From the IMG/VR virus record IMGVR_UViG_3300045988_143356: DNA of 64,000 bases, one strand, 5' to 3'. This document shows, in pieces, positions 1 to 64,000 of this stretch. The notes below the pieces were generated by a model, which was given only the letters and a program-made list of their open reading frames with translations, did no database searches and had not been told where the DNA came from. The first letter of the stretch is position 1, and every line of letters starts with the position of its first letter. A program made the translations under genes and the position numbers. This DNA is from a virus.

Positions 1-212
1 CTGTATATATCGAGATACCGGCCCGATACTTGGCTATTCCACAAGCGCGAGTTATTTAAGTCGCGATAATCGTTCAGGATGTACTCCTCTGCCTCATCGA
101 CCGTATTGAAGTGACCCACGAAATGATCTCCGAGAGCGCGGTCAAAGACCGAATAGTAGATAGCCCCGTTCAGGGCTCTCTCTTTAATAAATTCAAATCG
201 AGTTGTTATCAT
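1..212 (-). CDS. hypothetical protein (N-terminal part; ORF runs off the window start)
   Basis: ATG at 212 on minus strand, open to position 1 (MITTRFEFIKERALNG...); co-oriented with neighbours; absent from ORF track because no stop lies in the window. Confidence 0.4.
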   Translation of the reverse strand, partial: MITTRFEFIKERALNGAIYYSVFDRALGDHFVGHFNTVDEAEEYILNDYRDLNNSRLWNSQVSGRYLDIY

Positions 213-280
213 GATTTTGTTAGTTAGTGTTTTTTCGAGCCGTGGGGAGGCTTCGATCCTCCCCGAACCCCAAGGCACGG

Positions 281-553
281 CTATTGGTACCTCCGGACAA
301 TTTTAATACATTTGCCGGAGTTGGAGATTATTCGCACGTTGTCGTAAAACCTCCTATAATTCGCGAGGATAGTTTGAGCCTCGCACACAGCCTCGTATTT
401 AACCATACCTTTGGCCACGGCCGTAGCCAAAAAGTTTCCGAGCCATCTATTATCCAGATCGAAAAACATCTCTTGGCTGGTGACCAGGAAATTCGACACC
501 TTCAGGGTCAACTCCCCATTATTGAGGGATTTGTCGGAAATTCTAATTCTCAT
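281..553 (-). CDS. hypothetical protein
   Basis: 90-aa ORF with ATG start, co-oriented with adjacent small genes; no motif recognised. Confidence 0.55.
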   Translation of the reverse strand: MRIRISDKSLNNGELTLKVSNFLVTSQEMFFDLDNRWLGNFLATAVAKGMVKYEAVCEAQTILANYRRFYDNVRIISNSGKCIKIVRRYQ

Positions 554-577
554 AACTTTGTTTTTTTTTTAGCGATT

Positions 578-624
578 TGGGGCCTCGGGAGGGAGTCGAA
601 CCCTCCTGAACACCATGCGAGGCC
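578..624 (-). ncRNA. tRNA-like minihelix (acceptor stem + T-arm + encoded CCA, no D or anticodon arm)
   Basis: Minus strand GGCCTCG-CATGGTGTTCA-GGAGGG-TTCGACT-CCCTCC-CGAGGCC-CCA; 7-bp and 6-bp stems, canonical T-loop; intergenic between 633..980 and 281..553. Confidence 0.4.
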
Positions 625-632
625 AAGATTTT

Positions 633-980
633 TTAGCACCCCAACTCCTTGCAATGGCAATTCGAGGCTCGCCTGAGGTAGTCCAACGCACGGGCTGGAG
701 TCCAAGTCTCCCAAGCCCTGAACTCTTTCTCTCCGACCTCGTTTTTGACAAGGCGGCCGAGCACGCCCTCACGGTTGTAATTGTCATTGTGGAGGTGCTC
801 CACGATATAGCGAGGGTTGACATCATCAAGTCGGAGACCGTCAGCCTCCGCAAGTTGTTCAACCACCTCCCAATTATCCCTGATGGTTCGGAGGCAGCTG
901 CTGAGCGACTTGTGCTCCTTGTTGACGAGAGCGCGGAACTCCTTGAGCCCCTTTGCGCTAAAATTAAGTGTCTGTTTCAT
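633..980 (-). CDS. hypothetical protein
   Basis: 115-aa ORF, ATG at 980; flanked on both sides by tRNA-like elements; no motif recognised. Confidence 0.55.
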   Translation of the reverse strand: MKQTLNFSAKGLKEFRALVNKEHKSLSSCLRTIRDNWEVVEQLAEADGLRLDDVNPRYIVEHLHNDNYNREGVLGRLVKNEVGEKEFRAWETWTPARALDYLRRASNCHCKELGC

Positions 981-1011
981 ATTAAAACGATTTTAATTGT
1001 TAAAATTTTGA

Positions 1012-1069
1012 AAAAGCGAGGGGAATCGAACCCCCAAGGCATTATTAGCCCTATCCATCATTCGCTCCC
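1012..1069 (-). ncRNA. D-armless tRNA-like element
   Basis: Minus strand GGGAGCG-AATGATGGAT-AGGGC-TAATAAT-GCCTT-GGGGG-TTCGATT-CCCCT-CGCTTTT; acceptor stem needs 3 G-U pairs; canonical T-arm; loop lacks U33. Confidence 0.3.
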
Positions 1070-1356
1070 TTATATATGTCATCGGAGGCCTCCGCCTCCG
1101 CCCGTGTCATTTTGGCTGCTACTACTACTCCGCTCACGCCTCCTGACATCATGGCATACTGACAAATTGTCAGATTTTTCCGTGTGGCTCGGCCGACCCA
1201 AGAGCCTACTGACCAGCACGCAAAAAGCATTTCGCTAACAGGCATTTCACCCACGCACAGGCACAGCACTCCCCCACATCTCCGCACGGTACTCAATATT
1301 GTCAAAGAGCTGCCAACAGGAGGCATCTTCGGCGCCGTCCTTTTTTGTTGACAGTG

Positions 1357-1364
1357 CAAAGGTA
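1357..1364 (-). promoter_or_regulatory. candidate Bacteroidota-type -7 promoter box (TACCTTTG) for the leftward operon
   Basis: Matches TAnnTTTG on the minus strand, upstream of the 1069..281 gene/RNA string; position only, no transcript data. Confidence 0.3.
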
Positions 1365-1578
1365 CTGCAAATTTTTGTAATTGCAAAAAAAAAAGTGTAA
1401 TTTACCAAAATTTATAGTAAACAGGCCTCCTGGGTGTGTAGGTGGCATTTTATTTTTTACCAAACTTTGATTTTTGCCAAATGGGACACTCCTAAAGATT
1501 TTAGGATTTATCGCACCGTATATTTGCACACCTGTACGCACACGTATAAGCACACGAGGACAAAAAGATCATCGCCTT

Positions 1579-1594
1579 GCGCAAACGTTTGCGC
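1579..1594. promoter_or_regulatory. perfect 16-bp palindrome GCGCAAACGTTTGCGC (candidate operator)
   Basis: Exact dyad symmetry in the non-coding control region; further dyads at 1159-1173, 1690-1707, 1866-1882. Confidence 0.35.
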
Positions 1595-1884
1595 TTAGCT
1601 TCTAATGCAGGATCACCCCTTGAGTGGTGGTGTAGGTCATTTCGGGGGCGGAACGCGCTAAAATAGGCCTTAAAATGCTAAATCAAAAAGTTTCCACTTT
1701 TGGAAACCTAACTTATTGATTTTCAAGTAGTTACAAGATTCATTTCATCGTCTTTGGAGTGTAACAAATTGACTATCAAGGGGGTACGGGGGGTATTTAG
1801 GGCAAACGGCGGCGTGCGGTGGTGGGACCCAAAAAAATTTTTTTTACGATTTTCCGACCCTGCTTGTGCCAAAAAATGGCACAA

Positions 1885-2177
1885 TGTAGGAAATGAAGCC
1901 ATAAATCTCTATCGCATAAGAAATCACCTTGAACTACATTGGAGTAACTTATTGATTCAATGTGTATTGTGAAGATGTAGTGTAGTAATGTAGTTATATA
2001 CACGCATAACATTAAAAAAGTCTCCTGCGTATATATTATAGGAACGCACACAGACGAGAAAAATGTTAGAAATGCACTACACTAACTACACCAACTACAC
2101 TAAATGGTTTTAATTTGTTCAAAGAAAGTAAGTTGCGTTAGTGTAGTTTCAGTGTAGGGCAACTACACCGGACTACA
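1885..2177. repeat. iteron-like array of 12 TGTAG/CTACA pentamers
   Basis: TGTAG at 1885, 1976, 1981, 1989, 2142, 2153; CTACA at 1934, 2077, 2086, 2095, 2163, 2173. Three ACTACAC units are spaced exactly 9 nt apart (2076, 2085, 2094). Inverted pair GTGTAG-ggcaa-CTACAC at 2152-2168. Confidence 0.75.
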
Positions 2178-2376
2178 TTCCGGGAGTTTGGCGCGGTATT
2201 TGAAGGCTTGGGCGGGTCGTTATGATGATAGCGAAGGAAAGTCTTCGCCTCGGGCAGGAGGTCCTGCTTCTGGCGACGGGTCGGAGGGGCACGATAGACG
2301 CCCTCACGCAGACGAGCCTCGGCGTTCTGACCGGGGACGGCGAGTATGTGGTATGCGGCTACGGGGAGATAGGGGT

Positions 2377-2811
2377 ATGCGGCGGAAGAGGATAGAGGGC
2401 CGTTACGAGGTGACGGATGACGGCGTGGTGTGGTCCGGCGGGCTGCCTCTGCGCCCGGTCCGTGGCGTGTGGGTCTCGATAGGGGGCCGGCGGAGGCGTG
2501 TGGACTGGCTGGTGGCGCGCGCGTTCGTGCCGAACCCGGAGGGTCGGCCGTGCCTGGCGCACCTGAACGGCGACGTGCGCGACAGCCGGGCGGAGAACCT
2601 GGAGTGGCGCGAGGAGCCGCAGTCGTGGGCAAGGTCCGGGAGGCGTGCGAGTCCGAGGCCCGTGGGCGCGTGGGACAGGGCCGGGGACTCCGCGGGTGTC
2701 TGGGGCGGCGTGGTGGAGGCCGCGCGGGCGACGGGCCTGCGGGCGTCCGGGATAAGGTCGGCGGCGGACCGGAAGGGGAGCTGCGGGGGGCTGCTATGGA
2801 GATGGCTGTGA
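2377..2811 (+). CDS. HNH homing-type endonuclease (NUMOD4-like N-terminus + HNH_3-like core)
   Basis: IEGRYEVTDDGVVWS (NUMOD4-like), VARAFVPNPEGRPCLAHLNGDVRDSRAENLEW (HNH_3-like); ATG at 2377 chosen over the long upstream extension of track ORF 2188..2811. Confidence 0.7.
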   Translation: MRRKRIEGRYEVTDDGVVWSGGLPLRPVRGVWVSIGGRRRRVDWLVARAFVPNPEGRPCLAHLNGDVRDSRAENLEWREEPQSWARSGRRASPRPVGAWDRAGDSAGVWGGVVEAARATGLRASGIRSAADRKGSCGGLLWRWL

Positions 2812-3119
2812 CGGGCCGGACGCGGGCCGAGGCGCTCGCGCGGCTGAAGGAGCTGATGTGGCGTGAGGTGTGGCGGGACGAGGTGGAGCTCCCGGGCGTG
2901 GTTTACGAGGAGCCGGGGGGCGGCGTGGTCCGCGCCGGCGTGGATCTGGGGGTTTTCAAGGTGAAGGATGCTCCGGAGCGGATGTCGCCGGAGGATCTGG
3001 AGAGGGAGATAGCGGGTCTGACTGACAGGCTGGTGCGCTGCCGGCTGGCTTTGGACAGGAAGCGCGGGGACACGCCCGCCGGCGCGGCCGTGGAGTTTGC
3101 GGATTTGGTGAAAGATTGA
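2796..3119 (+). CDS. hypothetical protein
   Basis: ATG at 2796 within track ORF 2430..3119, 16-nt overlap with the HNH gene end; helical/charged sequence; GC-rich region so ORF evidence is weak. Confidence 0.4.
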   Translation: MEMAVTGRTRAEALARLKELMWREVWRDEVELPGVVYEEPGGGVVRAGVDLGVFKVKDAPERMSPEDLEREIAGLTDRLVRCRLALDRKRGDTPAGAAVEFADLVKD

Positions 3120-3296
3120 TATATTTGCGGGTCTAAAAGGGGTGGCCCGGTGCGAGCGGGGGTGCGGGCGGCGCACCCCGTCCTGGCAATGGCCGCGGAT
3201 GCGGCGGGAGGATGTCCCCGTGGAGGAATTTCGTCCTTCCGCCCGAGTGAGGGTACCTGGCGTAATTTTTCATAGCCCTATCCGCGGCAGCCGCTC

Positions 3297-3347
3297 CGGC
3301 GCGTCGGGATTTCAGGTCCCCGTGGGGTTCGAGTCCCCGCGCGCCGC
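3297..3347 (+). ncRNA. D-armless tRNA-like element with TCA in the anticodon position
   Basis: CGGCGCG-T-CGGGA-TTTCAGG-TCCC(C)G-TGGGG-TTCGAGT-CCCCG-CGCGCCG-C; perfect 7-bp acceptor stem, canonical T-loop, 7-nt loop with T33/TCA/G37; upstream of helicase ATG 3370. Confidence 0.4.
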
Positions 3348-3369
3348 TCGTTATGGAAAGGATTTTATC

Positions 3370-4821
3370 ATGGACTGGAGATTCATAGAGGACCGCCTCG
3401 TCGGGGTCCAGAAGCAGGCGGGCACGCTCGTCGGCCTGGGCGCGAGCGACGAGCGCGTGAACAAGCGGACGGAGGCCGGGCTGTGCAAGGTGTTCCGGCG
3501 TATGCTGTGCGGCGTGGAGGGCGACAGTCCCGGTGGGATGATGCTCGCCGACGAGGACGGGCAGCTTTACGGGTACAACGGCAGGTGGTACGAGCTGGTG
3601 ACGGAGGAGGCGCTGCTCGAGCTGGTGATCCGTGTGATGGAGCGTCTCGACGTGGGGATAGTTTACCAGACGGGTTCGGCGAAGGCGGCGCGCGACTACT
3701 GCGTGAACGCGCTTGTCGGGGATTCGCGGTGCAGGTTCGTGCCGGACCGGCGGTGGGTGTGCTTCACGAACGGGGTGTACGACGTGCGGGAGGGGCGGCT
3801 GCTGGGTTTCGGGCCGGAGTACGTGACGGACATGGTGATGGACTACGCGTTCGACGCGGAGGCGCGGTCGCGTCTGTGGGACAGTGTGCTGGCGCGGACG
3901 GTCCCGGATCCTGGGATGCGGGCGGCCTTCCGGCAGTTCTGCGGCTGCATGCTGGCGGACCGGCGGGAGTACACGATAGAGTACATCACGTTCGTGGTCG
4001 GCGAGGGGCAGAACGGCAAGAGCGTGATATGCAAGGCGGTGGTGAACACGCTGGGCAGGCGGGTGGCGAGCAGCTACAACCCGGAGCAGCTGTTCCGGAG
4101 CGCGCAGCGGGACTACCACCTTGCGGACGTGAACGGGAAGGTGGTGAACTACTGCGACGACGTGTCGAACAAGGACTTCTCCGGGGGGGACTTCAAGATG
4201 TTCGTGTCGGGGGCGCCGTTCACGGGGCGGCATCCGTACTCCAGGCGTCCGACAAGGGTGGACAAGGTGCCTCTGATGCTGTGCTGCGCGAACAAGATAC
4301 CGCCGACGACGGACGACTCGGAGGGGTATTTCAGAAGGTTCCTGGTCATATTGGCGCCGAACAGGGTCGATGACCGCGACAAGGACCCGCAGCTTGTGTC
4401 GAAGCTGGCTGCGCCGGATGTGAAGGCGGCGATATTCGACTGGATGCTGGAGGGGTACCGCGAGTTCGTGGCGAACGGGGGGAAGATAGACGTGCCGCAG
4501 TCTGTGCGGGATGTCGTGGAGGAGATGAAGGCGGGCGCGAACTCGCTGCGGAGGTGGCTGGACACGGAGGGCTATGTGGCGGCGGTCCCGCGGCAGAGGA
4601 GCGGCGAGGGCTGGCGGCCTTTGAAGGAGTGGGTGCAGGAGTACATCAACTATTGCAGGGACTGGGGCGAGGTGCCGAGGTCGAGGAGCTCGGTGACGGA
4701 CATGTTCGCGAAGATGGGCGCGGCGAAGGTCAGAAGGGGCGACGGGATGTGGTACTACCTGGAGCGGAGGGTGGAGCTTCCGGAGGAGGAAAAGGATGTG
4801 ATGGCGGATCTGCCTTTTTGA
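3370..4821 (+). CDS. D5/P4-family primase-helicase (SF3 NTPase)
   Basis: Walker A VVGEGQNGKSV, YCDDV (Walker B-like), FTGRHPYSRRP...LMLCCANKIPPTTDDSEGYFRRFLV typical of P4-type primase C-terminal domain; ATG 3370 preferred to track start 3142. Confidence 0.8.
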   Translation: MDWRFIEDRLVGVQKQAGTLVGLGASDERVNKRTEAGLCKVFRRMLCGVEGDSPGGMMLADEDGQLYGYNGRWYELVTEEALLELVIRVMERLDVGIVYQTGSAKAARDYCVNALVGDSRCRFVPDRRWVCFTNGVYDVREGRLLGFGPEYVTDMVMDYAFDAEARSRLWDSVLARTVPDPGMRAAFRQFCGCMLADRREYTIEYITFVVGEGQNGKSVICKAVVNTLGRRVASSYNPEQLFRSAQRDYHLADVNGKVVNYCDDVSNKDFSGGDFKMFVSGAPFTGRHPYSRRPTRVDKVPLMLCCANKIPPTTDDSEGYFRRFLVILAPNRVDDRDKDPQLVSKLAAPDVKAAIFDWMLEGYREFVANGGKIDVPQSVRDVVEEMKAGANSLRRWLDTEGYVAAVPRQRSGEGWRPLKEWVQEYINYCRDWGEVPRSRSSVTDMFAKMGAAKVRRGDGMWYYLERRVELPEEEKDVMADLPF

Positions 4822-4847
4822 ATTGTATGTTAAAAAATCAATAGGTT

Positions 4848-5366
4848 ATGAAAAAAAAGCAAATCAATGATGTGCCGGCGGATGTGTCGGCTAAGATGAA
4901 GGAGCTGGAGGAGCTCGCGGAGAGGTACGGGGTGTCGATGTTCGCAATGGCGTGCACAGGCGAGGTCTTGGCGCACTTCATGACCGGCGACTGGGCTCCG
5001 ATCGTGGTTGGGCTTGTGACGATGGGGCGGAGGTATGGTTCCGTCCGCGGCATTGTTTCCGCGGCGGCGCGCATCCTGAACGGGGACCTCACCGACGATT
5101 TCGAGAGGGTGACGCGGGAGATGCGCGGGACGTGGAAGGCGAAGAACGCCGACTACGGGAGCAGCTTCGACGACGGCGTGGACCGCTTCGGCCTCGTGTC
5201 GGCTGCGGTGCGTATATGCGACAAGGCGAACAGGTTCGCGAGCCTTGCCGACGGTAAGAAGGCCAATGTCAAGGGGGAGGCGTTGCGTGACACGCTTATG
5301 GACCTGGCGAATTACGCGGTGATGACGGTGATGCGTCTGGACCAAGACAAGAAAGGCGATGAGTAA
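4848..5366 (+). CDS. DUF1599-like helical protein (nucleotide-modification-associated family)
   Basis: WKAKNADYGSSFDD...GLVSAAVRICDKANRFASL...LRDTLMDLANYAVM resembles DUF1599 as remembered; pattern-based only. Confidence 0.5.
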   Translation: MKKKQINDVPADVSAKMKELEELAERYGVSMFAMACTGEVLAHFMTGDWAPIVVGLVTMGRRYGSVRGIVSAAARILNGDLTDDFERVTREMRGTWKAKNADYGSSFDDGVDRFGLVSAAVRICDKANRFASLADGKKANVKGEALRDTLMDLANYAVMTVMRLDQDKKGDE

Positions 5367-6297
5367 GGACGGTTTCAGGTTCGACTACGATCCTCTGGCG
5401 GCCTTGGCGAACTGTCCGAAGCTGCTGGGGATGGAGCTTGTGCCGAGGGGTAACGGTCTCCAGGGCGGGTATTACCTGAACGGGGACAGGCATCCGTACC
5501 GCAGGGACAAGCTCAAGGTCTTCGTGGGCCGGGGCAGCGTGTGGGTCAGCGAGGAGGGCGGCAGGTGCGTGTCCCTCACGCAGTGGCTTCGCGAGTTCGG
5601 CGGGGCGGAGACCTACCGCGACGCGGTGCGGATGATCAACGGCGAGCCCCAGTCGGTGGACTGGAACCGGGAGTTCCGGAGGATAGTGTCGCCGGATGTG
5701 AAGTACGTGCCGAAGGATGTCCTTGAGGCGGCGAGGGCGTATGACCTCGGAAGGTGCCCTCTTTTCCGCTGGATGTGCGGGCTTTTCCCGGAGGCGGATG
5801 TCCGCGGGGTGTGGGGGCGTTACAACGTGACCACGGACTCGAAGGGGAACGCCGTTTTCTGGTTCACGGACTCGGCCGGGCGGGTGCTGTTCGACAAGCG
5901 CATGGCGTACGGCGAGGACGGGCACCGGCTGAGGGACTTCTTCCCCGGCAGGAAGTACCGTGTCGGCGACGGGTACACGGGGAGGTGCTATTTCGGGGCG
6001 CATCTGGTCGATCAGGGGCGCAAGGTCTATGTCTGCGAGAGCGAGAAGACGTGCCTTCTGGTCGCGCTGGCCTATCCGGGTCGCCAGTGCGTGGCGACGG
6101 GCGGCAAGGGCAACCTGCGGGACGTGGACGCCAACACAGTGCTGCTTCCGGACATGGACGCGAGGTTTGAATGGCAGGAGAAAGGCGAGATATGGCCCTG
6201 GTGGGAGAAGTGGGGAGTCAAGGAAATCCCGGATAAAGGCGACATCGGGGACATGATAGTCTGGAAAAGGGTTCGTGACTTGAACGTAAAAGGTTAA
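5359..6297 (+). CDS. Toprim-domain primase-like protein
   Basis: VYVCESEKTCLLVA (Toprim Glu) and LLPDMDA (DxD) motifs; follows the helicase module. Confidence 0.55.
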   Translation: MSKDGFRFDYDPLAALANCPKLLGMELVPRGNGLQGGYYLNGDRHPYRRDKLKVFVGRGSVWVSEEGGRCVSLTQWLREFGGAETYRDAVRMINGEPQSVDWNREFRRIVSPDVKYVPKDVLEAARAYDLGRCPLFRWMCGLFPEADVRGVWGRYNVTTDSKGNAVFWFTDSAGRVLFDKRMAYGEDGHRLRDFFPGRKYRVGDGYTGRCYFGAHLVDQGRKVYVCESEKTCLLVALAYPGRQCVATGGKGNLRDVDANTVLLPDMDARFEWQEKGEIWPWWEKWGVKEIPDKGDIGDMIVWKRVRDLNVKG

Positions 6298-6380
6298 AAT
6301 TCGTGTTTTGGGCGCGTTTTTGCCTAAAACCAAGGAAATGTATATCTTTGGGGGCGAAACCCCGTTAAAACTAAAAAAAA

Positions 6381-6890
6381 ATGAAAATTTGGGACAGGTT
6401 CGTGAGGCTCTGGTGCCTCAATGTCATGAACCCGGTCGTGGTCAGCGGCGAGAAGGGCGGGTTCAGGTATGTTTTCCGCCGCTACACGCTGGAGCTGCGG
6501 ACGGTGAGCGGCAACTGGCGGATGAGGGTGACGGCGTGCGAGCATCCGTGGGCGTATCTGCGGGCGAGCGTCGAGCAGGGGAGGGAGGACAACGTGTTCG
6601 GGTTCGCGCACGTGCTGTACTACCTGACGATGACGATGACGACCGACCAGCGGCTTGTGGACGAGGTGCAGAAGGCGCTCGTGGACTACGAGACGCGGCT
6701 GGCGGAGGGGGAGAAGTCCGGGGAGGACCCGGAGGAAGAGAAGGCCGCCATGGAGGAGGTCAAGGGCGTGCAGGAGTACGTCGAGATGGGCGCGAGGGAG
6801 CGGAGGAAGTACGAGCGGGATGTGAACCGGCGATTTCGGAAGGCGGCGGAGAAGGTGAGGTCGGCACGGAATTTGAAGGGTAAGGATTAA
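6381..6890 (+). CDS. hypothetical protein
   Basis: 169-aa ORF, ATG preceded by an A-run; acidic/basic helical C-terminus. Confidence 0.55.
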   Translation: MKIWDRFVRLWCLNVMNPVVVSGEKGGFRYVFRRYTLELRTVSGNWRMRVTACEHPWAYLRASVEQGREDNVFGFAHVLYYLTMTMTTDQRLVDEVQKALVDYETRLAEGEKSGEDPEEEKAAMEEVKGVQEYVEMGARERRKYERDVNRRFRKAAEKVRSARNLKGKD

Positions 6891-6900
6891 AACAAAAAAA

Positions 6901-7536
6901 ATGGAAGAAGGAATTTTTTACAAGCGCGGCTCGAAGAGCGATTACGCCGGGGTGGATATGTTGCCTAACGGGAAAGACATTCCTCGTCTGGTAATAACTG
7001 ACATCCGCTTTCACGAGGCTTTGATGATTAACGGTCGTCAAGATAAGGAGCGTTGGACGGCGCATTTTGCACCTAATCCGTTCTGTAACAAGCCTTTACT
7101 CTTAAATTCGACGAACAAATCAAGGATAGCGAAGGCTTTCTGGAATACGCCGGTGGAGGATGGAACAGCGTGTGCCGGAAGGATAAATCTGTTGCATAAC
7201 ATCCCGGTCCGTCTTACGGCGGAGGTCGCTCGTGACGTGGCTAATGGAGGTGAGACTCTTGGTCTCCGCGTCAGCCGCTATCCGGCGGCCACCGAGGAGG
7301 AGATGCAGCAGTGGCTCGTCGAGAACGGCTACGCACAGGCGCCGGAGCCGGCGCCGGCGGCGAAAAAGGTTATCACCGAGGATAAGGTGGGTGTCATAGT
7401 CGAATGGGCGTTGAAGAACGGCCTTGACATGGCGGCGATAAAGGAGCGCTACGACTTCGAGAGCCAGACGGTCGAGGATGCGGTGGCTGACGGCATAGCC
7501 GCGAAGCCGCAGGAGAGTGACGATTTACCTGAGTAG
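6901..7536 (+). CDS. hypothetical protein, candidate recombination partner (annealing or ssDNA-binding protein) of the exonuclease
   Basis: Immediately upstream of the YqaJ-type exonuclease with a 2-nt gap; acidic C-terminus ...ESDDLPE; function inferred from position only. Confidence 0.5.
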   Translation: MEEGIFYKRGSKSDYAGVDMLPNGKDIPRLVITDIRFHEALMINGRQDKERWTAHFAPNPFCNKPLLLNSTNKSRIAKAFWNTPVEDGTACAGRINLLHNIPVRLTAEVARDVANGGETLGLRVSRYPAATEEEMQQWLVENGYAQAPEPAPAAKKVITEDKVGVIVEWALKNGLDMAAIKERYDFESQTVEDAVADGIAAKPQESDDLPE

Positions 7537-7538
7537 CC

Positions 7539-8300
7539 ATGGACAAGAACGAGGTTTGGATGGAGAAGCGCTGCGGCAGGATTACCGCGAGCGAGCTGGG
7601 GCAGATAGTGTCCGCGTCCGGTAAGGTCATAGACGGGAATGTGTCGTATGTCCGCGCGAAGAGATTCGAGCGCGGGCACGGGTTCTCGCTGCCGGTGTCG
7701 GCAAGGGCTATGGACATCGGGAACGAGACGGAGCCGGACATCTTCCGCTGGGCCGTGGAGAACCTTCCGGAGTGCGGGGCGGCGCGTTTCGTGTACTCGA
7801 AGGACCTTCCGGAGGTGCCTTTCTGGGTTCCTGGGGGGATGCCGATGTTCGGCGCGAGCCCGGACGCCTATTCAGAGGACGAGAGCGTGGTTCTTGAGTT
7901 CAAGACGATGGTGGGCAACGAGACGGTGGAGTTCTTCTGTGACGGCCGTACGTGTTACGAGGAGAAGGCCCTGCGTGTGTTCAAGGACCACGGCCCGCAG
8001 ATTCTGGGTCTGTTCCTGTCGAACCCGAAGGTTCGGAGCGTCGTTCTTGTGAAGTATGTCCCGCAGAGGGACGACATCATGAGGGACACGGACTCGCCGC
8101 TTGCCCCGTGGCGCGGCGTGGTGTTCCGTTTCCGCAGGGAGGACTACGTCGAAAGCATCGAGGAGATGCGCCGCAGGGTGCTTCTTTTTGACGCTTTCAT
8201 AGACTCGGTTATAAACCCTTCGCGGATGAAGGACGGCTGGGAGCTTGTGGACGGGAAGTTGGTCAAGGTTGAAAAAGAGAGGAAAAGTGTTGCTGGATAA
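7539..8300 (+). CDS. YqaJ/lambda-Exo-like recombination exonuclease
   Basis: WMEKRCGRITASELGQIV, GNETEP, FGASPDAY...VVLEFKT match the YqaJ PD-(D/E)xK pattern. Confidence 0.75.
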   Translation: MDKNEVWMEKRCGRITASELGQIVSASGKVIDGNVSYVRAKRFERGHGFSLPVSARAMDIGNETEPDIFRWAVENLPECGAARFVYSKDLPEVPFWVPGGMPMFGASPDAYSEDESVVLEFKTMVGNETVEFFCDGRTCYEEKALRVFKDHGPQILGLFLSNPKVRSVVLVKYVPQRDDIMRDTDSPLAPWRGVVFRFRREDYVESIEEMRRRVLLFDAFIDSVINPSRMKDGWELVDGKLVKVEKERKSVAG

Positions 8301-8517
8301 CTGTTACATCTGCATTGACGGTCGCCGGATGGGGCGTCTCCGGCAGGGCGAGGACGGCGAGATGAGGCTGTTCCGCATGCCGGGGTGCTCCATCGGCGTC
8401 TATTTCGAGATGCTGGGATGGTTGATGGATAACGAGGATAACATAGCATGGGATTCGGTCAAAGAAGAAGGCCCCCGGAGGCCGACAGGAAGCTGTACGC
8501 TTACAAGACGCCGCTGA
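8245..8517 (+). CDS. hypothetical protein (possibly the 5' part of the next gene)
   Basis: Track ORF; likely GTG start near 8287; overlaps 8448..9200 by 70 nt around a C5 run. Confidence 0.3.
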   Translation: MWTGSWSRLKKRGKVLLDNCYICIDGRRMGRLRQGEDGEMRLFRMPGCSIGVYFEMLGWLMDNEDNIAWDSVKEEGPRRPTGSCTLTRRR

Positions 8518-9200
8518 ACAGACGGAGCGCGCCTTACATAGTGCGTTTCTTCGACTACTGCTACAAGCGCGGTGTCTGGGACGCTTGCGACCACGGTGAC
8601 GACTACGAGGTGCGGAGCTTCGTGGAGGAGCATTCCGTGTCGTGGAGGTTCGCCGTGCTCGGCGAGCCTGGCGACCTTGACTGGGAGACCTGGCGCTTCC
8701 TTATGTACCGCTGGGCGAAGGAGCGCGGGATGAACGAGCTCGCGGAGTACTACATCTACGAGATAGTCCGTCAGAACCATCTGTGGTATTTCCTTCCGTA
8801 CTGCATGCGCTTCTATCTGAAAGGCATGGCAGACTGGCTGAAAAGGCCGGAGCCGGGCGGGATAGACCTGTTCATGTCCACGCCGAGGGAGCGGTGGGTC
8901 ACTGACGGGAGGCTGTCCGTCCGCATGGTCAACACGGACTACGTTTCGGACATGCACATGTTCGCCTTCGAGTACCGCAGGGTGCCGGAGGACGACCGCG
9001 CGTTCAGCATCATAGCGTTCGAGCAGTACGCCCGCGCCATACACGACCTGACAAGGAAGTGGCGGGGCAGGCAGCAGTTCACATATCAAGTCCGGAAGGA
9101 CCTGGAGGGGATCAAAAAGGAATCGTATGGAAGCGAAGAGTCAAGTATTAAACATGGACTGCCTGGAGTTCCTGAGGGAGCAGCCGGACAAGAGCTTTGA
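8448..9200 (+). CDS. hypothetical protein
   Basis: 250-aa ORF, Trp/Tyr-rich, no motif recognised; 3' end overlaps the methyltransferase start. Confidence 0.5.
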   Translation: MGFGQRRRPPEADRKLYAYKTPLNRRSAPYIVRFFDYCYKRGVWDACDHGDDYEVRSFVEEHSVSWRFAVLGEPGDLDWETWRFLMYRWAKERGMNELAEYYIYEIVRQNHLWYFLPYCMRFYLKGMADWLKRPEPGGIDLFMSTPRERWVTDGRLSVRMVNTDYVSDMHMFAFEYRRVPEDDRAFSIIAFEQYARAIHDLTRKWRGRQQFTYQVRKDLEGIKKESYGSEESSIKHGLPGVPEGAAGQEL

Positions 9201-9829
9201 CCTGGCGGTGGTCGATCCGCCTTACGGGGGAGCCAATGACCTCAGTATCAATGGGGGGGGGGCGTTTCGGCGAAAGGTTCGACCGCTACAAGAACGGGCG
9301 GGACATGGGCGACGAAGTACGGAAAAAAATCATAGGCTGGGACGTGGCACCCGGCGAGGAATATTTCAAGGAGCTTTTCCGTGTCTCGAAGAATCAGATA
9401 ATCTGGGGTGGGAACTATTTCTCTCTCCCGCCGACAAGGTGCTTCCTTGTCTGGCGCAAGCTGACCATATCCGAGAGTTTCACGATGGCGATGGCGGAGT
9501 ACGCGTGGACAAGCTTCAACGGCAACGCCAAGGTGTTCGAGTGCGCTCCGCAGGGCGCGTCGAAGGATCAGCGGTTCCACCCGACGCAGAAGCCCGTCGC
9601 GCTTTACACGTGGGTCTTCAAGCAGTTCGCCAAGCCGGGGGACAGGGTTCTGGACACGCATCTTGGGAGCGGATCGTCAAGGATAGCGGCGTACGGCCTG
9701 GACCTGGACTTCACCGGGATAGAGATAGACAAGGATTATTTCGACAAGTCGGTGGAGCGTTTCGAGCGCGTCTGTCACGGCGTGCAGGACATCGGCGGTC
9801 ACAAGGTGGAGCAGGGCAGCCTGTTTTAG
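9127..9829 (+). CDS. DNA N6-adenine/N4-cytosine methyltransferase, reading frame broken at a G10 tract
   Basis: N-terminal frame: NMDCLEFLREQPDKSFDLAVVDPPYG (motif IV). C-terminal frame (track 9197..9829): NQIIWGGNYF, HPTQKP, DRVLDTHLGSGSS (motif I). The two frames differ by +1 and meet at the G run 9253-9262. Confidence 0.75.
9253..9262 (+). repeat. homopolymeric G10 tract inside the methyltransferase gene
   Basis: Counted codon by codon: aat ggg ggg ggg gcg in the N-terminal frame, atg ggg ggg ggg cgt in the C-terminal frame; G9 or G12 would fuse the frames. Confidence 0.9.
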
Positions 9830-9830
9830 G

Positions 9831-10334
9831 ATGGGGCTGGGCATAGACATAGCCGACAAGGCGCCGAAGCTTTTCCGCACGGGGCACGAGAATCCAGGGG
9901 AGTTCCGCCTGGATTATATCCTGCTTCCCTACGGCCTCTTCTACGAGAAGACTTCCTGCGTGTTGAAGGCCAAGAGGGGGGACCGGATAAGGCTTTTCAA
10001 CGGCCCCGACTGCCGCATAATCAAGGCCGTGGTGGTCGAGGGTGACCTGTGCGATTTGCTTTGCCGGATGCGCTATGGCGTGGCCTGGCGCATAGCGTAC
10101 CAGAAGTGGCTTCTGAACGCCCGCATGGAGGGTTTCGGCAAGGATGTATTCTTTGAGGACAAGTGTATTTTTGTGGTTTTTGACAGGGATGACAACAAGG
10201 AGGAACAGAACACCGCGGCCGTCGCGCTGCGTGGAAACAAAAGTGTACCGGGTGCAGGCAAGAGGCGCGGACGCCCTGCTTCTGCCAAGAAACGCCGTGG
10301 AAGACGCGTTCTGGACAAGAGGGGCAGAGGTTGA
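9831..10334 (+). CDS. hypothetical protein with AT-hook-like basic tail
   Basis: 167-aa ORF; C-terminus GKRRGRPASAKKRRGRR (RGRP core). Confidence 0.5.
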   Translation: MGLGIDIADKAPKLFRTGHENPGEFRLDYILLPYGLFYEKTSCVLKAKRGDRIRLFNGPDCRIIKAVVVEGDLCDLLCRMRYGVAWRIAYQKWLLNARMEGFGKDVFFEDKCIFVVFDRDDNKEEQNTAAVALRGNKSVPGAGKRRGRPASAKKRRGRRVLDKRGRG

Positions 10335-10542
10335 CGCGCTTTTCGAGACGCTTGACGGCAAGAGGTCGCGCCCGCGTTTCATCGCGGCCTGGAACGACAA
10401 GGGAGGCGAGTACGACGGCGAGCTGGATGATGTTTGCCGGCAGCGCTTCGGGTTCCCGTTCGTGAACATCCGGTCGATGTGGAACTGTCGGCTGGGTTTT
10501 GTCGATGACTACTGGTTTTTGGTGGAGTTGGAAGAGGCATGA
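10297..10542 (+). CDS. hypothetical protein (start uncertain)
   Basis: 3' part of track ORF 10144..10542; GTG at 10297 is the first plausible start limiting overlap with 9831..10334; ATGA-type junction with the helicase start. Confidence 0.3.
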   Translation: MEDAFWTRGAEVDALFETLDGKRSRPRFIAAWNDKGGEYDGELDDVCRQRFGFPFVNIRSMWNCRLGFVDDYWFLVELEEA

Positions 10543-12089
10543 TCAAGCTTAGGGACTATCAAAACACTGCTGTAGCCGAGATACGGGAGGCTTTGGTGCG
10601 GTATCGCAAGGTGCTTTTCTGCGCTCCGTGCGGTATGGGCAAAACTATCTGTTTCAGTTACATTGCGCAACAAAGCCAGAGATTCAACCGCAAGGTTTTG
10701 ATTCTATCAAGCCGTTGCGAGATATTGATGCAAAACGGTGGTGCGTTGGAAAGCTTCAATCTGGACATCGACTATATTTCACCGAAGCACAAGAACGTGC
10801 CGACACGCAATGTTGTGGTGGCGATGGCGCAGACGTTGAAACGCCGTGTGGAGAAGCAGGAATGGCGTGACTATCTTGCTGGTGTGGAGTTTGTGATAAT
10901 AGACGAGTGCCACGAGTGCATCACTGACTACATACATCCATATCTGCGCGAGGACGTATGGCTTCTTGGTGTCACCGCCACGCCTTGCCGCAGGTCTCAC
11001 CAGGCGCAACTTGGAAGTTTCTATAAGGCTATGGTACGCACGGTGACGGTGAAGGATTTGGTGTCTATGGGGTATCTTTCCAAGTCAACGTTCTATTCGA
11101 TAGTGGCGCCGTCTTTGGAAGGCGTGAACATAGATTCCGGCACTGGCGACTATAATAAGCGCCAGTTGGCTCAGCGGTTCGAGAGCAAGAAACTCTACAC
11201 GGGTATAGTTGACGAGTATCAGCGTCTTACACCGGGACAGAAGACCATCTGTTTCTGCGTGAGCGCAAAGCAGGCGATAGACATCACCGCCGAGTTCTGT
11301 TCGCGTGGCGTGTCCGCGAAATACGTTCTTTCCGGAGACTTCGATTCCGACGAGACATATAGCGGCAGGCGCGATGACGTATTTGACGAGTTCCGTGACA
11401 ACAAGTTTCAGGTTCTTGTGAATGTAGGTGTCTGCACCGCCGGATTTGATCAGCGCGACATTGAGGTTGTTATTCTGAATTTCGCCACGGTGTCGTTGAG
11501 CCGTTATCTTCAAGCCGTGGGGAGGGGCGCGCGTGTTACCGACACGAAACACGAGTTTACGGTTCTGGATGCGGGTGGAAACTACGCCAAGTTCGGTATC
11601 TATGAGAAGGACAGGGATTTCTCCTTATGGCACGACGAGCATAGCAGCGCGGGTGTGATGGCTATGAAGATTTGCGACACTACAAAACTCGATTGTGAGG
11701 GTAAGCGTGGCTGCGGTTGTATGATTCCGATATCATTGAAGGTCTGTCCTAATTGCGGTTACATATTCAGGACAGCCGAGTACGAGTACAGACTCCACTT
11801 GGAAAAGGTGCAGGAGGAGTCGGAATATGGCAGCATTGAGTCTTTCGCCTCCGCCAAGCGTCTTGAAGGCTGGAAAATCAACCGAATATGCGTTGCGGTA
11901 TGCTTGAAAGACCCAGACAATGCCAAGAAGTGCTGTATGAAGGCGTATCTTGCGGTCAATCCCGACAAGTCTCTGCGTGATGCGGAGCGCTTCTGGTGGG
12001 CGTTCCAGAAGAACGTGTGGAGCAAGGTAAAAACCAAGCGCAAGCCGGTTTGCTCTTCGGGCGGAAAAGAGTTAACTTTGCCCTTATGA
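10539..12089 (+). CDS. SF2 DEAD/DEAH-box DNA helicase with C-terminal zinc ribbon
   Basis: LRDYQ, Walker A APCGMGKT, DEAH-type IIDECH, TATP, QAVGRGAR, CPNCGYIF. Confidence 0.85.
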   Translation: MIKLRDYQNTAVAEIREALVRYRKVLFCAPCGMGKTICFSYIAQQSQRFNRKVLILSSRCEILMQNGGALESFNLDIDYISPKHKNVPTRNVVVAMAQTLKRRVEKQEWRDYLAGVEFVIIDECHECITDYIHPYLREDVWLLGVTATPCRRSHQAQLGSFYKAMVRTVTVKDLVSMGYLSKSTFYSIVAPSLEGVNIDSGTGDYNKRQLAQRFESKKLYTGIVDEYQRLTPGQKTICFCVSAKQAIDITAEFCSRGVSAKYVLSGDFDSDETYSGRRDDVFDEFRDNKFQVLVNVGVCTAGFDQRDIEVVILNFATVSLSRYLQAVGRGARVTDTKHEFTVLDAGGNYAKFGIYEKDRDFSLWHDEHSSAGVMAMKICDTTKLDCEGKRGCGCMIPISLKVCPNCGYIFRTAEYEYRLHLEKVQEESEYGSIESFASAKRLEGWKINRICVAVCLKDPDNAKKCCMKAYLAVNPDKSLRDAERFWWAFQKNVWSKVKTKRKPVCSSGGKELTLPL

Positions 12090-12487
12090 TAACAGAAGCA
12101 GAAGAAAGACCAAAGAAACGTGGTCACGGTCAACCGGAGGCACGCATACAGGCAAGCTGTGTGGCTTGGCTTTGGAACACCTATCCAAAGACGAGGGGAT
12201 GCTATATTCATATCCCCAACGAAGGCAACCGCAGCAGTGTTATAGACGGTGCCGCAAGAAAGGCTCTCGGACTGATTGCGGGCGCTCCGGACACATTCCT
12301 TTTCATCCCGAACAAGAGGTATTTCGGCCTTGCTGTCGAGTTCAAGACGGAGACTGGAGTACAGAGCCAGGCGCAGAAAGATTTCCAGAAAAGGCTTGAA
12401 ATTAACGGCTACCGCTACGAGCTTTGCCGTTCTTTGGAACAATTCAAAACAATAATAGAAGAATATCTTAGCGATGGCAGCAGGTAA
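12086..12487 (+). CDS. VRR-NUC domain nuclease
   Basis: EARIQASCVAWL...IPNEGNRS...GLIAGAPDTFLF...LAVEFKTETGVQSQAQKDF; ATG 12086 overlaps the helicase stop (ATGA). Confidence 0.75.
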   Translation: MITEAEERPKKRGHGQPEARIQASCVAWLWNTYPKTRGCYIHIPNEGNRSSVIDGAARKALGLIAGAPDTFLFIPNKRYFGLAVEFKTETGVQSQAQKDFQKRLEINGYRYELCRSLEQFKTIIEEYLSDGSR

Positions 12488-13109
12488 ACCATTGATACCT
12501 TTGCGCCCGGACAATTTCATTTCTCCGTTGACGCAGGACGAGCAGTCCGCACTCACATGGCACGTCCTTTCGGGATGTCCCAAGAAGACGGCATTCTTGC
12601 TTTTCGCAAGGCCGGATATGCTTACATCCAAGGCCCAGGCGGCGATAGACTCCTATGTCAGGCAGTTCTACGCCAGGCCCGAGAGCATTGATTACATGAG
12701 GGCGTACAGCGACACCCTTGACGCCTTCCTTCACCCGAAGGTGGTCACAGAGGAGAAGCGCCCGATTGCGGAGCGCAAGGCGGCGTCGAAGGCTAAGCTG
12801 ATGGAGTTCGCGATGACGATGATAGACAACATCGAGCAGGCGCAGGACCCGGAGTTCGTGTTGAAGATGGCTGACAAGTTGTCACTTCTCGACGGCGGCG
12901 AGGAGAAGCCGGAGAAGCCGAGGCGCTACCTTCCGGTGTCGTGCATGCAGGAGTGCCGCTACCGTCTTTTCTGCGAGGAGAACACGGTTGACGAGTGCCA
13001 GTACTGCAAGTACAAGCGTTTCTCCGAGGAGAACGGTCTTGTGCTGACACCGCAGACCCAGCTTGATGTGGCACGGGATTTGAAGGAGGAAGGGGAAAAG
13101 GATTCGTAA
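12474..13109 (+). CDS. hypothetical protein
   Basis: 211-aa ORF; Cys cluster CMQECRYRLFC...CQYCKY near the C-terminus; function unknown. Confidence 0.55.
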   Translation: MAAGKPLIPLRPDNFISPLTQDEQSALTWHVLSGCPKKTAFLLFARPDMLTSKAQAAIDSYVRQFYARPESIDYMRAYSDTLDAFLHPKVVTEEKRPIAERKAASKAKLMEFAMTMIDNIEQAQDPEFVLKMADKLSLLDGGEEKPEKPRRYLPVSCMQECRYRLFCEENTVDECQYCKYKRFSEENGLVLTPQTQLDVARDLKEEGEKDS

Positions 13110-13498
13110 TGGAAAAAGAACTGAAACAAAAATTCGAGGAGGTATGCAACGCATACCTTGACGCTTTCGTGAAGAGGCACGATCTGGTCTCGGCGGACTG
13201 GGTAGGTCCGGGCGTGGGCGAAATCGTTTGCGCAAACGACGATGTTTTTCTTGACTTCAATGACATTCGCTACGATGTGGACAACACCGCCTCGCTGTGC
13301 GTCAACGAGATATGGGACTGGGTGGACTACTGCCGAAGGCTTGAATATCTTGAGTGCCCGAAGAAAATCAACTTTCCCTCATGGTGCAAGGGCGCGCCGA
13401 AGCCGTACACCTTAAAGATGCTGGACGAGCTGGAGCGGCTACACGATGCCGTCCTTGAGTCGAAGCGGCGTTTGTCGGCGTGTTTTGTGCAGCAATGA
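13109..13498 (+). CDS. hypothetical protein
   Basis: 129-aa ORF starting at the stop of the previous gene. Confidence 0.55.
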   Translation: MEKELKQKFEEVCNAYLDAFVKRHDLVSADWVGPGVGEIVCANDDVFLDFNDIRYDVDNTASLCVNEIWDWVDYCRRLEYLECPKKINFPSWCKGAPKPYTLKMLDELERLHDAVLESKRRLSACFVQQ

Positions 13499-13571
13499 AA
13501 CTCATGAAGTGGCACGAGATACCTGAGAACGCCGGCAAGGGGCATTACTTCAATTTTATAGAGAAAACGGT

Positions 13572-14348
13572 ATGACAATAAATGGTAAGGTTCACTGTTT
13601 CTTCGAGCAAAGCGGGACTTTCAAGAACGAGTTCAAGAAATTAGGGATAGATGCGGTGGATGTGGACATCCAAAACAATTTCGGCCAGACCGACCATGTT
13701 GTCGATTTGTTCGCCGAGATTGAAACCGCTTATGGGGGGGGGCAATCAAAGGTTTGGGATTCGATTACTTGCGATGATTTGATTATGGCGTTTTTCCCTT
13801 GCATATATTTTTCAGCATTATCGCAAATGGCTTTTTCATTTGGATGTGTAAATTATAGAAAGTTGTCAGACAAGGAAAAGGCTGATGCGATACTTGAAAG
13901 AAGCCATAACAGAGAATATTTTTTCGGGTTGGCGGTAAAGATGTTGACAGTGGCGAAAATGCGTGGATTGAGATTGATAATGGAGAACCCTTGGGCAGAA
14001 CAAACTTTTTTGAAGGCAAACTTCGTGATGCCTCCGACATTAGTGGATAACAATCGTATGCTGCGAGGTGATTACTTTGTGAAGCCTACGGCTTATTGGT
14101 TTATTAACTGCAAACCAACATACGGATTGACAGAACAAAAAGACAAAAAAGCAAAAACGATAAACAAGGCTAAGCCCGGAATCAGAGCTGGGATATGCTC
14201 CGAGGAGCGCAGCATGATAAGCCCCGACTACGCGAGGAACTTCATCTGCGACTTCATCCTTGGGAAAGAGCAGAAAGGGACACAACTTAATTTGTTTGAA
14301 AATGAGCAGGACAAACATACTGATAAACGATTCAGGCACCGACTTTAG
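13572..14348 (+). CDS. divergent C5-cytosine DNA methyltransferase-like protein
   Basis: FFEQSGTF (motif I-like), FFPCIYFS (PC motif IV-like), IMENPW (ENV motif VI-like); contains an in-frame G9 tract. Confidence 0.5.
   Translation: MTINGKVHCFFEQSGTFKNEFKKLGIDAVDVDIQNNFGQTDHVVDLFAEIETAYGGGQSKVWDSITCDDLIMAFFPCIYFSALSQMAFSFGCVNYRKLSDKEKADAILERSHNREYFFGLAVKMLTVAKMRGLRLIMENPWAEQTFLKANFVMPPTLVDNNRMLRGDYFVKPTAYWFINCKPTYGLTEQKDKKAKTINKAKPGIRAGICSEERSMISPDYARNFICDFILGKEQKGTQLNLFENEQDKHTDKRFRHRL
13734..13742 (+). repeat. homopolymeric G9 tract inside the second methyltransferase-like gene
   Basis: tat ggg ggg ggg caa = YGGGQ, in frame as given. Confidence 0.9.
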
Positions 14349-14775
14349 TGCGGAGGGATATGCCGCGCTGGGCGTGTTATTGGAGATGGTCTGGGGAATC
14401 CAGACGATGGGCGCGAGAATGGCCAAGGCCCTTGACCGCATAGGCGCAAAGGACTGTCTTGTGCAGCGCAAGAAACACGCCTTCAACGAGGCGAAAAAGA
14501 ACATCAACGCCTTTCTGAAAGGCTTGGAGGCCGCCTTTGACGAGACGTTTAATTACGCTATGTGCCGCGTGCCGGAGGGAACTTTGGAGCGCACGGAGGC
14601 TTTGCAGTCCTACGCCGACGACATCGTGCGGCTGCTTATACTGTACTATTCGAGGGTTGACGGAGACCCGCAGGGCAACGACAAGCGTCAAAGGGTGCAC
14701 AAGGCGATAGCGAACTTCAAGCCTGTTCCGGGCTTTGACGCCGAGGCACTGATCAAGTTTTTCAAGATGCAATAA
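14302..14775 (+). CDS. hypothetical protein
   Basis: ATG 14302 within track ORF 14260..14775; overlaps the previous gene end. Confidence 0.5.
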   Translation: MSRTNILINDSGTDFSAEGYAALGVLLEMVWGIQTMGARMAKALDRIGAKDCLVQRKKHAFNEAKKNINAFLKGLEAAFDETFNYAMCRVPEGTLERTEALQSYADDIVRLLILYYSRVDGDPQGNDKRQRVHKAIANFKPVPGFDAEALIKFFKMQ

Positions 14776-14793
14776 CTTATTATTCAATAATAT

Positions 14794-15147
14794 ATGGACA
14801 ACGTAATCAAAGGAAGAGTCGTCGCCGTTCCACCGATGGCGACGGGCGAGGGTCAGAGAGGCCCTTGGAAAAGGCAGACGGTGGTAATCGAGTTCCAGGA
14901 CGGGCGCTATACAAGCAAGCTGGCCCTCGACAACAGTTTCAAGGCCGACGAGTTCGCCAAGCTGCGCCCCGGTCAGGTTGTGACGTGCCACTATGACGTG
15001 ACAAGCCGTGAGTATAACGGAAGGTACTACCATACTGTGACATGCTTCGACTGGGAGGTTGAGGGCGCTCAGGTGGCGGCTCCCGCTAATGCGAATAACG
15101 CCCCTGCGACGGCAGCGCAGGACAAAGGCGACGGACTGCCGTTTTAG
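14794..15147 (+). CDS. DUF3127-type OB-fold, SSB-like protein
   Basis: GRVVAV...GEGQRGPWKRQTVVIE...SREYNGRYYHTVTCFDWE pattern of Bacteroidota DUF3127 proteins; low-complexity linker and C-terminal GDGLPF tip. Confidence 0.65.
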   Translation: MDNVIKGRVVAVPPMATGEGQRGPWKRQTVVIEFQDGRYTSKLALDNSFKADEFAKLRPGQVVTCHYDVTSREYNGRYYHTVTCFDWEVEGAQVAAPANANNAPATAAQDKGDGLPF

Positions 15148-15204
15148 TGTTTAACCCAGCCTGGGTTAGACGTGTGTATGAACATATTTGAGTAAAGAAA
15201 AAAG

Positions 15205-15236
15205 AAGGGCCGCCGTGAGGCGTCCCTTTCTTTTTA
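15205..15236. terminator. bidirectional rho-independent terminator
   Basis: AAGGGCCGCC-GTGA-GGCGTCCCTT stem (one mismatch) with GNRA loop, T-run on both strands, between convergent genes. Confidence 0.6.
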
Positions 15237-16766
15237 GCTCTGAATCGACTTTCCCGAAGCGTTGTTGTCAACCGGCGTCTTTTTCGGATTGGTCCCTTCC
15301 GTGACCGCCGTTGTGTTGTACTTTGCGGGGATTGAACTTTTAATTTCTAATTCATACTCCCATTCCTTCTGAATAGTCTCGTAGTCGTCGATGTGCGCCG
15401 TGCCGAGGTCCTCCATGGCGGCCTCCCTTGACTTTATCCTTGCGTACACTTGGTCGCACTCGTTTTTGACCAGCTCAGAGACGTTCTGCGGAAGCCAGAT
15501 GTTCTGCCCGACTGACACCTTGAGGCTCTCGTACCCGGCGATGTCGCCCTGAACCTTGCCGACAAGCGCCTTGAAGACGTTGACCATCTTCTTCACACCC
15601 TTGAAGAAGTACGGCCATGTGTTCTTGCACCACTGAATCTCCGGCGCGAAAAGAATCTTTATCGTCGTGCTGGAGTCCGATCCGGCCTTGAGGATGTCCG
15701 GCTCGACGAAGACCGACATTGTAGTCCTTACGATGTTGTTCCACAGCGTGTTGTGGTGTATGTCGGCGATGTTGCTCGCATCAGGCGGTGCGAGGAACTT
15801 GCCGTCGGCGTTCCGTAGGGAGTCGGCCGTGCCCTTCACGCCGATGGTCTTTCCCGCCATCTTGGAAGGCGGCAGGTTGACGATCTTCTCCGACTTCAGG
15901 AAGAGAATCGGAAAAGCGCTGTTTTTCAGCTCCTCGCCGAGGTACGAGCTTGCGTTCTCCAGTGACTCGATGCTGAGCTGCGCCGGTCCGGTAGGGATGT
16001 CGTCTATACGGAAATAAGTGCACTGGCATCTTCCGGCACCGGCCTGGTTCGCCTTGCGCAGTATCAGCGTGTAGCCGTCCTCGCTGCGCTCCCTCCCCAA
16101 AGTTTCCTCTTCCGGCAACTGCATCCATGTCTCCACGGACTCGCAAGTGAAGATGTCCACGGCGTCGCGGTTCTCGTACTTGTACTTCCTCGCCACGCAC
16201 TCGTGACCCTCCGCGTCAAGGAAAGGGAACAGCGTCGAGCCTTCCTCGTAGCCGTACACCTCGTACTCTATGCCGTCCTCGGTCTGGTACAGATAGATGG
16301 CTCCGTCTCCGGTGCGGAACACGCTTTTGACAAGAGCCGTCCACGCCGCCTCCTTCAAGCCGGTCATATCCATCTGCGAGCGGAGCACCTCGAAGCGTTC
16401 CTTGTCTTTCGTCTCGTTGGCCATCCAGAAGCCGTCTGACGCGAAGTGCGAGATCTTCTTGCCGATGATGCACTCCTGCAAGCCAAGGGCGACCGTCTCT
16501 ACGTCGTCGTAGCCGGTTATCCTCCACTTCGTCTTGCCGTTGGCGTCCTTCTCGTCCGTCGGGCCGTAGATGGCTCGCTTCGACATATACGGCGAGTTGA
16601 TGTTGTGCGCCGCCGGGGAAATCTCGTTGAGGAAATCGTCCTGGGTCATGAGCACCTGGTCACAGCCCCTCCCCGGCTTCATGTTCTGTCCTGCGGCGGT
16701 GTCCATCGCCACACGTCTTGTCCACTGCTTCTTCTTCGCAGGGTTGATGTAACTTGATACGTTCAT
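15234..16766 (-). CDS. portal protein
   Basis: 510-aa ORF directly downstream of the large terminase with a 4-nt overlap; size and position typical of SPP1-type portals. Confidence 0.7.
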   Translation of the reverse strand: MNVSSYINPAKKKQWTRRVAMDTAAGQNMKPGRGCDQVLMTQDDFLNEISPAAHNINSPYMSKRAIYGPTDEKDANGKTKWRITGYDDVETVALGLQECIIGKKISHFASDGFWMANETKDKERFEVLRSQMDMTGLKEAAWTALVKSVFRTGDGAIYLYQTEDGIEYEVYGYEEGSTLFPFLDAEGHECVARKYKYENRDAVDIFTCESVETWMQLPEEETLGRERSEDGYTLILRKANQAGAGRCQCTYFRIDDIPTGPAQLSIESLENASSYLGEELKNSAFPILFLKSEKIVNLPPSKMAGKTIGVKGTADSLRNADGKFLAPPDASNIADIHHNTLWNNIVRTTMSVFVEPDILKAGSDSSTTIKILFAPEIQWCKNTWPYFFKGVKKMVNVFKALVGKVQGDIAGYESLKVSVGQNIWLPQNVSELVKNECDQVYARIKSREAAMEDLGTAHIDDYETIQKEWEYELEIKSSIPAKYNTTAVTEGTNPKKTPVDNNASGKSIQS

Positions 16767-18499
16767 ATCTTAATCCAAATTGCGTTTCTTCCGTTGCTGT
16801 CGTTGTAAAGTCCATAATACGCGTCATCCTCCACCTCCGGTGACGGCTGCTTCTTCGGACGGGCGTCAAGGTCTGGAAGCATACGAAGATACATAGTATC
16901 TACGAGGTTCGGCGAGGCGTGGAATTTGGCCTTGTATTCATCTTTCGTGCGGTAGTATATTTTCTTGTTTCGTTGCAATGTTCGGAAAGTCTCGATTTCA
17001 TCGTAGAGGACGTCAATAAGCCGTCTTGTCTGCCCTTTCTTGCCGTATGGTATGACCATATTCAAGTCGAGCGTTGTCGATATTTTATTTGTTTTCAAGG
17101 CGACTTCCAGTTTTCCCATCAACTGCGAACGCAAGTTGAAGTATTGCTCGAACTCCACCTTGTTACCGCTTTCGTCGTATTCGGGGAGAGCCGTTTTGTT
17201 CGCTGTCACTGGCCAACCGTTTGTGTAAGCCTTCAAATAAAAACCTATTCCGGTTGCGTCAAAGATAAAATTATGTGTAGGTATCTCGTATTTCCGCAAC
17301 ATTCTGTCAATCCAATCCACAAGTTCCTTTGCGTCACCACGGAAGAACTCTATACCGATAATCGTGTGGCCTTTCCAAGCGATGAACGGGTTGTCATCGG
17401 AATTGACATTGCCGCCGGAAACGTCCATAGTTCCCCATCTGGTTTCGTCATCATCATAAGGGTTGGTCTGAATGTCCCGTATCATTTGTCTTGACACGTT
17501 CGTTGACTCATTCTCGATTTCGCCGAAATACGCCTCGGCAAGTACCGCTCTTTGCTTGCCGCCGACATTGTGTAGATTCGCCACTGACTGTCCCTTTGTG
17601 GAGGCCACAAGTTTTCTGTTGTCCGCGGCCGTTCCGGTGATGAGCTGAAAAGACTTGACCATATCGGTCTCTTTCAATCCGGCTCGTCTGTCAGCGTCAC
17701 TGATATGAATATCGGCGGCTTGGGCGACCTCTTCTTTAGTATCTCCCCAAATGACTGATTCTGGAGTATCTCCTTTTATATAGAAATACCGGATTTTCCC
17801 TTGCATTTCCGGCTTGATATACCAAGTTGTCGTGTCAATGTACCCACCACAGACAAGAAAATCGGTAGTCCAGTGCGAATGACTTGGGTTAAAGGTGCAA
17901 AGGAATTGTGGTATCACGCCAGAGTTGTCTCTGTTTCTGGAAAATATATAACTGAACATTCTGAAACTTGATACCGCGGAAAGCTCGTCGATTGCCATAC
18001 GGCTACTTTGTACCTTCTTAATCGCCTCGATGAAATCGTCCCATTGTGAATCCGGATTGTAGTTCATACCTATCATCTGGAAGGAATTATTCCATTCAGG
18101 CCAAAAGAATGTAGGTGTTTCGCTTGCCGTCACTTCGCAGTCAGAGAACTGTCCCAAAGTTAGCAAAGCGTCACGGAACATACTCGATCCTTTGGCGGAA
18201 TCCATTTTGCGGACATTGATAAGTTTCGCCGTATAATTGGGTATGCCGATCCCCTTTAAGAAACTCAAAAACAATGCGAAACTCTTCCCGCTCGTAGCTT
18301 GACCACAAGCAAATACGAGGTTCGCTTCTGAACGGACCACCGCCTCCTGCATCCCTACTTGTGGGCAAAAGTCCACGCCGTCTCGTAGAACAAAACTGCC
18401 TATCTTATCAAATCCCTTGGACTTGATGGTAGGCAGTTCCCGGCTTATGTGTTCATATCTGTCTGGAAACTTTGCGTCTTTGTTTTTAAGTCTAAACAT
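16763..18499 (-). CDS. terL: terminase large subunit
   Basis: Walker A ACGQATSGKSFAL, 578 aa, followed by portal. Confidence 0.85.
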   Translation of the reverse strand: MFRLKNKDAKFPDRYEHISRELPTIKSKGFDKIGSFVLRDGVDFCPQVGMQEAVVRSEANLVFACGQATSGKSFALFLSFLKGIGIPNYTAKLINVRKMDSAKGSSMFRDALLTLGQFSDCEVTASETPTFFWPEWNNSFQMIGMNYNPDSQWDDFIEAIKKVQSSRMAIDELSAVSSFRMFSYIFSRNRDNSGVIPQFLCTFNPSHSHWTTDFLVCGGYIDTTTWYIKPEMQGKIRYFYIKGDTPESVIWGDTKEEVAQAADIHISDADRRAGLKETDMVKSFQLITGTAADNRKLVASTKGQSVANLHNVGGKQRAVLAEAYFGEIENESTNVSRQMIRDIQTNPYDDDETRWGTMDVSGGNVNSDDNPFIAWKGHTIIGIEFFRGDAKELVDWIDRMLRKYEIPTHNFIFDATGIGFYLKAYTNGWPVTANKTALPEYDESGNKVEFEQYFNLRSQLMGKLEVALKTNKISTTLDLNMVIPYGKKGQTRRLIDVLYDEIETFRTLQRNKKIYYRTKDEYKAKFHASPNLVDTMYLRMLPDLDARPKKQPSPEVEDDAYYGLYNDSNGRNAIWIKI

Positions 18500-18685
18500 A
18501 CCGCAAAAATAGCAAATATTTCGGCGGTATTCATCTAATTATAAAAAGTCCCCGCAGTTTTCGGCAGAAGGGACCAGCAACCGCCTACTCACCACGGGGA
18601 CGTAAATTTCTGACTGTTTTGGCAACTGGCCATTGCCGCCGAACAAAATATACATAAATTGTGCCAAACTTCGAGAAAATCCTTT

Positions 18686-18695
18686 TATCTTTGCA
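18686..18695 (+). promoter_or_regulatory. candidate late promoter -7 box TATCTTTGCA
   Basis: TAnnTTTG match 18 nt before the scaffold ATG; identical 10-mer recurs at 29839 and 37079. Confidence 0.45.
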
Positions 18696-18710
18696 TAAAA
18701 TGTTGGAAAT

Positions 18711-19409
18711 ATGTTAAAAGAACAGATTTTAGAGGCGCTCAAGACGAAGTACAAGGCATACGGATTGAGCAACGACGCTCTTGACAGGATTGCGTCGCTT
18801 CGTGAAAAGACTGTCGAGAAAGCGGAGGACATCGAGGGAGCGGTTGCTGACGCGACCACGTTGGACTTGATCGCCAAGGAGATTCAGAGGCAGCGTGACC
18901 AGGCTATCCAGAAGAACAGCGAGTCGCAGCGTGCTTTTGAGGCTTACAAGGCGGCGCACCCGGAGCCTGACGCGGGGGGTGCGGGCGATAAGGATAAGGA
19001 CAACGGCCAAGACATCGCGTCGATAGTCAAGGCCGCGGTAGACGAGGCCGTCGCTCCGCTCAACGAGAAGATCACCGCTCTGGAGACCTCGAAATCAGCC
19101 GAGGCTGCCCTCAGCACGGCGCACTCTTCCTTCTTCAACGGCGACTACGCCAAGAAGTACAAGGACCAGGCGACCGACGCGTGGGAGCGCGCCGTGGAGC
19201 TGAACGAGGCAACGGGGAACAAGATGACGGCGGAGGAGCTTGCGGCGAAGGCTTCCGGCTACTTCAACAAGGCCGTCTCACGTCTTGGCGTGGACACGTC
19301 GAAGCCGTTCCAGGCCGACCCTCCGAAGAACGACGAGGAGGGCACGATTGACTGGAGCGCTGAGGTCGCCCGCAAGAAGGCGCAGGGCTTGATTCCCGAC
19401 GGCAAGTAA
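18711..19409 (+). CDS. scaffolding protein
   Basis: 232 aa, helical, Ala/Glu/Lys-rich; precedes decoration-like and capsid genes. Confidence 0.6.
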   Translation: MLKEQILEALKTKYKAYGLSNDALDRIASLREKTVEKAEDIEGAVADATTLDLIAKEIQRQRDQAIQKNSESQRAFEAYKAAHPEPDAGGAGDKDKDNGQDIASIVKAAVDEAVAPLNEKITALETSKSAEAALSTAHSSFFNGDYAKKYKDQATDAWERAVELNEATGNKMTAEELAAKASGYFNKAVSRLGVDTSKPFQADPPKNDEEGTIDWSAEVARKKAQGLIPDGK

Positions 19410-19434
19410 AATCAACCCATTAAAAGTTTAACAG

Positions 19435-20067
19435 ATGAGTAATTACGGAAACTACTATGGCGTTCCTGCCGACAAGAGCTACGAGTCGGGCGTTGTCCCG
19501 GTGTGGCTTGAGGTGAAGGAGCGCAAGGTCGCGGGTGGCACCGTTGACCTTACCAGGGTCGCTGCTGGGACACTTATCCCTCTGGGAATCCCGGTATCGC
19601 TGAAGACCATGGGCGGCGAGGCGAAGTTCCTTGAGACATACACTGTCGAGGCAGCCGTCACTACCGTGGGGACGTCGCTGAAGATCAAGCCTCTCAACGG
19701 CATCGTTCCTAAGGCCGGTATGATTGTCGGCAAATGCGACGCCGACGGCAAGGCCGCAAAGGCTGTCGCTTTGAGCGGCACACCGTCTGTATCCAACGGT
19801 GTTTACACGTTCACTATCGCAGCCGGCGATCTTGGCGAGCTGTCCAAGGGCGACAAGCTCTACATTGTGTCCGAGGCGGGCGATAACAAGGTCGCTGTGC
19901 TTCCTGACGGTCTGTCTTGGAGACAGATTCATGTGGAGGCCGAAGGCGGCAAGGGCACCGTCGCCGTCGTGACCAAGGGTCAGATTCTCGGCGACCGCAT
20001 CAGCGCGGTTCCTGACTTCTACAAGGCGGCTATGCCTGGAATCACTTTCGAGTACGAGACCGCTTAA
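19435..20067 (+). CDS. head decoration-like protein
   Basis: 210 aa, Gly/Val-rich beta-type sequence between scaffold and capsid (lambda Nu3-D-E order); position-based. Confidence 0.4.
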   Translation: MSNYGNYYGVPADKSYESGVVPVWLEVKERKVAGGTVDLTRVAAGTLIPLGIPVSLKTMGGEAKFLETYTVEAAVTTVGTSLKIKPLNGIVPKAGMIVGKCDADGKAAKAVALSGTPSVSNGVYTFTIAAGDLGELSKGDKLYIVSEAGDNKVAVLPDGLSWRQIHVEAEGGKGTVAVVTKGQILGDRISAVPDFYKAAMPGITFEYETA

Positions 20068-20082
20068 AAAGGAGGGAATAAA

Positions 20083-21300
20083 ATGGCAAACAAGTACGCA
20101 AAAGGTTTCTACACCCTTATGTCGGAGGCGGGCATCCTGTCCTCCAAGAGTTTTGGACTCTACATCAACGATGTGGTCGGCTTCAACAACATCCAGAAGC
20201 TTGACCTTGACGGCTTCACCTGGGACGAGTATTCCTCCCTGACGTTCGACTTCAAGGATCTTGTCATGTCGAACCGCGTGAAGGTGATGGCCACCTATAC
20301 GGACAAGGACTCCGAGGCTATTCCGTTCGGTACGGAGGGCTTCACAGAGACAAGCGGCGTGGTTCCTACCATGAAGGCCCGCTTCATCTGGGACTCCGAC
20401 GACTACCGCAAGTACCTCGACGCTGTGCGCAACCTTGACTTCCAGAACAAGACCGCGAAGCAGTACGCCCTTGACCTTCTCTTCAACGGAATCAAGGACA
20501 TCCAGAGCGCCCACGAGCTTTCAATGACCTACCAGCGCGATCAGATAGTTTCCGGCAGGGAGCTGTCACTTGACGCGAACAACAATCCAAGGGGCATCAA
20601 GGGGCTCGTGTTCAAGTCAGCCGTTCCTAAGGCCAACGTGACCACCGTCGCCAAGGCGAAGAGATGGTTTAACAACGCGACCGACAAGAACGCGACCACC
20701 GCGAACGCGGACGCTGATCCGGTAGGAGACATGAAGGCTGTTGTACGCGCCATGAAGCGCAAGGGCTACATGGACATCGTGGTCGAGGCCGACTACATCT
20801 CCTTCCTTGAGGACATGGATCATCCGAAGTGGCGCACCGCCATGGGTTACCAGATGCGCCCGGACCTCGTACTCGCCGCAAGCAACGACGCCAACGCCCT
20901 TGCAGTGGGCAACGCCGCCGGTGACGACGAGCTCGTGGCCCTCTTCGCTAAGATTATCGGCGTTCCTGCGGCCAACGTGCATCTGCGCAAGGGTCTCGCC
21001 GGAGTCGAGGTTCTCGAAGGCAAGGGACCTGACGCCAAGCTCGTGAGGAAGACCCAGAGGACTTTCAAGGCGAACACCTATGTGTTCTATCCTGCCGGTC
21101 CTATCGGAACAATCAAGAGCACCTTGGCCCTCACGCCGGACGACAGCTTCATCTACGCCAAGTTCTTTGGCGACAGGGGACTTATCCAGTACGAGTTCGA
21201 CGCCAAGGCGAGGACTCAGGACTGGTGGTCAGAGCTGAACGCGCTTTGCGTTCCTTCCCGTCCGCAGGAGATGTACTATCTCATCACTTACACAGACTAA
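20083..21300 (+). CDS. major capsid protein
   Basis: 405 aa, strong AGGAGG-like site upstream, position after scaffold/decoration genes. Confidence 0.7.
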   Translation: MANKYAKGFYTLMSEAGILSSKSFGLYINDVVGFNNIQKLDLDGFTWDEYSSLTFDFKDLVMSNRVKVMATYTDKDSEAIPFGTEGFTETSGVVPTMKARFIWDSDDYRKYLDAVRNLDFQNKTAKQYALDLLFNGIKDIQSAHELSMTYQRDQIVSGRELSLDANNNPRGIKGLVFKSAVPKANVTTVAKAKRWFNNATDKNATTANADADPVGDMKAVVRAMKRKGYMDIVVEADYISFLEDMDHPKWRTAMGYQMRPDLVLAASNDANALAVGNAAGDDELVALFAKIIGVPAANVHLRKGLAGVEVLEGKGPDAKLVRKTQRTFKANTYVFYPAGPIGTIKSTLALTPDDSFIYAKFFGDRGLIQYEFDAKARTQDWWSELNALCVPSRPQEMYYLITYTD

Positions 21301-21315
21301 AAATAGTACCGAAGT

Positions 21316-21726
21316 ATGACTGTCGAAGAGTATCTGCGTAGTTTGGTGCCTGGCTTGGATTTGCCGGACACCGTTGTCGCCCGCGCGGCGAGAAGCCCCA
21401 TCGAGGTTGGTCTTGACCGCCTTGATGTGGCTGAGGACATAGATTATGACTATGGCGGCGAGGACGAGGACGGAGACGGCTTCCAGAAGCGCCTTGACTA
21501 CGCCTCTTCGACAATCTACTATTCGGTGTTGGGGGTTTTCGCTGGCGGAGGCTACTCCGAGCAGGTCGGCGATGTCCGCGCCTCCAGAGGCGGTTACACC
21601 ATCACGATGGCTGACCGCGCGAGGTTCAAGGCGATGGGCGACGCGCTCCGTTTGAAATGGGGCTGGGGCGTCGAGGAGGACGAGTCCTCCAGCGAAATGT
21701 ATGACGCAAGGTATCAAAGGTTTTAG
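21316..21726 (+). CDS. head-tail connector/completion protein (putative)
   Basis: 136-aa ORF in the head-to-tail joining block; position-based. Confidence 0.45.
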   Translation: MTVEEYLRSLVPGLDLPDTVVARAARSPIEVGLDRLDVAEDIDYDYGGEDEDGDGFQKRLDYASSTIYYSVLGVFAGGGYSEQVGDVRASRGGYTITMADRARFKAMGDALRLKWGWGVEEDESSSEMYDARYQRF

Positions 21727-21728
21727 TT

Positions 21729-22064
21729 ATGCGCCTGATTGATTTCCGCGACAAGTGCACCATAAGCCGTCTGACCGGAAAGAAGGACGAGTGGGACAAC
21801 CCGGAGCGTTCCGTGGTCTATTCGGGGCCGTGCCTCTACGAGGAGGGTGGCACCGGATATTCACGGTCAATCGTGACGAGGGTCCCATCAGTCTATCTGC
21901 CGGGCAACGACGTTATGGTGATGATTAATGACTCCGTGTCGGTGACAACCGAGCACGGGCGTGAAATCAGCGCTGTCGTGGAGATTGTCAGGGACATTAA
22001 TATGCCTTGGAGAGCCAATTTGAAGTGCACAAGGGTCGAGCTTAAACAAGCGCAGGGGGATTAG
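21729..22064 (+). CDS. head-tail adaptor (putative)
   Basis: 111-aa ORF, tightly packed; position-based. Confidence 0.45.
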   Translation: MRLIDFRDKCTISRLTGKKDEWDNPERSVVYSGPCLYEEGGTGYSRSIVTRVPSVYLPGNDVMVMINDSVSVTTEHGREISAVVEIVRDINMPWRANLKCTRVELKQAQGD

Positions 22065-22066
22065 TC

Positions 22067-22600
22067 ATGCCAAGGACAAAGTGGAATACAACCGCGAGGC
22101 AGTTCCAGGAGGTGCTCAGAAATTCCGCAAAGGATTTCAATCGCCATGCTGAAAAGCTTATGGTCGAAGTTACGGAGGACTTCCTAAAGTACGTTAACAG
22201 TAACAGGGAATTGCTGCCGTACTACACCGGCAACCTGCATGACAGTATTGCCGCATACGTGTCGAAGAGCGGACGTGTCATCCGAGCGTGTTATATGCCG
22301 CAGGAGGCCACCAAGCCGCAGCACGTCACGAAGCTGACAGCGACGAAGACGCGCAAGGATAATGGCGATACCCGCTACAAGGAGATATGGGGCTACCGTG
22401 AGGCCATAAAGGCCGTGCGGAACAACAAGCCCCTGTCAAAGGGCATTGGCTCCACGCTTATCGTTGCGGTTCCCTACGCTGGCGCCGCAAACGAGGATAG
22501 TTCAAAACCGGGATACATCGAGCAAATGCGTACCACTTTTAATGGTATGTTGACGGTACAAATGCTATTGATTGGACAGCATAACTATAAAGCGAAATGA
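22067..22600 (+). CDS. HK97 gp10-like head-tail joining protein
   Basis: YYTGNLHDSIAAYV resembles the TGxLxxSI signature of the gp10 family; position. Confidence 0.5.
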   Translation: MPRTKWNTTARQFQEVLRNSAKDFNRHAEKLMVEVTEDFLKYVNSNRELLPYYTGNLHDSIAAYVSKSGRVIRACYMPQEATKPQHVTKLTATKTRKDNGDTRYKEIWGYREAIKAVRNNKPLSKGIGSTLIVAVPYAGAANEDSSKPGYIEQMRTTFNGMLTVQMLLIGQHNYKAK

Positions 22601-23055
22601 GCATGATGCACGCATCCCACATAAACCCGGACACGGAGCTGAAAGCGCTGCTTGACGGCCAGATAACTGTGGGGATGTCCGGCGGCAAGACGGAGAAGGT
22701 CACTGTTTATAGCGACTGGGAACGCCCTACCAACGGACTTCCGGCAGACTTCATAGTCATCTACGTGAACGGCAATATCGAGGGCGTAGGCGCGAAAGTG
22801 GACTACGCTTCGGGCTATCTTCTTGTCAGTCTCTACTCCAAGCTGAATGACGACGGATCGGTCAAGGCCAACCGCGTCAAGAAGATTCTGGAGCAGTTCG
22901 ACACGGTGGTGGAGGGAGCGTCAACAGAACATTACTTCTACCGCTACGACATGGACCGTTTCATCACTCCCACATCGCCGAACCAGACTTCGGGCTATTC
23001 TGTGACAAGCCTCAATTTGAGGTGGCATACAAAAAACAACTTTAACAAGCAATAA
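22597..23055 (+). CDS. tail completion/terminator protein (putative)
   Basis: 152-aa ORF overlapping the previous stop, immediately before the major tail gene. Confidence 0.45.
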   Translation: MSMMHASHINPDTELKALLDGQITVGMSGGKTEKVTVYSDWERPTNGLPADFIVIYVNGNIEGVGAKVDYASGYLLVSLYSKLNDDGSVKANRVKKILEQFDTVVEGASTEHYFYRYDMDRFITPTSPNQTSGYSVTSLNLRWHTKNNFNKQ

Positions 23056-23060
23056 TAACT

Positions 23061-23693
23061 ATGGCAGTAAAAAATCTTGGAGGCTCACAGCAGCTTCTTG
23101 CCGGACAGGGCGACATCATTGTGTTCAGCGCTCCTACCGCCGGTTACACTTCCAGCACCACACTTGCCGACGTGCTGACCAACGGCGCGAGCCTTGGTCA
23201 GGTCGTGCAGGATTCAACCTCCTGGGACGGTGAGCAGGTGTCCTTCTCCCAGATACTTGATGAGCAGGGCGATGTCATCACCTCAAAGGCATCCAACGGA
23301 ACCCATCAGGTATCCTTCGACCTTGCTGACCTTGAACCGGATTTCCTGGCCGCCTTCCTCGGCGCGGAGTCTGTCACCGTTGCGGCTTCCGGCGCGTCGG
23401 CTGTGTTCAAGGATGGCACGGTGACCTGCTACGGCTTCGGTCACAAGCTTCCGGTCAAGGTGCGTCCACTTATGATCACCAACGACGAAGGCAACAGGGC
23501 AATATTCTTCCCGAAGGCGAAGATGGCCGGTTCGCTCGCATGGTCAGACGGACTCTGGAGACTTCATATTGTCGCAACCGCCGAGTTCGTTGACGCCGCA
23601 GCGCTCAAGACGTGTATGATTCTGTCGTCAACAAGGGGCGTTGACTACGCCGACGGCAGCATCACCGCCGCGACTCTGGATGGCGGAGAGTAA
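23061..23693 (+). CDS. major tail protein
   Basis: 210 aa, followed by a terminator/attenuator and the G/GT chaperone pair. Confidence 0.6.
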   Translation: MAVKNLGGSQQLLAGQGDIIVFSAPTAGYTSSTTLADVLTNGASLGQVVQDSTSWDGEQVSFSQILDEQGDVITSKASNGTHQVSFDLADLEPDFLAAFLGAESVTVAASGASAVFKDGTVTCYGFGHKLPVKVRPLMITNDEGNRAIFFPKAKMAGSLAWSDGLWRLHIVATAEFVDAAALKTCMILSSTRGVDYADGSITAATLDGGE

Positions 23694-23717
23694 TCTCTTG
23701 CGGTGAGTATGATTGCG

Positions 23718-23751
23718 GGGAACGGAATATAATGTTTCGTTCCCTTTTTTT
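23718..23751 (+). terminator. rho-independent terminator/attenuator after the major tail gene
   Basis: GGGAACG...CGTTCCC stem followed by T7. Confidence 0.55.
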
Positions 23752-23781
23752 GACGTTTTTAGGTTGAAATAGAACAATATT

Positions 23782-24309
23782 ATGGAAAAATCAGACAAAT
23801 TAATATCCGGCGAGTACGAGACCGTGATGCAGGCACCTTGCGTGGTTGAGGCCGGCGGCAGGAAATACAAGGTGCGTCAGGTGGCGCAGGCGGTCAAGGA
23901 GCGCATCGCGTTGCTTGAACAGGAGGCGCAGGTGCTTGAGGCGAAGGGCAAGATGGGCGTTGACAGCCGGCAGGCGAAGAGGCTGACAAGGAAGCTGTAC
24001 TCGCTGCACTCGAAGAAGGCGGCGTATTACCTTCTGGGCAACTGGGCGATTTTCTGTCCGTGGCTCTGGGCGATAAAGTGGCGTATTTTGCAGCTCCGTG
24101 GCGACGAGGTTACATTCAGGATAAACGGGGCGGGGGCCGTGAGTGAGGACGTGGGTTTTTCCAAGGCCAACTGGCAGCTCTCAAGGCAGGAACGCGAACT
24201 GTTTATGAGGCCGGTTGGCGAAGTCGCCAAAGAAGCGCGCGAGCGGCTGGAGACAGTGATAAATATGTTGGAGAAGGACGGTTTGGGGATAAAAAAGGAA
24301 GACAGGTAG
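23782..24309 (+). CDS. tail assembly chaperone (G-like)
   Basis: 175-aa ORF directly before the tape measure, ends 10 nt after an A_AAA_AAG slippery site. Confidence 0.65.
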   Translation: MEKSDKLISGEYETVMQAPCVVEAGGRKYKVRQVAQAVKERIALLEQEAQVLEAKGKMGVDSRQAKRLTRKLYSLHSKKAAYYLLGNWAIFCPWLWAIKWRILQLRGDEVTFRINGAGAVSEDVGFSKANWQLSRQERELFMRPVGEVAKEARERLETVINMLEKDGLGIKKEDR

Positions 24310-24608
24310 GCTCTGCCTTCGAGTCCTCGACGCACAACGAGCGAATCAAGAACGTTTACGGCAACTTCGGTTTCTGGTCGTGGCTGCGCTATTGGTACCT
24401 TGACTCGGCGAACCTCGTGACGATGTGGCTGATAGACAAGGGATATTACGATTACGACTACGAGAAGGAGGGTAAGCTGATAACGGTGTCGGGAACTCGC
24501 AAGTCAAAGACTGATGTTAACAATATTCTTCGTAACTTTGGACTGCCTGTTGAAGGCGAGGATTTACAATCATACATAATCAAGGAGGAACAAAAAAATG
24601 GCTGTTGA
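23782..24608 (+). CDS. tail assembly chaperone GT-like frameshift fusion
   Basis: -1 frame extension of about 103 codons (…GRQVGSAFESSTHNER…IKEEQKNGC) ends 11 nt inside the tape measure gene; track ORF 24417..24608 is its tail. Confidence 0.6.
24291..24297 (+). other. -1 programmed ribosomal frameshift heptamer A_AAA_AAG
   Basis: Zero-frame codons AAA(24292) AAG(24295) preceded by A24291; the -1 frame stays open from here to 24608. Confidence 0.65.
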
Positions 24609-27600
24609 GATACCGGTAGTCATAGACATAGACAAGGCGTTTGACGACGCTATCAAGAAGCTGCCGTCGGCGATGCGCCCGTTGAAGAACACGATAGAGC
24701 AGCTTTCGCAGGAGCTGAACATAGCGCGTCAGATTATGGCGGAGGCTCCGATAGACAGCAAGGACTGGCAGGACGCGGCGAATATGGTAAAGGGGTTGTC
24801 GCAGTCTTTGGAAGTCGCATCCGACAAGATGCGGAGATTGGTAGCCAACGATGGCAGCATCAAGCAGATGACCGCCACCTTGGCCTCGCTGAATCGTAGG
24901 TGGGAAGAGATGGGATATATGCAGAAGTTCCAGAACGCTTCGCAGTTGTCAAGCGAGGCGGAGGCTTTGTATGCTGAATATAAAAGAATAACAAAGTCTT
25001 TGCAGCAGAACAAGACCCTTACACAGCTTTGGGCGGAAGAGCAGGCAAAAGCGGCGAAAGCCGCAGAGCGGCAGGCCGCTGCCACCAAAGCTGCGCAGGA
25101 CAAGGCATTCATGATGTCCTCCCCGGCGAACACGCTTGCGGGTTTGCGCAAACAGGAAACTCTACTGTCAGCCGCGATGGGGCAGGTTACTATTGGATCC
25201 GCAGCGTTCAGGGATTATGAGAACCGCCTGACAGCAGTGCGCAACAAGATAAAGTCAGCCACAAAGGAGCAGAAAACATATAACACTGCGTTGTCCGAAA
25301 GCCATTCGCGCCTTGGCACGCTGATAAAAAGTACCGTGGCGTACTTCTCTTTGCGCCAGGTTACAAATTTCCTGCGTAATATCCGTGCTGTCACCGCCGA
25401 GTTCGAGATGCAGCGTGTTGCCTTGGGAGGTATCATCCAGGATAGCGACAAGGCAAGCGAACTCTTCAAGCAGATAAAGGCCGCTGCAATCAAGTCGCCT
25501 TTTGAAATCAAGGATTTGGTCTCATACACGAAGCAGTTGTCCGCGTACCGGATAGAGACAGACCAGCTTTTTGAGACCACGCAGCGTCTGGCCGATGTGT
25601 CTTCCGGTCTTGGCGTGGATATGGGGCGTATCATACTCGCCTACGGCCAGGTCCGCGCTGCTTCGGTGCTTCGTGGAACCGAGTTGAGACAATTTACCGA
25701 GGCCGGGATTCCATTGGTGGAGCTTTTGGCAGAAAAATTCTCGCAGCTTTCCGGGCGAATGGTCAACACCGCCGAGGTGTTCGACCTTATATCGAAGCGT
25801 GCTGTGTCGTTCAAGATGATCAAGGAGATATTTGAGGATATGACCAACGCTGGCGGTATGTTCTATAAGATGCAGGAGAAACAGTCCGAGACGTTGCAGG
25901 GTAAGTGGATGAACTTGAAGGATTCCGTGTCCATTATGTATGATGAGATAGGAAACACGAAAGATATTCATACGGCTATGGAATGGATGCTATCTTTCGC
26001 GACCGCGTTGATGAATAACTGGCGCACCGTGGGGAAGGTGCTTGGCGGCGTGATAGCGTCTATGACGGCTTATAAAATAGCGGTGACAAATACCACGATA
26101 GCCATTAATGCGCAGACAGCCGCCAATGGCATAGCTCAAAAGATGGAATGGAGTCGCCAAATAGGTATGAGCAAGACCATATCACTCATATTCGGCGAGA
26201 CGGCTGCCAGGAAGATTCAGATAGCCTTGATGCGTACCTACGTCGCAGTCAAAGCCAAGGAGGTAGCGGCCACGAACCTTTTCACAAAGGCATTCTATAA
26301 GATGACCGCCGCCTTGCTGAAAAATCCTTACGCGCTTGCGATAGCGGGAATCACGGCTTTGGGCTACGGGTTGTATCAGTTGATGACAAATGCCAACAAG
26401 GCAAAAATAAGTGTTGATGATTTTGAGAAATCCTTGGAATCTTTCAAGCAGTCCAAGTCGCACGCCAAGGATATTGATGATTTATGCGCGGCTTATGACG
26501 AGCTTAATAAAAAGACGGACAAGACCGCCGAGGAGCAGAAAAAGCTCGAGCGCATAACTAAAGATTTAGCAAAGGCATATCCGTCCGCTGTCGCTGGTGT
26601 AGATGCGCAGACGGGGGCATTGAAGATTAACACCAAGGCTATCAAAAGCAATAACGAAGCTGTAAAAGAGGCTATCAAATTGGCGTTGACGCAAGATAAG
26701 ACAAGTGCGGAGGCAGAACTTGCCAAAAGGGAAGCGGAACGCGACAAGATAGCAAGAGAGTTGGAACGTGGTAAAGTAACACGTTTTGGGCCTTACAATA
26801 CGCAATATGAAGGTGATTTAACCGAGGAAGAGCGAGCTGCCAGAGGCCGTCGTATCACCGAGTTGGAAGCCGAAATTAAGCAATATTCAAACTTGGTTGA
26901 AGATGCGGAAAAACAATTGGAGGGGTATTCCGAAGAAGTGGGCGTTTGGCTTGACTTCTTTGATGACAAATGGCGCTTATCCCTCACCGGCTATTCATAT
27001 ACCTTGCAGAGCACCGGTCAGCGGGTCCGTGCCTTCACCAAAGAACAGATAGAGAATTTCACCTCGCTGAAAGACGCACTGGACGCCGCAGCGAAGGGCT
27101 ACAAGGAGCAGAAGGAGGCGGTCGAGTTCTATACGCACGCATACAACGCTGCCACGGGCGGCAAGAAAGACCAGATGAAGGCGGCTCTCGCTGACGCGCA
27201 GGCGCAGCTTGCCATGTACACGAAGATACTGACCGACAATGATGCCATGTATCTGACAGCGCAGAAAGGCAAGGGCGGAGCATCAAGTGACCCGTTTATC
27301 ATCCAGATAGAGAATCGCATCAAGTTCATGAAAGACTTCCAGAAGGGTTACGAGTCTCTTTTGAAGTATATGTCTTCCTCGGCTGCCTTGCAGAAAGAGG
27401 GCAGCATCATGCAGGGACGTGGTGTCGCCTTGGGCATAGACCCGTCTGAGCAGAAGCGTGCCGCCACTGACCTTTCTGGATGGCTCGAAGATTTGAAAAA
27501 GACGGTGTTCGCAGAGGCGCAAAAGAAGGGTGCTAAAGGTGATATTCTTAATTTTCTCGGTTTGAAAATCAACTCCGGTGTGCTCCGTGAGTATCAGTCC

Positions 27601-29832
27601 TTGATTCAGTCTATCTTTGACACAAAGACCGACATAGACACGTCGCAGATGTCGAAGAACTTTGACAAGGCGATAAAGCAGCTTTCCACCGAGTTAAAGA
27701 ACACCGAGGCGGCCCGTAACTTCTACAAGGACATCCTCGGCCAGACTGGTGATGAGCAGCTGGCGACTACGCTGACCGTATCGGTTTACGGCGACATCGG
27801 CAAGGATTTCAAGGACCGGATAAAGGCGCAGCTGGACAAGGCATTCGCGAGCCTTTCAAAGGCTGACCAGACACCGGAGATGAAGGCGGCGATAGACACG
27901 CAGGACTTCGGTTATTTGCTTTCCAATCTGGACAAGTTCTCGCAGGAGTGGCAGAAGGTGTTGCAGGAGGCGGCCAGCAGCTCTATCCAATACAACGCCA
28001 AGTGGCTGAAAGATTTGGTCTCTTCCTACGAAAAACACAAGACCTTCGAGGAGCGCATCACCGAGACAAAGCAGCGCGAGGCACAGAAACGTGTTGAGAT
28101 ACAGAAGTGGGAGGCGGAACAGATTGCGGCGATAGACAAGGACACGACCAAGACCGCCGAGGAGAAAACGGCTGCGAAAGCCAAGGTGAAGGCGACATCT
28201 ACACAGATGCAGGCCGCGTCAAGCAGTAAGGAAACTAAAGAGGTGTCTAATATTGAGATGGAGGCGTTGAAAGCGACGTATGAATGGACCAAGGCGTTCG
28301 AGGATATGGACAACGTTTCAACCACAACGTTGAAAAACCTTATCGCTCTGCTGACCTCGTATATTGACAAGTGGAAGGATTCAGGTGACGCACCGGAATC
28401 ACTAAAGGCAGCAGTCCAGGCGTTAGAGCAGGCACAGGCGCAGATTACGGAAAGGAATCCTTACCAAGGCGCGATAAAAGGCATAAAAGATTATATCAAG
28501 GCCAAGCAGACGGCAAACAGATTGGAGAAAGAGGGAAAGAAAGGAACGCAGGAGTATAAGGAAGCGCAAGATGCAATGCGCAAGGCTATGAAATCTACCG
28601 AGAAATCGGTAAATGATGTCGGCAACACTTTCAATACATTTTCTTCAATAGTAAGTTCGGTTTCTGATATTCTGAACCTTGACGAAATGTCCGACGGTGA
28701 GGCGGTACTGCAAGGTATCGCCGCCGGTCTTACTATGGTCGGTACTGCCCTCGTGTTCATCAATGCGATGTTTACCCTTTTGGAAACCAATCCTATTGTC
28801 CTCGCCATTTCCGCCATAATCGCCAGTGTAGCCGCCTTGGGTATGATAATGAGCAACCTGTCCACGGCAGGAGCCAACCGCGAGATAGAGAAACAGCAAC
28901 AGACCGTAGATGCGCTTGAAAAGTCTTACAAGCGATTGGAAAAGGCTATGGAGGATTCCTTCGGTTCTGATTACATCTATAACTATCAAGAGCAGATGAA
29001 GAACCTCCAGGCGCAGGCTGACGCTTATCAGAAGATGGCCGATGCCGAGCGAAGCAAAGGAAGAAAGGCGGATGACGACAAGATAAAGGAGTACGAGGAG
29101 AGTATGGATGACATACTTGAGAAAATGGACGACATGAAGCACCAGCTCAGCGAGTACTTCTCCGGCACGGATCTGACCTCGGCGGCGGAGGATTTTGCTA
29201 AATCTTGGATTGACGCTTACCGTGAGTTTTCCAGCACCACCTCGGCGATGAAGGAGAAGTTCAGGGAGATGATTGACAATATGGTGGTCAATTCGCTTGC
29301 CGGGCAGGTGATGCAGAATATATTAAAACCCGTCTTTGATGCCATTGACGAATATTCAAAGGACGGCGCTTTGACCGAGAAAGAGATTGCGAACATAGCT
29401 GCGATGTCTGTTGCCAAAACCGAGGAGATAAACACTGCTATGACCGCCTTGATGGAACGACTCACCGCCGCTGGTGTGAACATCCGTGCCACCGGCTCCA
29501 GTCTTTCCGGAATATCGAAGGACATAGCGGGTGCGTCCGAGGAGTCCATCAACGCTCTTGCTTCCGGCATCAACACGCAGAACTTCTACATGTCGTATAT
29601 GCCGAACATAGACCGCAACGTCGCCGCTATCCTTGTGGCGATACAAGGTGGGACTACTCCGAACACGGTTGCGGCTCCGCAGACCACCTCTGTCCAGTTT
29701 GGCGACGAGACGTTCCGCGGGCAGATGAGCAGGATAGACGAGAATGTCGCCGGAATCTACCAGATGATGCGCAGCGTGATTACTCCGAAGTCTGCAAACG
29801 TTAACACGCATTGTGTTGGCACAAAGGGCTAA
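24598..29832 (+). CDS. tape measure protein
   Basis: 1744 aa, long coiled-coil stretches plus hydrophobic segments; position after G/GT. Confidence 0.9.
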   Translation: MAVEIPVVIDIDKAFDDAIKKLPSAMRPLKNTIEQLSQELNIARQIMAEAPIDSKDWQDAANMVKGLSQSLEVASDKMRRLVANDGSIKQMTATLASLNRRWEEMGYMQKFQNASQLSSEAEALYAEYKRITKSLQQNKTLTQLWAEEQAKAAKAAERQAAATKAAQDKAFMMSSPANTLAGLRKQETLLSAAMGQVTIGSAAFRDYENRLTAVRNKIKSATKEQKTYNTALSESHSRLGTLIKSTVAYFSLRQVTNFLRNIRAVTAEFEMQRVALGGIIQDSDKASELFKQIKAAAIKSPFEIKDLVSYTKQLSAYRIETDQLFETTQRLADVSSGLGVDMGRIILAYGQVRAASVLRGTELRQFTEAGIPLVELLAEKFSQLSGRMVNTAEVFDLISKRAVSFKMIKEIFEDMTNAGGMFYKMQEKQSETLQGKWMNLKDSVSIMYDEIGNTKDIHTAMEWMLSFATALMNNWRTVGKVLGGVIASMTAYKIAVTNTTIAINAQTAANGIAQKMEWSRQIGMSKTISLIFGETAARKIQIALMRTYVAVKAKEVAATNLFTKAFYKMTAALLKNPYALAIAGITALGYGLYQLMTNANKAKISVDDFEKSLESFKQSKSHAKDIDDLCAAYDELNKKTDKTAEEQKKLERITKDLAKAYPSAVAGVDAQTGALKINTKAIKSNNEAVKEAIKLALTQDKTSAEAELAKREAERDKIARELERGKVTRFGPYNTQYEGDLTEEERAARGRRITELEAEIKQYSNLVEDAEKQLEGYSEEVGVWLDFFDDKWRLSLTGYSYTLQSTGQRVRAFTKEQIENFTSLKDALDAAAKGYKEQKEAVEFYTHAYNAATGGKKDQMKAALADAQAQLAMYTKILTDNDAMYLTAQKGKGGASSDPFIIQIENRIKFMKDFQKGYESLLKYMSSSAALQKEGSIMQGRGVALGIDPSEQKRAATDLSGWLEDLKKTVFAEAQKKGAKGDILNFLGLKINSGVLREYQSLIQSIFDTKTDIDTSQMSKNFDKAIKQLSTELKNTEAARNFYKDILGQTGDEQLATTLTVSVYGDIGKDFKDRIKAQLDKAFASLSKADQTPEMKAAIDTQDFGYLLSNLDKFSQEWQKVLQEAASSSIQYNAKWLKDLVSSYEKHKTFEERITETKQREAQKRVEIQKWEAEQIAAIDKDTTKTAEEKTAAKAKVKATSTQMQAASSSKETKEVSNIEMEALKATYEWTKAFEDMDNVSTTTLKNLIALLTSYIDKWKDSGDAPESLKAAVQALEQAQAQITERNPYQGAIKGIKDYIKAKQTANRLEKEGKKGTQEYKEAQDAMRKAMKSTEKSVNDVGNTFNTFSSIVSSVSDILNLDEMSDGEAVLQGIAAGLTMVGTALVFINAMFTLLETNPIVLAISAIIASVAALGMIMSNLSTAGANREIEKQQQTVDALEKSYKRLEKAMEDSFGSDYIYNYQEQMKNLQAQADAYQKMADAERSKGRKADDDKIKEYEESMDDILEKMDDMKHQLSEYFSGTDLTSAAEDFAKSWIDAYREFSSTTSAMKEKFREMIDNMVVNSLAGQVMQNILKPVFDAIDEYSKDGALTEKEIANIAAMSVAKTEEINTAMTALMERLTAAGVNIRATGSSLSGISKDIAGASEESINALASGINTQNFYMSYMPNIDRNVAAILVAIQGGTTPNTVAAPQTTSVQFGDETFRGQMSRIDENVAGIYQMMRSVITPKSANVNTHCVGTKG

Positions 29833-29838
29833 ATTCAC

Positions 29839-29848
29839 TATCTTTGCA
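29839..29848 (+). promoter_or_regulatory. candidate promoter -7 box TATCTTTGCA
   Basis: Identical 10-mer to 18686 and 37079; only 2 nt before ATG 29851, implying a leaderless or very short-leader mRNA. Confidence 0.35.
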
Positions 29849-29850
29849 TT

Positions 29851-30333
29851 ATGGAGAAAGATTGGCAAAAACAGCTGCGGCGCGAGGCCTCCCTGCATCA
29901 CATGTGCGGGGAGAACCGGGCCGCTCTTTCGGAGGTGGAGTCCAAGGTAGAGGCGATTGCGCTATACAAAAAAACGATAGACTGGGCGATAAAGGAGGGT
30001 TATCCGGACATGGAGACAATCCGTCGCTATTTCAGCGACGCGGACGCCTCCGGCGTCTTTGTGGACCGTCACTTCGACGGCGAGGTCCTTGATGACCAGC
30101 AGGTCTATGTATTCCACAACTGCACCGGGACGATTCGCACGGGTCTGAACGTTGACAAGGCGATAATCCCTATGCTGCACTTCGCCAACGGGTGTGACAT
30201 GAGGGTCGAGAGCTGCAACGCCGACAACATGCCGTGTCCCGTCAAAGTGCCTCTTTACATCTACGGCGACAGCAGGGTTGAAGCGGAGGAATCCGCAAGG
30301 CTGCATTGTCTGAAATATCTTAATACCAAATAG
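29851..30333 (+). CDS. hypothetical Cys-containing protein
   Basis: 160-aa ORF between tape measure and distal tail genes; no structural motif seen. Confidence 0.55.
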   Translation: MEKDWQKQLRREASLHHMCGENRAALSEVESKVEAIALYKKTIDWAIKEGYPDMETIRRYFSDADASGVFVDRHFDGEVLDDQQVYVFHNCTGTIRTGLNVDKAIIPMLHFANGCDMRVESCNADNMPCPVKVPLYIYGDSRVEAEESARLHCLKYLNTK

Positions 30334-30335
30334 TT

Positions 30336-30734
30336 ATGGGTGAGACGTCAATACTTTCCGACATATTGCAGAACCTTGGCCTGCCTTTGGTCACGGGAAT
30401 CATGGGCTGGTTCGGGAACGTCTGGCGAAACCGGCAGAAGAAGGACAAGGACATTCTTGACAATGTGACCCAGATTCTTGACATACAGAAAAAGTATATC
30501 GAGGAGCAGAAAGGCACCATCGAGGAGACCAAGAAGATGAACAAGCGTCTGGAAGGCAAGCTGAATAAGGAGTACAAGTGTGTGCGGCAGGCATTCAAGT
30601 GCAAGTACTCGAATGTCGGCGACGGCTGTCCGGTGCTTCTTCTTGAGGAACGATACGACAACGATACCGTATGTGAGGACTGCAAACTGAAAAAGGAGGT
30701 ACAGAATGCTGAGGGTGCGACTGAAAATAGGTGA
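30336..30734 (+). CDS. hypothetical membrane-anchored coiled-coil protein
   Basis: Hydrophobic N-terminal helix LGLPLVTGIMGWFGNVW, Lys/Glu coiled coil, Cys cluster near the C-terminus. Confidence 0.5.
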   Translation: MGETSILSDILQNLGLPLVTGIMGWFGNVWRNRQKKDKDILDNVTQILDIQKKYIEEQKGTIEETKKMNKRLEGKLNKEYKCVRQAFKCKYSNVGDGCPVLLLEERYDNDTVCEDCKLKKEVQNAEGATENR

Positions 30735-31188
30735 CGGTGACGAAAATCCGGTCTATACCGATGAGGCTTACGGCCTTGTGTATGTCTCTGCCGACAATCG
30801 TCTCGGACCCGATGTAAAGGCTTTCGAGTCCACGGCTTACCCGGAGGAGGAGGGCGAACATCTACTCACGAAGACGGTTGACGCAGCCTTTGACTACACC
30901 GTCAAATTCTACGTTAATACGGAAGGCAGTCTTGAGAATGCCAACCAGAAGCTGGCTGCCTTCAACGCGGCGCTTTTTGACAAGGACGACAACGGAATCA
31001 AGACGTTCAAGCGGGTGTGGTTCTACAATGACTACAAGAAGACGCTGATTGTCGGCTATCCTTATCCTATTTCGGAAGCCACGGACTTTTGGCGTGACTC
31101 CAAGGGTGAGTGGCATGATGTCGTTGTTGTCGAGTGGAAGATACGCGTCACCAAACCAAGTCTTTGTGATTTCAATCTAACTGCATAG
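30706..31188 (+). CDS. distal tail protein (putative)
   Basis: 160-aa ORF immediately upstream of the large tail-tip protein; position-based. Confidence 0.45.
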   Translation: MLRVRLKIGDGDENPVYTDEAYGLVYVSADNRLGPDVKAFESTAYPEEEGEHLLTKTVDAAFDYTVKFYVNTEGSLENANQKLAAFNAALFDKDDNGIKTFKRVWFYNDYKKTLIVGYPYPISEATDFWRDSKGEWHDVVVVEWKIRVTKPSLCDFNLTA

Positions 31189-31192
31189 ACAA

Positions 31193-34100
31193 GTGATCAA
31201 GGGCATTACAGAAGTCAACTTCCCGTCCTATGCGACGCTGAGCCAGGCCACCGTCTCTCTGGAGGAGATGGGCAGCCGAACCATTACCACGCAGGTGAAG
31301 ATAGACGGCGGCATTACGCCCGATTTTGAGAGCAAAGAGTGGAAGCTGGTTTACAACGGCGAGGAGTTCATACTGAACACCAAGACCCCGCAAGCGACAA
31401 AAGACACCTCTACACAGAAATCTATTCTTGACTTGGTGTTCGTCTCTTCGATGGAGTCCGAGTTGAAGCGGTACTTCTTCATCGAGCTTTCCGAGGTTGA
31501 GCTTGGCACGGTAATCATCGACAAGTACATAGCGTCTCTCCGGCTCAACGTAACGTACTTCATCACGGCCTTCAACCGTGTGCTGGAGTACTATTTCGGG
31601 GCGAACAAGTTTCGTATAGTTGCGGCCCCTGGCGTGACGCTTTCCCCGGAGGTCAAGGATGTATCAATAGAGTACACCTATCTCTGGGATGTGCTTCCGG
31701 TATTTTATGACGTTTACGGTCTTACATGGCATTTCACAAAGGATGTCAACGGCTACACTATAACCGTCGGCGGCGAGATGCAGCCCATCCGGGGCCATGT
31801 GTTCCAATACGGTTATCTTGGCGGTCTGACACGCATAGAAAGGCAGATAGAGGACGCTGACATATACAATCAGCTTCTTGGCCGTGGCGGAGACAAGAAC
31901 CTGCCGTACAGATACTTCAAGAAGGCGGACCCGAACAACACTGCGTTCGCCGGGGACCCCGACGCCTGCGCTGAGTTGTCAACGGTCTATTTCGAGCGGC
32001 TTCTGGACATCAACTTCCGGTACTATGTCAAAGGTTGGCTCCGTAACCCGAACCGCCCGATAAACGCCAATTATCCCGTGCCTACGACCACCGAGCCGGA
32101 AGAGGTGACATCCACGTGGGCGTACCAGAAAGGTTTGACGGACGAGAAGTTCCGTCCGGTCGAGTACGTAAAGGATGATGAGTCGATAGCCAAGTACGGT
32201 GTGCGGCAAGGCAAGCTGGATGACAACGACGAGATATATCCGACTATACAAGGTGTCACTGTGTCGCCTTACGGCAGGATTGACGAGATTGTTGCGGTGG
32301 GTTCGATTACCGATGGTAGCGACGGCGTTGATACTGACAACGGTGTGACAAAGAAGGTCACACTTCCGGATATGCTCGCTGACTTGACGAGCACCAAGTC
32401 GTTTTCGGATAATAGGAACGTCACTGATTTTGTGACAATAGTGGGTACATCCTTTAGTGTTCCGGCCGGATTCATTGGGCAGATTGATTATGTGCCATAC
32501 GTTGAGCGTCAAAACTCGCGAGATTTTGTATTCATATACGAGCCTAAGGAGACCGAGATTTTCGCCGTCCGCGACAGCGACGGTGCATTGTTCGGAATCG
32601 CCAGCATACCGGGTGGCGAAAGCTATCATCTGAAAGTGAAATTCGTCGTTTCGATTGGTGCGGCGCATCGTGGACAGAGCAGTACGACAAGAGAGGTAGG
32701 TTTCAAGAATATAACATTGACCTCTTCCGTTAAGGCGTCCTCCGGCAGCGACACCGCTCAAACCTTCAACGTATGGATAAAGAACGTGTTCCAGACCACA
32801 CAGGGCACGGATGAGACTGACTTGCAGTACATGAAGCGTGTGTGGGAGCCGATACTTGGAGACCGTGTGGGCAACGAGGCAAAGCTGGTTTTCTCTGATG
32901 GCTGGATGTCAGCCAGCAGCGATTATGAGTTCACCATCGTTGACTGGCCTACCGTTGACCGCTCCAAGACCACTGACGGCGTTTCCTCAGAGTGGATGCT
33001 CACCCTCGCCAAGTCCGACGTGGACTACGAGGCGACAGGCAAGTACCTTCCGAACGCCACGAGTCCGAAGCCCGTGGGCGGAGACCATTTCTTCTTCATC
33101 GGCATAGATATGCCGCACATCTATGTGGAGTGGGCGGAGAAGAAACTTAACGCCGAGAAGCAGACCGCCTTGGAGAGCAAGGCCTACGCCAACCCGACGT
33201 GGGCGGTTCAGCTGGACAAGATACGAATCAACACGCTCGTCGGAGACGAGACAGCCACGCTGATGTCACGCCTCGGCACAGGAGTGGTGATGCAGATATT
33301 CGACAAGCGGTTCTCCGGCGGTCAGATACTTTTCCTTGCCATACGGTCGATGACTATAACGTGGGCGAACGACACGGCGATGCTTCCGAATGTCAATGTG
33401 GTACTTTCCGAGAATGTGCTGGCGCGTTCAAGCGGCTCGTCAACGCTTTCCCCGGAAAACATCATCGCAAGTCTTGCGTCAACAGTCAATAAGATTCAGC
33501 AGCAGAACGCGATGATGCCGATGGTATATCTGTCCAAGGAAAAGGATGATGTGGCTGTCGGCCATATCACGATGCAGCAGGGGTCTTCTTTCGGAAACTA
33601 CGCCGGCGGACTCGCAGGATTTGGCGGAAACATCGACGCCAAAGGTCGCGGCGAGCTTGACGAGTTGACCATCCGTCACTTCCTTGAGGTTCCGGAACTT
33701 CGTTACAACCGCATATCCGTGCAGATTGGCAACCGTTGGAACGCTCCGGGCGGCGGAATCATAGAACGCGTCGAGCCTGATTATGACACTGACGGCAACA
33801 TCTTGAACACGGGAATCATCTACCTTCATCTGGAGGATGGCGAGATAGGCATGGTCGCTCTTGATGACATCTGCATGGGAATATACCACGACGGCATCAC
33901 GGCAGACACGAATGCTTTAGCCGACACGGATGACGGAATAGGCAACTTCCATTTCAGCGGGTTCTACACAACCTATTTCCGCGTCACGGAGATTCTGGCC
34001 GGCGACAATCACGCATTCCGATACTCCATCCGTCCTGTGAGTGACACCTGGAAAGAGACGCATCATCCTTGCGAGGCCATGCACTTTGTCGGCTACGGCA

Positions 34101-34639
34101 ACTTCTCAGACACGACAAGGCAGACGTCACGATATTCAACCAGGACCTACGAGCGGTATCTGAAAGGCGTCAACAGCTGGGAGTTCACCAAGGACAACAT
34201 CGGTGCGCAGTTCGGTGATCTGTCGAACCTGAGCGTGTTCAGCCTGAACATGACCGGTTACTCGGCTTATCTGAACAATATCTATATGTCCGGTGTGATA
34301 CAGCAGTTCCAGGATATCCCGTACCGTATGGAAATAGACACCGGCGGCCAGGATACGCTCGCCTATGGTGAGTCCATAACGGTCAAGTGTTCCGTGTTCC
34401 ACGGTTGGGATGACAAGACCTCTGAGGTCACTTCCTGGAGTATAGTCCGGGACACTGGCGACACCGCGGCTGACGCCGCGTGGTCGGAACTCGACAAGGT
34501 TAAGAATTTTGCGGGAACCATAACCATAGCGCACGGCAAGGGTTACAGTGACCTCGCAACTGTGGGGCTGAGTACCTTGTTCACCATCACGGCGACGCTT
34601 TCTGACGGCACTTCCGCGCAACTTGAATTGACTGTATGA
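31193..34639 (+). CDS. tail tip / baseplate hub protein (Tal-like)
   Basis: 1148 aa, GTG start, canonical position after the Dit-like gene. Confidence 0.65.
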   Translation: MIKGITEVNFPSYATLSQATVSLEEMGSRTITTQVKIDGGITPDFESKEWKLVYNGEEFILNTKTPQATKDTSTQKSILDLVFVSSMESELKRYFFIELSEVELGTVIIDKYIASLRLNVTYFITAFNRVLEYYFGANKFRIVAAPGVTLSPEVKDVSIEYTYLWDVLPVFYDVYGLTWHFTKDVNGYTITVGGEMQPIRGHVFQYGYLGGLTRIERQIEDADIYNQLLGRGGDKNLPYRYFKKADPNNTAFAGDPDACAELSTVYFERLLDINFRYYVKGWLRNPNRPINANYPVPTTTEPEEVTSTWAYQKGLTDEKFRPVEYVKDDESIAKYGVRQGKLDDNDEIYPTIQGVTVSPYGRIDEIVAVGSITDGSDGVDTDNGVTKKVTLPDMLADLTSTKSFSDNRNVTDFVTIVGTSFSVPAGFIGQIDYVPYVERQNSRDFVFIYEPKETEIFAVRDSDGALFGIASIPGGESYHLKVKFVVSIGAAHRGQSSTTREVGFKNITLTSSVKASSGSDTAQTFNVWIKNVFQTTQGTDETDLQYMKRVWEPILGDRVGNEAKLVFSDGWMSASSDYEFTIVDWPTVDRSKTTDGVSSEWMLTLAKSDVDYEATGKYLPNATSPKPVGGDHFFFIGIDMPHIYVEWAEKKLNAEKQTALESKAYANPTWAVQLDKIRINTLVGDETATLMSRLGTGVVMQIFDKRFSGGQILFLAIRSMTITWANDTAMLPNVNVVLSENVLARSSGSSTLSPENIIASLASTVNKIQQQNAMMPMVYLSKEKDDVAVGHITMQQGSSFGNYAGGLAGFGGNIDAKGRGELDELTIRHFLEVPELRYNRISVQIGNRWNAPGGGIIERVEPDYDTDGNILNTGIIYLHLEDGEIGMVALDDICMGIYHDGITADTNALADTDDGIGNFHFSGFYTTYFRVTEILAGDNHAFRYSIRPVSDTWKETHHPCEAMHFVGYGNFSDTTRQTSRYSTRTYERYLKGVNSWEFTKDNIGAQFGDLSNLSVFSLNMTGYSAYLNNIYMSGVIQQFQDIPYRMEIDTGGQDTLAYGESITVKCSVFHGWDDKTSEVTSWSIVRDTGDTAADAAWSELDKVKNFAGTITIAHGKGYSDLATVGLSTLFTITATLSDGTSAQLELTV

Positions 34640-34640
34640 T

Positions 34641-35789
34641 ATGGAGAGGCGGCGCATCAGACTTGTTTACGAGCCGCTGAACATCGCCGTGTCGGTGTCC
34701 GGCTCAGTCACCACACAGACTTATGACGGCGCGTATCATCCCGACAGGACGGTGACACCGGGAGTGTTCCGGCCGGTCATATCGGCGCAGTCCTCGGACG
34801 GCACCGCCGAAGTGACCTTGTCAGATAAGGTCTGGAGTGTTGATGGAATCCAGATAGCGTCCCACGCCGACTTCACAGGGGCTTACACGGTCGCCGAGGA
34901 CGGTGCACTCACACTCCGCAAGAACGTTCCAGCAGGCAAGTCATACACACTTCGGTTCTCTGCCGTTGTGAAAGACACACGCACCGGGAACACCGTGGAA
35001 GTTAGCACCGACGACATCGTTATCTCGACGCGTCCGAAAAGCGGCGAGGCTTATTCAATCAGCATCGGGGAGGACCAGATTATACGATATAACCCGTTCC
35101 TCGACAGACTGCATCTGTATGAGTACAAGGTGGCGCATGGACTTGCCGAATATTCGGAAGAGGCGGCCGCTGGTCTTGCGGACGGGAACTCTTATTTGAG
35201 GGAAATACCCGTGGCTGTCTTTGTCGGCAAGGAACGCATAAGAGTAGGGTTCACCGTGCGTCTATACCGAATTGGCTCCGACGGCACACAGACAGAGCTG
35301 TCCGAAACAGATGACGGCATTGTATCCATAGAGGCGGATAAAATCACGCTTGACCTCAGGATGATGACCAAGGCCGACTTCGTTGTCAAGGCTGATTTCG
35401 GCACTCCATCGTCGCCTTCCGTGCAGTTTTCCGTGAACCGCATATATGAAGACTATACCATTAGGCCGACCAATGGCGCCTCGATAATGCCGGGGGATAC
35501 AGAGCTTCTTGATACGGCCCTGGTCACCACGAAGGGTCGTGTGCTGGAGTGCCCCGAAAGCGTGATACGCATCCTTTGGAAGACAGACACCGCCGCCTTG
35601 GCCGGATGCACGCACAACGAGGGCGGCAGGGGGTATATCAATCTTGACAAGACGAAAATAGGCTACAAACGCGGCGAGGACTGGCTTGGCATATACACCG
35701 AATCGGAAATAAAGGGGCAGTACAATGTCACCAGCGATGATGGCGACACGCTTGTTGACAACGAAGGAAACATTCTAATATTCAACTGA
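34641..35789 (+). CDS. baseplate/fibre-associated structural protein
   Basis: 382 aa, beta-rich, tightly coupled to the previous gene. Confidence 0.55.
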   Translation: MERRRIRLVYEPLNIAVSVSGSVTTQTYDGAYHPDRTVTPGVFRPVISAQSSDGTAEVTLSDKVWSVDGIQIASHADFTGAYTVAEDGALTLRKNVPAGKSYTLRFSAVVKDTRTGNTVEVSTDDIVISTRPKSGEAYSISIGEDQIIRYNPFLDRLHLYEYKVAHGLAEYSEEAAAGLADGNSYLREIPVAVFVGKERIRVGFTVRLYRIGSDGTQTELSETDDGIVSIEADKITLDLRMMTKADFVVKADFGTPSSPSVQFSVNRIYEDYTIRPTNGASIMPGDTELLDTALVTTKGRVLECPESVIRILWKTDTAALAGCTHNEGGRGYINLDKTKIGYKRGEDWLGIYTESEIKGQYNVTSDDGDTLVDNEGNILIFN

Positions 35790-35793
35790 CTTT

Positions 35794-36870
35794 ATGGCAA
35801 ACATAACTGTACAGAATCATTTCACGATAAGGCGGCTCCGCACCGGAGACACCCTTTTTCTCACAATAGCCAACAACGGCGTGCCGCTTATGCAGACAGT
35901 TAACACCGCAACCGGCGTGCCCACACCTGATTGGACCATAGAGTCCAACCAACCCGTGTTGACACCGAAGGTTAATGCTGCAAGCGGTAATCCCGTTGTG
36001 CTTTCTGCGCATAAATGGCTGTATAACGGTTCCGAGCTGACTTTCTCTGGCGCTACGACAGATGGTTGGATTCTTGATACCACAGAACGGTTCAAGGTTA
36101 ACGAGGCTACCGGCGCGCTGCGGATAGTGGCCAATCTTGGCGGCACGGATAACCTTGACGGCGATGTGCTTCAATACTCGTGTGTCGCCACCGCCGGCGA
36201 GGTGAATTATCCCATGGCGAGGAGCGTGGATATTCAGATTTTCGGGTCAGATGCCGCGTCCTATTATGGCATGATCACTGCCACCACAGAACAGATTACC
36301 GCAAATACGCCTACCGCCACGGTGACGACACGGCTGTTTTTCGGAAGCGAAGAGAAGACAGGATACACCGTGAAATGGTACAAGGACGAGGATATTTGGA
36401 CAGAGAAGGGAAACGGCTCCTCTATCATTGTGAATCGTGGAGATGTTGACGGGGCACAGCTTATCATAGCCGAGTTCTACGAGTCTGCCGAGGACATCTC
36501 GCCAGTGTTCCGCGCTGGTATCAGGATAATCGACACGCTGGATGACTATTTTGTCGCGCACAGATACGTCGTGTCTGCCACGAACAGGGCCACGACCGGA
36601 GCGAACACAGAGGTGGCACCGAACAAACCGGTTTATCTGGAAGCCTATGTGGTCAATGTCCGGACTAACGTGGAGTTGACCGGAATAACAGATGCCAAGT
36701 GGGTATCTAATATTATGGACAAAGACACCTGGACTTCATTGCTGCGTGTCCCGGTGACGGGTGAGAATACGGGGGCGACCAACCTCGTCATGGTAACCAC
36801 CGCCCAGACAGACAAGGACAATGTTGAAAAAGATGTGGTCGTGGTGTCCGAAGTGGAATGGTCTTTGTGA
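35794..36870 (+). CDS. baseplate/fibre-associated structural protein
   Basis: 358 aa, beta-rich repeat-like sequence. Confidence 0.55.
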   Translation: MANITVQNHFTIRRLRTGDTLFLTIANNGVPLMQTVNTATGVPTPDWTIESNQPVLTPKVNAASGNPVVLSAHKWLYNGSELTFSGATTDGWILDTTERFKVNEATGALRIVANLGGTDNLDGDVLQYSCVATAGEVNYPMARSVDIQIFGSDAASYYGMITATTEQITANTPTATVTTRLFFGSEEKTGYTVKWYKDEDIWTEKGNGSSIIVNRGDVDGAQLIIAEFYESAEDISPVFRAGIRIIDTLDDYFVAHRYVVSATNRATTGANTEVAPNKPVYLEAYVVNVRTNVELTGITDAKWVSNIMDKDTWTSLLRVPVTGENTGATNLVMVTTAQTDKDNVEKDVVVVSEVEWSL

Positions 36871-36890
36871 TTTTTTAGTAATTTTGTGCT

Positions 36891-37058
36891 ATGGCAACTA
36901 AAGATTTAGGAACAGCAATATTGGGAACGGCCTTGACAAAGGACGACACTATACTGGCGGAGGTCGGCGGCTCCATCCGAAGAATCCCCGTATCGGTATT
37001 GGCGGACGTTCTGCGCGCCTTGGCATCCGAAAACAATACAAGTTCAGACAACCAATAG
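36891..37058 (+). CDS. small hypothetical protein (55 aa)
   Basis: ATG 36891 to TAG 37056-37058, translated by hand (MATKDLGTAILGTALTKDD…); below the ORF-track size cut-off. Confidence 0.35.
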   Translation: MATKDLGTAILGTALTKDDTILAEVGGSIRRIPVSVLADVLRALASENNTSSDNQ

Positions 37059-37078
37059 TTTTTGAATCAGAATTTGTG

Positions 37079-37088
37079 TATCTTTGCA
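37079..37088 (+). promoter_or_regulatory. candidate promoter -7 box TATCTTTGCA
   Basis: Third identical copy, 20 nt before ATG 37108 at the start of the lower-GC fibre cassette. Confidence 0.4.
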
Positions 37089-37107
37089 ACACTTGATATA
37101 TTGTAAG

Positions 37108-38220
37108 ATGGACAATTGTACTTGCATCTCAAGAGAGAGAGTTTCTATTGTATATGGCAATGATTTCACAATCGAGGCCCATGTCTCCGTTTACGATAAG
37201 GACGAAGGTATATATAAGCTGCTCGACCTTACTGGCGTGAAGGAATGTCAGATGCGTCTGGTCGGGACTTATCGCAAAGCCATCGGCAAAGACATTACAG
37301 TCACCGGGTCTAAGGTCACGGCTTTCTTTCCGGGCGGCTCCGTCGGAGTCGGCACTTACGGAGTTGAGATAACTTTTGTTGACTCGCTCGGCAAGGGAAG
37401 AATCTTTGAGCGCAACCTTATCGGTATAGTGTCAGCCAGCGGTGATGCAACCGTGGACAATATTATCGAGGGGGAGACCGGCGAGGGGCTGAACGTCACG
37501 GTCAATGTTTTAACCCGTACCGTGAGAATCGGCACGAGTGGGGGGTCTTGCGTTCCCGATTCGGCGCTTTCTGAGACCAGTGAGAATTGCGTGCAGAACA
37601 GAGTCGTGACAGGAGCCATAAGGGAGTTGCAGGACTACTGCTTCCCGACTTCACTTGAGGCTTCCATCTCGCCGTCTTCGGCAGAATGGACAGGTAACTC
37701 AGTAGAGGTCAGTGTATCTTTCAGGGTTCTCAGAAACTCTAAGCCAGTAGTAGCTGACACTGTCCAGATCCAGTTCAACGGCGAGACTAAGACCCTGGAG
37801 AATGTAGCGGAGGGCTCAGAGAAATTCACTCTCTCTACTCAGGGCTACAAATCTGGCTCAGTCACTGCTAAGAAGGGCAGTACTACCATAAAGAACTCAC
37901 CAAGGTCTATCAGTGCTAATCTTTATCTCCCAGTATATTATGGATTCTCTAAGGCCACCACAGGAAATGAGTTGACTATCACTTCACTGACTAAGGGAGG
38001 CTCTTCTCTCAATGGTACCAAGACTCTTAACAATGATGATGCTACTAAGTACTTGTGGCTCTGCGTCCCTAACACCATGTCGATCAACAAGGTTACATCT
38101 GGTGGTTTCGATGTTCCGTTCTTGGCTTCAGTAGAGGCTTCTACTCCACTGGGAACCTACAAGTGCTATCGAACTAAGGATCTTCCTGGTGCTGGCTCTA
38201 TGACCATTGTTATCTCTTAA
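37108..38220 (+). CDS. fibre-cassette structural protein
   Basis: ATG 37108 inside track ORF 37084..38220 (track start is TTG); Ser/Thr/Gly-rich beta-type sequence. Confidence 0.55.
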   Translation: MDNCTCISRERVSIVYGNDFTIEAHVSVYDKDEGIYKLLDLTGVKECQMRLVGTYRKAIGKDITVTGSKVTAFFPGGSVGVGTYGVEITFVDSLGKGRIFERNLIGIVSASGDATVDNIIEGETGEGLNVTVNVLTRTVRIGTSGGSCVPDSALSETSENCVQNRVVTGAIRELQDYCFPTSLEASISPSSAEWTGNSVEVSVSFRVLRNSKPVVADTVQIQFNGETKTLENVAEGSEKFTLSTQGYKSGSVTAKKGSTTIKNSPRSISANLYLPVYYGFSKATTGNELTITSLTKGGSSLNGTKTLNNDDATKYLWLCVPNTMSINKVTSGGFDVPFLASVEASTPLGTYKCYRTKDLPGAGSMTIVIS

Positions 38221-38233
38221 AACTTAGAATATC

Positions 38234-38590
38234 ATGGCAGATTATATCAAGATCTATGGCGAACTAAGACGACCCTTAGGGGGACAATATGTCACAGACT
38301 CAGATCAGATAAAGCACAAAAATGAGACCGTAAAAGAGGTTCTCGATAGACTAGACGGTGTCACCTACGTAGATGTCCCAGAGCTCGAGAACGATTACAT
38401 TGTTCAGGCAAGCGCATCTCACAAAGAGACTGTCTATACTATCGAAGTGGGAGCAACCATTCATGCTATCGTGGGTGACTCCACCATTAAATGGATGAAC
38501 GGAGAGGCTCCTGTAACTCAAGCTGATCGCATATACGTGGTCTCAGTGATCGGGTCTCTGGCCGTCTGGGGAGAATTTCCAAAAGCTTAA
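38234..38590 (+). CDS. hypothetical protein
   Basis: 118-aa ORF in the fibre cassette. Confidence 0.5.
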   Translation: MADYIKIYGELRRPLGGQYVTDSDQIKHKNETVKEVLDRLDGVTYVDVPELENDYIVQASASHKETVYTIEVGATIHAIVGDSTIKWMNGEAPVTQADRIYVVSVIGSLAVWGEFPKA

Positions 38591-38593
38591 GCT

Positions 38594-38773
38594 ATGAGTG
38601 TATTTAGAGCTCTGATGATGCACAAGCATCAGCCTCTGAGTGAGTTTATTAAACTTATTCCAGAGAACTTAGAATTTCCGAACCCAGAGAGCACTAAAGA
38701 TCTAACTATAGAATCTAATGCTCCATGGACTCTTGGAGTTAAATACAACGACGAAACACCTAACAAAGGATAA
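38594..38773 (+). CDS. small protein carrying the first half of a BACON-like domain (59 aa)
   Basis: Hand translation MSVFRAL…KDLTIESNAPWTLGVKYNDETPNKG; LTIESNxxWTL matches the C-terminus of 38804..40456. Confidence 0.35.
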   Translation: MSVFRALMMHKHQPLSEFIKLIPENLEFPNPESTKDLTIESNAPWTLGVKYNDETPNKG

Positions 38774-38803
38774 TTTATTAATTTCTTAAAAACCATTAAA
38801 AGT

Positions 38804-40456
38804 ATGGCAAAACCGAGTTGGATTAAACTGGGCAAGAGCTCAGGTTCCATGAACGATTCCACAACTGTTACCGCCAGTGAGTACACGGGGCGTCAGCAGA
38901 GAGGTGGAACAATCACTGCTAAAACAACTGGAGGTGCAACCGACACTACTTCAGTTTCGCAGGCCGGTAAGGCTGAGTTCATTAATGTGCCGACCAAGAC
39001 TTACAATGCCGCTGCAAAGGGTAGCAACTCTGACGGTTCTGACACCATTCAGATCACTGGTACCGCAAATACGGCAAACATCAAGGTGGCCGAGACTACT
39101 GGCAAGATTATCCCTGGGGCAGCCTACAAGATCCAAGTCAACGCAGTCAATGATGAGTCTTGGGATGGAAAGACTGACACTGGCATTGATGACGATCCGG
39201 GTAAGGATGCTCAGTTCACTTTCACTATCGACGTCAAGATCCCAGAGAACAAGACTGAAGCTGCCAGAACATTGGAGATCAAGCTTCAGAATGGTAACGG
39301 TGATGTGACCACAGAAGCTATCACTATCACTCAGGCCAAGGGTGTCAAGTCTTATGGTGCTGTTACCCTCACCGTGGGCACTTATCAGCAAATCCCAGCT
39401 GCCGGTGGTACTGTTGATGCTCCTTCTGTTTCCTTCTCACAGCCTTGGGGATGGAACGGTAAAACTTCGGGTGGGGGAACCATTACTACTGGTGGCACTG
39501 TTGCTTATGCAACTAAGACCGGATGGCCTTCAGCTCTTACCCTTGCCACAGCTACGGGTCAGGTATCTGCGGAATCTCGTACAACCGTGGTTGGAGACGT
39601 GATTTCAGGCACTGTAACTATCACTCTCAATGCTAATGGCAAGTCTGCTTCCAAAGAGGTTTCAGTTAGTCAGCAAGCCAATTCCGTTACTTATGCAGTT
39701 ACGGATGTGACACTGGCTGCTCCAGCTGACATCCCAGCTTCCGGAGGTTCAGTATCTTCTACTACGGTTACAGCCAAGGGTTCACAGACTTACACCTCGG
39801 GTTCAGTCACCAGTGATGTTGCCCTCACCAACGGCTCTGATGATTGTACCATCACCTTTAGTGAGGGAGTTTCAGCTGCTTCACTTGGTACAACTGTTAC
39901 CAACAGAACTAAGAAGGGCACTCTCACTGCTACGGTTACTTGGAAGACTACAGCTACCAAGTCCGCTTCTGTAGATGTATATCAGGCAGCCAACACCGCT
40001 ACTTACGGTGACATCACCTTTGACTCTGCCGTTGCCACAGAGGTTTCACTCAAGGCTGACGGTACCCAAAGCCGCAACATGACCGACAACTCCAGTGTTG
40101 GAGCCAAGCAGACTGTCACCTATACTTCGGGCGCCACCAGAACAGAGGCTAGCGCCACTGCTGCGGTTGTCTTCGATCTCAGTCCAAAGGTCAAGACCGC
40201 CGCAACTGGGTTTGCTCTCTCTTCTGACGGCATCGTCTCTGTTGGAGCCAATCCTACTACTGAGCCTCGTGGAGGCTTCGTTGTGACGGTTACTGTCACC
40301 GGCGAGGGCGACAAGACTGCCACCAGAGACTTCACGTTTAGTCAGCAGGGGTCTTCTTCCTACATCAACCTCACTCCAGAGAGCCTCACCTTTGTGGCTG
40401 CCGGAGAATCCAAGGAGCTCACTATAGAGTCAAACGACAGCTGGACTCTTGAATAA
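38804..40456 (+). CDS. BACON-like repeat tail fibre / receptor-binding protein 1
   Basis: N-terminus MAKPSWIKLGKSSGS…TGRQQRGGTI…VSQAG (second half of a BACON-like unit); C-terminus …LTFVAAGESKELTIESNDSWTLE (first half); paralogue of 40527..43331. Confidence 0.7.
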   Translation: MAKPSWIKLGKSSGSMNDSTTVTASEYTGRQQRGGTITAKTTGGATDTTSVSQAGKAEFINVPTKTYNAAAKGSNSDGSDTIQITGTANTANIKVAETTGKIIPGAAYKIQVNAVNDESWDGKTDTGIDDDPGKDAQFTFTIDVKIPENKTEAARTLEIKLQNGNGDVTTEAITITQAKGVKSYGAVTLTVGTYQQIPAAGGTVDAPSVSFSQPWGWNGKTSGGGTITTGGTVAYATKTGWPSALTLATATGQVSAESRTTVVGDVISGTVTITLNANGKSASKEVSVSQQANSVTYAVTDVTLAAPADIPASGGSVSSTTVTAKGSQTYTSGSVTSDVALTNGSDDCTITFSEGVSAASLGTTVTNRTKKGTLTATVTWKTTATKSASVDVYQAANTATYGDITFDSAVATEVSLKADGTQSRNMTDNSSVGAKQTVTYTSGATRTEASATAAVVFDLSPKVKTAATGFALSSDGIVSVGANPTTEPRGGFVVTVTVTGEGDKTATRDFTFSQQGSSSYINLTPESLTFVAAGESKELTIESNDSWTLE

Positions 40457-40472
40457 GACTGTCATAAGGTGG

Positions 40473-40490
40473 GAGGGGGCAAAACCCCTC
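40473..40490 (+). terminator. weak terminator-like hairpin between fibre genes
   Basis: GAGGGG-GCAAAA-CCCCTC followed by a poor T-tract. Confidence 0.3.
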
Positions 40491-40526
40491 TCATCTTCTA
40501 ATTTATTCTAAAAAAACAGAATCATC

Positions 40527-43331
40527 ATGGCAAAACCAAGTTGGATCACTGTAGTATCCGGGTCTACAGGAAGTGGCTCAGGGACAAGATCACTAAAAGC
40601 AAGCTCCCATACTGGAAGGTCAAGCAGATCAGGCTCTATCAAAGGAGTTACCTCTGGTGGCGCCTCTGATTCTGTAGTTCTCTCACAGGTTGGAGCTGGT
40701 GAGTTTATCAGGGTAGACAAGGCTTTCTATTTTGTTGCAGCTCTGGGTGGCACCGTGAAAATCACTGGCACCAGCAACTCACCATCTCTGAAGCTGACTA
40801 ATCACACCAGACCATATTTACTTTCCAACTTTGCCCTTAAGGTGAACGGGACTGCCTATTCATGGGATGGGAACGCCTCTCATCAGATATCGGGTGATCC
40901 TGGGGCATCTAGCTCTTACACTTTTGAGATCTCCTTTGACGTGGCAGAGAATCAGACAGAGAACTCCAGGGACAGCACTTTCAGGCTCCGCGATTCGAGT
41001 GATCCTAGGGTGTCTTCTAAAATCATTACTATTAGACAGACAGCAGGCGAGAAGACCTACGGCACTGCAAGTGTCAATATGAGATATTCTAATTGGAATA
41101 TAGGCGCAGAAGGAGGAGTTGCTACCCCTTCTTACGAATTTTCAATCCCTTGGGGATGGAATGGCAAAACATCTGGTGGTGGAACTCTTACCCAATCTAA
41201 TTCTTCCCATTCTGTAAAATACACCTATTATACTGATCCTCCTGGTTCTCCTTATAACTGGACCTTAAACGAGCAAACAGGAGAGCTAGTTATGGATTCT
41301 CTGGGAAAGGTCATCACTGATTCTTATAAGAAAGCCCGTATTAAGATAACCATTGTCGTTGATGGCCAGACATTGACTTCCACCGACTTTGTAAGACAGG
41401 ATCCTAATAAGGCTACATACACTTTAAGCTCTGCTTCTGTTTCATTAGATGATATCCCAGCATCGGGTGGCTCAGCTGACTCACCAAACTTTATCTCAGC
41501 TTCAGGCAAGATTGATTATTCTTCTGGAGAATCCGATACTCTTTCTATAACATCCTCAGATGTTATCATTACGTTGTCTAAAACTGTAAATGGCTCGAAT
41601 CTTGGTTCAACTGTTAAGGCCAGAACAAAACTTGACACAATTATAGCCACTATAACCTGGAATGGTTCCCAAATAACCCAAAGCATTGATGTGTACCAAC
41701 AGGCCAATCAGGTAACCTATTCATCAGTTAGCGCCACATCTTCTACTGTAATTATTCCAAAGACTGGTGGGGATGTGGATATAGCTGCCAAGGTATCCCC
41801 GAACCAGACAGCCACCTATACTTCTGGTGCTACTAGAACCACAACTGATTTTACCTATGAGTTTACATCAGTACCAAGTTTGGTAACTATTGATGAGCTT
41901 AATCTCAAGGCCACTGTTGGTAAGAACGTCACAGGTTTAACTAGAGACGACACTATTGAAATGAAGATAACCGGCGAGGGGAGCAAGTCAACTACAGCAT
42001 CTATATCTTATCATCAGGAGTCTTTAGTTATGCCTTCTTGGGATGTTCCTGCTACATTCCGTTTTGACAGTATTGGTCAAAGTGATCTATCTCCATCAGG
42101 CTTGGATTTGAATATATCTGCCCCAGATAATGTGGGTTGGACTATTGAAGGACCTTCTTATGTTGGCAACCGTTTAGTAAGTGGCGACCCGCTACCAATA
42201 AGTGGTACCGGAAATAAGAGCTTGTCTCTGGCACCTGATGTTAACACTTCTTCAGAGAGAACCTTTGATCTCGTTCTTAAAGCTTCTACTGGAGATGTGA
42301 TTGCCACTTGCAATTGTACACAGGATGCTTCTGCTGAACAAGCTCACACTCTCACTATTACTCATGAAGTTTGTGGTAAGTTGAATGTCGCTTCGGGCGA
42401 TATCACCATTTGTGTATCACCATTTGGAACTCTCAATGAGTTTAATGAAGACTATCTTGAATTAGGGACAACTGATTATGTAAATGATAGTAATCTTGGT
42501 CTATCAGTTGCGCACTCGGTTATAGAACAGCTATCTACTAAGCTTAACGTAGGTGATTGGATGGATTGCAACTATCTCTACTTCTGGGTTAAGAATGGAA
42601 GTACCCAAGCTAACGTAGTTCCAGTGTTTGGATCAACTTCTAAGACTCACTTTACCAATACTACTTTTGTGTTCTATGAGTATGACCTTATTACTTCTAA
42701 TCTGAAGAATCAGCTGTCAAACTTTGCAGCTTCAGGAAATACAGACTCGATAGATCTCTCAGAGACTTACGGTGTGAACCTGCTTTCTACCCGTAAGATG
42801 ACCCTTAAGGGCACATTCCCTGTGGCTTTTGCACAAGATCCTACAGGTTATGATATGGAAGCGTTCTTACGTCTTTATTACCATGCAGGAAGCGAGATAT
42901 GCTATGCTCCGGTGATCCCTATTCAACTCTTTGACAACATTGACACTTCAACCGATTCAAACGGGAATATAATTAAGAATATAAACTTCTATCGAGTTAT
43001 ACCATTGACTCAGTCAACTAATTATATAACCTTTAATGGATGGGAGATATTCTTGATTAACAATATTGATGTTTATAACGTAGTTGCAAAAGCCCATGAT
43101 GGACATATAAATTTAACCGCAGAGCCTATTTCAGCTAATATGAGTTTTGGATTCTCAGTAGGTACTGGTCCTGATAATGATACTGAGGTTACTGGTGATA
43201 AGTGGTTAGCTCCGTTTGATGAGGATGGTGATCAATCTTATTGGGGCTGGGATTTTGGATCCTTGGATAATGATTGTACGATGGATGTTAGTGCTGCTAC
43301 CGGTGAATCATGGATTGCTCTATTTAGCTAG
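40527..43331 (+). CDS. BACON-like repeat tail fibre / receptor-binding protein 2
   Basis: MAKPSWITVVSGSTGSGSG…GRSSRSGSI…LSQVG; shares PWGWNGKTSGGGT with fibre 1; divergent 500-aa C-terminal part. Confidence 0.7.
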   Translation: MAKPSWITVVSGSTGSGSGTRSLKASSHTGRSSRSGSIKGVTSGGASDSVVLSQVGAGEFIRVDKAFYFVAALGGTVKITGTSNSPSLKLTNHTRPYLLSNFALKVNGTAYSWDGNASHQISGDPGASSSYTFEISFDVAENQTENSRDSTFRLRDSSDPRVSSKIITIRQTAGEKTYGTASVNMRYSNWNIGAEGGVATPSYEFSIPWGWNGKTSGGGTLTQSNSSHSVKYTYYTDPPGSPYNWTLNEQTGELVMDSLGKVITDSYKKARIKITIVVDGQTLTSTDFVRQDPNKATYTLSSASVSLDDIPASGGSADSPNFISASGKIDYSSGESDTLSITSSDVIITLSKTVNGSNLGSTVKARTKLDTIIATITWNGSQITQSIDVYQQANQVTYSSVSATSSTVIIPKTGGDVDIAAKVSPNQTATYTSGATRTTTDFTYEFTSVPSLVTIDELNLKATVGKNVTGLTRDDTIEMKITGEGSKSTTASISYHQESLVMPSWDVPATFRFDSIGQSDLSPSGLDLNISAPDNVGWTIEGPSYVGNRLVSGDPLPISGTGNKSLSLAPDVNTSSERTFDLVLKASTGDVIATCNCTQDASAEQAHTLTITHEVCGKLNVASGDITICVSPFGTLNEFNEDYLELGTTDYVNDSNLGLSVAHSVIEQLSTKLNVGDWMDCNYLYFWVKNGSTQANVVPVFGSTSKTHFTNTTFVFYEYDLITSNLKNQLSNFAASGNTDSIDLSETYGVNLLSTRKMTLKGTFPVAFAQDPTGYDMEAFLRLYYHAGSEICYAPVIPIQLFDNIDTSTDSNGNIIKNINFYRVIPLTQSTNYITFNGWEIFLINNIDVYNVVAKAHDGHINLTAEPISANMSFGFSVGTGPDNDTEVTGDKWLAPFDEDGDQSYWGWDFGSLDNDCTMDVSAATGESWIALFS

Positions 43332-43419
43332 TTGCCAAAATTTGAAGGAAGATTACCAAAATTTATAGGTACCCTATAATCCGATAGGACTGTATGTTGA
43401 AATCATATCATAATAATCC

Positions 43420-46314
43420 ATGAAAGCACAAGGATATCAGACTGTAACACGTTCAAGAGCGGGTAAAGACGGTGTATCGGCATTCAAGAGCGTGGTTTTC
43501 AAAAGAAGCAATGAAGATATAGATGCACCCGTAGGTGGTACGTATGATTCCCCGGTACCCTCCGGTTGGAGTGATGGTGTTCCGGGAGGCGAGGAAAAAT
43601 TGTGGATGTCAACAAGGATATTCACAAACACTGGAGGCGCACCGCAGCAGGCGGCATGGACAACGCCTTCCGTGGTAACAGACACGGCGGACATTGATTT
43701 CGAGTTCTCGGCTGCCGCGAGTAATCCTGGAAATCCTACAAGTTCACCGAAACTTTGGCACAATACCGCCACATCGAATGACGTGTGGATGGCCGTGCGG
43801 AAGAAGAGCAATGGTGTGTGGGGAGCATGGGAGGTGTCGAAGATAAAGGGCGATAAGGGCGAGGACGGGAAGTCTTTCTACACGTGGATAAAGTACGCCG
43901 ACAACGCAGACGGCGGCGGAATCAGCGACAACCCTGTGGCCGCCGACGGCACGCTTAAGAAATACATCGGCTTCGCGTACAACAAGACCTCGCCGACGGA
44001 GAGCAACGTGGCCTCGGACTATACGTGGGCGCTTTTCAAGGGCACTGACGGCACCGACGGCCTCCCTGGAAAGCCGGGCGACGACGGCACGACCTACTAC
44101 ACGTGGATAAAGTACGCCGACGCTCTGGGAAGCAACGGCTATCCTACCGAGATGTACGACACGGCCAAGGCAACGACGGAGTATATCGGCATAGCGGTGA
44201 ACCAGACGGAGCGTGCGGAGGGGACAGACCCGGCGGCGTACTCGTGGAGCAAGTTCAAGGGCGAGGACGGGAAGGGCATCGTCTCGCAGGTCGATTACTA
44301 CGCCGTGTCGGCTTCCAAAACGGAAGTGCCGACAAATTGGACACCGAACACGCCGCCGAGCATGACCGCGACGCTTCGCTACCTGTGGAAATACACGCTG
44401 ACCACGTTTACTGATGGCAACACCGTGCAGACTGCCCCTTGTGTGGTAGGCGTGTTCGGTGTAGACGGCCTGTCCTATCGATACTCGAAATGGGTCGCTG
44501 GCGTGGAGTACAGGAATGATAACAATCCATATTACCGCGATTCTAACGGGCAGGGTATTATTGACGTCGTTTATGTGAACGGTATAACCATGTATGACCC
44601 GAACAGTGACACCACCCCGCCTGCCGGGTATATCTGTCGAAAGACGCATACTTCCCTTGACACGGTGATATTCTCGTCAGAGGGTAACTGGACACAAGAA
44701 GACAATGTTTTCACCTCAGACACCATAACGGACAATAATGCGACATGGGCGAAAATCAAGTTCAAGACAACGGCGGCGAACACAAAGATCACGGTAAAGA
44801 TAACGGCTTCGTCGGAGGCGAATTATGATTGGGGATATGTGTGCGGCCTTGACGCTGATTTCAGCACGACGAGCTATCTTGCCAAGGTATCAGGAACAAA
44901 TACTCAAACAGTTGAGATAGCGGTGCCCAAACCGGGCGTGCATTTTTTCTATGTCGGTTATACGAAGGATGGATCCGGCTACAAGAACAATGACAATACT
45001 GTTGTTGAGATAATATCTGTATCACCGTCCCCTGTTCCGCTCGCCGTAGGTGAATATTGGACGCAGATGAACTCTATGGCACCTATTCTGACAGCTTTGG
45101 TGCTTGCTGACAGAATAAAAGCGAACGCCATTGATGTGGAGAGCCTCGCCGCGAACACCGCGTTCATCGACAACCTGACGGTAAACAAGCTGATGGCCGG
45201 GATAAAGAACGGACAGAGGATTGAGATAACGCCTGATAAGAAATCCATCGACATTTATAATTCCGACGGCACTTTAGCCTCCGTGTTAGAAGGCAATGAA
45301 TATACAGCAATATCGTCCTTATTCAGTTCGGTAACTTCGGGGGCCATCACGGTAACCGAAGAAAGCGGAACAAAACGAATGGATGGGGAGGATTTATTCG
45401 GTTCATCAACCCCGATTACTTCAGCGACGCAATTCTTGACACCTTCAAAAATAACAGTGGGAAGTGGAACACTTTCCATCGAACCTATTGTAACAATGAT
45501 GGGCGGAACCTATATCACTTCAATAGGGTTGTACCTATGCACTTATTCTGATGAAAATTGCACAAATAAGATATACTCTTCAGAAGTGCGTAGACTCCTA
45601 GCTAATAGTGAGTATAGTCAAAACACACAGACCTTAACCTTTTCTAATGGAACGGGGGTTGTTCCGGCTGGATGGACAAGGTTGGAGATAGTGGTGGTGT
45701 CCCATCAGATTGGTTTTCCTATATTGATATGCTCATGGACTGACATCAGTGACGTGACTTATACTTCTGATTTCTACGTCTCACGATACTTCGCAAATGG
45801 CTTATGCCTCGGCAGGAATCTGAACAACTATATTGCTATTTATAATAGTGGTTTGGTAGGGGGGATGAATTGCAGTATGGTGAATGGTGTTTACAGGTTT
45901 GACTTTGATGCCGACGGCATCTTTTTCAAAAGAAGTGCAAAGGAGGATAGAAAGAGACTTGCACCTAGATATGGGCTTCCTTTCGCCGCCCTAGCGGTGG
46001 GCACTATGCTTCTAAATTCCACTTCTCCGTCCATGGGAAATTACAGAACCGTTGATGGCTCAAATACTGGCATGTCCGTGTCCCGGGTTTCCAACGGCAC
46101 ATTCAAGGTCACGATACCGTCCACTTGGGGTAACCGATATATAGTACAACTCACGACATTGGGTAGGACTGACAGTGATAACCCAATGGGGGCATCAGTC
46201 AGTACCATTTCGACAGGATCATTCATCGTTGATACTATGAGCTTAAAGGGCACTTGGGTCAACGAGGCAAAGGTTATGTTTTTAATCACAGATTTGTATG
46301 ATTTCAATGGATGA
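43420..46314 (+). CDS. tail fibre protein with collagen-like G-x-x segments and internal repeats
   Basis: 964 aa; GDKGEDGKSFYTWIKYAD… and GTDGLPGKPGDDGTTYYTWIKYAD… repeat units. Confidence 0.7.
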   Translation: MKAQGYQTVTRSRAGKDGVSAFKSVVFKRSNEDIDAPVGGTYDSPVPSGWSDGVPGGEEKLWMSTRIFTNTGGAPQQAAWTTPSVVTDTADIDFEFSAAASNPGNPTSSPKLWHNTATSNDVWMAVRKKSNGVWGAWEVSKIKGDKGEDGKSFYTWIKYADNADGGGISDNPVAADGTLKKYIGFAYNKTSPTESNVASDYTWALFKGTDGTDGLPGKPGDDGTTYYTWIKYADALGSNGYPTEMYDTAKATTEYIGIAVNQTERAEGTDPAAYSWSKFKGEDGKGIVSQVDYYAVSASKTEVPTNWTPNTPPSMTATLRYLWKYTLTTFTDGNTVQTAPCVVGVFGVDGLSYRYSKWVAGVEYRNDNNPYYRDSNGQGIIDVVYVNGITMYDPNSDTTPPAGYICRKTHTSLDTVIFSSEGNWTQEDNVFTSDTITDNNATWAKIKFKTTAANTKITVKITASSEANYDWGYVCGLDADFSTTSYLAKVSGTNTQTVEIAVPKPGVHFFYVGYTKDGSGYKNNDNTVVEIISVSPSPVPLAVGEYWTQMNSMAPILTALVLADRIKANAIDVESLAANTAFIDNLTVNKLMAGIKNGQRIEITPDKKSIDIYNSDGTLASVLEGNEYTAISSLFSSVTSGAITVTEESGTKRMDGEDLFGSSTPITSATQFLTPSKITVGSGTLSIEPIVTMMGGTYITSIGLYLCTYSDENCTNKIYSSEVRRLLANSEYSQNTQTLTFSNGTGVVPAGWTRLEIVVVSHQIGFPILICSWTDISDVTYTSDFYVSRYFANGLCLGRNLNNYIAIYNSGLVGGMNCSMVNGVYRFDFDADGIFFKRSAKEDRKRLAPRYGLPFAALAVGTMLLNSTSPSMGNYRTVDGSNTGMSVSRVSNGTFKVTIPSTWGNRYIVQLTTLGRTDSDNPMGASVSTISTGSFIVDTMSLKGTWVNEAKVMFLITDLYDFNG

Positions 46315-46756
46315 TTTAACGAAAAATTTTTCTTACTCGGAGTTTACCGAGTCAAGCACGGCCAAGGCGAGGGGGATCGACAACAGTCTTCCGAACCAGG
46401 CCGTGCGCACTGCTATCAAGGAGCTTGCTGAGAATATTCTGCAACCGCTCCGTGACGCATACGGAAGCGGCATAAGGATTACATCCGGCTATCGTTGCCC
46501 CGCCTTGAACAAGGCGGTGGGCGGCGTGGCCACCTCCGCGCACCTTACGGGTTACGCGGCGGATTTGCAGCCGATAAACGGTGATATCGCCGGGTTTACC
46601 AGATTTGCCGTTGAATGGTTGAAACGCACCGGCACTGCTTTTGACCAGTGCATAACCGAGCGTAACACCCATACCGGAGCGATATGGCTGCACATCGGGC
46701 TGAAAGGTCCTGGAGGCAAGCAGCGCAAACAATTTTTAAATATGACAATATCATGA
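46298..46756 (+). CDS. peptidase M15-family (D-Ala-D-Ala carboxypeptidase-like) endolysin
   Basis: ITSGYRCPALNKAVGGVATSAHLTGYAADL zinc-binding pattern. Confidence 0.8.
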   Translation: MISMDDLTKNFSYSEFTESSTAKARGIDNSLPNQAVRTAIKELAENILQPLRDAYGSGIRITSGYRCPALNKAVGGVATSAHLTGYAADLQPINGDIAGFTRFAVEWLKRTGTAFDQCITERNTHTGAIWLHIGLKGPGGKQRKQFLNMTIS

Positions 46757-47181
46757 AAGAGTTTTTAAAGAAAATCGCCGACATTCTGTTATGGGCGTGG
46801 CAGCTGCCGCAGAATGTCGCGGGAATCATCGTCCAGAAGTTTTACGAGCGGAAGGCGGACAAGACCGACGCGGATTGGCTCTATTTCCGCAGACATGGCA
46901 TCCTGTACCTCCGCACGGACTCGCTCGCCAGCGGCAAGGCGGTGGCGCTGGGAGAGTATGTCGTGGTAAACTGGTTCGCGAGCCACGACACAGAGGATCA
47001 CGAGTTCGGCCACGTCAGGCAGTCGAGGATGCTCGGGCCGTTTTACCTTCCGCTCGTGGGCTTGCAGTCACTCTGCCACGCCGCCGTCCACTACGACCTT
47101 TGCGGAAGGAAAAAGTACAAGCCTTACAGGCATTTCTGGACTGAAAAATGGGCGGATTGGCTTGGCGGAGTCAAAAAATAG
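46753..47181 (+). CDS. HExxH-motif protein (putative small metallopeptidase)
   Basis: ATG 46753 overlaps the lysin stop (ATGA); DHEFGHVRQS motif. Confidence 0.5.
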   Translation: MKEFLKKIADILLWAWQLPQNVAGIIVQKFYERKADKTDADWLYFRRHGILYLRTDSLASGKAVALGEYVVVNWFASHDTEDHEFGHVRQSRMLGPFYLPLVGLQSLCHAAVHYDLCGRKKYKPYRHFWTEKWADWLGGVKK

Positions 47182-47243
47182 CACTACCTTTGTGGCAGTT
47201 GTCATAACTTTACTCGTTTTAGGTTAGTTAGTTAAAGAACTTC

Positions 47244-47278
47244 GGTCTCCCCGCCGAGAGGTGCGGAGACCTTTTTTT
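47244..47278 (+). terminator. rho-independent terminator
   Basis: GGTCTCC…GGAGACC stem with inner pairs and GAGA loop, followed by T7. Confidence 0.65.
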
Positions 47279-47286
47279 AGAATATC

Positions 47287-47799
47287 ATGGGAAAGAAATT
47301 TTTATTCTTGATTTGCATGGCGCTTACGGCCACCCTCGGGTTCATCGGCGGGCGAAGAAGTTCCATTATGCCTCCCGTTGAAAAGTCAGACACTATAATA
47401 ATACGCGATACATTCATTGACTACAAGCCTTCGCCCGTAACCGTCTCTCCATTGCGGATCGAAACCTGCCGTCTGCTTCTGGCATCTAAGTTCGCTGATG
47501 ATACCACGATGACAGCTGATACGGTCATTATACAAATCCATGACACCGTTGCCGTAGAGGTTCCGATAACCCTCAGCCGCTATATGGCGCGGGATTATGA
47601 TATAGCCGTGTCCGGTTTCCGTACTGAACTTGAATATGTCAAGGTGTTTCCGGAAACAAAAGTGGTGACCAAGATGGTCATGCAGCAGAAAAGAAAATTC
47701 GGTTTCGGTGTCTCGGCGGGACCGACGGTATGCCTTGCTCCGGATGGGCGGTTTGCGTACGGTCTGGGCGTGACAGGAGGTTTAACATATAATTTTTGA
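47287..47799 (+). CDS. exported/outer-membrane-type protein
   Basis: N-terminal signal-anchor MGKKFLFLICMALTATLGFIGG; C-terminal …GVTGGLTYNF ending in Phe, like an OMP beta-signal. Confidence 0.5.
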   Translation: MGKKFLFLICMALTATLGFIGGRRSSIMPPVEKSDTIIIRDTFIDYKPSPVTVSPLRIETCRLLLASKFADDTTMTADTVIIQIHDTVAVEVPITLSRYMARDYDIAVSGFRTELEYVKVFPETKVVTKMVMQQKRKFGFGVSAGPTVCLAPDGRFAYGLGVTGGLTYNF

Positions 47800-47860
47800 C
47801 GGTCTATGACGACGGATTCAGAATGTCTGATCATCTTCCTCTAATAATCAATCTTTAGTC

Positions 47861-48046
47861 ATGAGCAAAGCGAAATTCAAGATAAAAGTTCAGAAAGGCA
47901 AAAAGTCTGGCACAAAACTTGCGGCTATCCCAGTGAAGGTGGTGAAGAACGACAATCCTAACGGAGAGAAAATCCTTGCGAAGGGCATCCAAATCACCGT
48001 CAGCCCTAAAATTAATAGTCATGGACAACCAAGGCGAAAGCGATGA
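47861..48046 (+). CDS. small basic hypothetical protein
   Basis: 61-aa Lys-rich ORF. Confidence 0.35.
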   Translation: MSKAKFKIKVQKGKKSGTKLAAIPVKVVKNDNPNGEKILAKGIQITVSPKINSHGQPRRKR

Positions 48047-48437
48047 ACGGATTAAAAGATTGATTCTGACGCTACGGGATATAACCCTTGCGGTACAGAT
48101 AGCACCGTTTGTCATTTCCTTGCTTTATATCCTGGGCATAACCGCGCAACTTTTATTTAGCGGCGATACAAGCTGGCTTTTCAGCATTATATTATATACT
48201 CCGCCGCCTATCATTCTCATCATGCTGATATTTTCGAGAATGCTGCACCTTTGCAAATGGCATCGGCTGGCCTGCGCGCTCCCGCTTGTGCCATTCTGCT
48301 TTACAATGATTGACGCTTATCTGATTGAATTATCAGATATAGCCGTATGGATTCTAAATGGATTGGCTATTGCCATGATAATTATGCTCCTTATGGCGGC
48401 TTACAATGTTTTTCTTAAACCACATCATTATGTTTAA
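48021..48437 (+). CDS. multi-pass membrane protein (holin candidate)
   Basis: ATG 48021 in track ORF 47976..48437; at least three hydrophobic helices. Confidence 0.5.
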   Translation: MDNQGESDERIKRLILTLRDITLAVQIAPFVISLLYILGITAQLLFSGDTSWLFSIILYTPPPIILIMLIFSRMLHLCKWHRLACALPLVPFCFTMIDAYLIELSDIAVWILNGLAIAMIIMLLMAAYNVFLKPHHYV

Positions 48438-48546
48438 TCCTAAAGACTATCTTATCGAGATTCTTGAGTTCTACATCAAGAAACTGCAAAGTGATTCCTG
48501 CACTATGGAGGAAATCAATTAGGCGACGCACACCTTGGAAAGCAAT

Positions 48547-48729
48547 ATGAAAGTGTACGGCAGCATTTCGGACTTCGCCGATTTTTATCACAAACCGGAA
48601 ACTTCAATCCGTGTCAATATCTTCCGTAAGTTATTGGATAAGCCTATCCGAAAAGTGCTTTACCCGTTCCACAAGATTCACCGCATTGTTCCAGATAATT
48701 GGCATAATAAAAGCGATTTAAGAATATAA
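48547..48729 (+). CDS. small hypothetical protein
   Basis: ATG 48547 inside track ORF 48535..48729 (track start is TTG). Confidence 0.35.
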   Translation: MKVYGSISDFADFYHKPETSIRVNIFRKLLDKPIRKVLYPFHKIHRIVPDNWHNKSDLRI

Positions 48730-48763
48730 CGATACATTCTTCATCCGCACCTCCATGATATCG

Positions 48764-48771
48764 TAACTTTG
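48764..48771 (+). promoter_or_regulatory. candidate -7 promoter box TAACTTTG
   Basis: TAnnTTTG match 45 nt before ATG 48816. Confidence 0.3.
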
Positions 48772-48815
48772 CGACAAGACCGAATGGCGGTCGAAACACA
48801 CTAAACTTTTTTATC

Positions 48816-49736
48816 ATGGAATCAAAAACGTATGTATTCGGCGGGGAAGACTCCGGCAACAGCGGGATGTGGGGATGGCTCGCCAACCTCGCGCAGAACA
48901 GGGGTGTTGACCCTAATGTCCTGGCGATGATGAACAACAGCGGTGGCTGGGGCAACGGAATGGGGAACTGGATCTGGTTCTTCTTCATTATCCTTATCTT
49001 CTGTGGCAACGGCTGGAACGGGCTCGGACGCAACGGGCAAGGCACCGCTGACCTTGCGTCGCTCATCAACAGCGACAACGGCAGGGATCTCGTGATGCAG
49101 GCCATCACCCGCAACGGCAACGCCATCGACCAGCTGGCAAGCACGTTCAACTGCTCGACAGGCCAGATCCAACAGGCCATCAACGGTGTGATGACACAGC
49201 TCCAGTCCCTCGGCAGCCAGGTAGGCATGTCCGGACAGGCTATCATCAACGCCATCCAGAGCGGCAACTGCTCGATAGAGAGACAGCTTGCGCAGTGCTG
49301 CTGCGACAACCGCCTTCTCGCCACCCAGCAGGGCTATGAGAACAGGATTGCCATCTCAGAGCAGACCAACGTGCTTGGCTCGAAGATTGACCAGCAAAGC
49401 GTTCTCATCAACGACAAGTTCTGCCAGCTGGAGCAGCGTGAGCTTCAGAACAAGATAGACGCGCTCCGGGAGGAAAGGTCCAACCTTCTCGGCCAGATCT
49501 CACAGGCGAACCAGACCGCGCAGATCGGGCAGTACATCAGCCAGGCGTTCACGCCGCTCAACTCCGCCTTGGCCGCCTTGCAGTCCGAAGTTGACGGCAT
49601 CAAGTGCAAGCTCCCGCAGACGCAGGTTGTCCCGGCGCAGAACGGCGTTTACCTTTCGCCTTGCCAGGCCACCCTTCTCGGTCTCAACGGACTTGGTGCG
49701 GGCTCCGGTGTCATCGGTAACGGCCCTTGGCTGTAA
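48816..49736 (+). CDS. membrane-anchored Gln-rich coiled-coil protein
   Basis: Gly/Trp/Asn-rich N-terminus, TM helix WIWFFFIILIFCG, long Q/N-rich helical region. Confidence 0.55.
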   Translation: MESKTYVFGGEDSGNSGMWGWLANLAQNRGVDPNVLAMMNNSGGWGNGMGNWIWFFFIILIFCGNGWNGLGRNGQGTADLASLINSDNGRDLVMQAITRNGNAIDQLASTFNCSTGQIQQAINGVMTQLQSLGSQVGMSGQAIINAIQSGNCSIERQLAQCCCDNRLLATQQGYENRIAISEQTNVLGSKIDQQSVLINDKFCQLEQRELQNKIDALREERSNLLGQISQANQTAQIGQYISQAFTPLNSALAALQSEVDGIKCKLPQTQVVPAQNGVYLSPCQATLLGLNGLGAGSGVIGNGPWL

Positions 49737-49780
49737 GTTCAACGGGGCCGTCGTAAGGCGGCCCATAAACCCAAGACATC

Positions 49781-50122
49781 ATGATACCGTTCTACTTTAT
49801 GGCTAACAGAGGCGGAATACCGAGGGTCAAGTCCGAAAGCGTGACAGTGACAGCCACGGAAGTGAGGTTCAACTTCACAAGTGACGCGCGGTTCGCGAGG
49901 AATTTCAGCGGATTCGTCGCGGTATGGCTGGCGCAGGCAATCCCGTCGGGAACCACAGGAACGCTTCCGGTAGTATTCTCTTCGACAGCTTCCGGCAACC
50001 AGGCCGTGACCACTTTCGACGACGCAGCCGTGACCGTGAACAACATCAGCGGCACGGGTATCTATCTTGCCTACTACGAGGCTTCAACAGGAACACTGCA
50101 ATTCCTTACGGGACTTGCGTAA
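49781..50122 (+). CDS. hypothetical beta-rich protein
   Basis: 113-aa ORF. Confidence 0.5.
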   Translation: MIPFYFMANRGGIPRVKSESVTVTATEVRFNFTSDARFARNFSGFVAVWLAQAIPSGTTGTLPVVFSSTASGNQAVTTFDDAAVTVNNISGTGIYLAYYEASTGTLQFLTGLA

Positions 50123-50141
50123 CAATTAAACAATCAGAGAC

Positions 50142-50648
50142 ATGTTCAGCGCATTGAGACAGTCAGGCACGGTCTATATCCTGACAAAGGGTGACACCCC
50201 GACCCTAAAGACGGGCGTGGTTCAGTCCGTTTCCTCCCCGGTGACGAAGTTCGGCACACAGCTGATGCCGGGACAGTTCCAGCAGGACACGGTGGTGGAT
50301 TTGACCGTGAAGGTCGGGGACGAGCTTCTGACATTCAAGCAGATTCCGTCTTCGTCTGTCATCGCGCCTTGCGGCAACACCGTGGTCTCCGAAAGCCGCG
50401 AGGCTATGGTGGCCGAGGTCGAGAACATGATAAGGACAAGCAAGGAAGTCCTTGGGAGCGTGGACTATCACAAGAACGCTCTGGAGGCCTGCGAGTCCAT
50501 CATGTGCACGCTCAATCCAAGGCTTGCCGAGGAAAAGGAACAAAGGGAGAAGATTGAGACCCTTGAGCGTAAGCTCGGTGGCATCGAAGACACCGTGGGT
50601 GACATGAAAGAACTGCTGCTCAAGGCGTTGAACAAGGTCCCTAAATAA
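50142..50648 (+). CDS. hypothetical protein
   Basis: 168-aa ORF with coiled-coil C-terminus. Confidence 0.55.
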   Translation: MFSALRQSGTVYILTKGDTPTLKTGVVQSVSSPVTKFGTQLMPGQFQQDTVVDLTVKVGDELLTFKQIPSSSVIAPCGNTVVSESREAMVAEVENMIRTSKEVLGSVDYHKNALEACESIMCTLNPRLAEEKEQREKIETLERKLGGIEDTVGDMKELLLKALNKVPK

Positions 50649-50663
50649 CACACTATTTTAATC

Positions 50664-50903
50664 ATGAGAGTAATAGAGATAACTGAAAGCAAGCTGGACA
50701 AGATGTCCGACTTGGCAGAGGAAATGCTGACCGCCGGGGGCAGACTGATGCACTGCATCAGCGAGTTGGGTGAGGAAAGCGGCCTGAATATGCGGATGGG
50801 TGACGGGGACTACCGGTCAATGTCAACCATGAGGCGCAGGCATGAACGTGATGACTATGACGGTGACGACTTCGGCGAGCGCCGCCGCAGATACCGCTAT
50901 TAG
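50664..50903 (+). CDS. hypothetical protein
   Basis: 79-aa ORF, Arg/Asp-rich tail. Confidence 0.45.
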   Translation: MRVIEITESKLDKMSDLAEEMLTAGGRLMHCISELGEESGLNMRMGDGDYRSMSTMRRRHERDDYDGDDFGERRRRYRY

Positions 50904-50905
50904 CC

Positions 50906-51328
50906 ATGTATAGGGAACCGCTTGACATTTATGACGAGAGGCCGGCGGCCATGGTCGCCTACCTCCGTCACAACGGAATGCACTTCAACGGCAAGGCCCA
51001 GGAGTTCGCCGCGTCCCAGATGCGGAAGATGAACCCGGCGACAAGAAAGACCGAGCGGATAGAAGCCTGGAACAAGGAGCAGGTCGATGACCTTATGAAA
51101 CGGAACGGCATCACGCTGGAAAACGCTGTCGGGCATGACTACGTTTTCGTGGCCAACATGGCCAAAGCGGATTTCCTCGGCTCCAGCATAGAGGACGAGA
51201 AGCACCTTGCAAGGTATGTCAAGGATGTCATTGACGATCCGGACCAGGCGGACGGGTTTATCTTCAACCGCTGGTACGCCGACACGGTGCGTTCGGGAAT
51301 CCCCGTTGACTGGGAGACTATCCTATGA
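50906..51328 (+). CDS. hypothetical protein
   Basis: 140-aa ORF, coupled to neighbours. Confidence 0.55.
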   Translation: MYREPLDIYDERPAAMVAYLRHNGMHFNGKAQEFAASQMRKMNPATRKTERIEAWNKEQVDDLMKRNGITLENAVGHDYVFVANMAKADFLGSSIEDEKHLARYVKDVIDDPDQADGFIFNRWYADTVRSGIPVDWETIL

Positions 51329-51738
51329 CGACACAGCGTGTCCTTTTGTCCGATTGGCGGTGGACAGTGGTGTTCTGCTACGACGCCACCGCCTACGACA
51401 CGGACACGGTTCTTGACTTGATGGACGAGGCGAACATTTCTGCCGACAAGATAGAGGCCGCTGAAAGAATCCTTTCCGATATCCAGTCCAACACGGGCCT
51501 CACGGCCTCGTCCTTCAATTCAAGGACTACCGTAAGCGTGATAGGCAGGGCTTCATCAGTGTTCGAGTTCCAAAACACCTATGACCACGAGAAGGGACAC
51601 GTGACGATGCACATAGCGAAGGCGTTGGGGATAGACCCTTTCGGCGAGGAGCTTCAATACCTCGCCGGCGATATAGGGAGAAAAACATATCCGGTCGCAA
51701 GAATGTATCTTTGCGCCGGATGCGGGAATGACAGATGA
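51325..51738 (+). CDS. HExxH-motif hypothetical protein
   Basis: 137-aa ORF with YDHEKGHVTMH. Confidence 0.55.
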   Translation: MTTQRVLLSDWRWTVVFCYDATAYDTDTVLDLMDEANISADKIEAAERILSDIQSNTGLTASSFNSRTTVSVIGRASSVFEFQNTYDHEKGHVTMHIAKALGIDPFGEELQYLAGDIGRKTYPVARMYLCAGCGNDR

Positions 51739-51768
51739 GGCGGCAAGTTGCCCATTTGTCAAATAAAG

Positions 51769-51802
51769 GCACCGTGCGAACCTCCACCACACGGTGCTTT
51801 TT
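51769..51802. terminator. bidirectional rho-independent terminator
   Basis: GCACCGTG…CACGGTGC 8-bp stem, T5 downstream and A-run upstream, between convergent genes. Confidence 0.6.
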
Positions 51803-51803
51803 G

Positions 51804-52376
51804 TCAGTCATTTAGAAGGAAATCCTCCGCATACGGCAATGACCTTATGAAGTCGCAGAAAGCACCGTAGTCCTCTTTTAGTTTGTGGTTCTTGCGTTGT
51901 GCATATATGTTCCTAAGACACAGATAGTTGGTCGTGCAACGCATAAACAACTCTATGCCCTGGGGACAGTTCGACACCAGACGCATAAAGTTCGCGTATG
52001 TCGGGGACTCGTTATACTCTTTCTGCAAGGCCGTGACTTCCTTGATTGTGTTTTCGGTAACATATTTGTTACAACACTCCTTTATGTTCATCTTACTCAG
52101 ACGGTGCATCTTGCTGCTGGAGTTCACTATCTTGAAGAAGGTGTACCGTTGCAGCTCCGGACTGATGTAGTTCGGATATACCAGATCAAAGGCGACACGG
52201 ATTCCGGAAAGAAAGTTGGAGTGGCCGCCGCCAAGCGGCGCGAGTTTCCTTGCCCTTTCAAGCGATTTCTCGAACTCCTCATCAGTGTATTCCGGCAATT
52301 CAAGCCGCATCGAGTTGCGGCACGCTATGACCGATTCCTTCAAGTCATAGACCTTCACATTCTCAACCCTCAGCAT
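51804..52376 (-). CDS. ThyX-like protein with degenerate signature
   Basis: GGGHSNFLSGIRVAFDL…LQRYTFFKIVNSSSKMH aligns by eye to the ThyX GHxSxLEH…RHR-x7-S…SxRY region, but RHR is RYT and SQRY is SKMH. Confidence 0.45.
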   Translation of the reverse strand: MLRVENVKVYDLKESVIACRNSMRLELPEYTDEEFEKSLERARKLAPLGGGHSNFLSGIRVAFDLVYPNYISPELQRYTFFKIVNSSSKMHRLSKMNIKECCNKYVTENTIKEVTALQKEYNESPTYANFMRLVSNCPQGIELFMRCTTNYLCLRNIYAQRKNHKLKEDYGAFCDFIRSLPYAEDFLLND

Positions 52377-52632
52377 TGTTCTTCTCCACGATTAAAGGAT
52401 TGTAAAGCATTGATCCAACATAGTCCTGGTCTTCAAAAGATTCGATGCAGAACTGAACCATAGAGTAACCCATCAGAGCAAGGAACCTGTATATGGTGTC
52501 CTTGCTCGGAGGTGTGGAACCACGCTCTATCTTCCACAGCGTGCTTTTGGACACGCCGAGACGAGCGGCGAATGTCCGGAGGCTCTCGTTGCACTCCAGA
52601 CGCGCTTTCTTGAATACTTTGCCTGGATTCAT
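52363..52632 (-). CDS. XRE-family helix-turn-helix regulator
   Basis: SLRTFAARLGVSKSTLWKIERGSTPPSKDTIYRF. Confidence 0.7.
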   Translation of the reverse strand: MNPGKVFKKARLECNESLRTFAARLGVSKSTLWKIERGSTPPSKDTIYRFLALMGYSMVQFCIESFEDQDYVGSMLYNPLIVEKNNAEG

Positions 52633-52904
52633 CAGAACTTATTAATTTGGTTGATTATCTGCACCACGGTATTGACACGTTCCTTAGCAATCTTCTTTGT
52701 CAAGCCGTTGGCGTCAGCGCGCTCGGCCCGTTTGATAAGAGCGTTGGATAATTCAAGAAGACCTTGGAGTATCGCTCCCTTCGCAAGATAGATGTCTTTG
52801 CCCTTACTTTCTTTTTCGCAGAGCGTGGCGGTGATTGTGCCGTCCTCGGCGAATGTCACGGCAATCTTTGCCGGTTTCTTACAGTCCAGTGCTTCCATAT
52901 CCAC
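52632..52904 (-). CDS. hypothetical protein
   Basis: 90-aa ORF. Confidence 0.5.
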   Translation of the reverse strand: MDMEALDCKKPAKIAVTFAEDGTITATLCEKESKGKDIYLAKGAILQGLLELSNALIKRAERADANGLTKKIAKERVNTVVQIINQINKF

Positions 52905-53310
52905 CTGTTCCCCTTTTTGTTTCCGACAACTCCTCGACTTCGATGAGTTCCACTTCCGGAAGCTTCATGAACACCATCTGTGCGATTCTGTCACCTACTG
53001 AATAGACGTTATCCTTGGAAGTATCAGTGACGTTGAACACAGCCGTTACCTCTCCGCGATAGTCTGAATCGATGACTCCCACACAGTTCGACAGCGACAA
53101 GTCCTTCTTGCACACTGACGAACGCGGGAATATCAATCCCGTATAACCCACCGGAATCTCGAAAGCGAGTCCGAAGAAGTACTTGACTTGATTCCTTTCC
53201 TTGTCCCAGAACGCGGATATGGCCGTCAAGTCGTAACCGGCAGAGTTATCCGTCCCCTTTCTTGGCATCACCGCTTCGGGTGACAGTCTTTTGATTTTTA
53301 CATTTATCAT
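52879..53310 (-). CDS. dut: dUTP diphosphatase
   Basis: MPRKGTDNSAGYDL, GVIDSDYRGEV, GDRIAQMVF, RGTGGYGSTG motifs. Confidence 0.85.
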   Translation of the reverse strand: MINVKIKRLSPEAVMPRKGTDNSAGYDLTAISAFWDKERNQVKYFFGLAFEIPVGYTGLIFPRSSVCKKDLSLSNCVGVIDSDYRGEVTAVFNVTDTSKDNVYSVGDRIAQMVFMKLPEVELIEVEELSETKRGTGGYGSTGL

Positions 53311-53481
53311 TTATAATACTGTTTTAATGCGCTCTTGCGCTATGGAAAAATAGTCTCTATCCAATTCGATTCCCATGAAATCATATCCCAACTTCTTGCA
53401 GGCTATTCCAGTTGTCCCAGCACCGTCCAACTCGTGGACGCCAACGAAAGCGTCTTTGTCAAGTATCGTCTCTTTTCTTTT
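53311..53481 (-). pseudogene. start-less fragment resembling a DNA methyltransferase C-terminus (motif I region)
   Basis: Hand translation …KRKETILDKDAFVGVHELDGAGTTGIACKKLGYDFMGIELDRDYFSIAQERIKTVL*. No start codon; +1 frame relative to the overlapping zinc-ribbon ORF. Confidence 0.4.
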
Positions 53482-53695
53482 TATTGTATTCCCTGTAATA
53501 TTCCAAAACTTTCTTTCTGTACTCCGGATCCCCCCGCATCTTTTGGGCGTGCCGGACCTGACCCGCTTCGGTGTACTTCATACTGTTCTCCTTGCGGCAG
53601 TACTTGCAGTAAGAGTCAAGACCGTCCCTCCGTGTCTTGTTGCGGTAGAACTCCGACTCCGGAAGCTCCTCACCGCAATGGCTGCATCGCTTCAC
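53459..53695 (-). CDS. zinc-ribbon protein
   Basis: CSHCGEELPESEF…DSYCKYCRKE. Confidence 0.6.
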   Translation of the reverse strand: MKRCSHCGEELPESEFYRNKTRRDGLDSYCKYCRKENSMKYTEAGQVRHAQKMRGDPEYRKKVLEYYREYNKKKRDDT

Positions 53696-54344
53696 GTGAC
53701 ACCTCCTCCGCTGTCATATATCCGGCGAAGGCGCCGTTATTCACGAACGTCTCCAGATCATACCATATAGGCTCCCATCCGAAATCGGCCTTTCTCAGAA
53801 AGTTTTTCCGGTCCGGAACCGGGACAAGCCTGCGCTGCCATGTCCGGAACATTGTTTTGCCGTTCACGACTATATGCTCCGTGTCGTCGAAGCAGCTTGC
53901 GAACGTCTCCCAAGGGAGGAGATCGTCAAGATCATTCACGGTGAAGTAGGTCTTTATCTGTGGAACCTTCCTTTCAAAAAGATATCTTCCCGTGTGGGCG
54001 TCATAATTGATGTTCGCGTATGTCAGCAGCTCATCAAAAGATCTGACACCCTGCGCCTGAATAAATTTGAACAGCGTATCAAAAGGGTTGAACTTGTCTT
54101 CCCGAGTCATCCGGTCTATCCGGTAGCCGAACGGGAGGAAGTGCAGATGCTCGTATATCTCCCTGCGAATGTCCTCCGCTGTGAACCTTCTTCTTTCCGG
54201 GGATAGCTTGTTGTAGTAGTGTTGCGGAATGTCGTATGCAAGACTTGCGACATAAGTCTTACTTCCTATCGCGTATCGGTAGGAAGTCCACATCAGCATC
54301 TCCTCGAACAAGGAGCATTTCTCTTCTTTCTTTTTCTTTTTCAT
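53670..54344 (-). CDS. hypothetical protein
   Basis: ATG 54344 (MKKKKKEEK…) inside track ORF 53670..54422. Confidence 0.55.
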   Translation of the reverse strand: MKKKKKEEKCSLFEEMLMWTSYRYAIGSKTYVASLAYDIPQHYYNKLSPERRRFTAEDIRREIYEHLHFLPFGYRIDRMTREDKFNPFDTLFKFIQAQGVRSFDELLTYANINYDAHTGRYLFERKVPQIKTYFTVNDLDDLLPWETFASCFDDTEHIVVNGKTMFRTWQRRLVPVPDRKNFLRKADFGWEPIWYDLETFVNNGAFAGYMTAEEVSREAMQPLR

Positions 54345-54454
54345 ACTCTGAAAATTTATGGGAAGGCCGCCCCTTCCCGGATATATATTGAATGGCTTGG
54401 CTTTAAAACACCCCGGCGGCAAGAGTGTAGCCGTTTTACCTACAAGAAACGTGC

Positions 54455-54628
54455 CTATTTGCGTATTTCTGTAAATAATGCGTCCACGAACTTGGTGTTA
54501 TCCGTGAAAAATGAAAGTCCTATTCTCGCGAAGGTACCGTTCTTTGTAGTGGACATCGATATCATCGTAACTTCTAACTGTTTGCTTCTGATGACTGTGC
54601 CGTCATCCATTTTTAATGTAAGTTCCAT
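54455..54628 (-). CDS. small hypothetical protein (57 aa)
   Basis: Hand translation MELTLKMDDGTVIRSKQLEV…; fills a gap in the gene string. Confidence 0.3.
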   Translation of the reverse strand: MELTLKMDDGTVIRSKQLEVTMISMSTTKNGTFARIGLSFFTDNTKFVDALFTEIRK

Positions 54629-54756
54629 ATCCTATGTTTTAAGCACGCCACAGAGTCCTCTTTCAGCGCAAATTGCCACCGACGGCAATAGATGTCCCCT
54701 GATATTTGTGTGAAGTACACGCAGGAGTTGCAGAAAAGTTTCTGTTTGGTCAGCAT
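54613..54756 (-). CDS. small Cys-rich hypothetical protein (47 aa)
   Basis: Hand translation MLTKQKLFCNSCVYFTQISGDICYCRRW…. Confidence 0.3.
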   Translation of the reverse strand: MLTKQKLFCNSCVYFTQISGDIYCRRWQFALKEDSVACLKHRIWNLH

Positions 54757-54759
54757 AGC

Positions 54760-55059
54760 CTATTCCATCGTGTTGATAGCCTCGTTGAGAAAGGAAGCGA
54801 AAGTATTGACGAAAGACTCGTCATCATATAGGTCATCCTTTCGCATCGTGTTCAGTATGGCGTGGACAAGCTCGTGAAGGAAAGTCTGCTGCTGAAATGA
54901 CTGCGGCACGTCACGGTTCCCGCATGTCTGGGCTATTTGTATAACCTTCCGGACGGGATCGTATTGCCCAAAATCTTGTTCATACCTTACCGCCTGCTGA
55001 ATCTCGACAACGTGCTCCACGCCGCCGAGTGTGAATGCTTTTGGTATATTGAAATCCAT
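54760..55059 (-). CDS. HExxH-motif protein (ImmA/IrrE-like candidate)
   Basis: FLHELVHAILN; ATG 55059 preferred to the TTG used by the track (55065). Confidence 0.5.
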   Translation of the reverse strand: MDFNIPKAFTLGGVEHVVEIQQAVRYEQDFGQYDPVRKVIQIAQTCGNRDVPQSFQQQTFLHELVHAILNTMRKDDLYDDESFVNTFASFLNEAINTME

Positions 55060-55061
55060 AC

Positions 55062-55229
55062 TCAAATTGTTTTATTCATCGCCTCGCTCACCGAATATCC
55101 CTTCTCGATGAGCCTTTTGATTTTCCTGCGTTCCTCCCTCGTGAAGAACATTCCGGCTTCACCGAATGTTACCGGATTACCATTGCCGTCATATTTGAAC
55201 GGAATTCGCTTGAACTCTTCGTTTGTCAT
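55062..55229 (-). CDS. small hypothetical protein (55 aa)
   Basis: Hand translation MTNEEFKRIPFKYDGNGNPVTFGEAGMFFTREERRKIKRLIEKGYSVSEAMNKTI. Confidence 0.35.
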   Translation of the reverse strand: MTNEEFKRIPFKYDGNGNPVTFGEAGMFFTREERRKIKRLIEKGYSVSEAMNKTI

Positions 55230-55230
55230 G

Positions 55231-55386
55231 TTATTCCTTGTTTAATTCGTCAACGGAGTGCCAGGTTATCCAGACAATGGCCGGGACACCGAACAGCGTT
55301 TCAAGTTTCTTGGCGATTTTCGTACTGACCTTGCCCTTCCCTTTGATTATGTCGTTCAGCCAAGGAGGGGCAACGCCGACTGTCAT
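55231..55386 (-). CDS. short HigA/XRE-like HTH fragment protein
   Basis: LNDIIKGKGKVSTKIAKKLETLFGVPAIVWI resembles the second half of antidote-type HTH domains; ATG 55386 overlaps the upstream stop. Confidence 0.45.
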   Translation of the reverse strand: MTVGVAPPWLNDIIKGKGKVSTKIAKKLETLFGVPAIVWITWHSVDELNKE

Positions 55387-55514
55387 TGCCCGTCCTCCTC
55401 GTCCAGGTCGCACTCGACCTCGACATCATCGTTGCCGTAATAGACGACGCCCTTCAGATGCTTGCAGCCCACACAGTTGTACGGACACTCGCACGGAGCG
55501 TCAAGCGGTATCAT
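55383..55514 (-). CDS. small Cys-rich acidic protein (43 aa)
   Basis: Hand translation MIPLDAPCECPYNCVGCKHLKGVVYYGNDDVEVECDLDEEDGQ. Confidence 0.3.
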   Translation of the reverse strand: MIPLDAPCECPYNCVGCKHLKGVVYYGNDDVEVECDLDEEDGQ

Positions 55515-55519
55515 TTCCG

Positions 55520-55741
55520 CTAACTTTGTCCTTCGCATAATTTATCTACCTTTTGTTTGAACTTCTTGACCTCCTCGACGTATTTCCCCTCGATTTCCAG
55601 AGCATATTCTGGGATTGCCTCATAATGCCACCACCGCTTGCGCTTCCCGAAGTACTTGACAATATAGACACGCTGTCCATCGTCCACGACGGTGGCCACA
55701 TAATGATACAAAAGGCCGTAATAGTGATACTGAGGTGCCAT
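55520..55741 (-). CDS. hypothetical protein
   Basis: 73-aa ORF. Confidence 0.5.
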   Translation of the reverse strand: MAPQYHYYGLLYHYVATVVDDGQRVYIVKYFGKRKRWWHYEAIPEYALEIEGKYVEEVKKFKQKVDKLCEGQS

Positions 55742-55742
55742 T

Positions 55743-56039
55743 CTACTCGAATACAGAGTTGATGAACCTGTCCGCCATCTGCTCTATCTCCTCATCCGTT
55801 GGCTTCGGGAATTCAATGTCTTCTTTCATGAATTTATTAAACATCCCGAACATACCGTCAGGCACACTCACGCTCTTGATTCCGGACACGAGAGCTTCTT
55901 TTAGCATTCCGTTATCTCTGAAATGTCTCAGCAGTTCTGTCAGGCTTGTTATGATGCACCTGTCGCAGAACGGACTTTTCTTTGCCTCGCAGACTTTAAA
56001 CGCAATCGAAAAGAGGGCTTTTTGTAATTTCTCTTCCAT
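55743..56039 (-). CDS. hypothetical protein
   Basis: 98-aa ORF. Confidence 0.5.
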   Translation of the reverse strand: MEEKLQKALFSIAFKVCEAKKSPFCDRCIITSLTELLRHFRDNGMLKEALVSGIKSVSVPDGMFGMFNKFMKEDIEFPKPTDEEIEQMADRFINSVFE

Positions 56040-56045
56040 AATATT

Positions 56046-56465
56046 TTAGATTTTAAGGTTGTCCGCCAATTCAGATAAACCACATAACCGCAACGCGTGC
56101 TGCAACTCGTGGACGTACTTGATAGGACATGAAATGTTATACATATTGTTGCTTATCTCCACGTTGCGACATTCCCCGTTGTATCTATAATTGACAAGCA
56201 CATATAGATTCTCAGAATTATCTATGTGCAGAATCAATCCAGAGCCTATCGTATCCTGCGTGAATCCGTTATTAGTTAGAATATCAGTAGTGAGCGGTAT
56301 TGGTTTGATATATTCACTCTTAAATGAATATTCTATAGACTTCAGCGGCGACATTATAATAATAAAATCTTCTCCGTTATTATATGCAGCTTTTATTGTT
56401 GTAACCTTAACCGAACCACCAAAACAATCAACCCAGTCTCCCAATTGTAAATCAGAAACTTTCAT
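56046..56465 (-). CDS. hypothetical protein
   Basis: 139-aa ORF. Confidence 0.55.
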   Translation of the reverse strand: MKVSDLQLGDWVDCFGGSVKVTTIKAAYNNGEDFIIIMSPLKSIEYSFKSEYIKPIPLTTDILTNNGFTQDTIGSGLILHIDNSENLYVLVNYRYNGECRNVEISNNMYNISCPIKYVHELQHALRLCGLSELADNLKI

Positions 56466-56466
56466 A

Positions 56467-56847
56467 TTATTCCTTCCAAGTTATTTTACAAGTGGCCACA
56501 ACATTTAATTTATCAGCTACTGCCAATTTAGCAGTTTTCTCGTCCTTGTGAGGATGGTTTGTTGCTATAAAGATTTCTCCGCTTGAGCTTATTGCCAGAT
56601 TAATCCAACCCTCATGTTTTTCGGTAGCAAAGAATAAATCCATACATGAATCTGTATCCACATACCGTCTCCCATTAGGAAGACATGAAAAACAATTTTC
56701 AATTCCATCACTCGCGAAGCAAAGAGCAAGAATTGGACGATCTCCTCCCTGTCTGTCAGTACAAATAATTCTTGCGTCCCTACCGTCTCTTGTAATGACT
56801 TTTCTCTTTGGGTTTTTGAGGTATTCCTCCAAGTTGAATTGCATCAT
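56467..56847 (-). CDS. hypothetical protein, tandem paralogue A
   Basis: EEYLKNPKRKVITRDGR…DLFFA…EGWINL…VATCKITWKE; paralogue of 56850..57230. Confidence 0.55.
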   Translation of the reverse strand: MMQFNLEEYLKNPKRKVITRDGRDARIICTDRQGGDRPILALCFASDGIENCFSCLPNGRRYVDTDSCMDLFFATEKHEGWINLAISSSGEIFIATNHPHKDEKTAKLAVADKLNVVATCKITWKE

Positions 56848-56849
56848 GA

Positions 56850-57230
56850 TTATTCCTCCCATTCGATTTTGCAGGTCGCAACATAGTCTTTTATATACTT
56901 AGATTCCATCTTTGCATCCTTTTCAGATCCGATAGGATAAACAGTACCGATAGCTACTCTACCATCTTCGTTTTTGTACAGATTCAGCCAACCCTCTTTC
57001 TTTTGTGGAGCGAAGAAAAGATCGCTATCTGTGTCTCCTTCTGTGTAAAGTTTCCCATCAGCCGTATAAGAATTCCAACTTTCATGAGTAGGATCCTTCT
57101 TATAAACCGCAAGAACCGGGTAAATGGCTCCCATAACATCGGCACAGACAATTCTCACACTCCTGCCGTCACGAGTAATAACTTTACGGTTTGGATTCTT
57201 TTGATATTCTTCTACAGTAAACTGTTTCAT
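56850..57230 (-). CDS. hypothetical protein, tandem paralogue B
   Basis: EEYQKNPNRKVITRDGR…DLFFA…EGWLNL…VATCKIEWEE. Confidence 0.55.
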   Translation of the reverse strand: MKQFTVEEYQKNPNRKVITRDGRSVRIVCADVMGAIYPVLAVYKKDPTHESWNSYTADGKLYTEGDTDSDLFFAPQKKEGWLNLYKNEDGRVAIGTVYPIGSEKDAKMESKYIKDYVATCKIEWEE

Positions 57231-57292
57231 ATTATCTATTTTTTTTAATTTTTCAAATCTACGATCGCTCTGTTAACATGTCAAATCCTATT

Positions 57293-57916
57293 TTAGTCTG
57301 CTGATGAGGCCCAGGACCCGAGGGATGGATAAACCAATTCCCATCCCGCCTCCTTAATGGCGTTGACAGATTTGATGTCCAGCTTGTATCCTTCCCAGTT
57401 GTAGCAGTCACCGATTCCTCCATAGCAGGTGGACACCTTCTTGATGAGTCCGGCGTCAACCAGAGTCTGAATCTTCTCCGGCGTGTTCCTGTAGAGACTC
57501 TTCCTGTCCTTGGGGTCGTCTGCCTCAATATAGAGGAACTCCAGTACATCGTAGTAATATTTGCCGAACACCTGGATTTTCCTTTCCCACGCCTTCTTCT
57601 GTATCTCCAGCCACTCCTCAGTATCGGGATTCTCCTCCGGGGTGAGATAGACTTTCCTAAGAGCTAATCCCAGACTCTTCACAACACCCTTGGCGGATTT
57701 GCTGGTGGCCTTGGTGACGTCAAAGAGCTTAGGATTATCTTCGATATACTGCATCAGCGCCGTCTTCTTGATTCCCAGTTCACTGGCTGTCTCGGTAACG
57801 AGGGCGAAGGTCGAGCAGTTGACCTTCTGGATCAACGACACAATCCGGTGGACTTCAGAGATCTGGAGTTCCGATGGTTTCCCTTTTCTAATACTTTCTT
57901 TTAGTTTATCGTTCAT
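57293..57916 (-). CDS. hypothetical protein
   Basis: 207-aa ORF. Confidence 0.55.
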   Translation of the reverse strand: MNDKLKESIRKGKPSELQISEVHRIVSLIQKVNCSTFALVTETASELGIKKTALMQYIEDNPKLFDVTKATSKSAKGVVKSLGLALRKVYLTPEENPDTEEWLEIQKKAWERKIQVFGKYYYDVLEFLYIEADDPKDRKSLYRNTPEKIQTLVDAGLIKKVSTCYGGIGDCYNWEGYKLDIKSVNAIKEAGWELVYPSLGSWASSAD

Positions 57917-57936
57917 AATGATTTTTATTTCTTATT

Positions 57937-58263
57937 TTATTGCTGCACTTTGAATTGTTCGTATCCTTCGAGAAATAGTGCACGGGCTACATCTTTTTTC
58001 CATTCCTCAAAATTTCCATATTTTTCTCCGTTACTCGAATAGTGATACCTGTATTTTGATCCACAACCAGGACATTCAAAACACAGAAAATACCCATTTT
58101 CAGTAACACAATATCCCACAATACCTTCTCGATATGCTGATCGATGTGTAAAATGGTAGTTACAGTTATCACATGCACATGACTTATTGTACCTATATTC
58201 CTCGTAGTTGAGGATTTCCGGTAAATTCCATTCTCCTTTACCAAATTCGTGTCTGAAAATCAT
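57937..58263 (-). CDS. zinc-ribbon-like hypothetical protein
   Basis: CACDNCNYHF…CPGCGSKY. Confidence 0.5.
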   Translation of the reverse strand: MIFRHEFGKGEWNLPEILNYEEYRYNKSCACDNCNYHFTHRSAYREGIVGYCVTENGYFLCFECPGCGSKYRYHYSSNGEKYGNFEEWKKDVARALFLEGYEQFKVQQ

Positions 58264-58496
58264 CTTCTTGAGCTAAATTGGTTCTTCATTGCTTTTCTGA
58301 ATCTAATCTCAAAGTCATCAAACCAAGATATTCCTATCTCTTCCTTTTGATGCTTGAACCACTCGACGGCTTTTTCTATCAATTCGGATTGCATCCACTC
58401 TGAACCTGCAATGAACGCTTCTTCTATTTCAGTTGGAACATAATCTTGCGAACCTATATTAGATTCATATTCTTTTGCTTTTTCTTCGATACTCAT
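58260..58496 (-). CDS. hypothetical protein
   Basis: 78-aa ORF, 4-nt overlap with the next gene. Confidence 0.5.
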   Translation of the reverse strand: MSIEEKAKEYESNIGSQDYVPTEIEEAFIAGSEWMQSELIEKAVEWFKHQKEEIGISWFDDFEIRFRKAMKNQFSSRR

Positions 58497-58498
58497 AA

Positions 58499-58690
58499 CT
58501 ATTTCTTTCTTTTCGGTTTATAATTATCGCATATAGTCTGTCTTGGATTATTGCAAGGCCCGATACCAAACAATTTGCAAGACTTACAGATTTTCTTCTC
58601 TGATTTTCTTAATTGATATGATGGTATCTTCTTGAAATTGAAATCAGTAGGTTCGACCCCAAAAAGTTGAATTGGTGAATATCTTGACAT
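58499..58690 (-). CDS. small Cys-containing protein
   Basis: 63-aa ORF, CKSCKLFGIGPCNN. Confidence 0.45.
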   Translation of the reverse strand: MSRYSPIQLFGVEPTDFNFKKIPSYQLRKSEKKICKSCKLFGIGPCNNPRQTICDNYKPKRKK

Positions 58691-58692
58691 AA

Positions 58693-58929
58693 CTATTGTA
58701 TTGGTTCATCCGTATCACCATCCCATACATTACCATCATTGGTATATATGTTATCATCATCACCGTAATGCCAACATTTTGGACAGTAATGTTTTCCCCC
58801 AAGTGTACGCCACGAATTATCGTCTGCTACCTCTTTTGCTCCCTCTGGGTCAGCACACCACGACGAATCATCTGCCAATGTTTTACAGCAATCGCATTCA
58901 ATATTGTAAAAATATTCTTTTATTAACAT
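58693..58929 (-). CDS. small zinc-ribbon-like protein
   Basis: 78-aa ORF, CDCCKTL…CPKCWHY. Confidence 0.45.
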   Translation of the reverse strand: MLIKEYFYNIECDCCKTLADDSSWCADPEGAKEVADDNSWRTLGGKHYCPKCWHYGDDDNIYTNDGNVWDGDTDEPIQ

Positions 58930-58931
58930 AA

Positions 58932-59159
58932 CTATTTCTTTTTAAGTTCTTTAATAAGTGCATCTGCAACCTCTACTGCTTCCTTTGTGCAATTTTCTGG
59001 AGAAAGAGTCTTATATATTCTGTTGGGATTTGAATACCATGCTATAAGCACATCTTTTGCAATTTCATACCTGCGCTGATCCCAGTCGATTTCCTTTGAT
59101 TGGGCTTCACGGAAATATCTTGTCGCCGATTCCAAGAACGTTTGTTCAAGATCTGTCAT
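58932..59159 (-). CDS. hypothetical protein
   Basis: ATG 59159 (MTDLEQTF…) gives an ATGA junction with the upstream gene; the track start 59228 would overlap it by 73 nt. Confidence 0.45.
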   Translation of the reverse strand: MTDLEQTFLESATRYFREAQSKEIDWDQRRYEIAKDVLIAWYSNPNRIYKTLSPENCTKEAVEVADALIKELKKK

Positions 59160-59413
59160 AATCCAAATATTTTTCTGATTATCAAGTAAATCAACCATAA
59201 TATAGACGCAACGAGAAAGAGTGGCCAAAGTATAATCATCATCCTAACACCTTGCGTATTTGTGTGCCAAGCTGGATCAGGAGGATACTTTTCGAGCAAA
59301 AGCGGTTTTATTGAATAACCCCATTTGAGAAGCGTTAACTCCGTCTTTTCCCAAGCCGAAGCGACAATGGCACCTATGAATATGTAGCCAAGAATAATTA
59401 GTATAATCTTCAT
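59156..59413 (-). CDS. small membrane protein
   Basis: Two hydrophobic helices (IILIILGYIFIGAIVA, MMIILWPLFLVASILWLIYLI). Confidence 0.5.
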   Translation of the reverse strand: MKIILIILGYIFIGAIVASAWEKTELTLLKWGYSIKPLLLEKYPPDPAWHTNTQGVRMMIILWPLFLVASILWLIYLIIRKIFGL

Positions 59414-59808
59414 TTTAATTCTTCTTCAAGAACTAATCCACCTTTCAATACATGTTGTTGCATCAATGGAGATAGTTTTATCATCTGCTCATAAGTAGGT
59501 CTTACCCAGTTGTGCAACTTAGCGCCAGAAATAAACTCCAATTTAAGCCATTCCGTATAAGAGATGGTCGTTTTATGTAACATTATCGCTGCTTTACAGA
59601 AACGGCACCCAATCGTAAATGGGGTTACACCTTTTGCTGTATATTGTGTATAAAAACTCTTGCCGCATTTCTCGCAGATATAAACATCCACGCCAGTGCC
59701 TCTGCCGTCAAATATACGGGCAGTTTCAATGTCTTTAAGCATCTGGTCGTACTTTTTCTTTAATTCTTCCATAGAATTATATTTTTTAATAGCTATTCCT
59801 CCCACCAT
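59410..59808 (-). CDS. zinc-ribbon-like hypothetical protein
   Basis: CEKCGKSF…CRFCKAA. Confidence 0.5.
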   Translation of the reverse strand: MVGGIAIKKYNSMEELKKKYDQMLKDIETARIFDGRGTGVDVYICEKCGKSFYTQYTAKGVTPFTIGCRFCKAAIMLHKTTISYTEWLKLEFISGAKLHNWVRPTYEQMIKLSPLMQQHVLKGGLVLEEELK

Positions 59809-60245
59809 TTATAGTACTTCGGAGCATCATCGTTTGTGCCTACAAGATGAGCGGTTTTGTCGTTGTAAGGGATTTGTTGTTTCCACATTCCAGTATGGGA
59901 AAATACCGCAGCTACCCACCAAGAAGCATCATAATCTCTTACCAATACCTTATCAAATGGCTTCAACGTCTCAGGGTCAAAACGCTCCTTCTTTGGCTTG
60001 AATGTACTCCAGTCACGGTTGTCCTTTGAGGGAAATAACAAGCATTCATCGCCTAATTCGCTGATTGCCCCATTAGGGAAGAATGTCTTATTGCAAATTA
60101 TATTGGCAGTCCCTACATAATTGACAGTCACAAATTTATCGACAACCGAATATAAACTACAAACACCATAAAGTGGTGTGTACAGCTTCGTCCCTTTCGG
60201 GCTGTCTTTCAGAATCTCGCAGAGATTCAGTTCTTTATTTTCCAT
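59793..60245 (-). CDS. hypothetical protein
   Basis: 150-aa ORF. Confidence 0.5.
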   Translation of the reverse strand: MENKELNLCEILKDSPKGTKLYTPLYGVCSLYSVVDKFVTVNYVGTANIICNKTFFPNGAISELGDECLLFPSKDNRDWSTFKPKKERFDPETLKPFDKVLVRDYDASWWVAAVFSHTGMWKQQIPYNDKTAHLVGTNDDAPKYYKWWEE

Positions 60246-60621
60246 AACCTATTTTGCTTTGATTAAGTCTCAACATTCTCTCCAGATACTTTTGGTTCCC
60301 GTAGATCACATCCGACACCTTAAGCTGGAAGCGGTTGTAGGAGTCGATATACATAAGCTGCCTCCTGAAATACTTTGTGGCGCATCTGTAAGCCTCCTTG
60401 TAAGCCTTTGTTACGGCTCTCGCCTTGGCTATTTTCCTGCCTATAGACTCGTCATAGGTGTCTTCCGGATTACACTTAGCCCTGCCTATGGCATAATACT
60501 CGTGATACCAACTTGGGGTTATCTGCGTGCGTATGCGCATACGGCATTCAGTCGTATGGCCCGTGACAGAATAGTCCTCCTCTACAATCCTTACCTTAAT
60601 TGATTGGTTTGTGTGTCTCAT
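60235..60621 (-). CDS. hypothetical protein
   Basis: 128-aa ORF. Confidence 0.5.
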   Translation of the reverse strand: MRHTNQSIKVRIVEEDYSVTGHTTECRMRIRTQITPSWYHEYYAIGRAKCNPEDTYDESIGRKIAKARAVTKAYKEAYRCATKYFRRQLMYIDSYNRFQLKVSDVIYGNQKYLERMLRLNQSKIGYGK

Positions 60622-60655
60622 TTTAAAAATTAGCTAAATTGTAATCCTTAATCTT

Positions 60656-61255
60656 TCAAAACGGAAGCTCGGCGCGAACACCTTGCGGAGCCACTGAACC
60701 AGCCGTCCTCTTCTTGAAAGCGTCGGCGGTGACATCCAAAAGCACGATGGGAGCCGCCATGTACTTGAGGTACAGGCCGCAGCCGTACACGTAACCGTAG
60801 AAGCCGTTCGAGACCCACCCGCGATCCCGGTTGCCCCGGGAGCAACTCCAGACGCCGGCGCTAAAATACTCCATAAGATCCGCCCCGTCTATCTTTCTTG
60901 CTAACTTGTCAATCTCGCCATCCTGCTCCGTTATCTCCATCGCCGCCAGCAGGGTCGGCAGTCCGAATCTGCCGAACTTTTCGGAGGTGAATTTTGTGGC
61001 AAACCTCGCCGCCGGGCTTCCAGCTTTAAGAAGCGCGGCGGTGGCCGCCTGGTTATCCCTCAACCTCAGCGCGCGCATCACGGAAATTCCCGCGTCGAAC
61101 CACCTATCCCTATCCTTTGGATCCAGCAACTCCTCGTTGCTGTACCTCGGGTAAATGAGAGCCCTCTGCCAGTTCAGGAGGTCGATCTCGATACCCTCGA
61201 TACATTCAAGCCTGTTCTGGCCGTCGCATCCGTCCTTGTAGATAATCCTTGCCAT
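60656..61255 (-). CDS. hypothetical protein with C-terminal ELPF tip
   Basis: ATG 61255 (MARIIYKDG…) inside track ORF 60656..61336; ends …VRAELPF. Confidence 0.5.
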   Translation of the reverse strand: MARIIYKDGCDGQNRLECIEGIEIDLLNWQRALIYPRYSNEELLDPKDRDRWFDAGISVMRALRLRDNQAATAALLKAGSPAARFATKFTSEKFGRFGLPTLLAAMEITEQDGEIDKLARKIDGADLMEYFSAGVWSCSRGNRDRGWVSNGFYGYVYGCGLYLKYMAAPIVLLDVTADAFKKRTAGSVAPQGVRAELPF

Positions 61256-61292
61256 AATCAAAAAATCTTTCTGTAATTCATGACTCCGCGCC

Positions 61293-62021
61293 TCATAGCT
61301 CCAGCCCGTATTCCATGGCCACCTGCCTGATGACATCGCCGCCGTAGTCGCCCGCGGTCTCCGTAAGGAACGTCCTCAGGGTGATGCTGTCAGTAGGATT
61401 GTACCCGTGTTCCTCGCACCACTGCCTCCTTCCGAACTCGCAGGAGCCTGTCAATATGTGATGCCAGTCGAACAGGTCGCCATACTCCTCATCCAATGCC
61501 GGGTGGGTCTTCGCGAACTCCGCTATCCTCTCGTCCAGCGGCCTGTTCTTCCTCCACTTGGCCTCGACCGCCTCGACCGCCTCGTGGAGCGTGTTACTGT
61601 GGGCGAAGAAGTTCCCTCGCTTGGCTATCCAGCAGTCCCTCAACGTCAAATCCCTGCACAGAACCGCGCCCTTGGCGACATTGCCACGCAAGTCATAGAT
61701 AAGTGTCAACACTCCGTCGATGTCATAGACCTTGCGGCCGTTGAACTCCTTGATGCCGTCACCGTCACCGGAACCGGAACCGTAACCGTAACCGTCACCG
61801 TCACCGTCACCGTCACCGGAACCGGAACCGGAACCGGAACCGGAACCGGAACCGTAACCGTCACCGTCACCGGAACCGGAACCGGAACCGTCACCGTCAC
61901 CGTCACCGTCACCGTCACCGGAACCGGAACCGGAACCGTAACCGTCACCGTCACCGGAACCGGAACCGGAACCGGAACTTATGGCAAGGAACCGCTCGAT
62001 ATCCTTTTCTATCGCTTCCAT
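61293..62021 (-). CDS. protein with a long (GS/GD/GY)n low-complexity linker
   Basis: MEAIEKDIERFLAISSGSGSGSGDGDGYGSGS… about 75 aa of dipeptide repeats followed by a 150-aa globular part. Confidence 0.55.
   Translation of the reverse strand: MEAIEKDIERFLAISSGSGSGSGDGDGYGSGSGSGDGDGDGDGDGSGSGSGDGDGYGSGSGSGSGSGSGDGDGDGDGYGYGSGSGDGDGIKEFNGRKVYDIDGVLTLIYDLRGNVAKGAVLCRDLTLRDCWIAKRGNFFAHSNTLHEAVEAVEAKWRKNRPLDERIAEFAKTHPALDEEYGDLFDWHHILTGSCEFGRRQWCEEHGYNPTDSITLRTFLTETAGDYGGDVIRQVAMEYGLEL
61755..61978. repeat. in-frame hexanucleotide microsatellite (ACCGTC/ACCGGA/ACCGTA)n
   Basis: About 37 consecutive 6-nt units on the plus strand; encodes GD/GS/GY on the minus strand. Confidence 0.9.
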
Positions 62022-62314
62022 TCCTTCTTCGCCTCGATGTTAGCTATTGCCTTGTAAGAGCAAGGTATGATCTGGACAACGTTGGCGACTACCAGCGACG
62101 GCACGGCCACCGTGATCTTGCTGTTGTCGTTGCAACCTTCCTGCGAAAGCTGCTCCACGGCCGCGGCCCCGTCCCAGTACCACACCTTGCGGGCGTTGGC
62201 AAGACGGACGTTCAGCCCGTTGGCGTCGCCTGAAACCTCTTCGACCTCGCCGAAGAAGACCCCGGCGCCATAGCATCTCACGATGCACTTTTTTCCGCTG
62301 TAATTTTCCATCAT
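62009..62314 (-). CDS. hypothetical protein
   Basis: 101-aa ORF. Confidence 0.5.
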   Translation of the reverse strand: MMENYSGKKCIVRCYGAGVFFGEVEEVSGDANGLNVRLANARKVWYWDGAAAVEQLSQEGCNDNSKITVAVPSLVVANVVQIIPCSYKAIANIEAKKEWKR

Positions 62315-62350
62315 CTTTAATCATTAAAAGTTAAACAATCTGTATAAACT

Positions 62351-62453
62351 TGGCCCGGAGCGCGGAGTCGAACCGCCTTTTGTCAAAATCATCAATTTGT
62401 GTTTTTAGCATCGCTACGTATTCCCGCGTCCCCGTGGACGCTTTCTCTCCTGG
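62351..62453 (-). ncRNA. tRNA-like element with 6-bp/4-nt D-type hairpin and canonical T-loop (weak model)
   Basis: CCAGGAG-AGAAA-GCGTCC-ACGG-GGACGC-(49 nt)-GCGG-TTCGACT-CCGC-G-CTCCGGG-CCA; acceptor 6 of 7 pairs; no convincing anticodon arm. Confidence 0.3.
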
Positions 62454-62528
62454 CTTTTCGCGCGTCACCGCGCTACTTGGGTTGGAAGGTAACTCCTGGG
62501 CTACCTTGTCCTCGCTTGCGAGGCTTCG

Positions 62529-62640
62529 CTCCACGGTGAGGAATCGAACCTCACTGTCGTCCTACGCTTTGAATGAAGTGTGTCTTTTCGGGGCGTCTTC
62601 ATTCATTGTGCCGGAAACGCCATATTCCGGCCTTCGTGGA
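62529..62640 (-). ncRNA. expanded cloverleaf tRNA-like element (112 nt)
   Basis: TCCACGA-AG-GCCGGAA-TATGGCGT-TTCCGGC-ACAA-TGAATGAAG-(18-nt loop)-CTTCATTCA-(16 nt)-TGAGG-TTCGATT-CCTCA-CCGTGGA-G; four-way junction, GG in the D-type loop. Confidence 0.4.
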
Positions 62641-62654
62641 GTTTTGCCGTCTCC

Positions 62655-62909
62655 CTAAACGGTATATTCCCAGTTCGTCATTGCTGGCGGATCATCGTCC
62701 TCTATCGAATCCGACATAAAGACAACCATGTCCACTGTGACACCTACAAAATCCATGCCTTTGTAGTCATCGAAGCGGTAGTCCAGGACAAGTTTCCTTG
62801 CCTCCGCCGCGTCATTTGCCCAACAGTCGCACTCTATCGGCCTGTTGTAAACCTCGCCATTCCAGTCCTCGTGCTGGACAGTGGCGCAAACTTTGAATAA
62901 CTTAATCAT
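62655..62909 (-). CDS. hypothetical protein
   Basis: 84-aa ORF ending 14 nt before the tRNA-like element. Confidence 0.5.
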   Translation of the reverse strand: MIKLFKVCATVQHEDWNGEVYNRPIECDCWANDAAEARKLVLDYRFDDYKGMDFVGVTVDMVVFMSDSIEDDDPPAMTNWEYTV

Positions 62910-63687
62910 TGCTTAACTGAATTATCTTTATCCACTTGCTTAATATCCCCTTGCTCAAGGGGCATCCGTTGCGCGTCCCGTACTTCTCCGGATGCTTCCG
63001 GTAAAGCTCCTGCGCGTCCGCAAGGATGTCAACCCTTGCCCTGTGCTTGAACACCTGCAACTCCACCCAGGCGAAGAGCGGCGACTCCTTGCGCCATTCA
63101 ACGGCCTTGGCGGCGGCCGCCTCATTGGCGGCCACTATCGCCTGCCTTGGCATACATCCCCTCGGATTGCCAAGTTTCTTCACCCAGTGCCCAGACTTGG
63201 AGAAGAACCCTCCGTTCTCCGCTATCTGGCGCTGACGTTCCGCCAAGGCAAGACGTGTGTTTATCTGTATCATCTGCGCCTGACGCTCCCACACCGCGAA
63301 CATTATCGTCAGCACGAACCTGTCACAGGTAGGAAGGTCGCAGATGACCACGTTACGCTCGCCCATGGCATCTATGATATCCAACGCCTCGGACACGGAT
63401 CTCAGACGGTCGCTCTTTGCTATGCACAGGACATAATCAGAAGCCTTGCAGTACCGTATGGCCTCCCATAACTGACCGCACTCCTTCAACTTCGTCCCTG
63501 AATGGACGTCAGTGAAAACCGCCACCGGATCCTTTGCCATGAACATCTTCGCTATCGTCAACTGCGCCTCCAGGCCAAGGCCGGAGGCCTCCTGCTCCTG
63601 CGTGGATACCCTGCGCCACAAGACATAAGGCCTTGAATCGCCTATCGGCTTTATCTCTATCTTTTTTCTCTTTTTCCCTGTCCACAT
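62902..63687 (-). CDS. small serine recombinase (resolvase/invertase family)
   Basis: YVLWRRVSTQEQEASGLGLEAQ (catalytic Ser), TDVHSGTK, CIAKSDRLRSV, E-helix WERQAQMIQINTRLAL; ATG 63687 preferred to track start 63747. Confidence 0.8.
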   Translation of the reverse strand: MWTGKKRKKIEIKPIGDSRPYVLWRRVSTQEQEASGLGLEAQLTIAKMFMAKDPVAVFTDVHSGTKLKECGQLWEAIRYCKASDYVLCIAKSDRLRSVSEALDIIDAMGERNVVICDLPTCDRFVLTIMFAVWERQAQMIQINTRLALAERQRQIAENGGFFSKSGHWVKKLGNPRGCMPRQAIVAANEAAAAKAVEWRKESPLFAWVELQVFKHRARVDILADAQELYRKHPEKYGTRNGCPLSKGILSKWIKIIQLSND

Positions 63688-63932
63688 AACCGCAAAGACT
63701 CCAAAGTTGCCGGAAACCAATACGCATCGTGATCGAAGAACACGCAACGCCCGTACTTGTCGGGCAGCTGAAACGCAAGCACCTCATACGGCCCGAACGT
63801 GATTCCTGACGAGTTGGTGAACATCACCTTGTCGCCGATACTAAGGTCAACACCCGGAAGACTCTCGCAGAACTCTTCTTCCCTATACTGTCTCTTCCAT
63901 TCCTGGAACTCTTTCTTGTAACTTTTCCCCAT
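63657..63932 (-). CDS. hypothetical protein
   Basis: ATG 63932 (MGKSYKKEF…) in track ORF 63657..63959. Confidence 0.45.
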   Translation of the reverse strand: MGKSYKKEFQEWKRQYREEEFCESLPGVDLSIGDKVMFTNSSGITFGPYEVLAFQLPDKYGRCVFFDHDAYWFPATLESLRLCGQGKREKR

Positions 63933-64000
63933 ATTACCTTCTTGCCAGCAAATCATCAAGATATGCCAAAAACATTATTATCAACATTATTTGTCCCTTC

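What the first reader, a model, noticed from the sequence alone, without database searches (positions are those of the whole stretch)
62341..62654. 310-nt structured non-coding island with two T-arm-bearing cloverleaf-like RNAs next to the serine recombinase
The gap between 62655..62909 and 62009..314 has no ORF but is rich in structure on the sense (minus) strand.

1. Element 62640->62529 folds as a four-way junction. It has acceptor TCCACGA/CCGTGGA (6 bp plus an A-C at 7:66), a 7-bp D-type stem with loop TATGGCGT containing GG, a 9-bp stem with an 18-nt loop, a 16-nt variable region, and the T-arm TGAGG-TTCGATT-CCTCA.
2. Two tetraloop hairpins follow: CCTCG-CAAG-CGAGG and GCGCG-GTGA-CGCGC (GNRA).
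3. Element 62453->62351 has a 6-bp/4-nt hairpin (the geometry of the tRNA-Sec D-arm), a T-arm with loop TTCGACT, and ends CTCCGGG-CCA.

At 112 nt and about 103 nt these are too long for ordinary tRNAs. The recombinase gene lies only 250 nt upstream, so this could also be its recombination site (attP-like) carrying tRNA-derived sequence.
Basis: partly seen in the sequence, partly recalled or inferred. Interest (0 to 1): 0.65.

Follow-up and report, generated by a model that had tools for sequence, protein, structure and literature searches.

The report
Anticodon-less tRNA-like RNA array in phage
The gap holds a conserved cluster of tRNA-shaped RNAs that lack an anticodon arm, in a gut Bacteroidales phage; they are one of several such elements between its early genes, probably cut out by the host's tRNA-processing enzymes, and are not true tRNAs or a recombination site.

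Summary
On the minus strand the island holds these parts:
- element 1 (62641->62529), a four-way junction;
- three hairpins;
- element 2 (62454->62353), which has an 8-bp acceptor-like stem, a 6-bp/ACGG hairpin and a 4-bp T stem.

Neither element is a tRNA or a tmRNA. ARAGORN and Rfam find nothing. The 'anticodon' arm of element 1 is optional among relatives. Element 2 has no conserved helix at that position. The terminal 'CCA' is not conserved.

The recombinase neighbours the island in only a minority of relatives, and no host tRNA gene shares the sequence, so the attP idea is not supported.

The island is part of a wider pattern. The window has four more sense-oriented tRNA-like elements in intergenic gaps or leaders: 1070->1011, 624->581 and 282->238 (all minus), and 3166-3349 (plus). 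Each ends about 20-38 nt before the next start codon.

The best reading is that these are tRNA mimics, recognised by host RNase P and RNase Z or the CCA-adding enzyme. Cutting them would punctuate the early transcripts and release tRNA-shaped small RNAs, much like plant-mitochondrial t-elements. The processing itself is inferred, not shown. This is a new variant of a known kind.

The parts
62529..62641 (-). Element 1, a tRNA-like four-way junction. It has a 7-bp acceptor-like stem (62641-35 / 62535-29), then AA, and a 7-bp D-like stem (62631-25 / 62616-10) whose loop TATGGCGT contains GG. It has an optional 9-bp arm with an 18-nt loop (62605-597 / 62578-570) and a conserved joiner AAGCGTAGGACGACA. 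The 6-bp T stem (62554-49 / 62541-36) has loop TTCGATT (62548-42).
   Evidence: Sequence; fold. Alignment A2 of 12 relatives: 98.6% paired and 14 pairs with double changes. A U.G pair at acceptor pair 3 in 7 of 12 sequences fixes the strand. The arm is absent or replaced in 6 of 12 relatives.
62510..62523 (-). Hairpin H1, CCTCG-CAAG-CGAGG.
   Evidence: Sequence; fold. It is only loosely conserved in relatives, where it alternates with GCCT...AGGC. No clear covariation.
62486..62507 (-). Hairpin H2, AAGGTA-GCCCAGGAGT-TACCTT.
   Evidence: Fold. Conserved in most relatives. It shifts to GGTAG/CTACC in L017-type sequences and is absent in L001- and L012-type sequences.
62460..62473 (-). Hairpin H3, GCGCG-GTGA-CGCGC. 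It has a GNRA tetraloop and always lies directly 5' of element 2.
   Evidence: Alignment A3: 98% paired, two pairs covary (CG/GC/GU and CG/GC/UA/AU), and the loop stays GNGA.
62353..62454 (-). Element 2, a tRNA-like RNA without an anticodon arm. It has an 8-bp acceptor-like stem (62454-47 / 62360-53), then AGAAA, and a 6-bp hairpin with invariant loop ACGG (62441-26). A ~49-nt A/C-rich linker follows, with conserved GGGAATACGT but no conserved helix. The 4-bp T stem (62376-73 / 62365-62) has loop TTCGACT, and there is a bulged G at 62361. The tail is CAAG.
   Evidence: Alignment A1 of 15 sequences: 96.7% paired and 8 pairs with double changes. RNAalifold finds no helix in the linker. Covariance model R1 finds exactly one copy in every related contig, at 96-132 bits. 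On 32 distinct sequences: 13 of 18 pairs covary.
1011..1070 (-). Further tRNA-like element (a). It has an acceptor-like stem, one hairpin and a T arm GGGGG-TTCGATT-CCCCT. It sits at the 3' end of a ~300-nt conserved leader and ends 30 nt before the ATG at 980.
   Evidence: Weak match to tRNA-Sec with the D and anticodon arms deleted (23 bits). T-stem covariation in L039 (GGGCGG/CCGCCT) and L080 (TGGTGG/CCACCA).
581..624 (-). Further tRNA-like minihelix (b): GGCCTCG-CATGGTGTTCA-GGAGGG-TTCGACT-CCCTCC-CGAGGCC, followed by CCA. It lies between ORF115 and ORF90.
   Evidence: The L039 homologue AGCCCCG-CATGGTGCGTT-GTGCCGG-TTCGTTT-CCGGCAC-GGGGCT keeps both stems through compensatory changes.
238..282 (-). 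Further tRNA-like minihelix (c): AGCCGTG-CCTTGGGGTTC-GGGGAGG-ATCGAAG-CCTCCCC-ACGGCT. It lies between ORF90 and the next ORF (ATG at 212).
   Evidence: Nearly identical in L039 and L080, so conserved, but covariation is not informative.
3166..3349 (+). Sixth tRNA-like element, in the leader of the primase gene. Acceptor-like stem GGGCGGCG/CGCCGCTC encloses a ~150-nt insert and a T arm CGTGGGG-TTCGAGT-CCCCGCG. It lies behind a Bacteroidota-type promoter (3096-3127) and ends 20 nt before the ATG at 3370.
   Evidence: Conserved in L046 and L047 with T-stem compensations. Only partly analysed.

Best explanation
**What it is.** The island is a tandem array of tRNA-shaped RNAs that keep the 'top half' of a tRNA. 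That means the acceptor-like stem stacked on a T arm with a TTCGANT loop, plus a D-like hairpin or linker carrying GG that can form the elbow. They have lost, or never had, a decoding anticodon arm. The island is transcribed on the minus strand as part of the phage's early operon.

**How it most likely works (inferred).** The host's generic tRNA-maturation enzymes recognise the tRNA shape. RNase P would cut at the 5' edge of each acceptor-like stem. RNase Z or exonucleases, followed by the CCA-adding enzyme, would act at the 3' edge. This would have two linked consequences:
1. The polycistronic early transcript is cut into separate mRNAs with defined ends. Every element ends about 20-38 nt upstream of the next start codon, which leaves a short A/U-rich leader of the kind Bacteroidota use.
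2. Stable tRNA-like small RNAs are released.

The same logic applies to the four other tRNA-like elements in the window.

**Shown:** structure, conservation, strand, position, non-membership of tRNA and tmRNA, and independence from the recombinase.

**Inferred:** transcription, cleavage by RNase P and RNase Z, and any role of the released RNAs.
For: 1. **Real structured RNA.** Compensatory changes occur in all main helices. Strand-specific U.G and G.U pairs are present.
2. **tRNA top-half features.** GGTTCGANTCC is enriched 5 against 0.15 expected. The acceptor and T stems stack continuously for 12-13 bp. GG is kept in the D-like loop or linker.
3. **The anticodon-arm position is dispensable.** It is optional in element 1, unstructured and indel-rich in element 2, and missing in the minihelices. 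Only the parts that RNase P and RNase Z read are kept. That these enzymes accept acceptor/T-arm minihelices is established knowledge.
4. **Six elements in one genome.** All are sense to the flanking genes and lie in intergenic gaps or 5' leaders. Each ends about 20-38 nt before the next ATG.
5. **The island behaves as an autonomous module.** Its upstream neighbour varies (SSB, ORF84 or an ORF90-like gene). Its downstream neighbour varies too (DUF6948, an ORF226-like gene or an ORF150-like gene).
6. **No phage-encoded partner.** No phage tRNA enzyme, Ro60, RtcB or SmpB was found among the 38 ORFs scanned with Pfam, about half of the roughly 79 ORFs in the window, so host enzymes must be the readers.
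7. **A real tRNA sits at an equivalent spot.** A distant relative has a genuine tRNA-Ser upstream of its primase gene.
8. **Precedent.** Plant-mitochondrial t-elements were found with the same GGTTCRANYCC motif and were shown to direct RNase P and RNase Z cuts that make mRNA ends (PMC1920247).
Against: - There is no expression or end-mapping data, so cleavage is not shown.
- One element would be enough to punctuate a junction, yet the island stacks two or three elements plus three hairpins.
- Element 2 has invariant single-stranded stretches (GGGAATACGT, ACGG, AGAAR). These suggest a specific partner beyond generic tRNA-shape readers.
- Most gene junctions in the same operon are tight and have no such element.
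- The stack is 13 bp rather than the canonical 12 bp in several elements.
- The 3' tails are C-[ACG]-A, not CCA.
- The related cultured Parabacteroides phage PF672P1 shows no such elements in the first 46 kb of its 59.4-kb record.
Confidence: 0.5

Rival explanations
1. Trans-acting tRNA mimics. The excised anticodon-less tRNA-like RNAs are the functional product. They would act as decoys or sponges for host factors that bind the tRNA acceptor end or elbow. Candidates are tRNA-targeting anti-phage nucleases or transferases, or tRNA-modifying or tRNA-binding proteins. Punctuation of the mRNA would be a side effect.
For: - Two or three elements are stacked in tandem with no ORF between them, like a small RNA gene cluster.
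- Element 2 has invariant unpaired motifs and exactly one copy per genome, at 96-132 bits.
- In most relatives the island sits at the head of the early-gene block, after an SSB gene and a hairpin.
Against: - No partner can be named.
- The minimal elements (b) and (c) have little sequence to be specific with.
- No defence-related context or literature precedent was found in the searches made.
- This reading still needs the processing step of the main explanation.
Confidence: 0.22
2. A cis-regulatory leader that works without tRNA enzymes. The structures would stabilise the downstream mRNA, or control its translation or transcription read-through, by binding a protein or the ribosome.
For: - The position is constant, about 20-38 nt upstream of start codons.
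- Two elements sit in primary 5' leaders directly behind Bacteroidota promoters.
Against: - This does not explain why all six elements keep a T-loop consensus and a tRNA-like coaxial stack.
- The downstream gene differs between relatives, so there is no gene-specific regulation.
Confidence: 0.12
3. Decaying tRNA genes, that is pseudogenes left from a former phage tRNA cluster, with no present function.
For: - Phages often carry tRNA clusters, and a distant relative has a real tRNA-Ser at a comparable site.
- Individual copies show defects: the A.G mismatch in the window, broken T-stem pairs in L017 and L029, and a truncated element 1 in L006.
Against: - There are dozens of compensatory double substitutions. 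Helices are 97-99% paired across sequences that are only ~70-80% identical.
- The non-tRNA features (7-bp D-like stem, 13-bp stack) are themselves conserved.
Confidence: 0.05
4. Functional non-canonical tRNAs, for example relatives of allo-tRNA or tRNA-Sec, that are aminoacylated and used in translation.
For: - Element 2 has the 8/4 acceptor/T geometry with one bulged base and a 6-bp/4-nt D arm. This matches what is described for allo-tRNAs and minor tRNA-Sec species, some of them in phages (PMC5389517).
- The distance between the D and T arms (~49 nt) could hold an anticodon arm plus a long variable arm.
Against: - No conserved anticodon stem-loop exists. The region has 1-12-nt indels, and one lineage has a wholly different sequence there.
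- ARAGORN and the Rfam tRNA and tRNA-Sec models do not detect it, even at E<=10.
- Acceptor identity positions, including the base pair next to the tail, are not conserved.
Confidence: 0.03
5. A DNA-level site: attP, or a res/hix-like site for the neighbouring serine recombinase, or an origin of replication.
For: - The recombinase gene ends 250 nt upstream in the window.
- Phage attP sites often contain tRNA 3' halves (established knowledge).
Against: - The adjacency holds in only a minority of contigs.
- The enzyme is a small resolvase type.
- No host tRNA gene matches.
- No matching inverted repeat lies elsewhere in the window.
- G.U pairs work on one strand only.
- Whole cloverleaf-like units are present, not 3' halves, and their sequence drifts with compensation.
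Confidence: 0.02

Closest known systems
t-elements of plant mitochondria (tRNA-like processing signals in mRNA flanks)
   Same: - Non-canonical cloverleaf or minihelix structures that keep the GGTTCRANYCC T-arm motif and an acceptor-like stem.
- They are embedded between or next to protein genes in the sense orientation.
- They are proposed, and for some shown, to be cut by RNase P and RNase Z so that mRNA ends are made and a small tRNA-like RNA is released (PMC1920247).
   Different: - The system here is a dsDNA phage of Bacteroidales, not an organelle.
- The elements here show lineage-wide covariation.
- They come in a tandem array with accessory hairpins.
- Processing has not been tested here.
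mascRNA / MEN-beta tRNA-like RNA (Rfam RF01684)
   Same: - A tRNA-like RNA without a real anticodon arm, excised from a longer transcript by RNase P and RNase Z and then given CCA (own knowledge).
- The third element present in relatives scores 28-31 bits against this model.
   Different: - The match is below the gathering score of 42.5.
- mascRNA is a vertebrate nuclear lncRNA product, so there is no homology, only an analogous shape and presumed processing.
tRNA-Sec and allo-tRNAs (8/5, 8/4 and 9/3 acceptor/T branches)
   Same: Element 2 has an 8-bp acceptor stem, a 4-bp T stem with one extra base, and a 6-bp D stem with a tetraloop (PMC5389517).
   Different: - It has no conserved anticodon arm or variable arm.
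- The 5-nt joiner between the acceptor and D stems replaces the usual 2 nt.
- Rfam tRNA-Sec does not detect it.
tmRNA tRNA-like domain
   Same: The acceptor and T-arm module is kept while the anticodon arm is replaced by other RNA.
   Different: - There is no tag reading frame and no pseudoknots.
- There is no G3.U70 alanine identity pair.
- The 5' and 3' strands of each element pair locally.
- ARAGORN and the four Rfam tmRNA models are negative.
Bacterial Y RNA-like YrlA (tRNA-mimicking module)
   Same: An RNA module with T-arm, D-arm and acceptor-like stem that host tRNA enzymes recognise; some are phage-encoded (PMC4201824, listed).
   Different: - YrlA is circularly permuted relative to a tRNA. 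The ends form the Ro60-binding helix and the acceptor stem is closed by a loop.
- YrlA is linked to an rsr (Ro60) gene. Neither feature is seen here (Rfam negative).
Phage P4 CI RNA, phage P1/P7 C4 RNA, and phage T4 stable RNAs C and D
   Same: Small phage RNAs cut out of operon leaders or tRNA clusters by host RNase P (own knowledge, not checked here).
   Different: They have different structures and hosts. No sequence or model comparison was possible with the tools used.

Membership tests
tRNA (Rfam RF00005; ARAGORN) | Acceptor stem stacked on a T arm with a 7-nt T-psi-C-type loop | tested here: met
   Both elements have it. The stack is 13 bp in element 1. In element 2 it is 8 bp + 4 bp with a bulged G.
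tRNA (Rfam RF00005; ARAGORN) | Conserved anticodon arm (5-bp stem, 7-nt loop) | tested here: not met
   In element 1 the arm is 9 bp with a 16-18-nt loop, and it is absent or replaced in 6 of 12 relatives. In element 2 there is no conserved helix.
tRNA (Rfam RF00005; ARAGORN) | Detected by tRNA gene finders or the covariance model | tested here: not met
   ARAGORN finds 0 genes in the window and in the related loci. Rfam gives nothing at gathering scores or at E<=10.
tRNA-Sec / allo-tRNA | 8-9-bp acceptor stem, short T stem, 6-bp D stem with a tetraloop | tested here: met
   Element 2 only; description of the family in PMC5389517.
tRNA-Sec / allo-tRNA | Anticodon arm plus a long variable arm; score above the Rfam RF01852 threshold | tested here: not met
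   There is no conserved helix between the D-like and T arms. No RF01852 hit on the island. Only the third element of relatives and window element (a) reach 23-30 bits against a threshold of 47, and then with both arms deleted.
tmRNA | tRNA-like domain formed by the distant 5' and 3' ends, tag reading frame, pseudoknots, G3.U70 | tested here: not met
   ARAGORN tmRNA search negative. Rfam tmRNA families negative. The stems pair locally, and pair 3 is C-G or U.G in the wrong orientation.
t-element-like tRNA mimics used as processing signals | Non-canonical tRNA-like fold with the GGTTCRANYCC motif, sense-oriented in the flanks of protein genes | tested here: met
   Six elements, all sense-oriented and intergenic or in leaders.
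t-element-like tRNA mimics used as processing signals | Transcript ends coincide with the element borders (RNase P and RNase Z cleavage) | not testable with these tools
Y RNA-like YrlA | Ro60-binding helix formed by the RNA ends; linkage to an rsr (Ro60) gene | tested here: not met
   No Ro60/TROVE hit among the 38 ORFs scanned with Pfam, about half of the roughly 79 ORFs in the window. The topology is not permuted. Rfam negative.
attP / recombinase target site | Sequence identity to the 3' part of a host tRNA gene; conserved linkage to the recombinase | tested here: not met
   The GTDB scan found only a phage-like Bacteroidales contig and three chance hits in coding DNA. The linkage holds in a minority of contigs. 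One representative genome per species limits the strength of the first test.

The most novel reading that the evidence does not exclude
A previously undescribed class of phage-encoded, anticodon-less tRNA-shaped small RNAs. A two- or three-member array plus dispersed minihelices would be excised from early transcripts by host tRNA enzymes. They would then act in trans as tRNA mimics, for instance by soaking up host immune effectors or other factors that recognise the acceptor end or elbow of tRNAs. That would make tRNA mimicry a counter-defence or host-takeover strategy of gut Bacteroidales phages.
Probability: 0.22. Interest if true: 0.8.

Novelty: new variant of a known kind. Interest (0 to 1): 0.6.

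Why it matters
tRNA-like processing signals are textbook for mitochondria and are known from one vertebrate lncRNA. A covarying family of anticodon-less tRNA mimics spread through the early genes of a DNA phage is not in Rfam, and the literature searches made here did not find it.

If host RNase P and RNase Z do cut them, gut Bacteroidales phages use 'tRNA punctuation' to organise early gene expression in a host phylum whose mRNA biology (no Shine-Dalgarno sequence, unusual promoters) is poorly understood.

If the released RNAs act in trans, they would be a new kind of phage tRNA mimic. That matters now because many anti-phage systems are being found to target tRNAs.

In practice, the family gives annotators six elements per genome that current tRNA and ncRNA pipelines miss. 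It also offers short, well-defined substrates for studying Bacteroidota tRNA-processing enzymes.

Tried and rejected
- **ARAGORN** on the window and on about 45 loci: no tRNA or tmRNA at any of these elements.
- **Rfam** at gathering scores and at E<=10: nothing on the island. Relatives and window 1-2200 gave only sub-threshold mascRNA and tRNA-Sec-minus-arms hits, plus a spurious miRNA hit on the GS/GD repeat.
- **blastn of the 1.7-kb region against 50,697 phage records:** no match.
- **attP test:** a GTDB pattern scan gave no host tRNA.
- **Invertase or resolvase site test:** no meaningful inverted or direct repeat links the island to another locus. The 28-nt similarity to 26403-26430 looks like chance among 19 such pairs.
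- **Search for an anticodon arm in element 2** by eye and with RNAalifold: none is conserved.
- **Histidine identity (G-1:C73):** considered and rejected, because the closing pair is G-C, A-U or C-G in different elements and relatives.
- **tmRNA or two-piece tmRNA reading:** rejected, because the stems pair locally and there is no tag frame.
- **Coding potential:** a stop-free antisense frame (62350-62658, plus strand) and a 67-codon sense frame exist. However, 1-nt indels between close relatives break them.
- **Loose geometric scans** for T-arm or minihelix shapes had high background: about 8 and about 3 hits per shuffled window. Only the perfect hits were used.
- **Parabacteroides phage PF672P1** (closest cultured relative, 37% TerL identity): no TTCGA-type T arms in its first 46 kb and no hit with model R1.
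- **Supplementary tables of PMC10690425** (10,006 candidate phage RNAs) are not held, so I could not check whether this motif is already among its unnamed candidates.
Full report
**1. What is in the sequence**

Read on the minus strand, the 340-nt gap between ORF84 (62655-62909) and ORF101 (62009-62314; Pfam DUF6948) contains the following parts in order.
- Element 1 runs 62641->62529.
  - Acceptor-like stem CTCCACG/CGTGGAG, then AA.
  - A 7-bp stem GCCGGAA/TTCCGGC with loop TATGGCGT.
  - A 9-bp arm with an 18-nt loop, then a 15-nt joiner.
  - A 6-bp T stem GTGAGG/CCTCAC with loop TTCGATT, which abuts the 3' acceptor strand directly.
- Three hairpins follow: H1 (62523->62510), H2 (62507->62486) and H3 (62473->62460, GNRA loop).
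- Element 2 runs 62454->62353.
  - An 8-bp stem GCCAGGAG/CTCCGGGC with one A.G mismatch.
  - Then AGAAA and a 6-bp hairpin with loop ACGG.
  - A 49-nt A/C-rich linker.
  - A 4-bp T stem with loop TTCGACT, and one bulged G.

The minimum-free-energy fold reproduces all of this. Its z-score is unimpressive: -1.67, and 7 of 100 shuffles fold as well.

**2. It is not a known RNA**

- ARAGORN finds no tRNA or tmRNA anywhere in the 64-kb window or in the related loci.
- Rfam 15 gives no match at the gathering thresholds. A sensitive search of 62250-62750 gives none even at E<=10.
- blastn against 50,697 phage records finds nothing.

**3. It is conserved, and the conservation is structural**

Relatives were collected in four ways:
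- searching IMG/VR with the flanking protein ORF101 gave 18 close loci;
- a pattern from the element-2 T arm added more viral loci;
- a GTDB scan gave one Bacteroidales metagenome-assembled contig;
- a metagenome scan gave 24 further loci, including human-gut assemblies.

The island is present in all of them. Its nucleotide identity to the window ranges from about 70% to 96%. Counting pairs on MAFFT alignments gave these results:

| Part | Sequences | Cells paired | Pairs with changes on both sides | Slid controls |
|---|---|---|---|---|
| Element 1 | 12 | 98.6% | 14 of 28 | 36-57% paired, 0-1 pairs |
| Element 2 | 15 | 96.7% | 8 of 18 | 35-52% paired, 0-1 pairs |
| H3 | 10 | 98% | 2 of 5 (loop kept GNGA) | 14-54% paired, 0 pairs |

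- A covariance model of element 2 finds exactly one copy per related contig, at 96-132 bits.
- The same model also hits element 1 weakly and full-length (18.9 bits). This points to a shared architecture.
- On its alignment of 32 distinct sequences, 13 of 18 pairs covary. That alignment is fitted to the model and includes five element-1 rows, so it leans towards the structure.
- U.G at acceptor pair 3 of element 1 (7 of 12 sequences) and the G.U pairs in H3 are pairs only on the window's minus strand. The selected object is therefore an RNA of that strand, not a DNA cruciform.
- The mechanical open frames over the island are not conserved. One-nucleotide indels separate close relatives.

**4. 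It is tRNA-shaped but not a decoder**

- The 9-bp arm of element 1 sits where an anticodon arm would be. It is present in six of twelve aligned relatives. In the others it is missing (L013, L014) or replaced by a small unrelated hairpin (L001, L003, L005, L007).
- In element 2, RNAalifold finds no helix at all between the D-like hairpin and the T arm.
- That stretch of element 2 varies by indels of 1-12 nt. One lineage has a wholly different sequence there, and another has a deletion.
- The conserved parts are the acceptor-like stem, the T arm with its TTCGANT loop, a GG-containing D-like loop or linker, and a few single-stranded motifs of element 2 (AGAAR, ACGG, GGGAATACGT).
- The acceptor/T geometry and the 6-bp/4-nt hairpin of element 2 match what Mukai et al. 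describe for tRNA-Sec and 8/4 allo-tRNAs (PMC5389517). Without an anticodon arm, however, it fails the defining test for those families.
- The base after each stem is always C, followed by A, G or C and then A (CAA, CGA or CCA). The window's 'CCA' after element 2 is one instance of this pattern. Relatives read GGCAT-CAAG.

**5. The island is modular and independent of the recombinase**

- Several relatives carry an extra hairpin and a third tRNA-like element between element 1 and H1. This element has an 8-bp stem, one hairpin and a T arm. Its only database resemblance is sub-threshold: mascRNA at 28-31 bits, and tRNA-Sec with two arms deleted.
- Four near-identical contigs lack element 1 altogether.
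- The upstream neighbour varies. In most contigs it is the 3' end of an SSB-like gene followed by a GC hairpin and an AT-rich stretch. In some it is an ORF90-like gene.
- Only in the window and a minority of contigs is the upstream neighbour the recombinase-ORF84 pair. Those contigs are L043, L012/L021, L022, L078, L060 and L068/L080.
- The downstream gene is usually DUF6948. In some contigs it is a homologue of window ORF 60656-61336 or of ORF 59793-60245.
- The recombinase is a 261-aa protein with only the resolvase catalytic domain.
- No host tRNA gene in one genome per 185,579 species contains the element-2 T-arm 20-mer.
- No repeat elsewhere in the window pairs with the island.

The attP or recombination-site idea is therefore not supported.

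**6. The same kind of element recurs in the genome**

GGTTCGANTCC occurs five times in the window against 0.15 expected. Besides the two island copies there are four more elements.
- Element (a), 1070->1011 (minus), lies at the end of a ~300-nt conserved leader. That leader starts at a perfect Bacteroidota promoter, TTTG-N19-TACCTTTG (1387->1357).
- Element (b), 624->581 (minus), is a bare minihelix: GGCCTCG-CATGGTGTTCA-GGAGGG-TTCGACT-CCCTCC-CGAGGCC, followed by CCA.
- Element (c), 282->238 (minus), is a second minihelix with loop ATCGAAG.
- The sixth element, 3166-3349 (plus), sits in the leader of the primase gene behind another Bacteroidota promoter (3096-3127).

These are documented. Relatives L039, L080, L046 and L047 keep these elements with compensatory changes in the acceptor or T stems of (a), (b) and the sixth element. 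Element (c) is nearly invariant.

All six elements are sense to their flanking genes, and each ends about 20-38 nt upstream of the next start codon. A geometric scan shows that (b) and (c) are the only perfect minihelices in the window. Most other junctions of the operon are tight, so this is selective punctuation, not punctuation of every gene.

**7. Context**

- The window is a siphovirus-like phage of about 65-70 kb. It encodes a terminase, portal, major capsid protein, tape-measure protein, primase and helicase.
- Bacteroidota-type promoters are enriched: 7 against 0.66 expected.
- The closest cultured relatives are Parabacteroides phages, at 37% TerL identity. One of them shows no such elements in the first 46 kb of its record.
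- Pfam scans of 38 ORFs, about half of the roughly 79 ORFs in the window, found no Ro60, RtcB, CCA-adding enzyme, SmpB or synthetase. Any reader of the tRNA shape is therefore most likely a host enzyme.
- The window is not a closed circle. A relative has about 5.4 kb between the two window ends. Elements (a)-(c) and the island therefore lie in the same long minus-strand early region but are not adjacent.

**8. Mechanism**

Only the parts of a tRNA that RNase P, RNase Z and the CCA-adding enzyme read are kept: the acceptor/T coaxial stack and the elbow (established knowledge). The elements sit in leaders and intercistronic gaps at a fixed distance from start codons. The best-supported explanation is therefore that they are tRNA mimics cut by the host tRNA-maturation machinery. 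Cutting would define mRNA ends and release tRNA-like small RNAs.

This is how plant-mitochondrial t-elements work. They were found with the same T-arm motif (PMC1920247). It is also how mascRNA is made (own knowledge).

Several observations suggest that the released RNAs may have a trans function of their own, such as a decoy or sponge for a tRNA-binding factor:
- the tandem stacking of two or three elements;
- the accessory hairpins;
- the invariant unpaired motifs of element 2.

That reading is the main rival and the most novel one. Decaying tRNA genes, functional odd tRNAs and DNA-level sites are each disfavoured by specific results described above.

**9. Novelty**

tRNA-like structures as such are well known. 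A large computational survey of IMG/VR reports unnamed 'tRNA or tRNA-like' candidates in phages (PMC10690425). Its tables could not be checked.

I found no description of a covarying, anticodon-less, multi-element tRNA-like array or of dispersed minihelices in phage early operons. The elements are absent from Rfam. I therefore rate this a new variant of a known kind, of moderate to high interest.

Noticed in passing
window 1080-1352 (minus strand), promoter at 1357-1387: A ~300-nt ORF-poor leader lies behind a perfect Bacteroidota promoter (TTTG-N19-TACCTTTG). It is 72-74% identical in L039 and L080, has a plausible long-range fold, and ends in tRNA-like element (a). It may be a separate structured RNA. 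Three sequences are too few to judge.
   Followed up: partly
window 3166-3349 (plus strand): A large tRNA-like element with a ~150-nt insert sits between the acceptor-like stem and a 7-bp T arm, in the primase leader. The ORF listing extends the primase ORF over it from a GTG at 3142, but the likely start is the ATG at 3370.
   Followed up: partly
L049, L052, L056, L057, about 100-230 nt upstream of the primase start (locus coordinates ~2270-2400): Distant primase relatives carry a different conserved motif upstream of primase: GGGTACGGCGC...GTACCCACC...TTCGGAG...CTTTT. It looks like a pseudoknotted or terminator-containing leader. L052 also has a real tRNA-Ser(TGA) and a second T-arm-bearing sequence there, and L056 has a tRNA-like GGCCGG...GGAGG-TCCGATT-CCTCC-GCCGGCC.
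   Followed up: no
window 61714-62013 (ORF 61293-62021, minus strand): A 12-nt-period repeat encodes a run of GSGSGDGDGD-type residues at the N-terminus of the 242-aa protein. Repeat length varies between relatives. The repeat produces a spurious Rfam microRNA hit in related loci.
   Followed up: no
window 2000-10000 versus 56000-60000: Composition is strikingly mosaic: 58-65% G+C with GC skew of +0.16 to +0.27 in the replication-gene block, against 37-41% G+C in part of the small-ORF block. A DUF1599 'nucleotide modification associated' domain is encoded at 4848-5366.
   Followed up: no
L019 / L020 4369-4443: Distant (32% identity) DUF6948 homologues in two other viral contigs are followed within ~75 nt by a genuine tRNA-Arg(CCT), and a second DUF6948 paralogue lies 3.3 kb away. 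DUF6948 genes may often neighbour tRNA or tRNA-like genes.
   Followed up: no
window 62350-62658 (plus strand): A stop-free antisense frame (102 codons from a TTG) spans the whole island and stays open over 320 nt in many relatives. One-nucleotide indels between close relatives shift it, so it is probably a by-product of composition.
   Followed up: yes
window 26403-26430 versus 62379-62406: The A-rich linker of element 2 (AAAAACACAAATTGATGATTTTGACAAA) resembles, in the same sense, a stretch of the tape-measure gene (79% over 28 nt). This is one of 19 similar-quality pairs in the window, so it is probably chance.
   Followed up: no
window ends (1 and 64000): The window is not a complete circle. 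In the 65-kb relative behind L080, about 5.4 kb separates the sequences homologous to the two window ends, and L078 continues past the window end into unrelated sequence.
   Followed up: partly
upstream of the island in most relatives, e.g. L003 ~3650-3720: The island is preceded by the end of an SSB-like gene (tail ...DLPF). A conserved pair of overlapping GC hairpins follows (ACCCGCCGCCGCGCGGGTCTTATCGCGGCG), then an AT-rich stretch and an extra 5' hairpin (CTCCGACGGCCAGCGGCGAACGCTCGCCCGAGGGA). All of these are missing from the window. They may be a terminator or attenuator plus a promoter.
   Followed up: no
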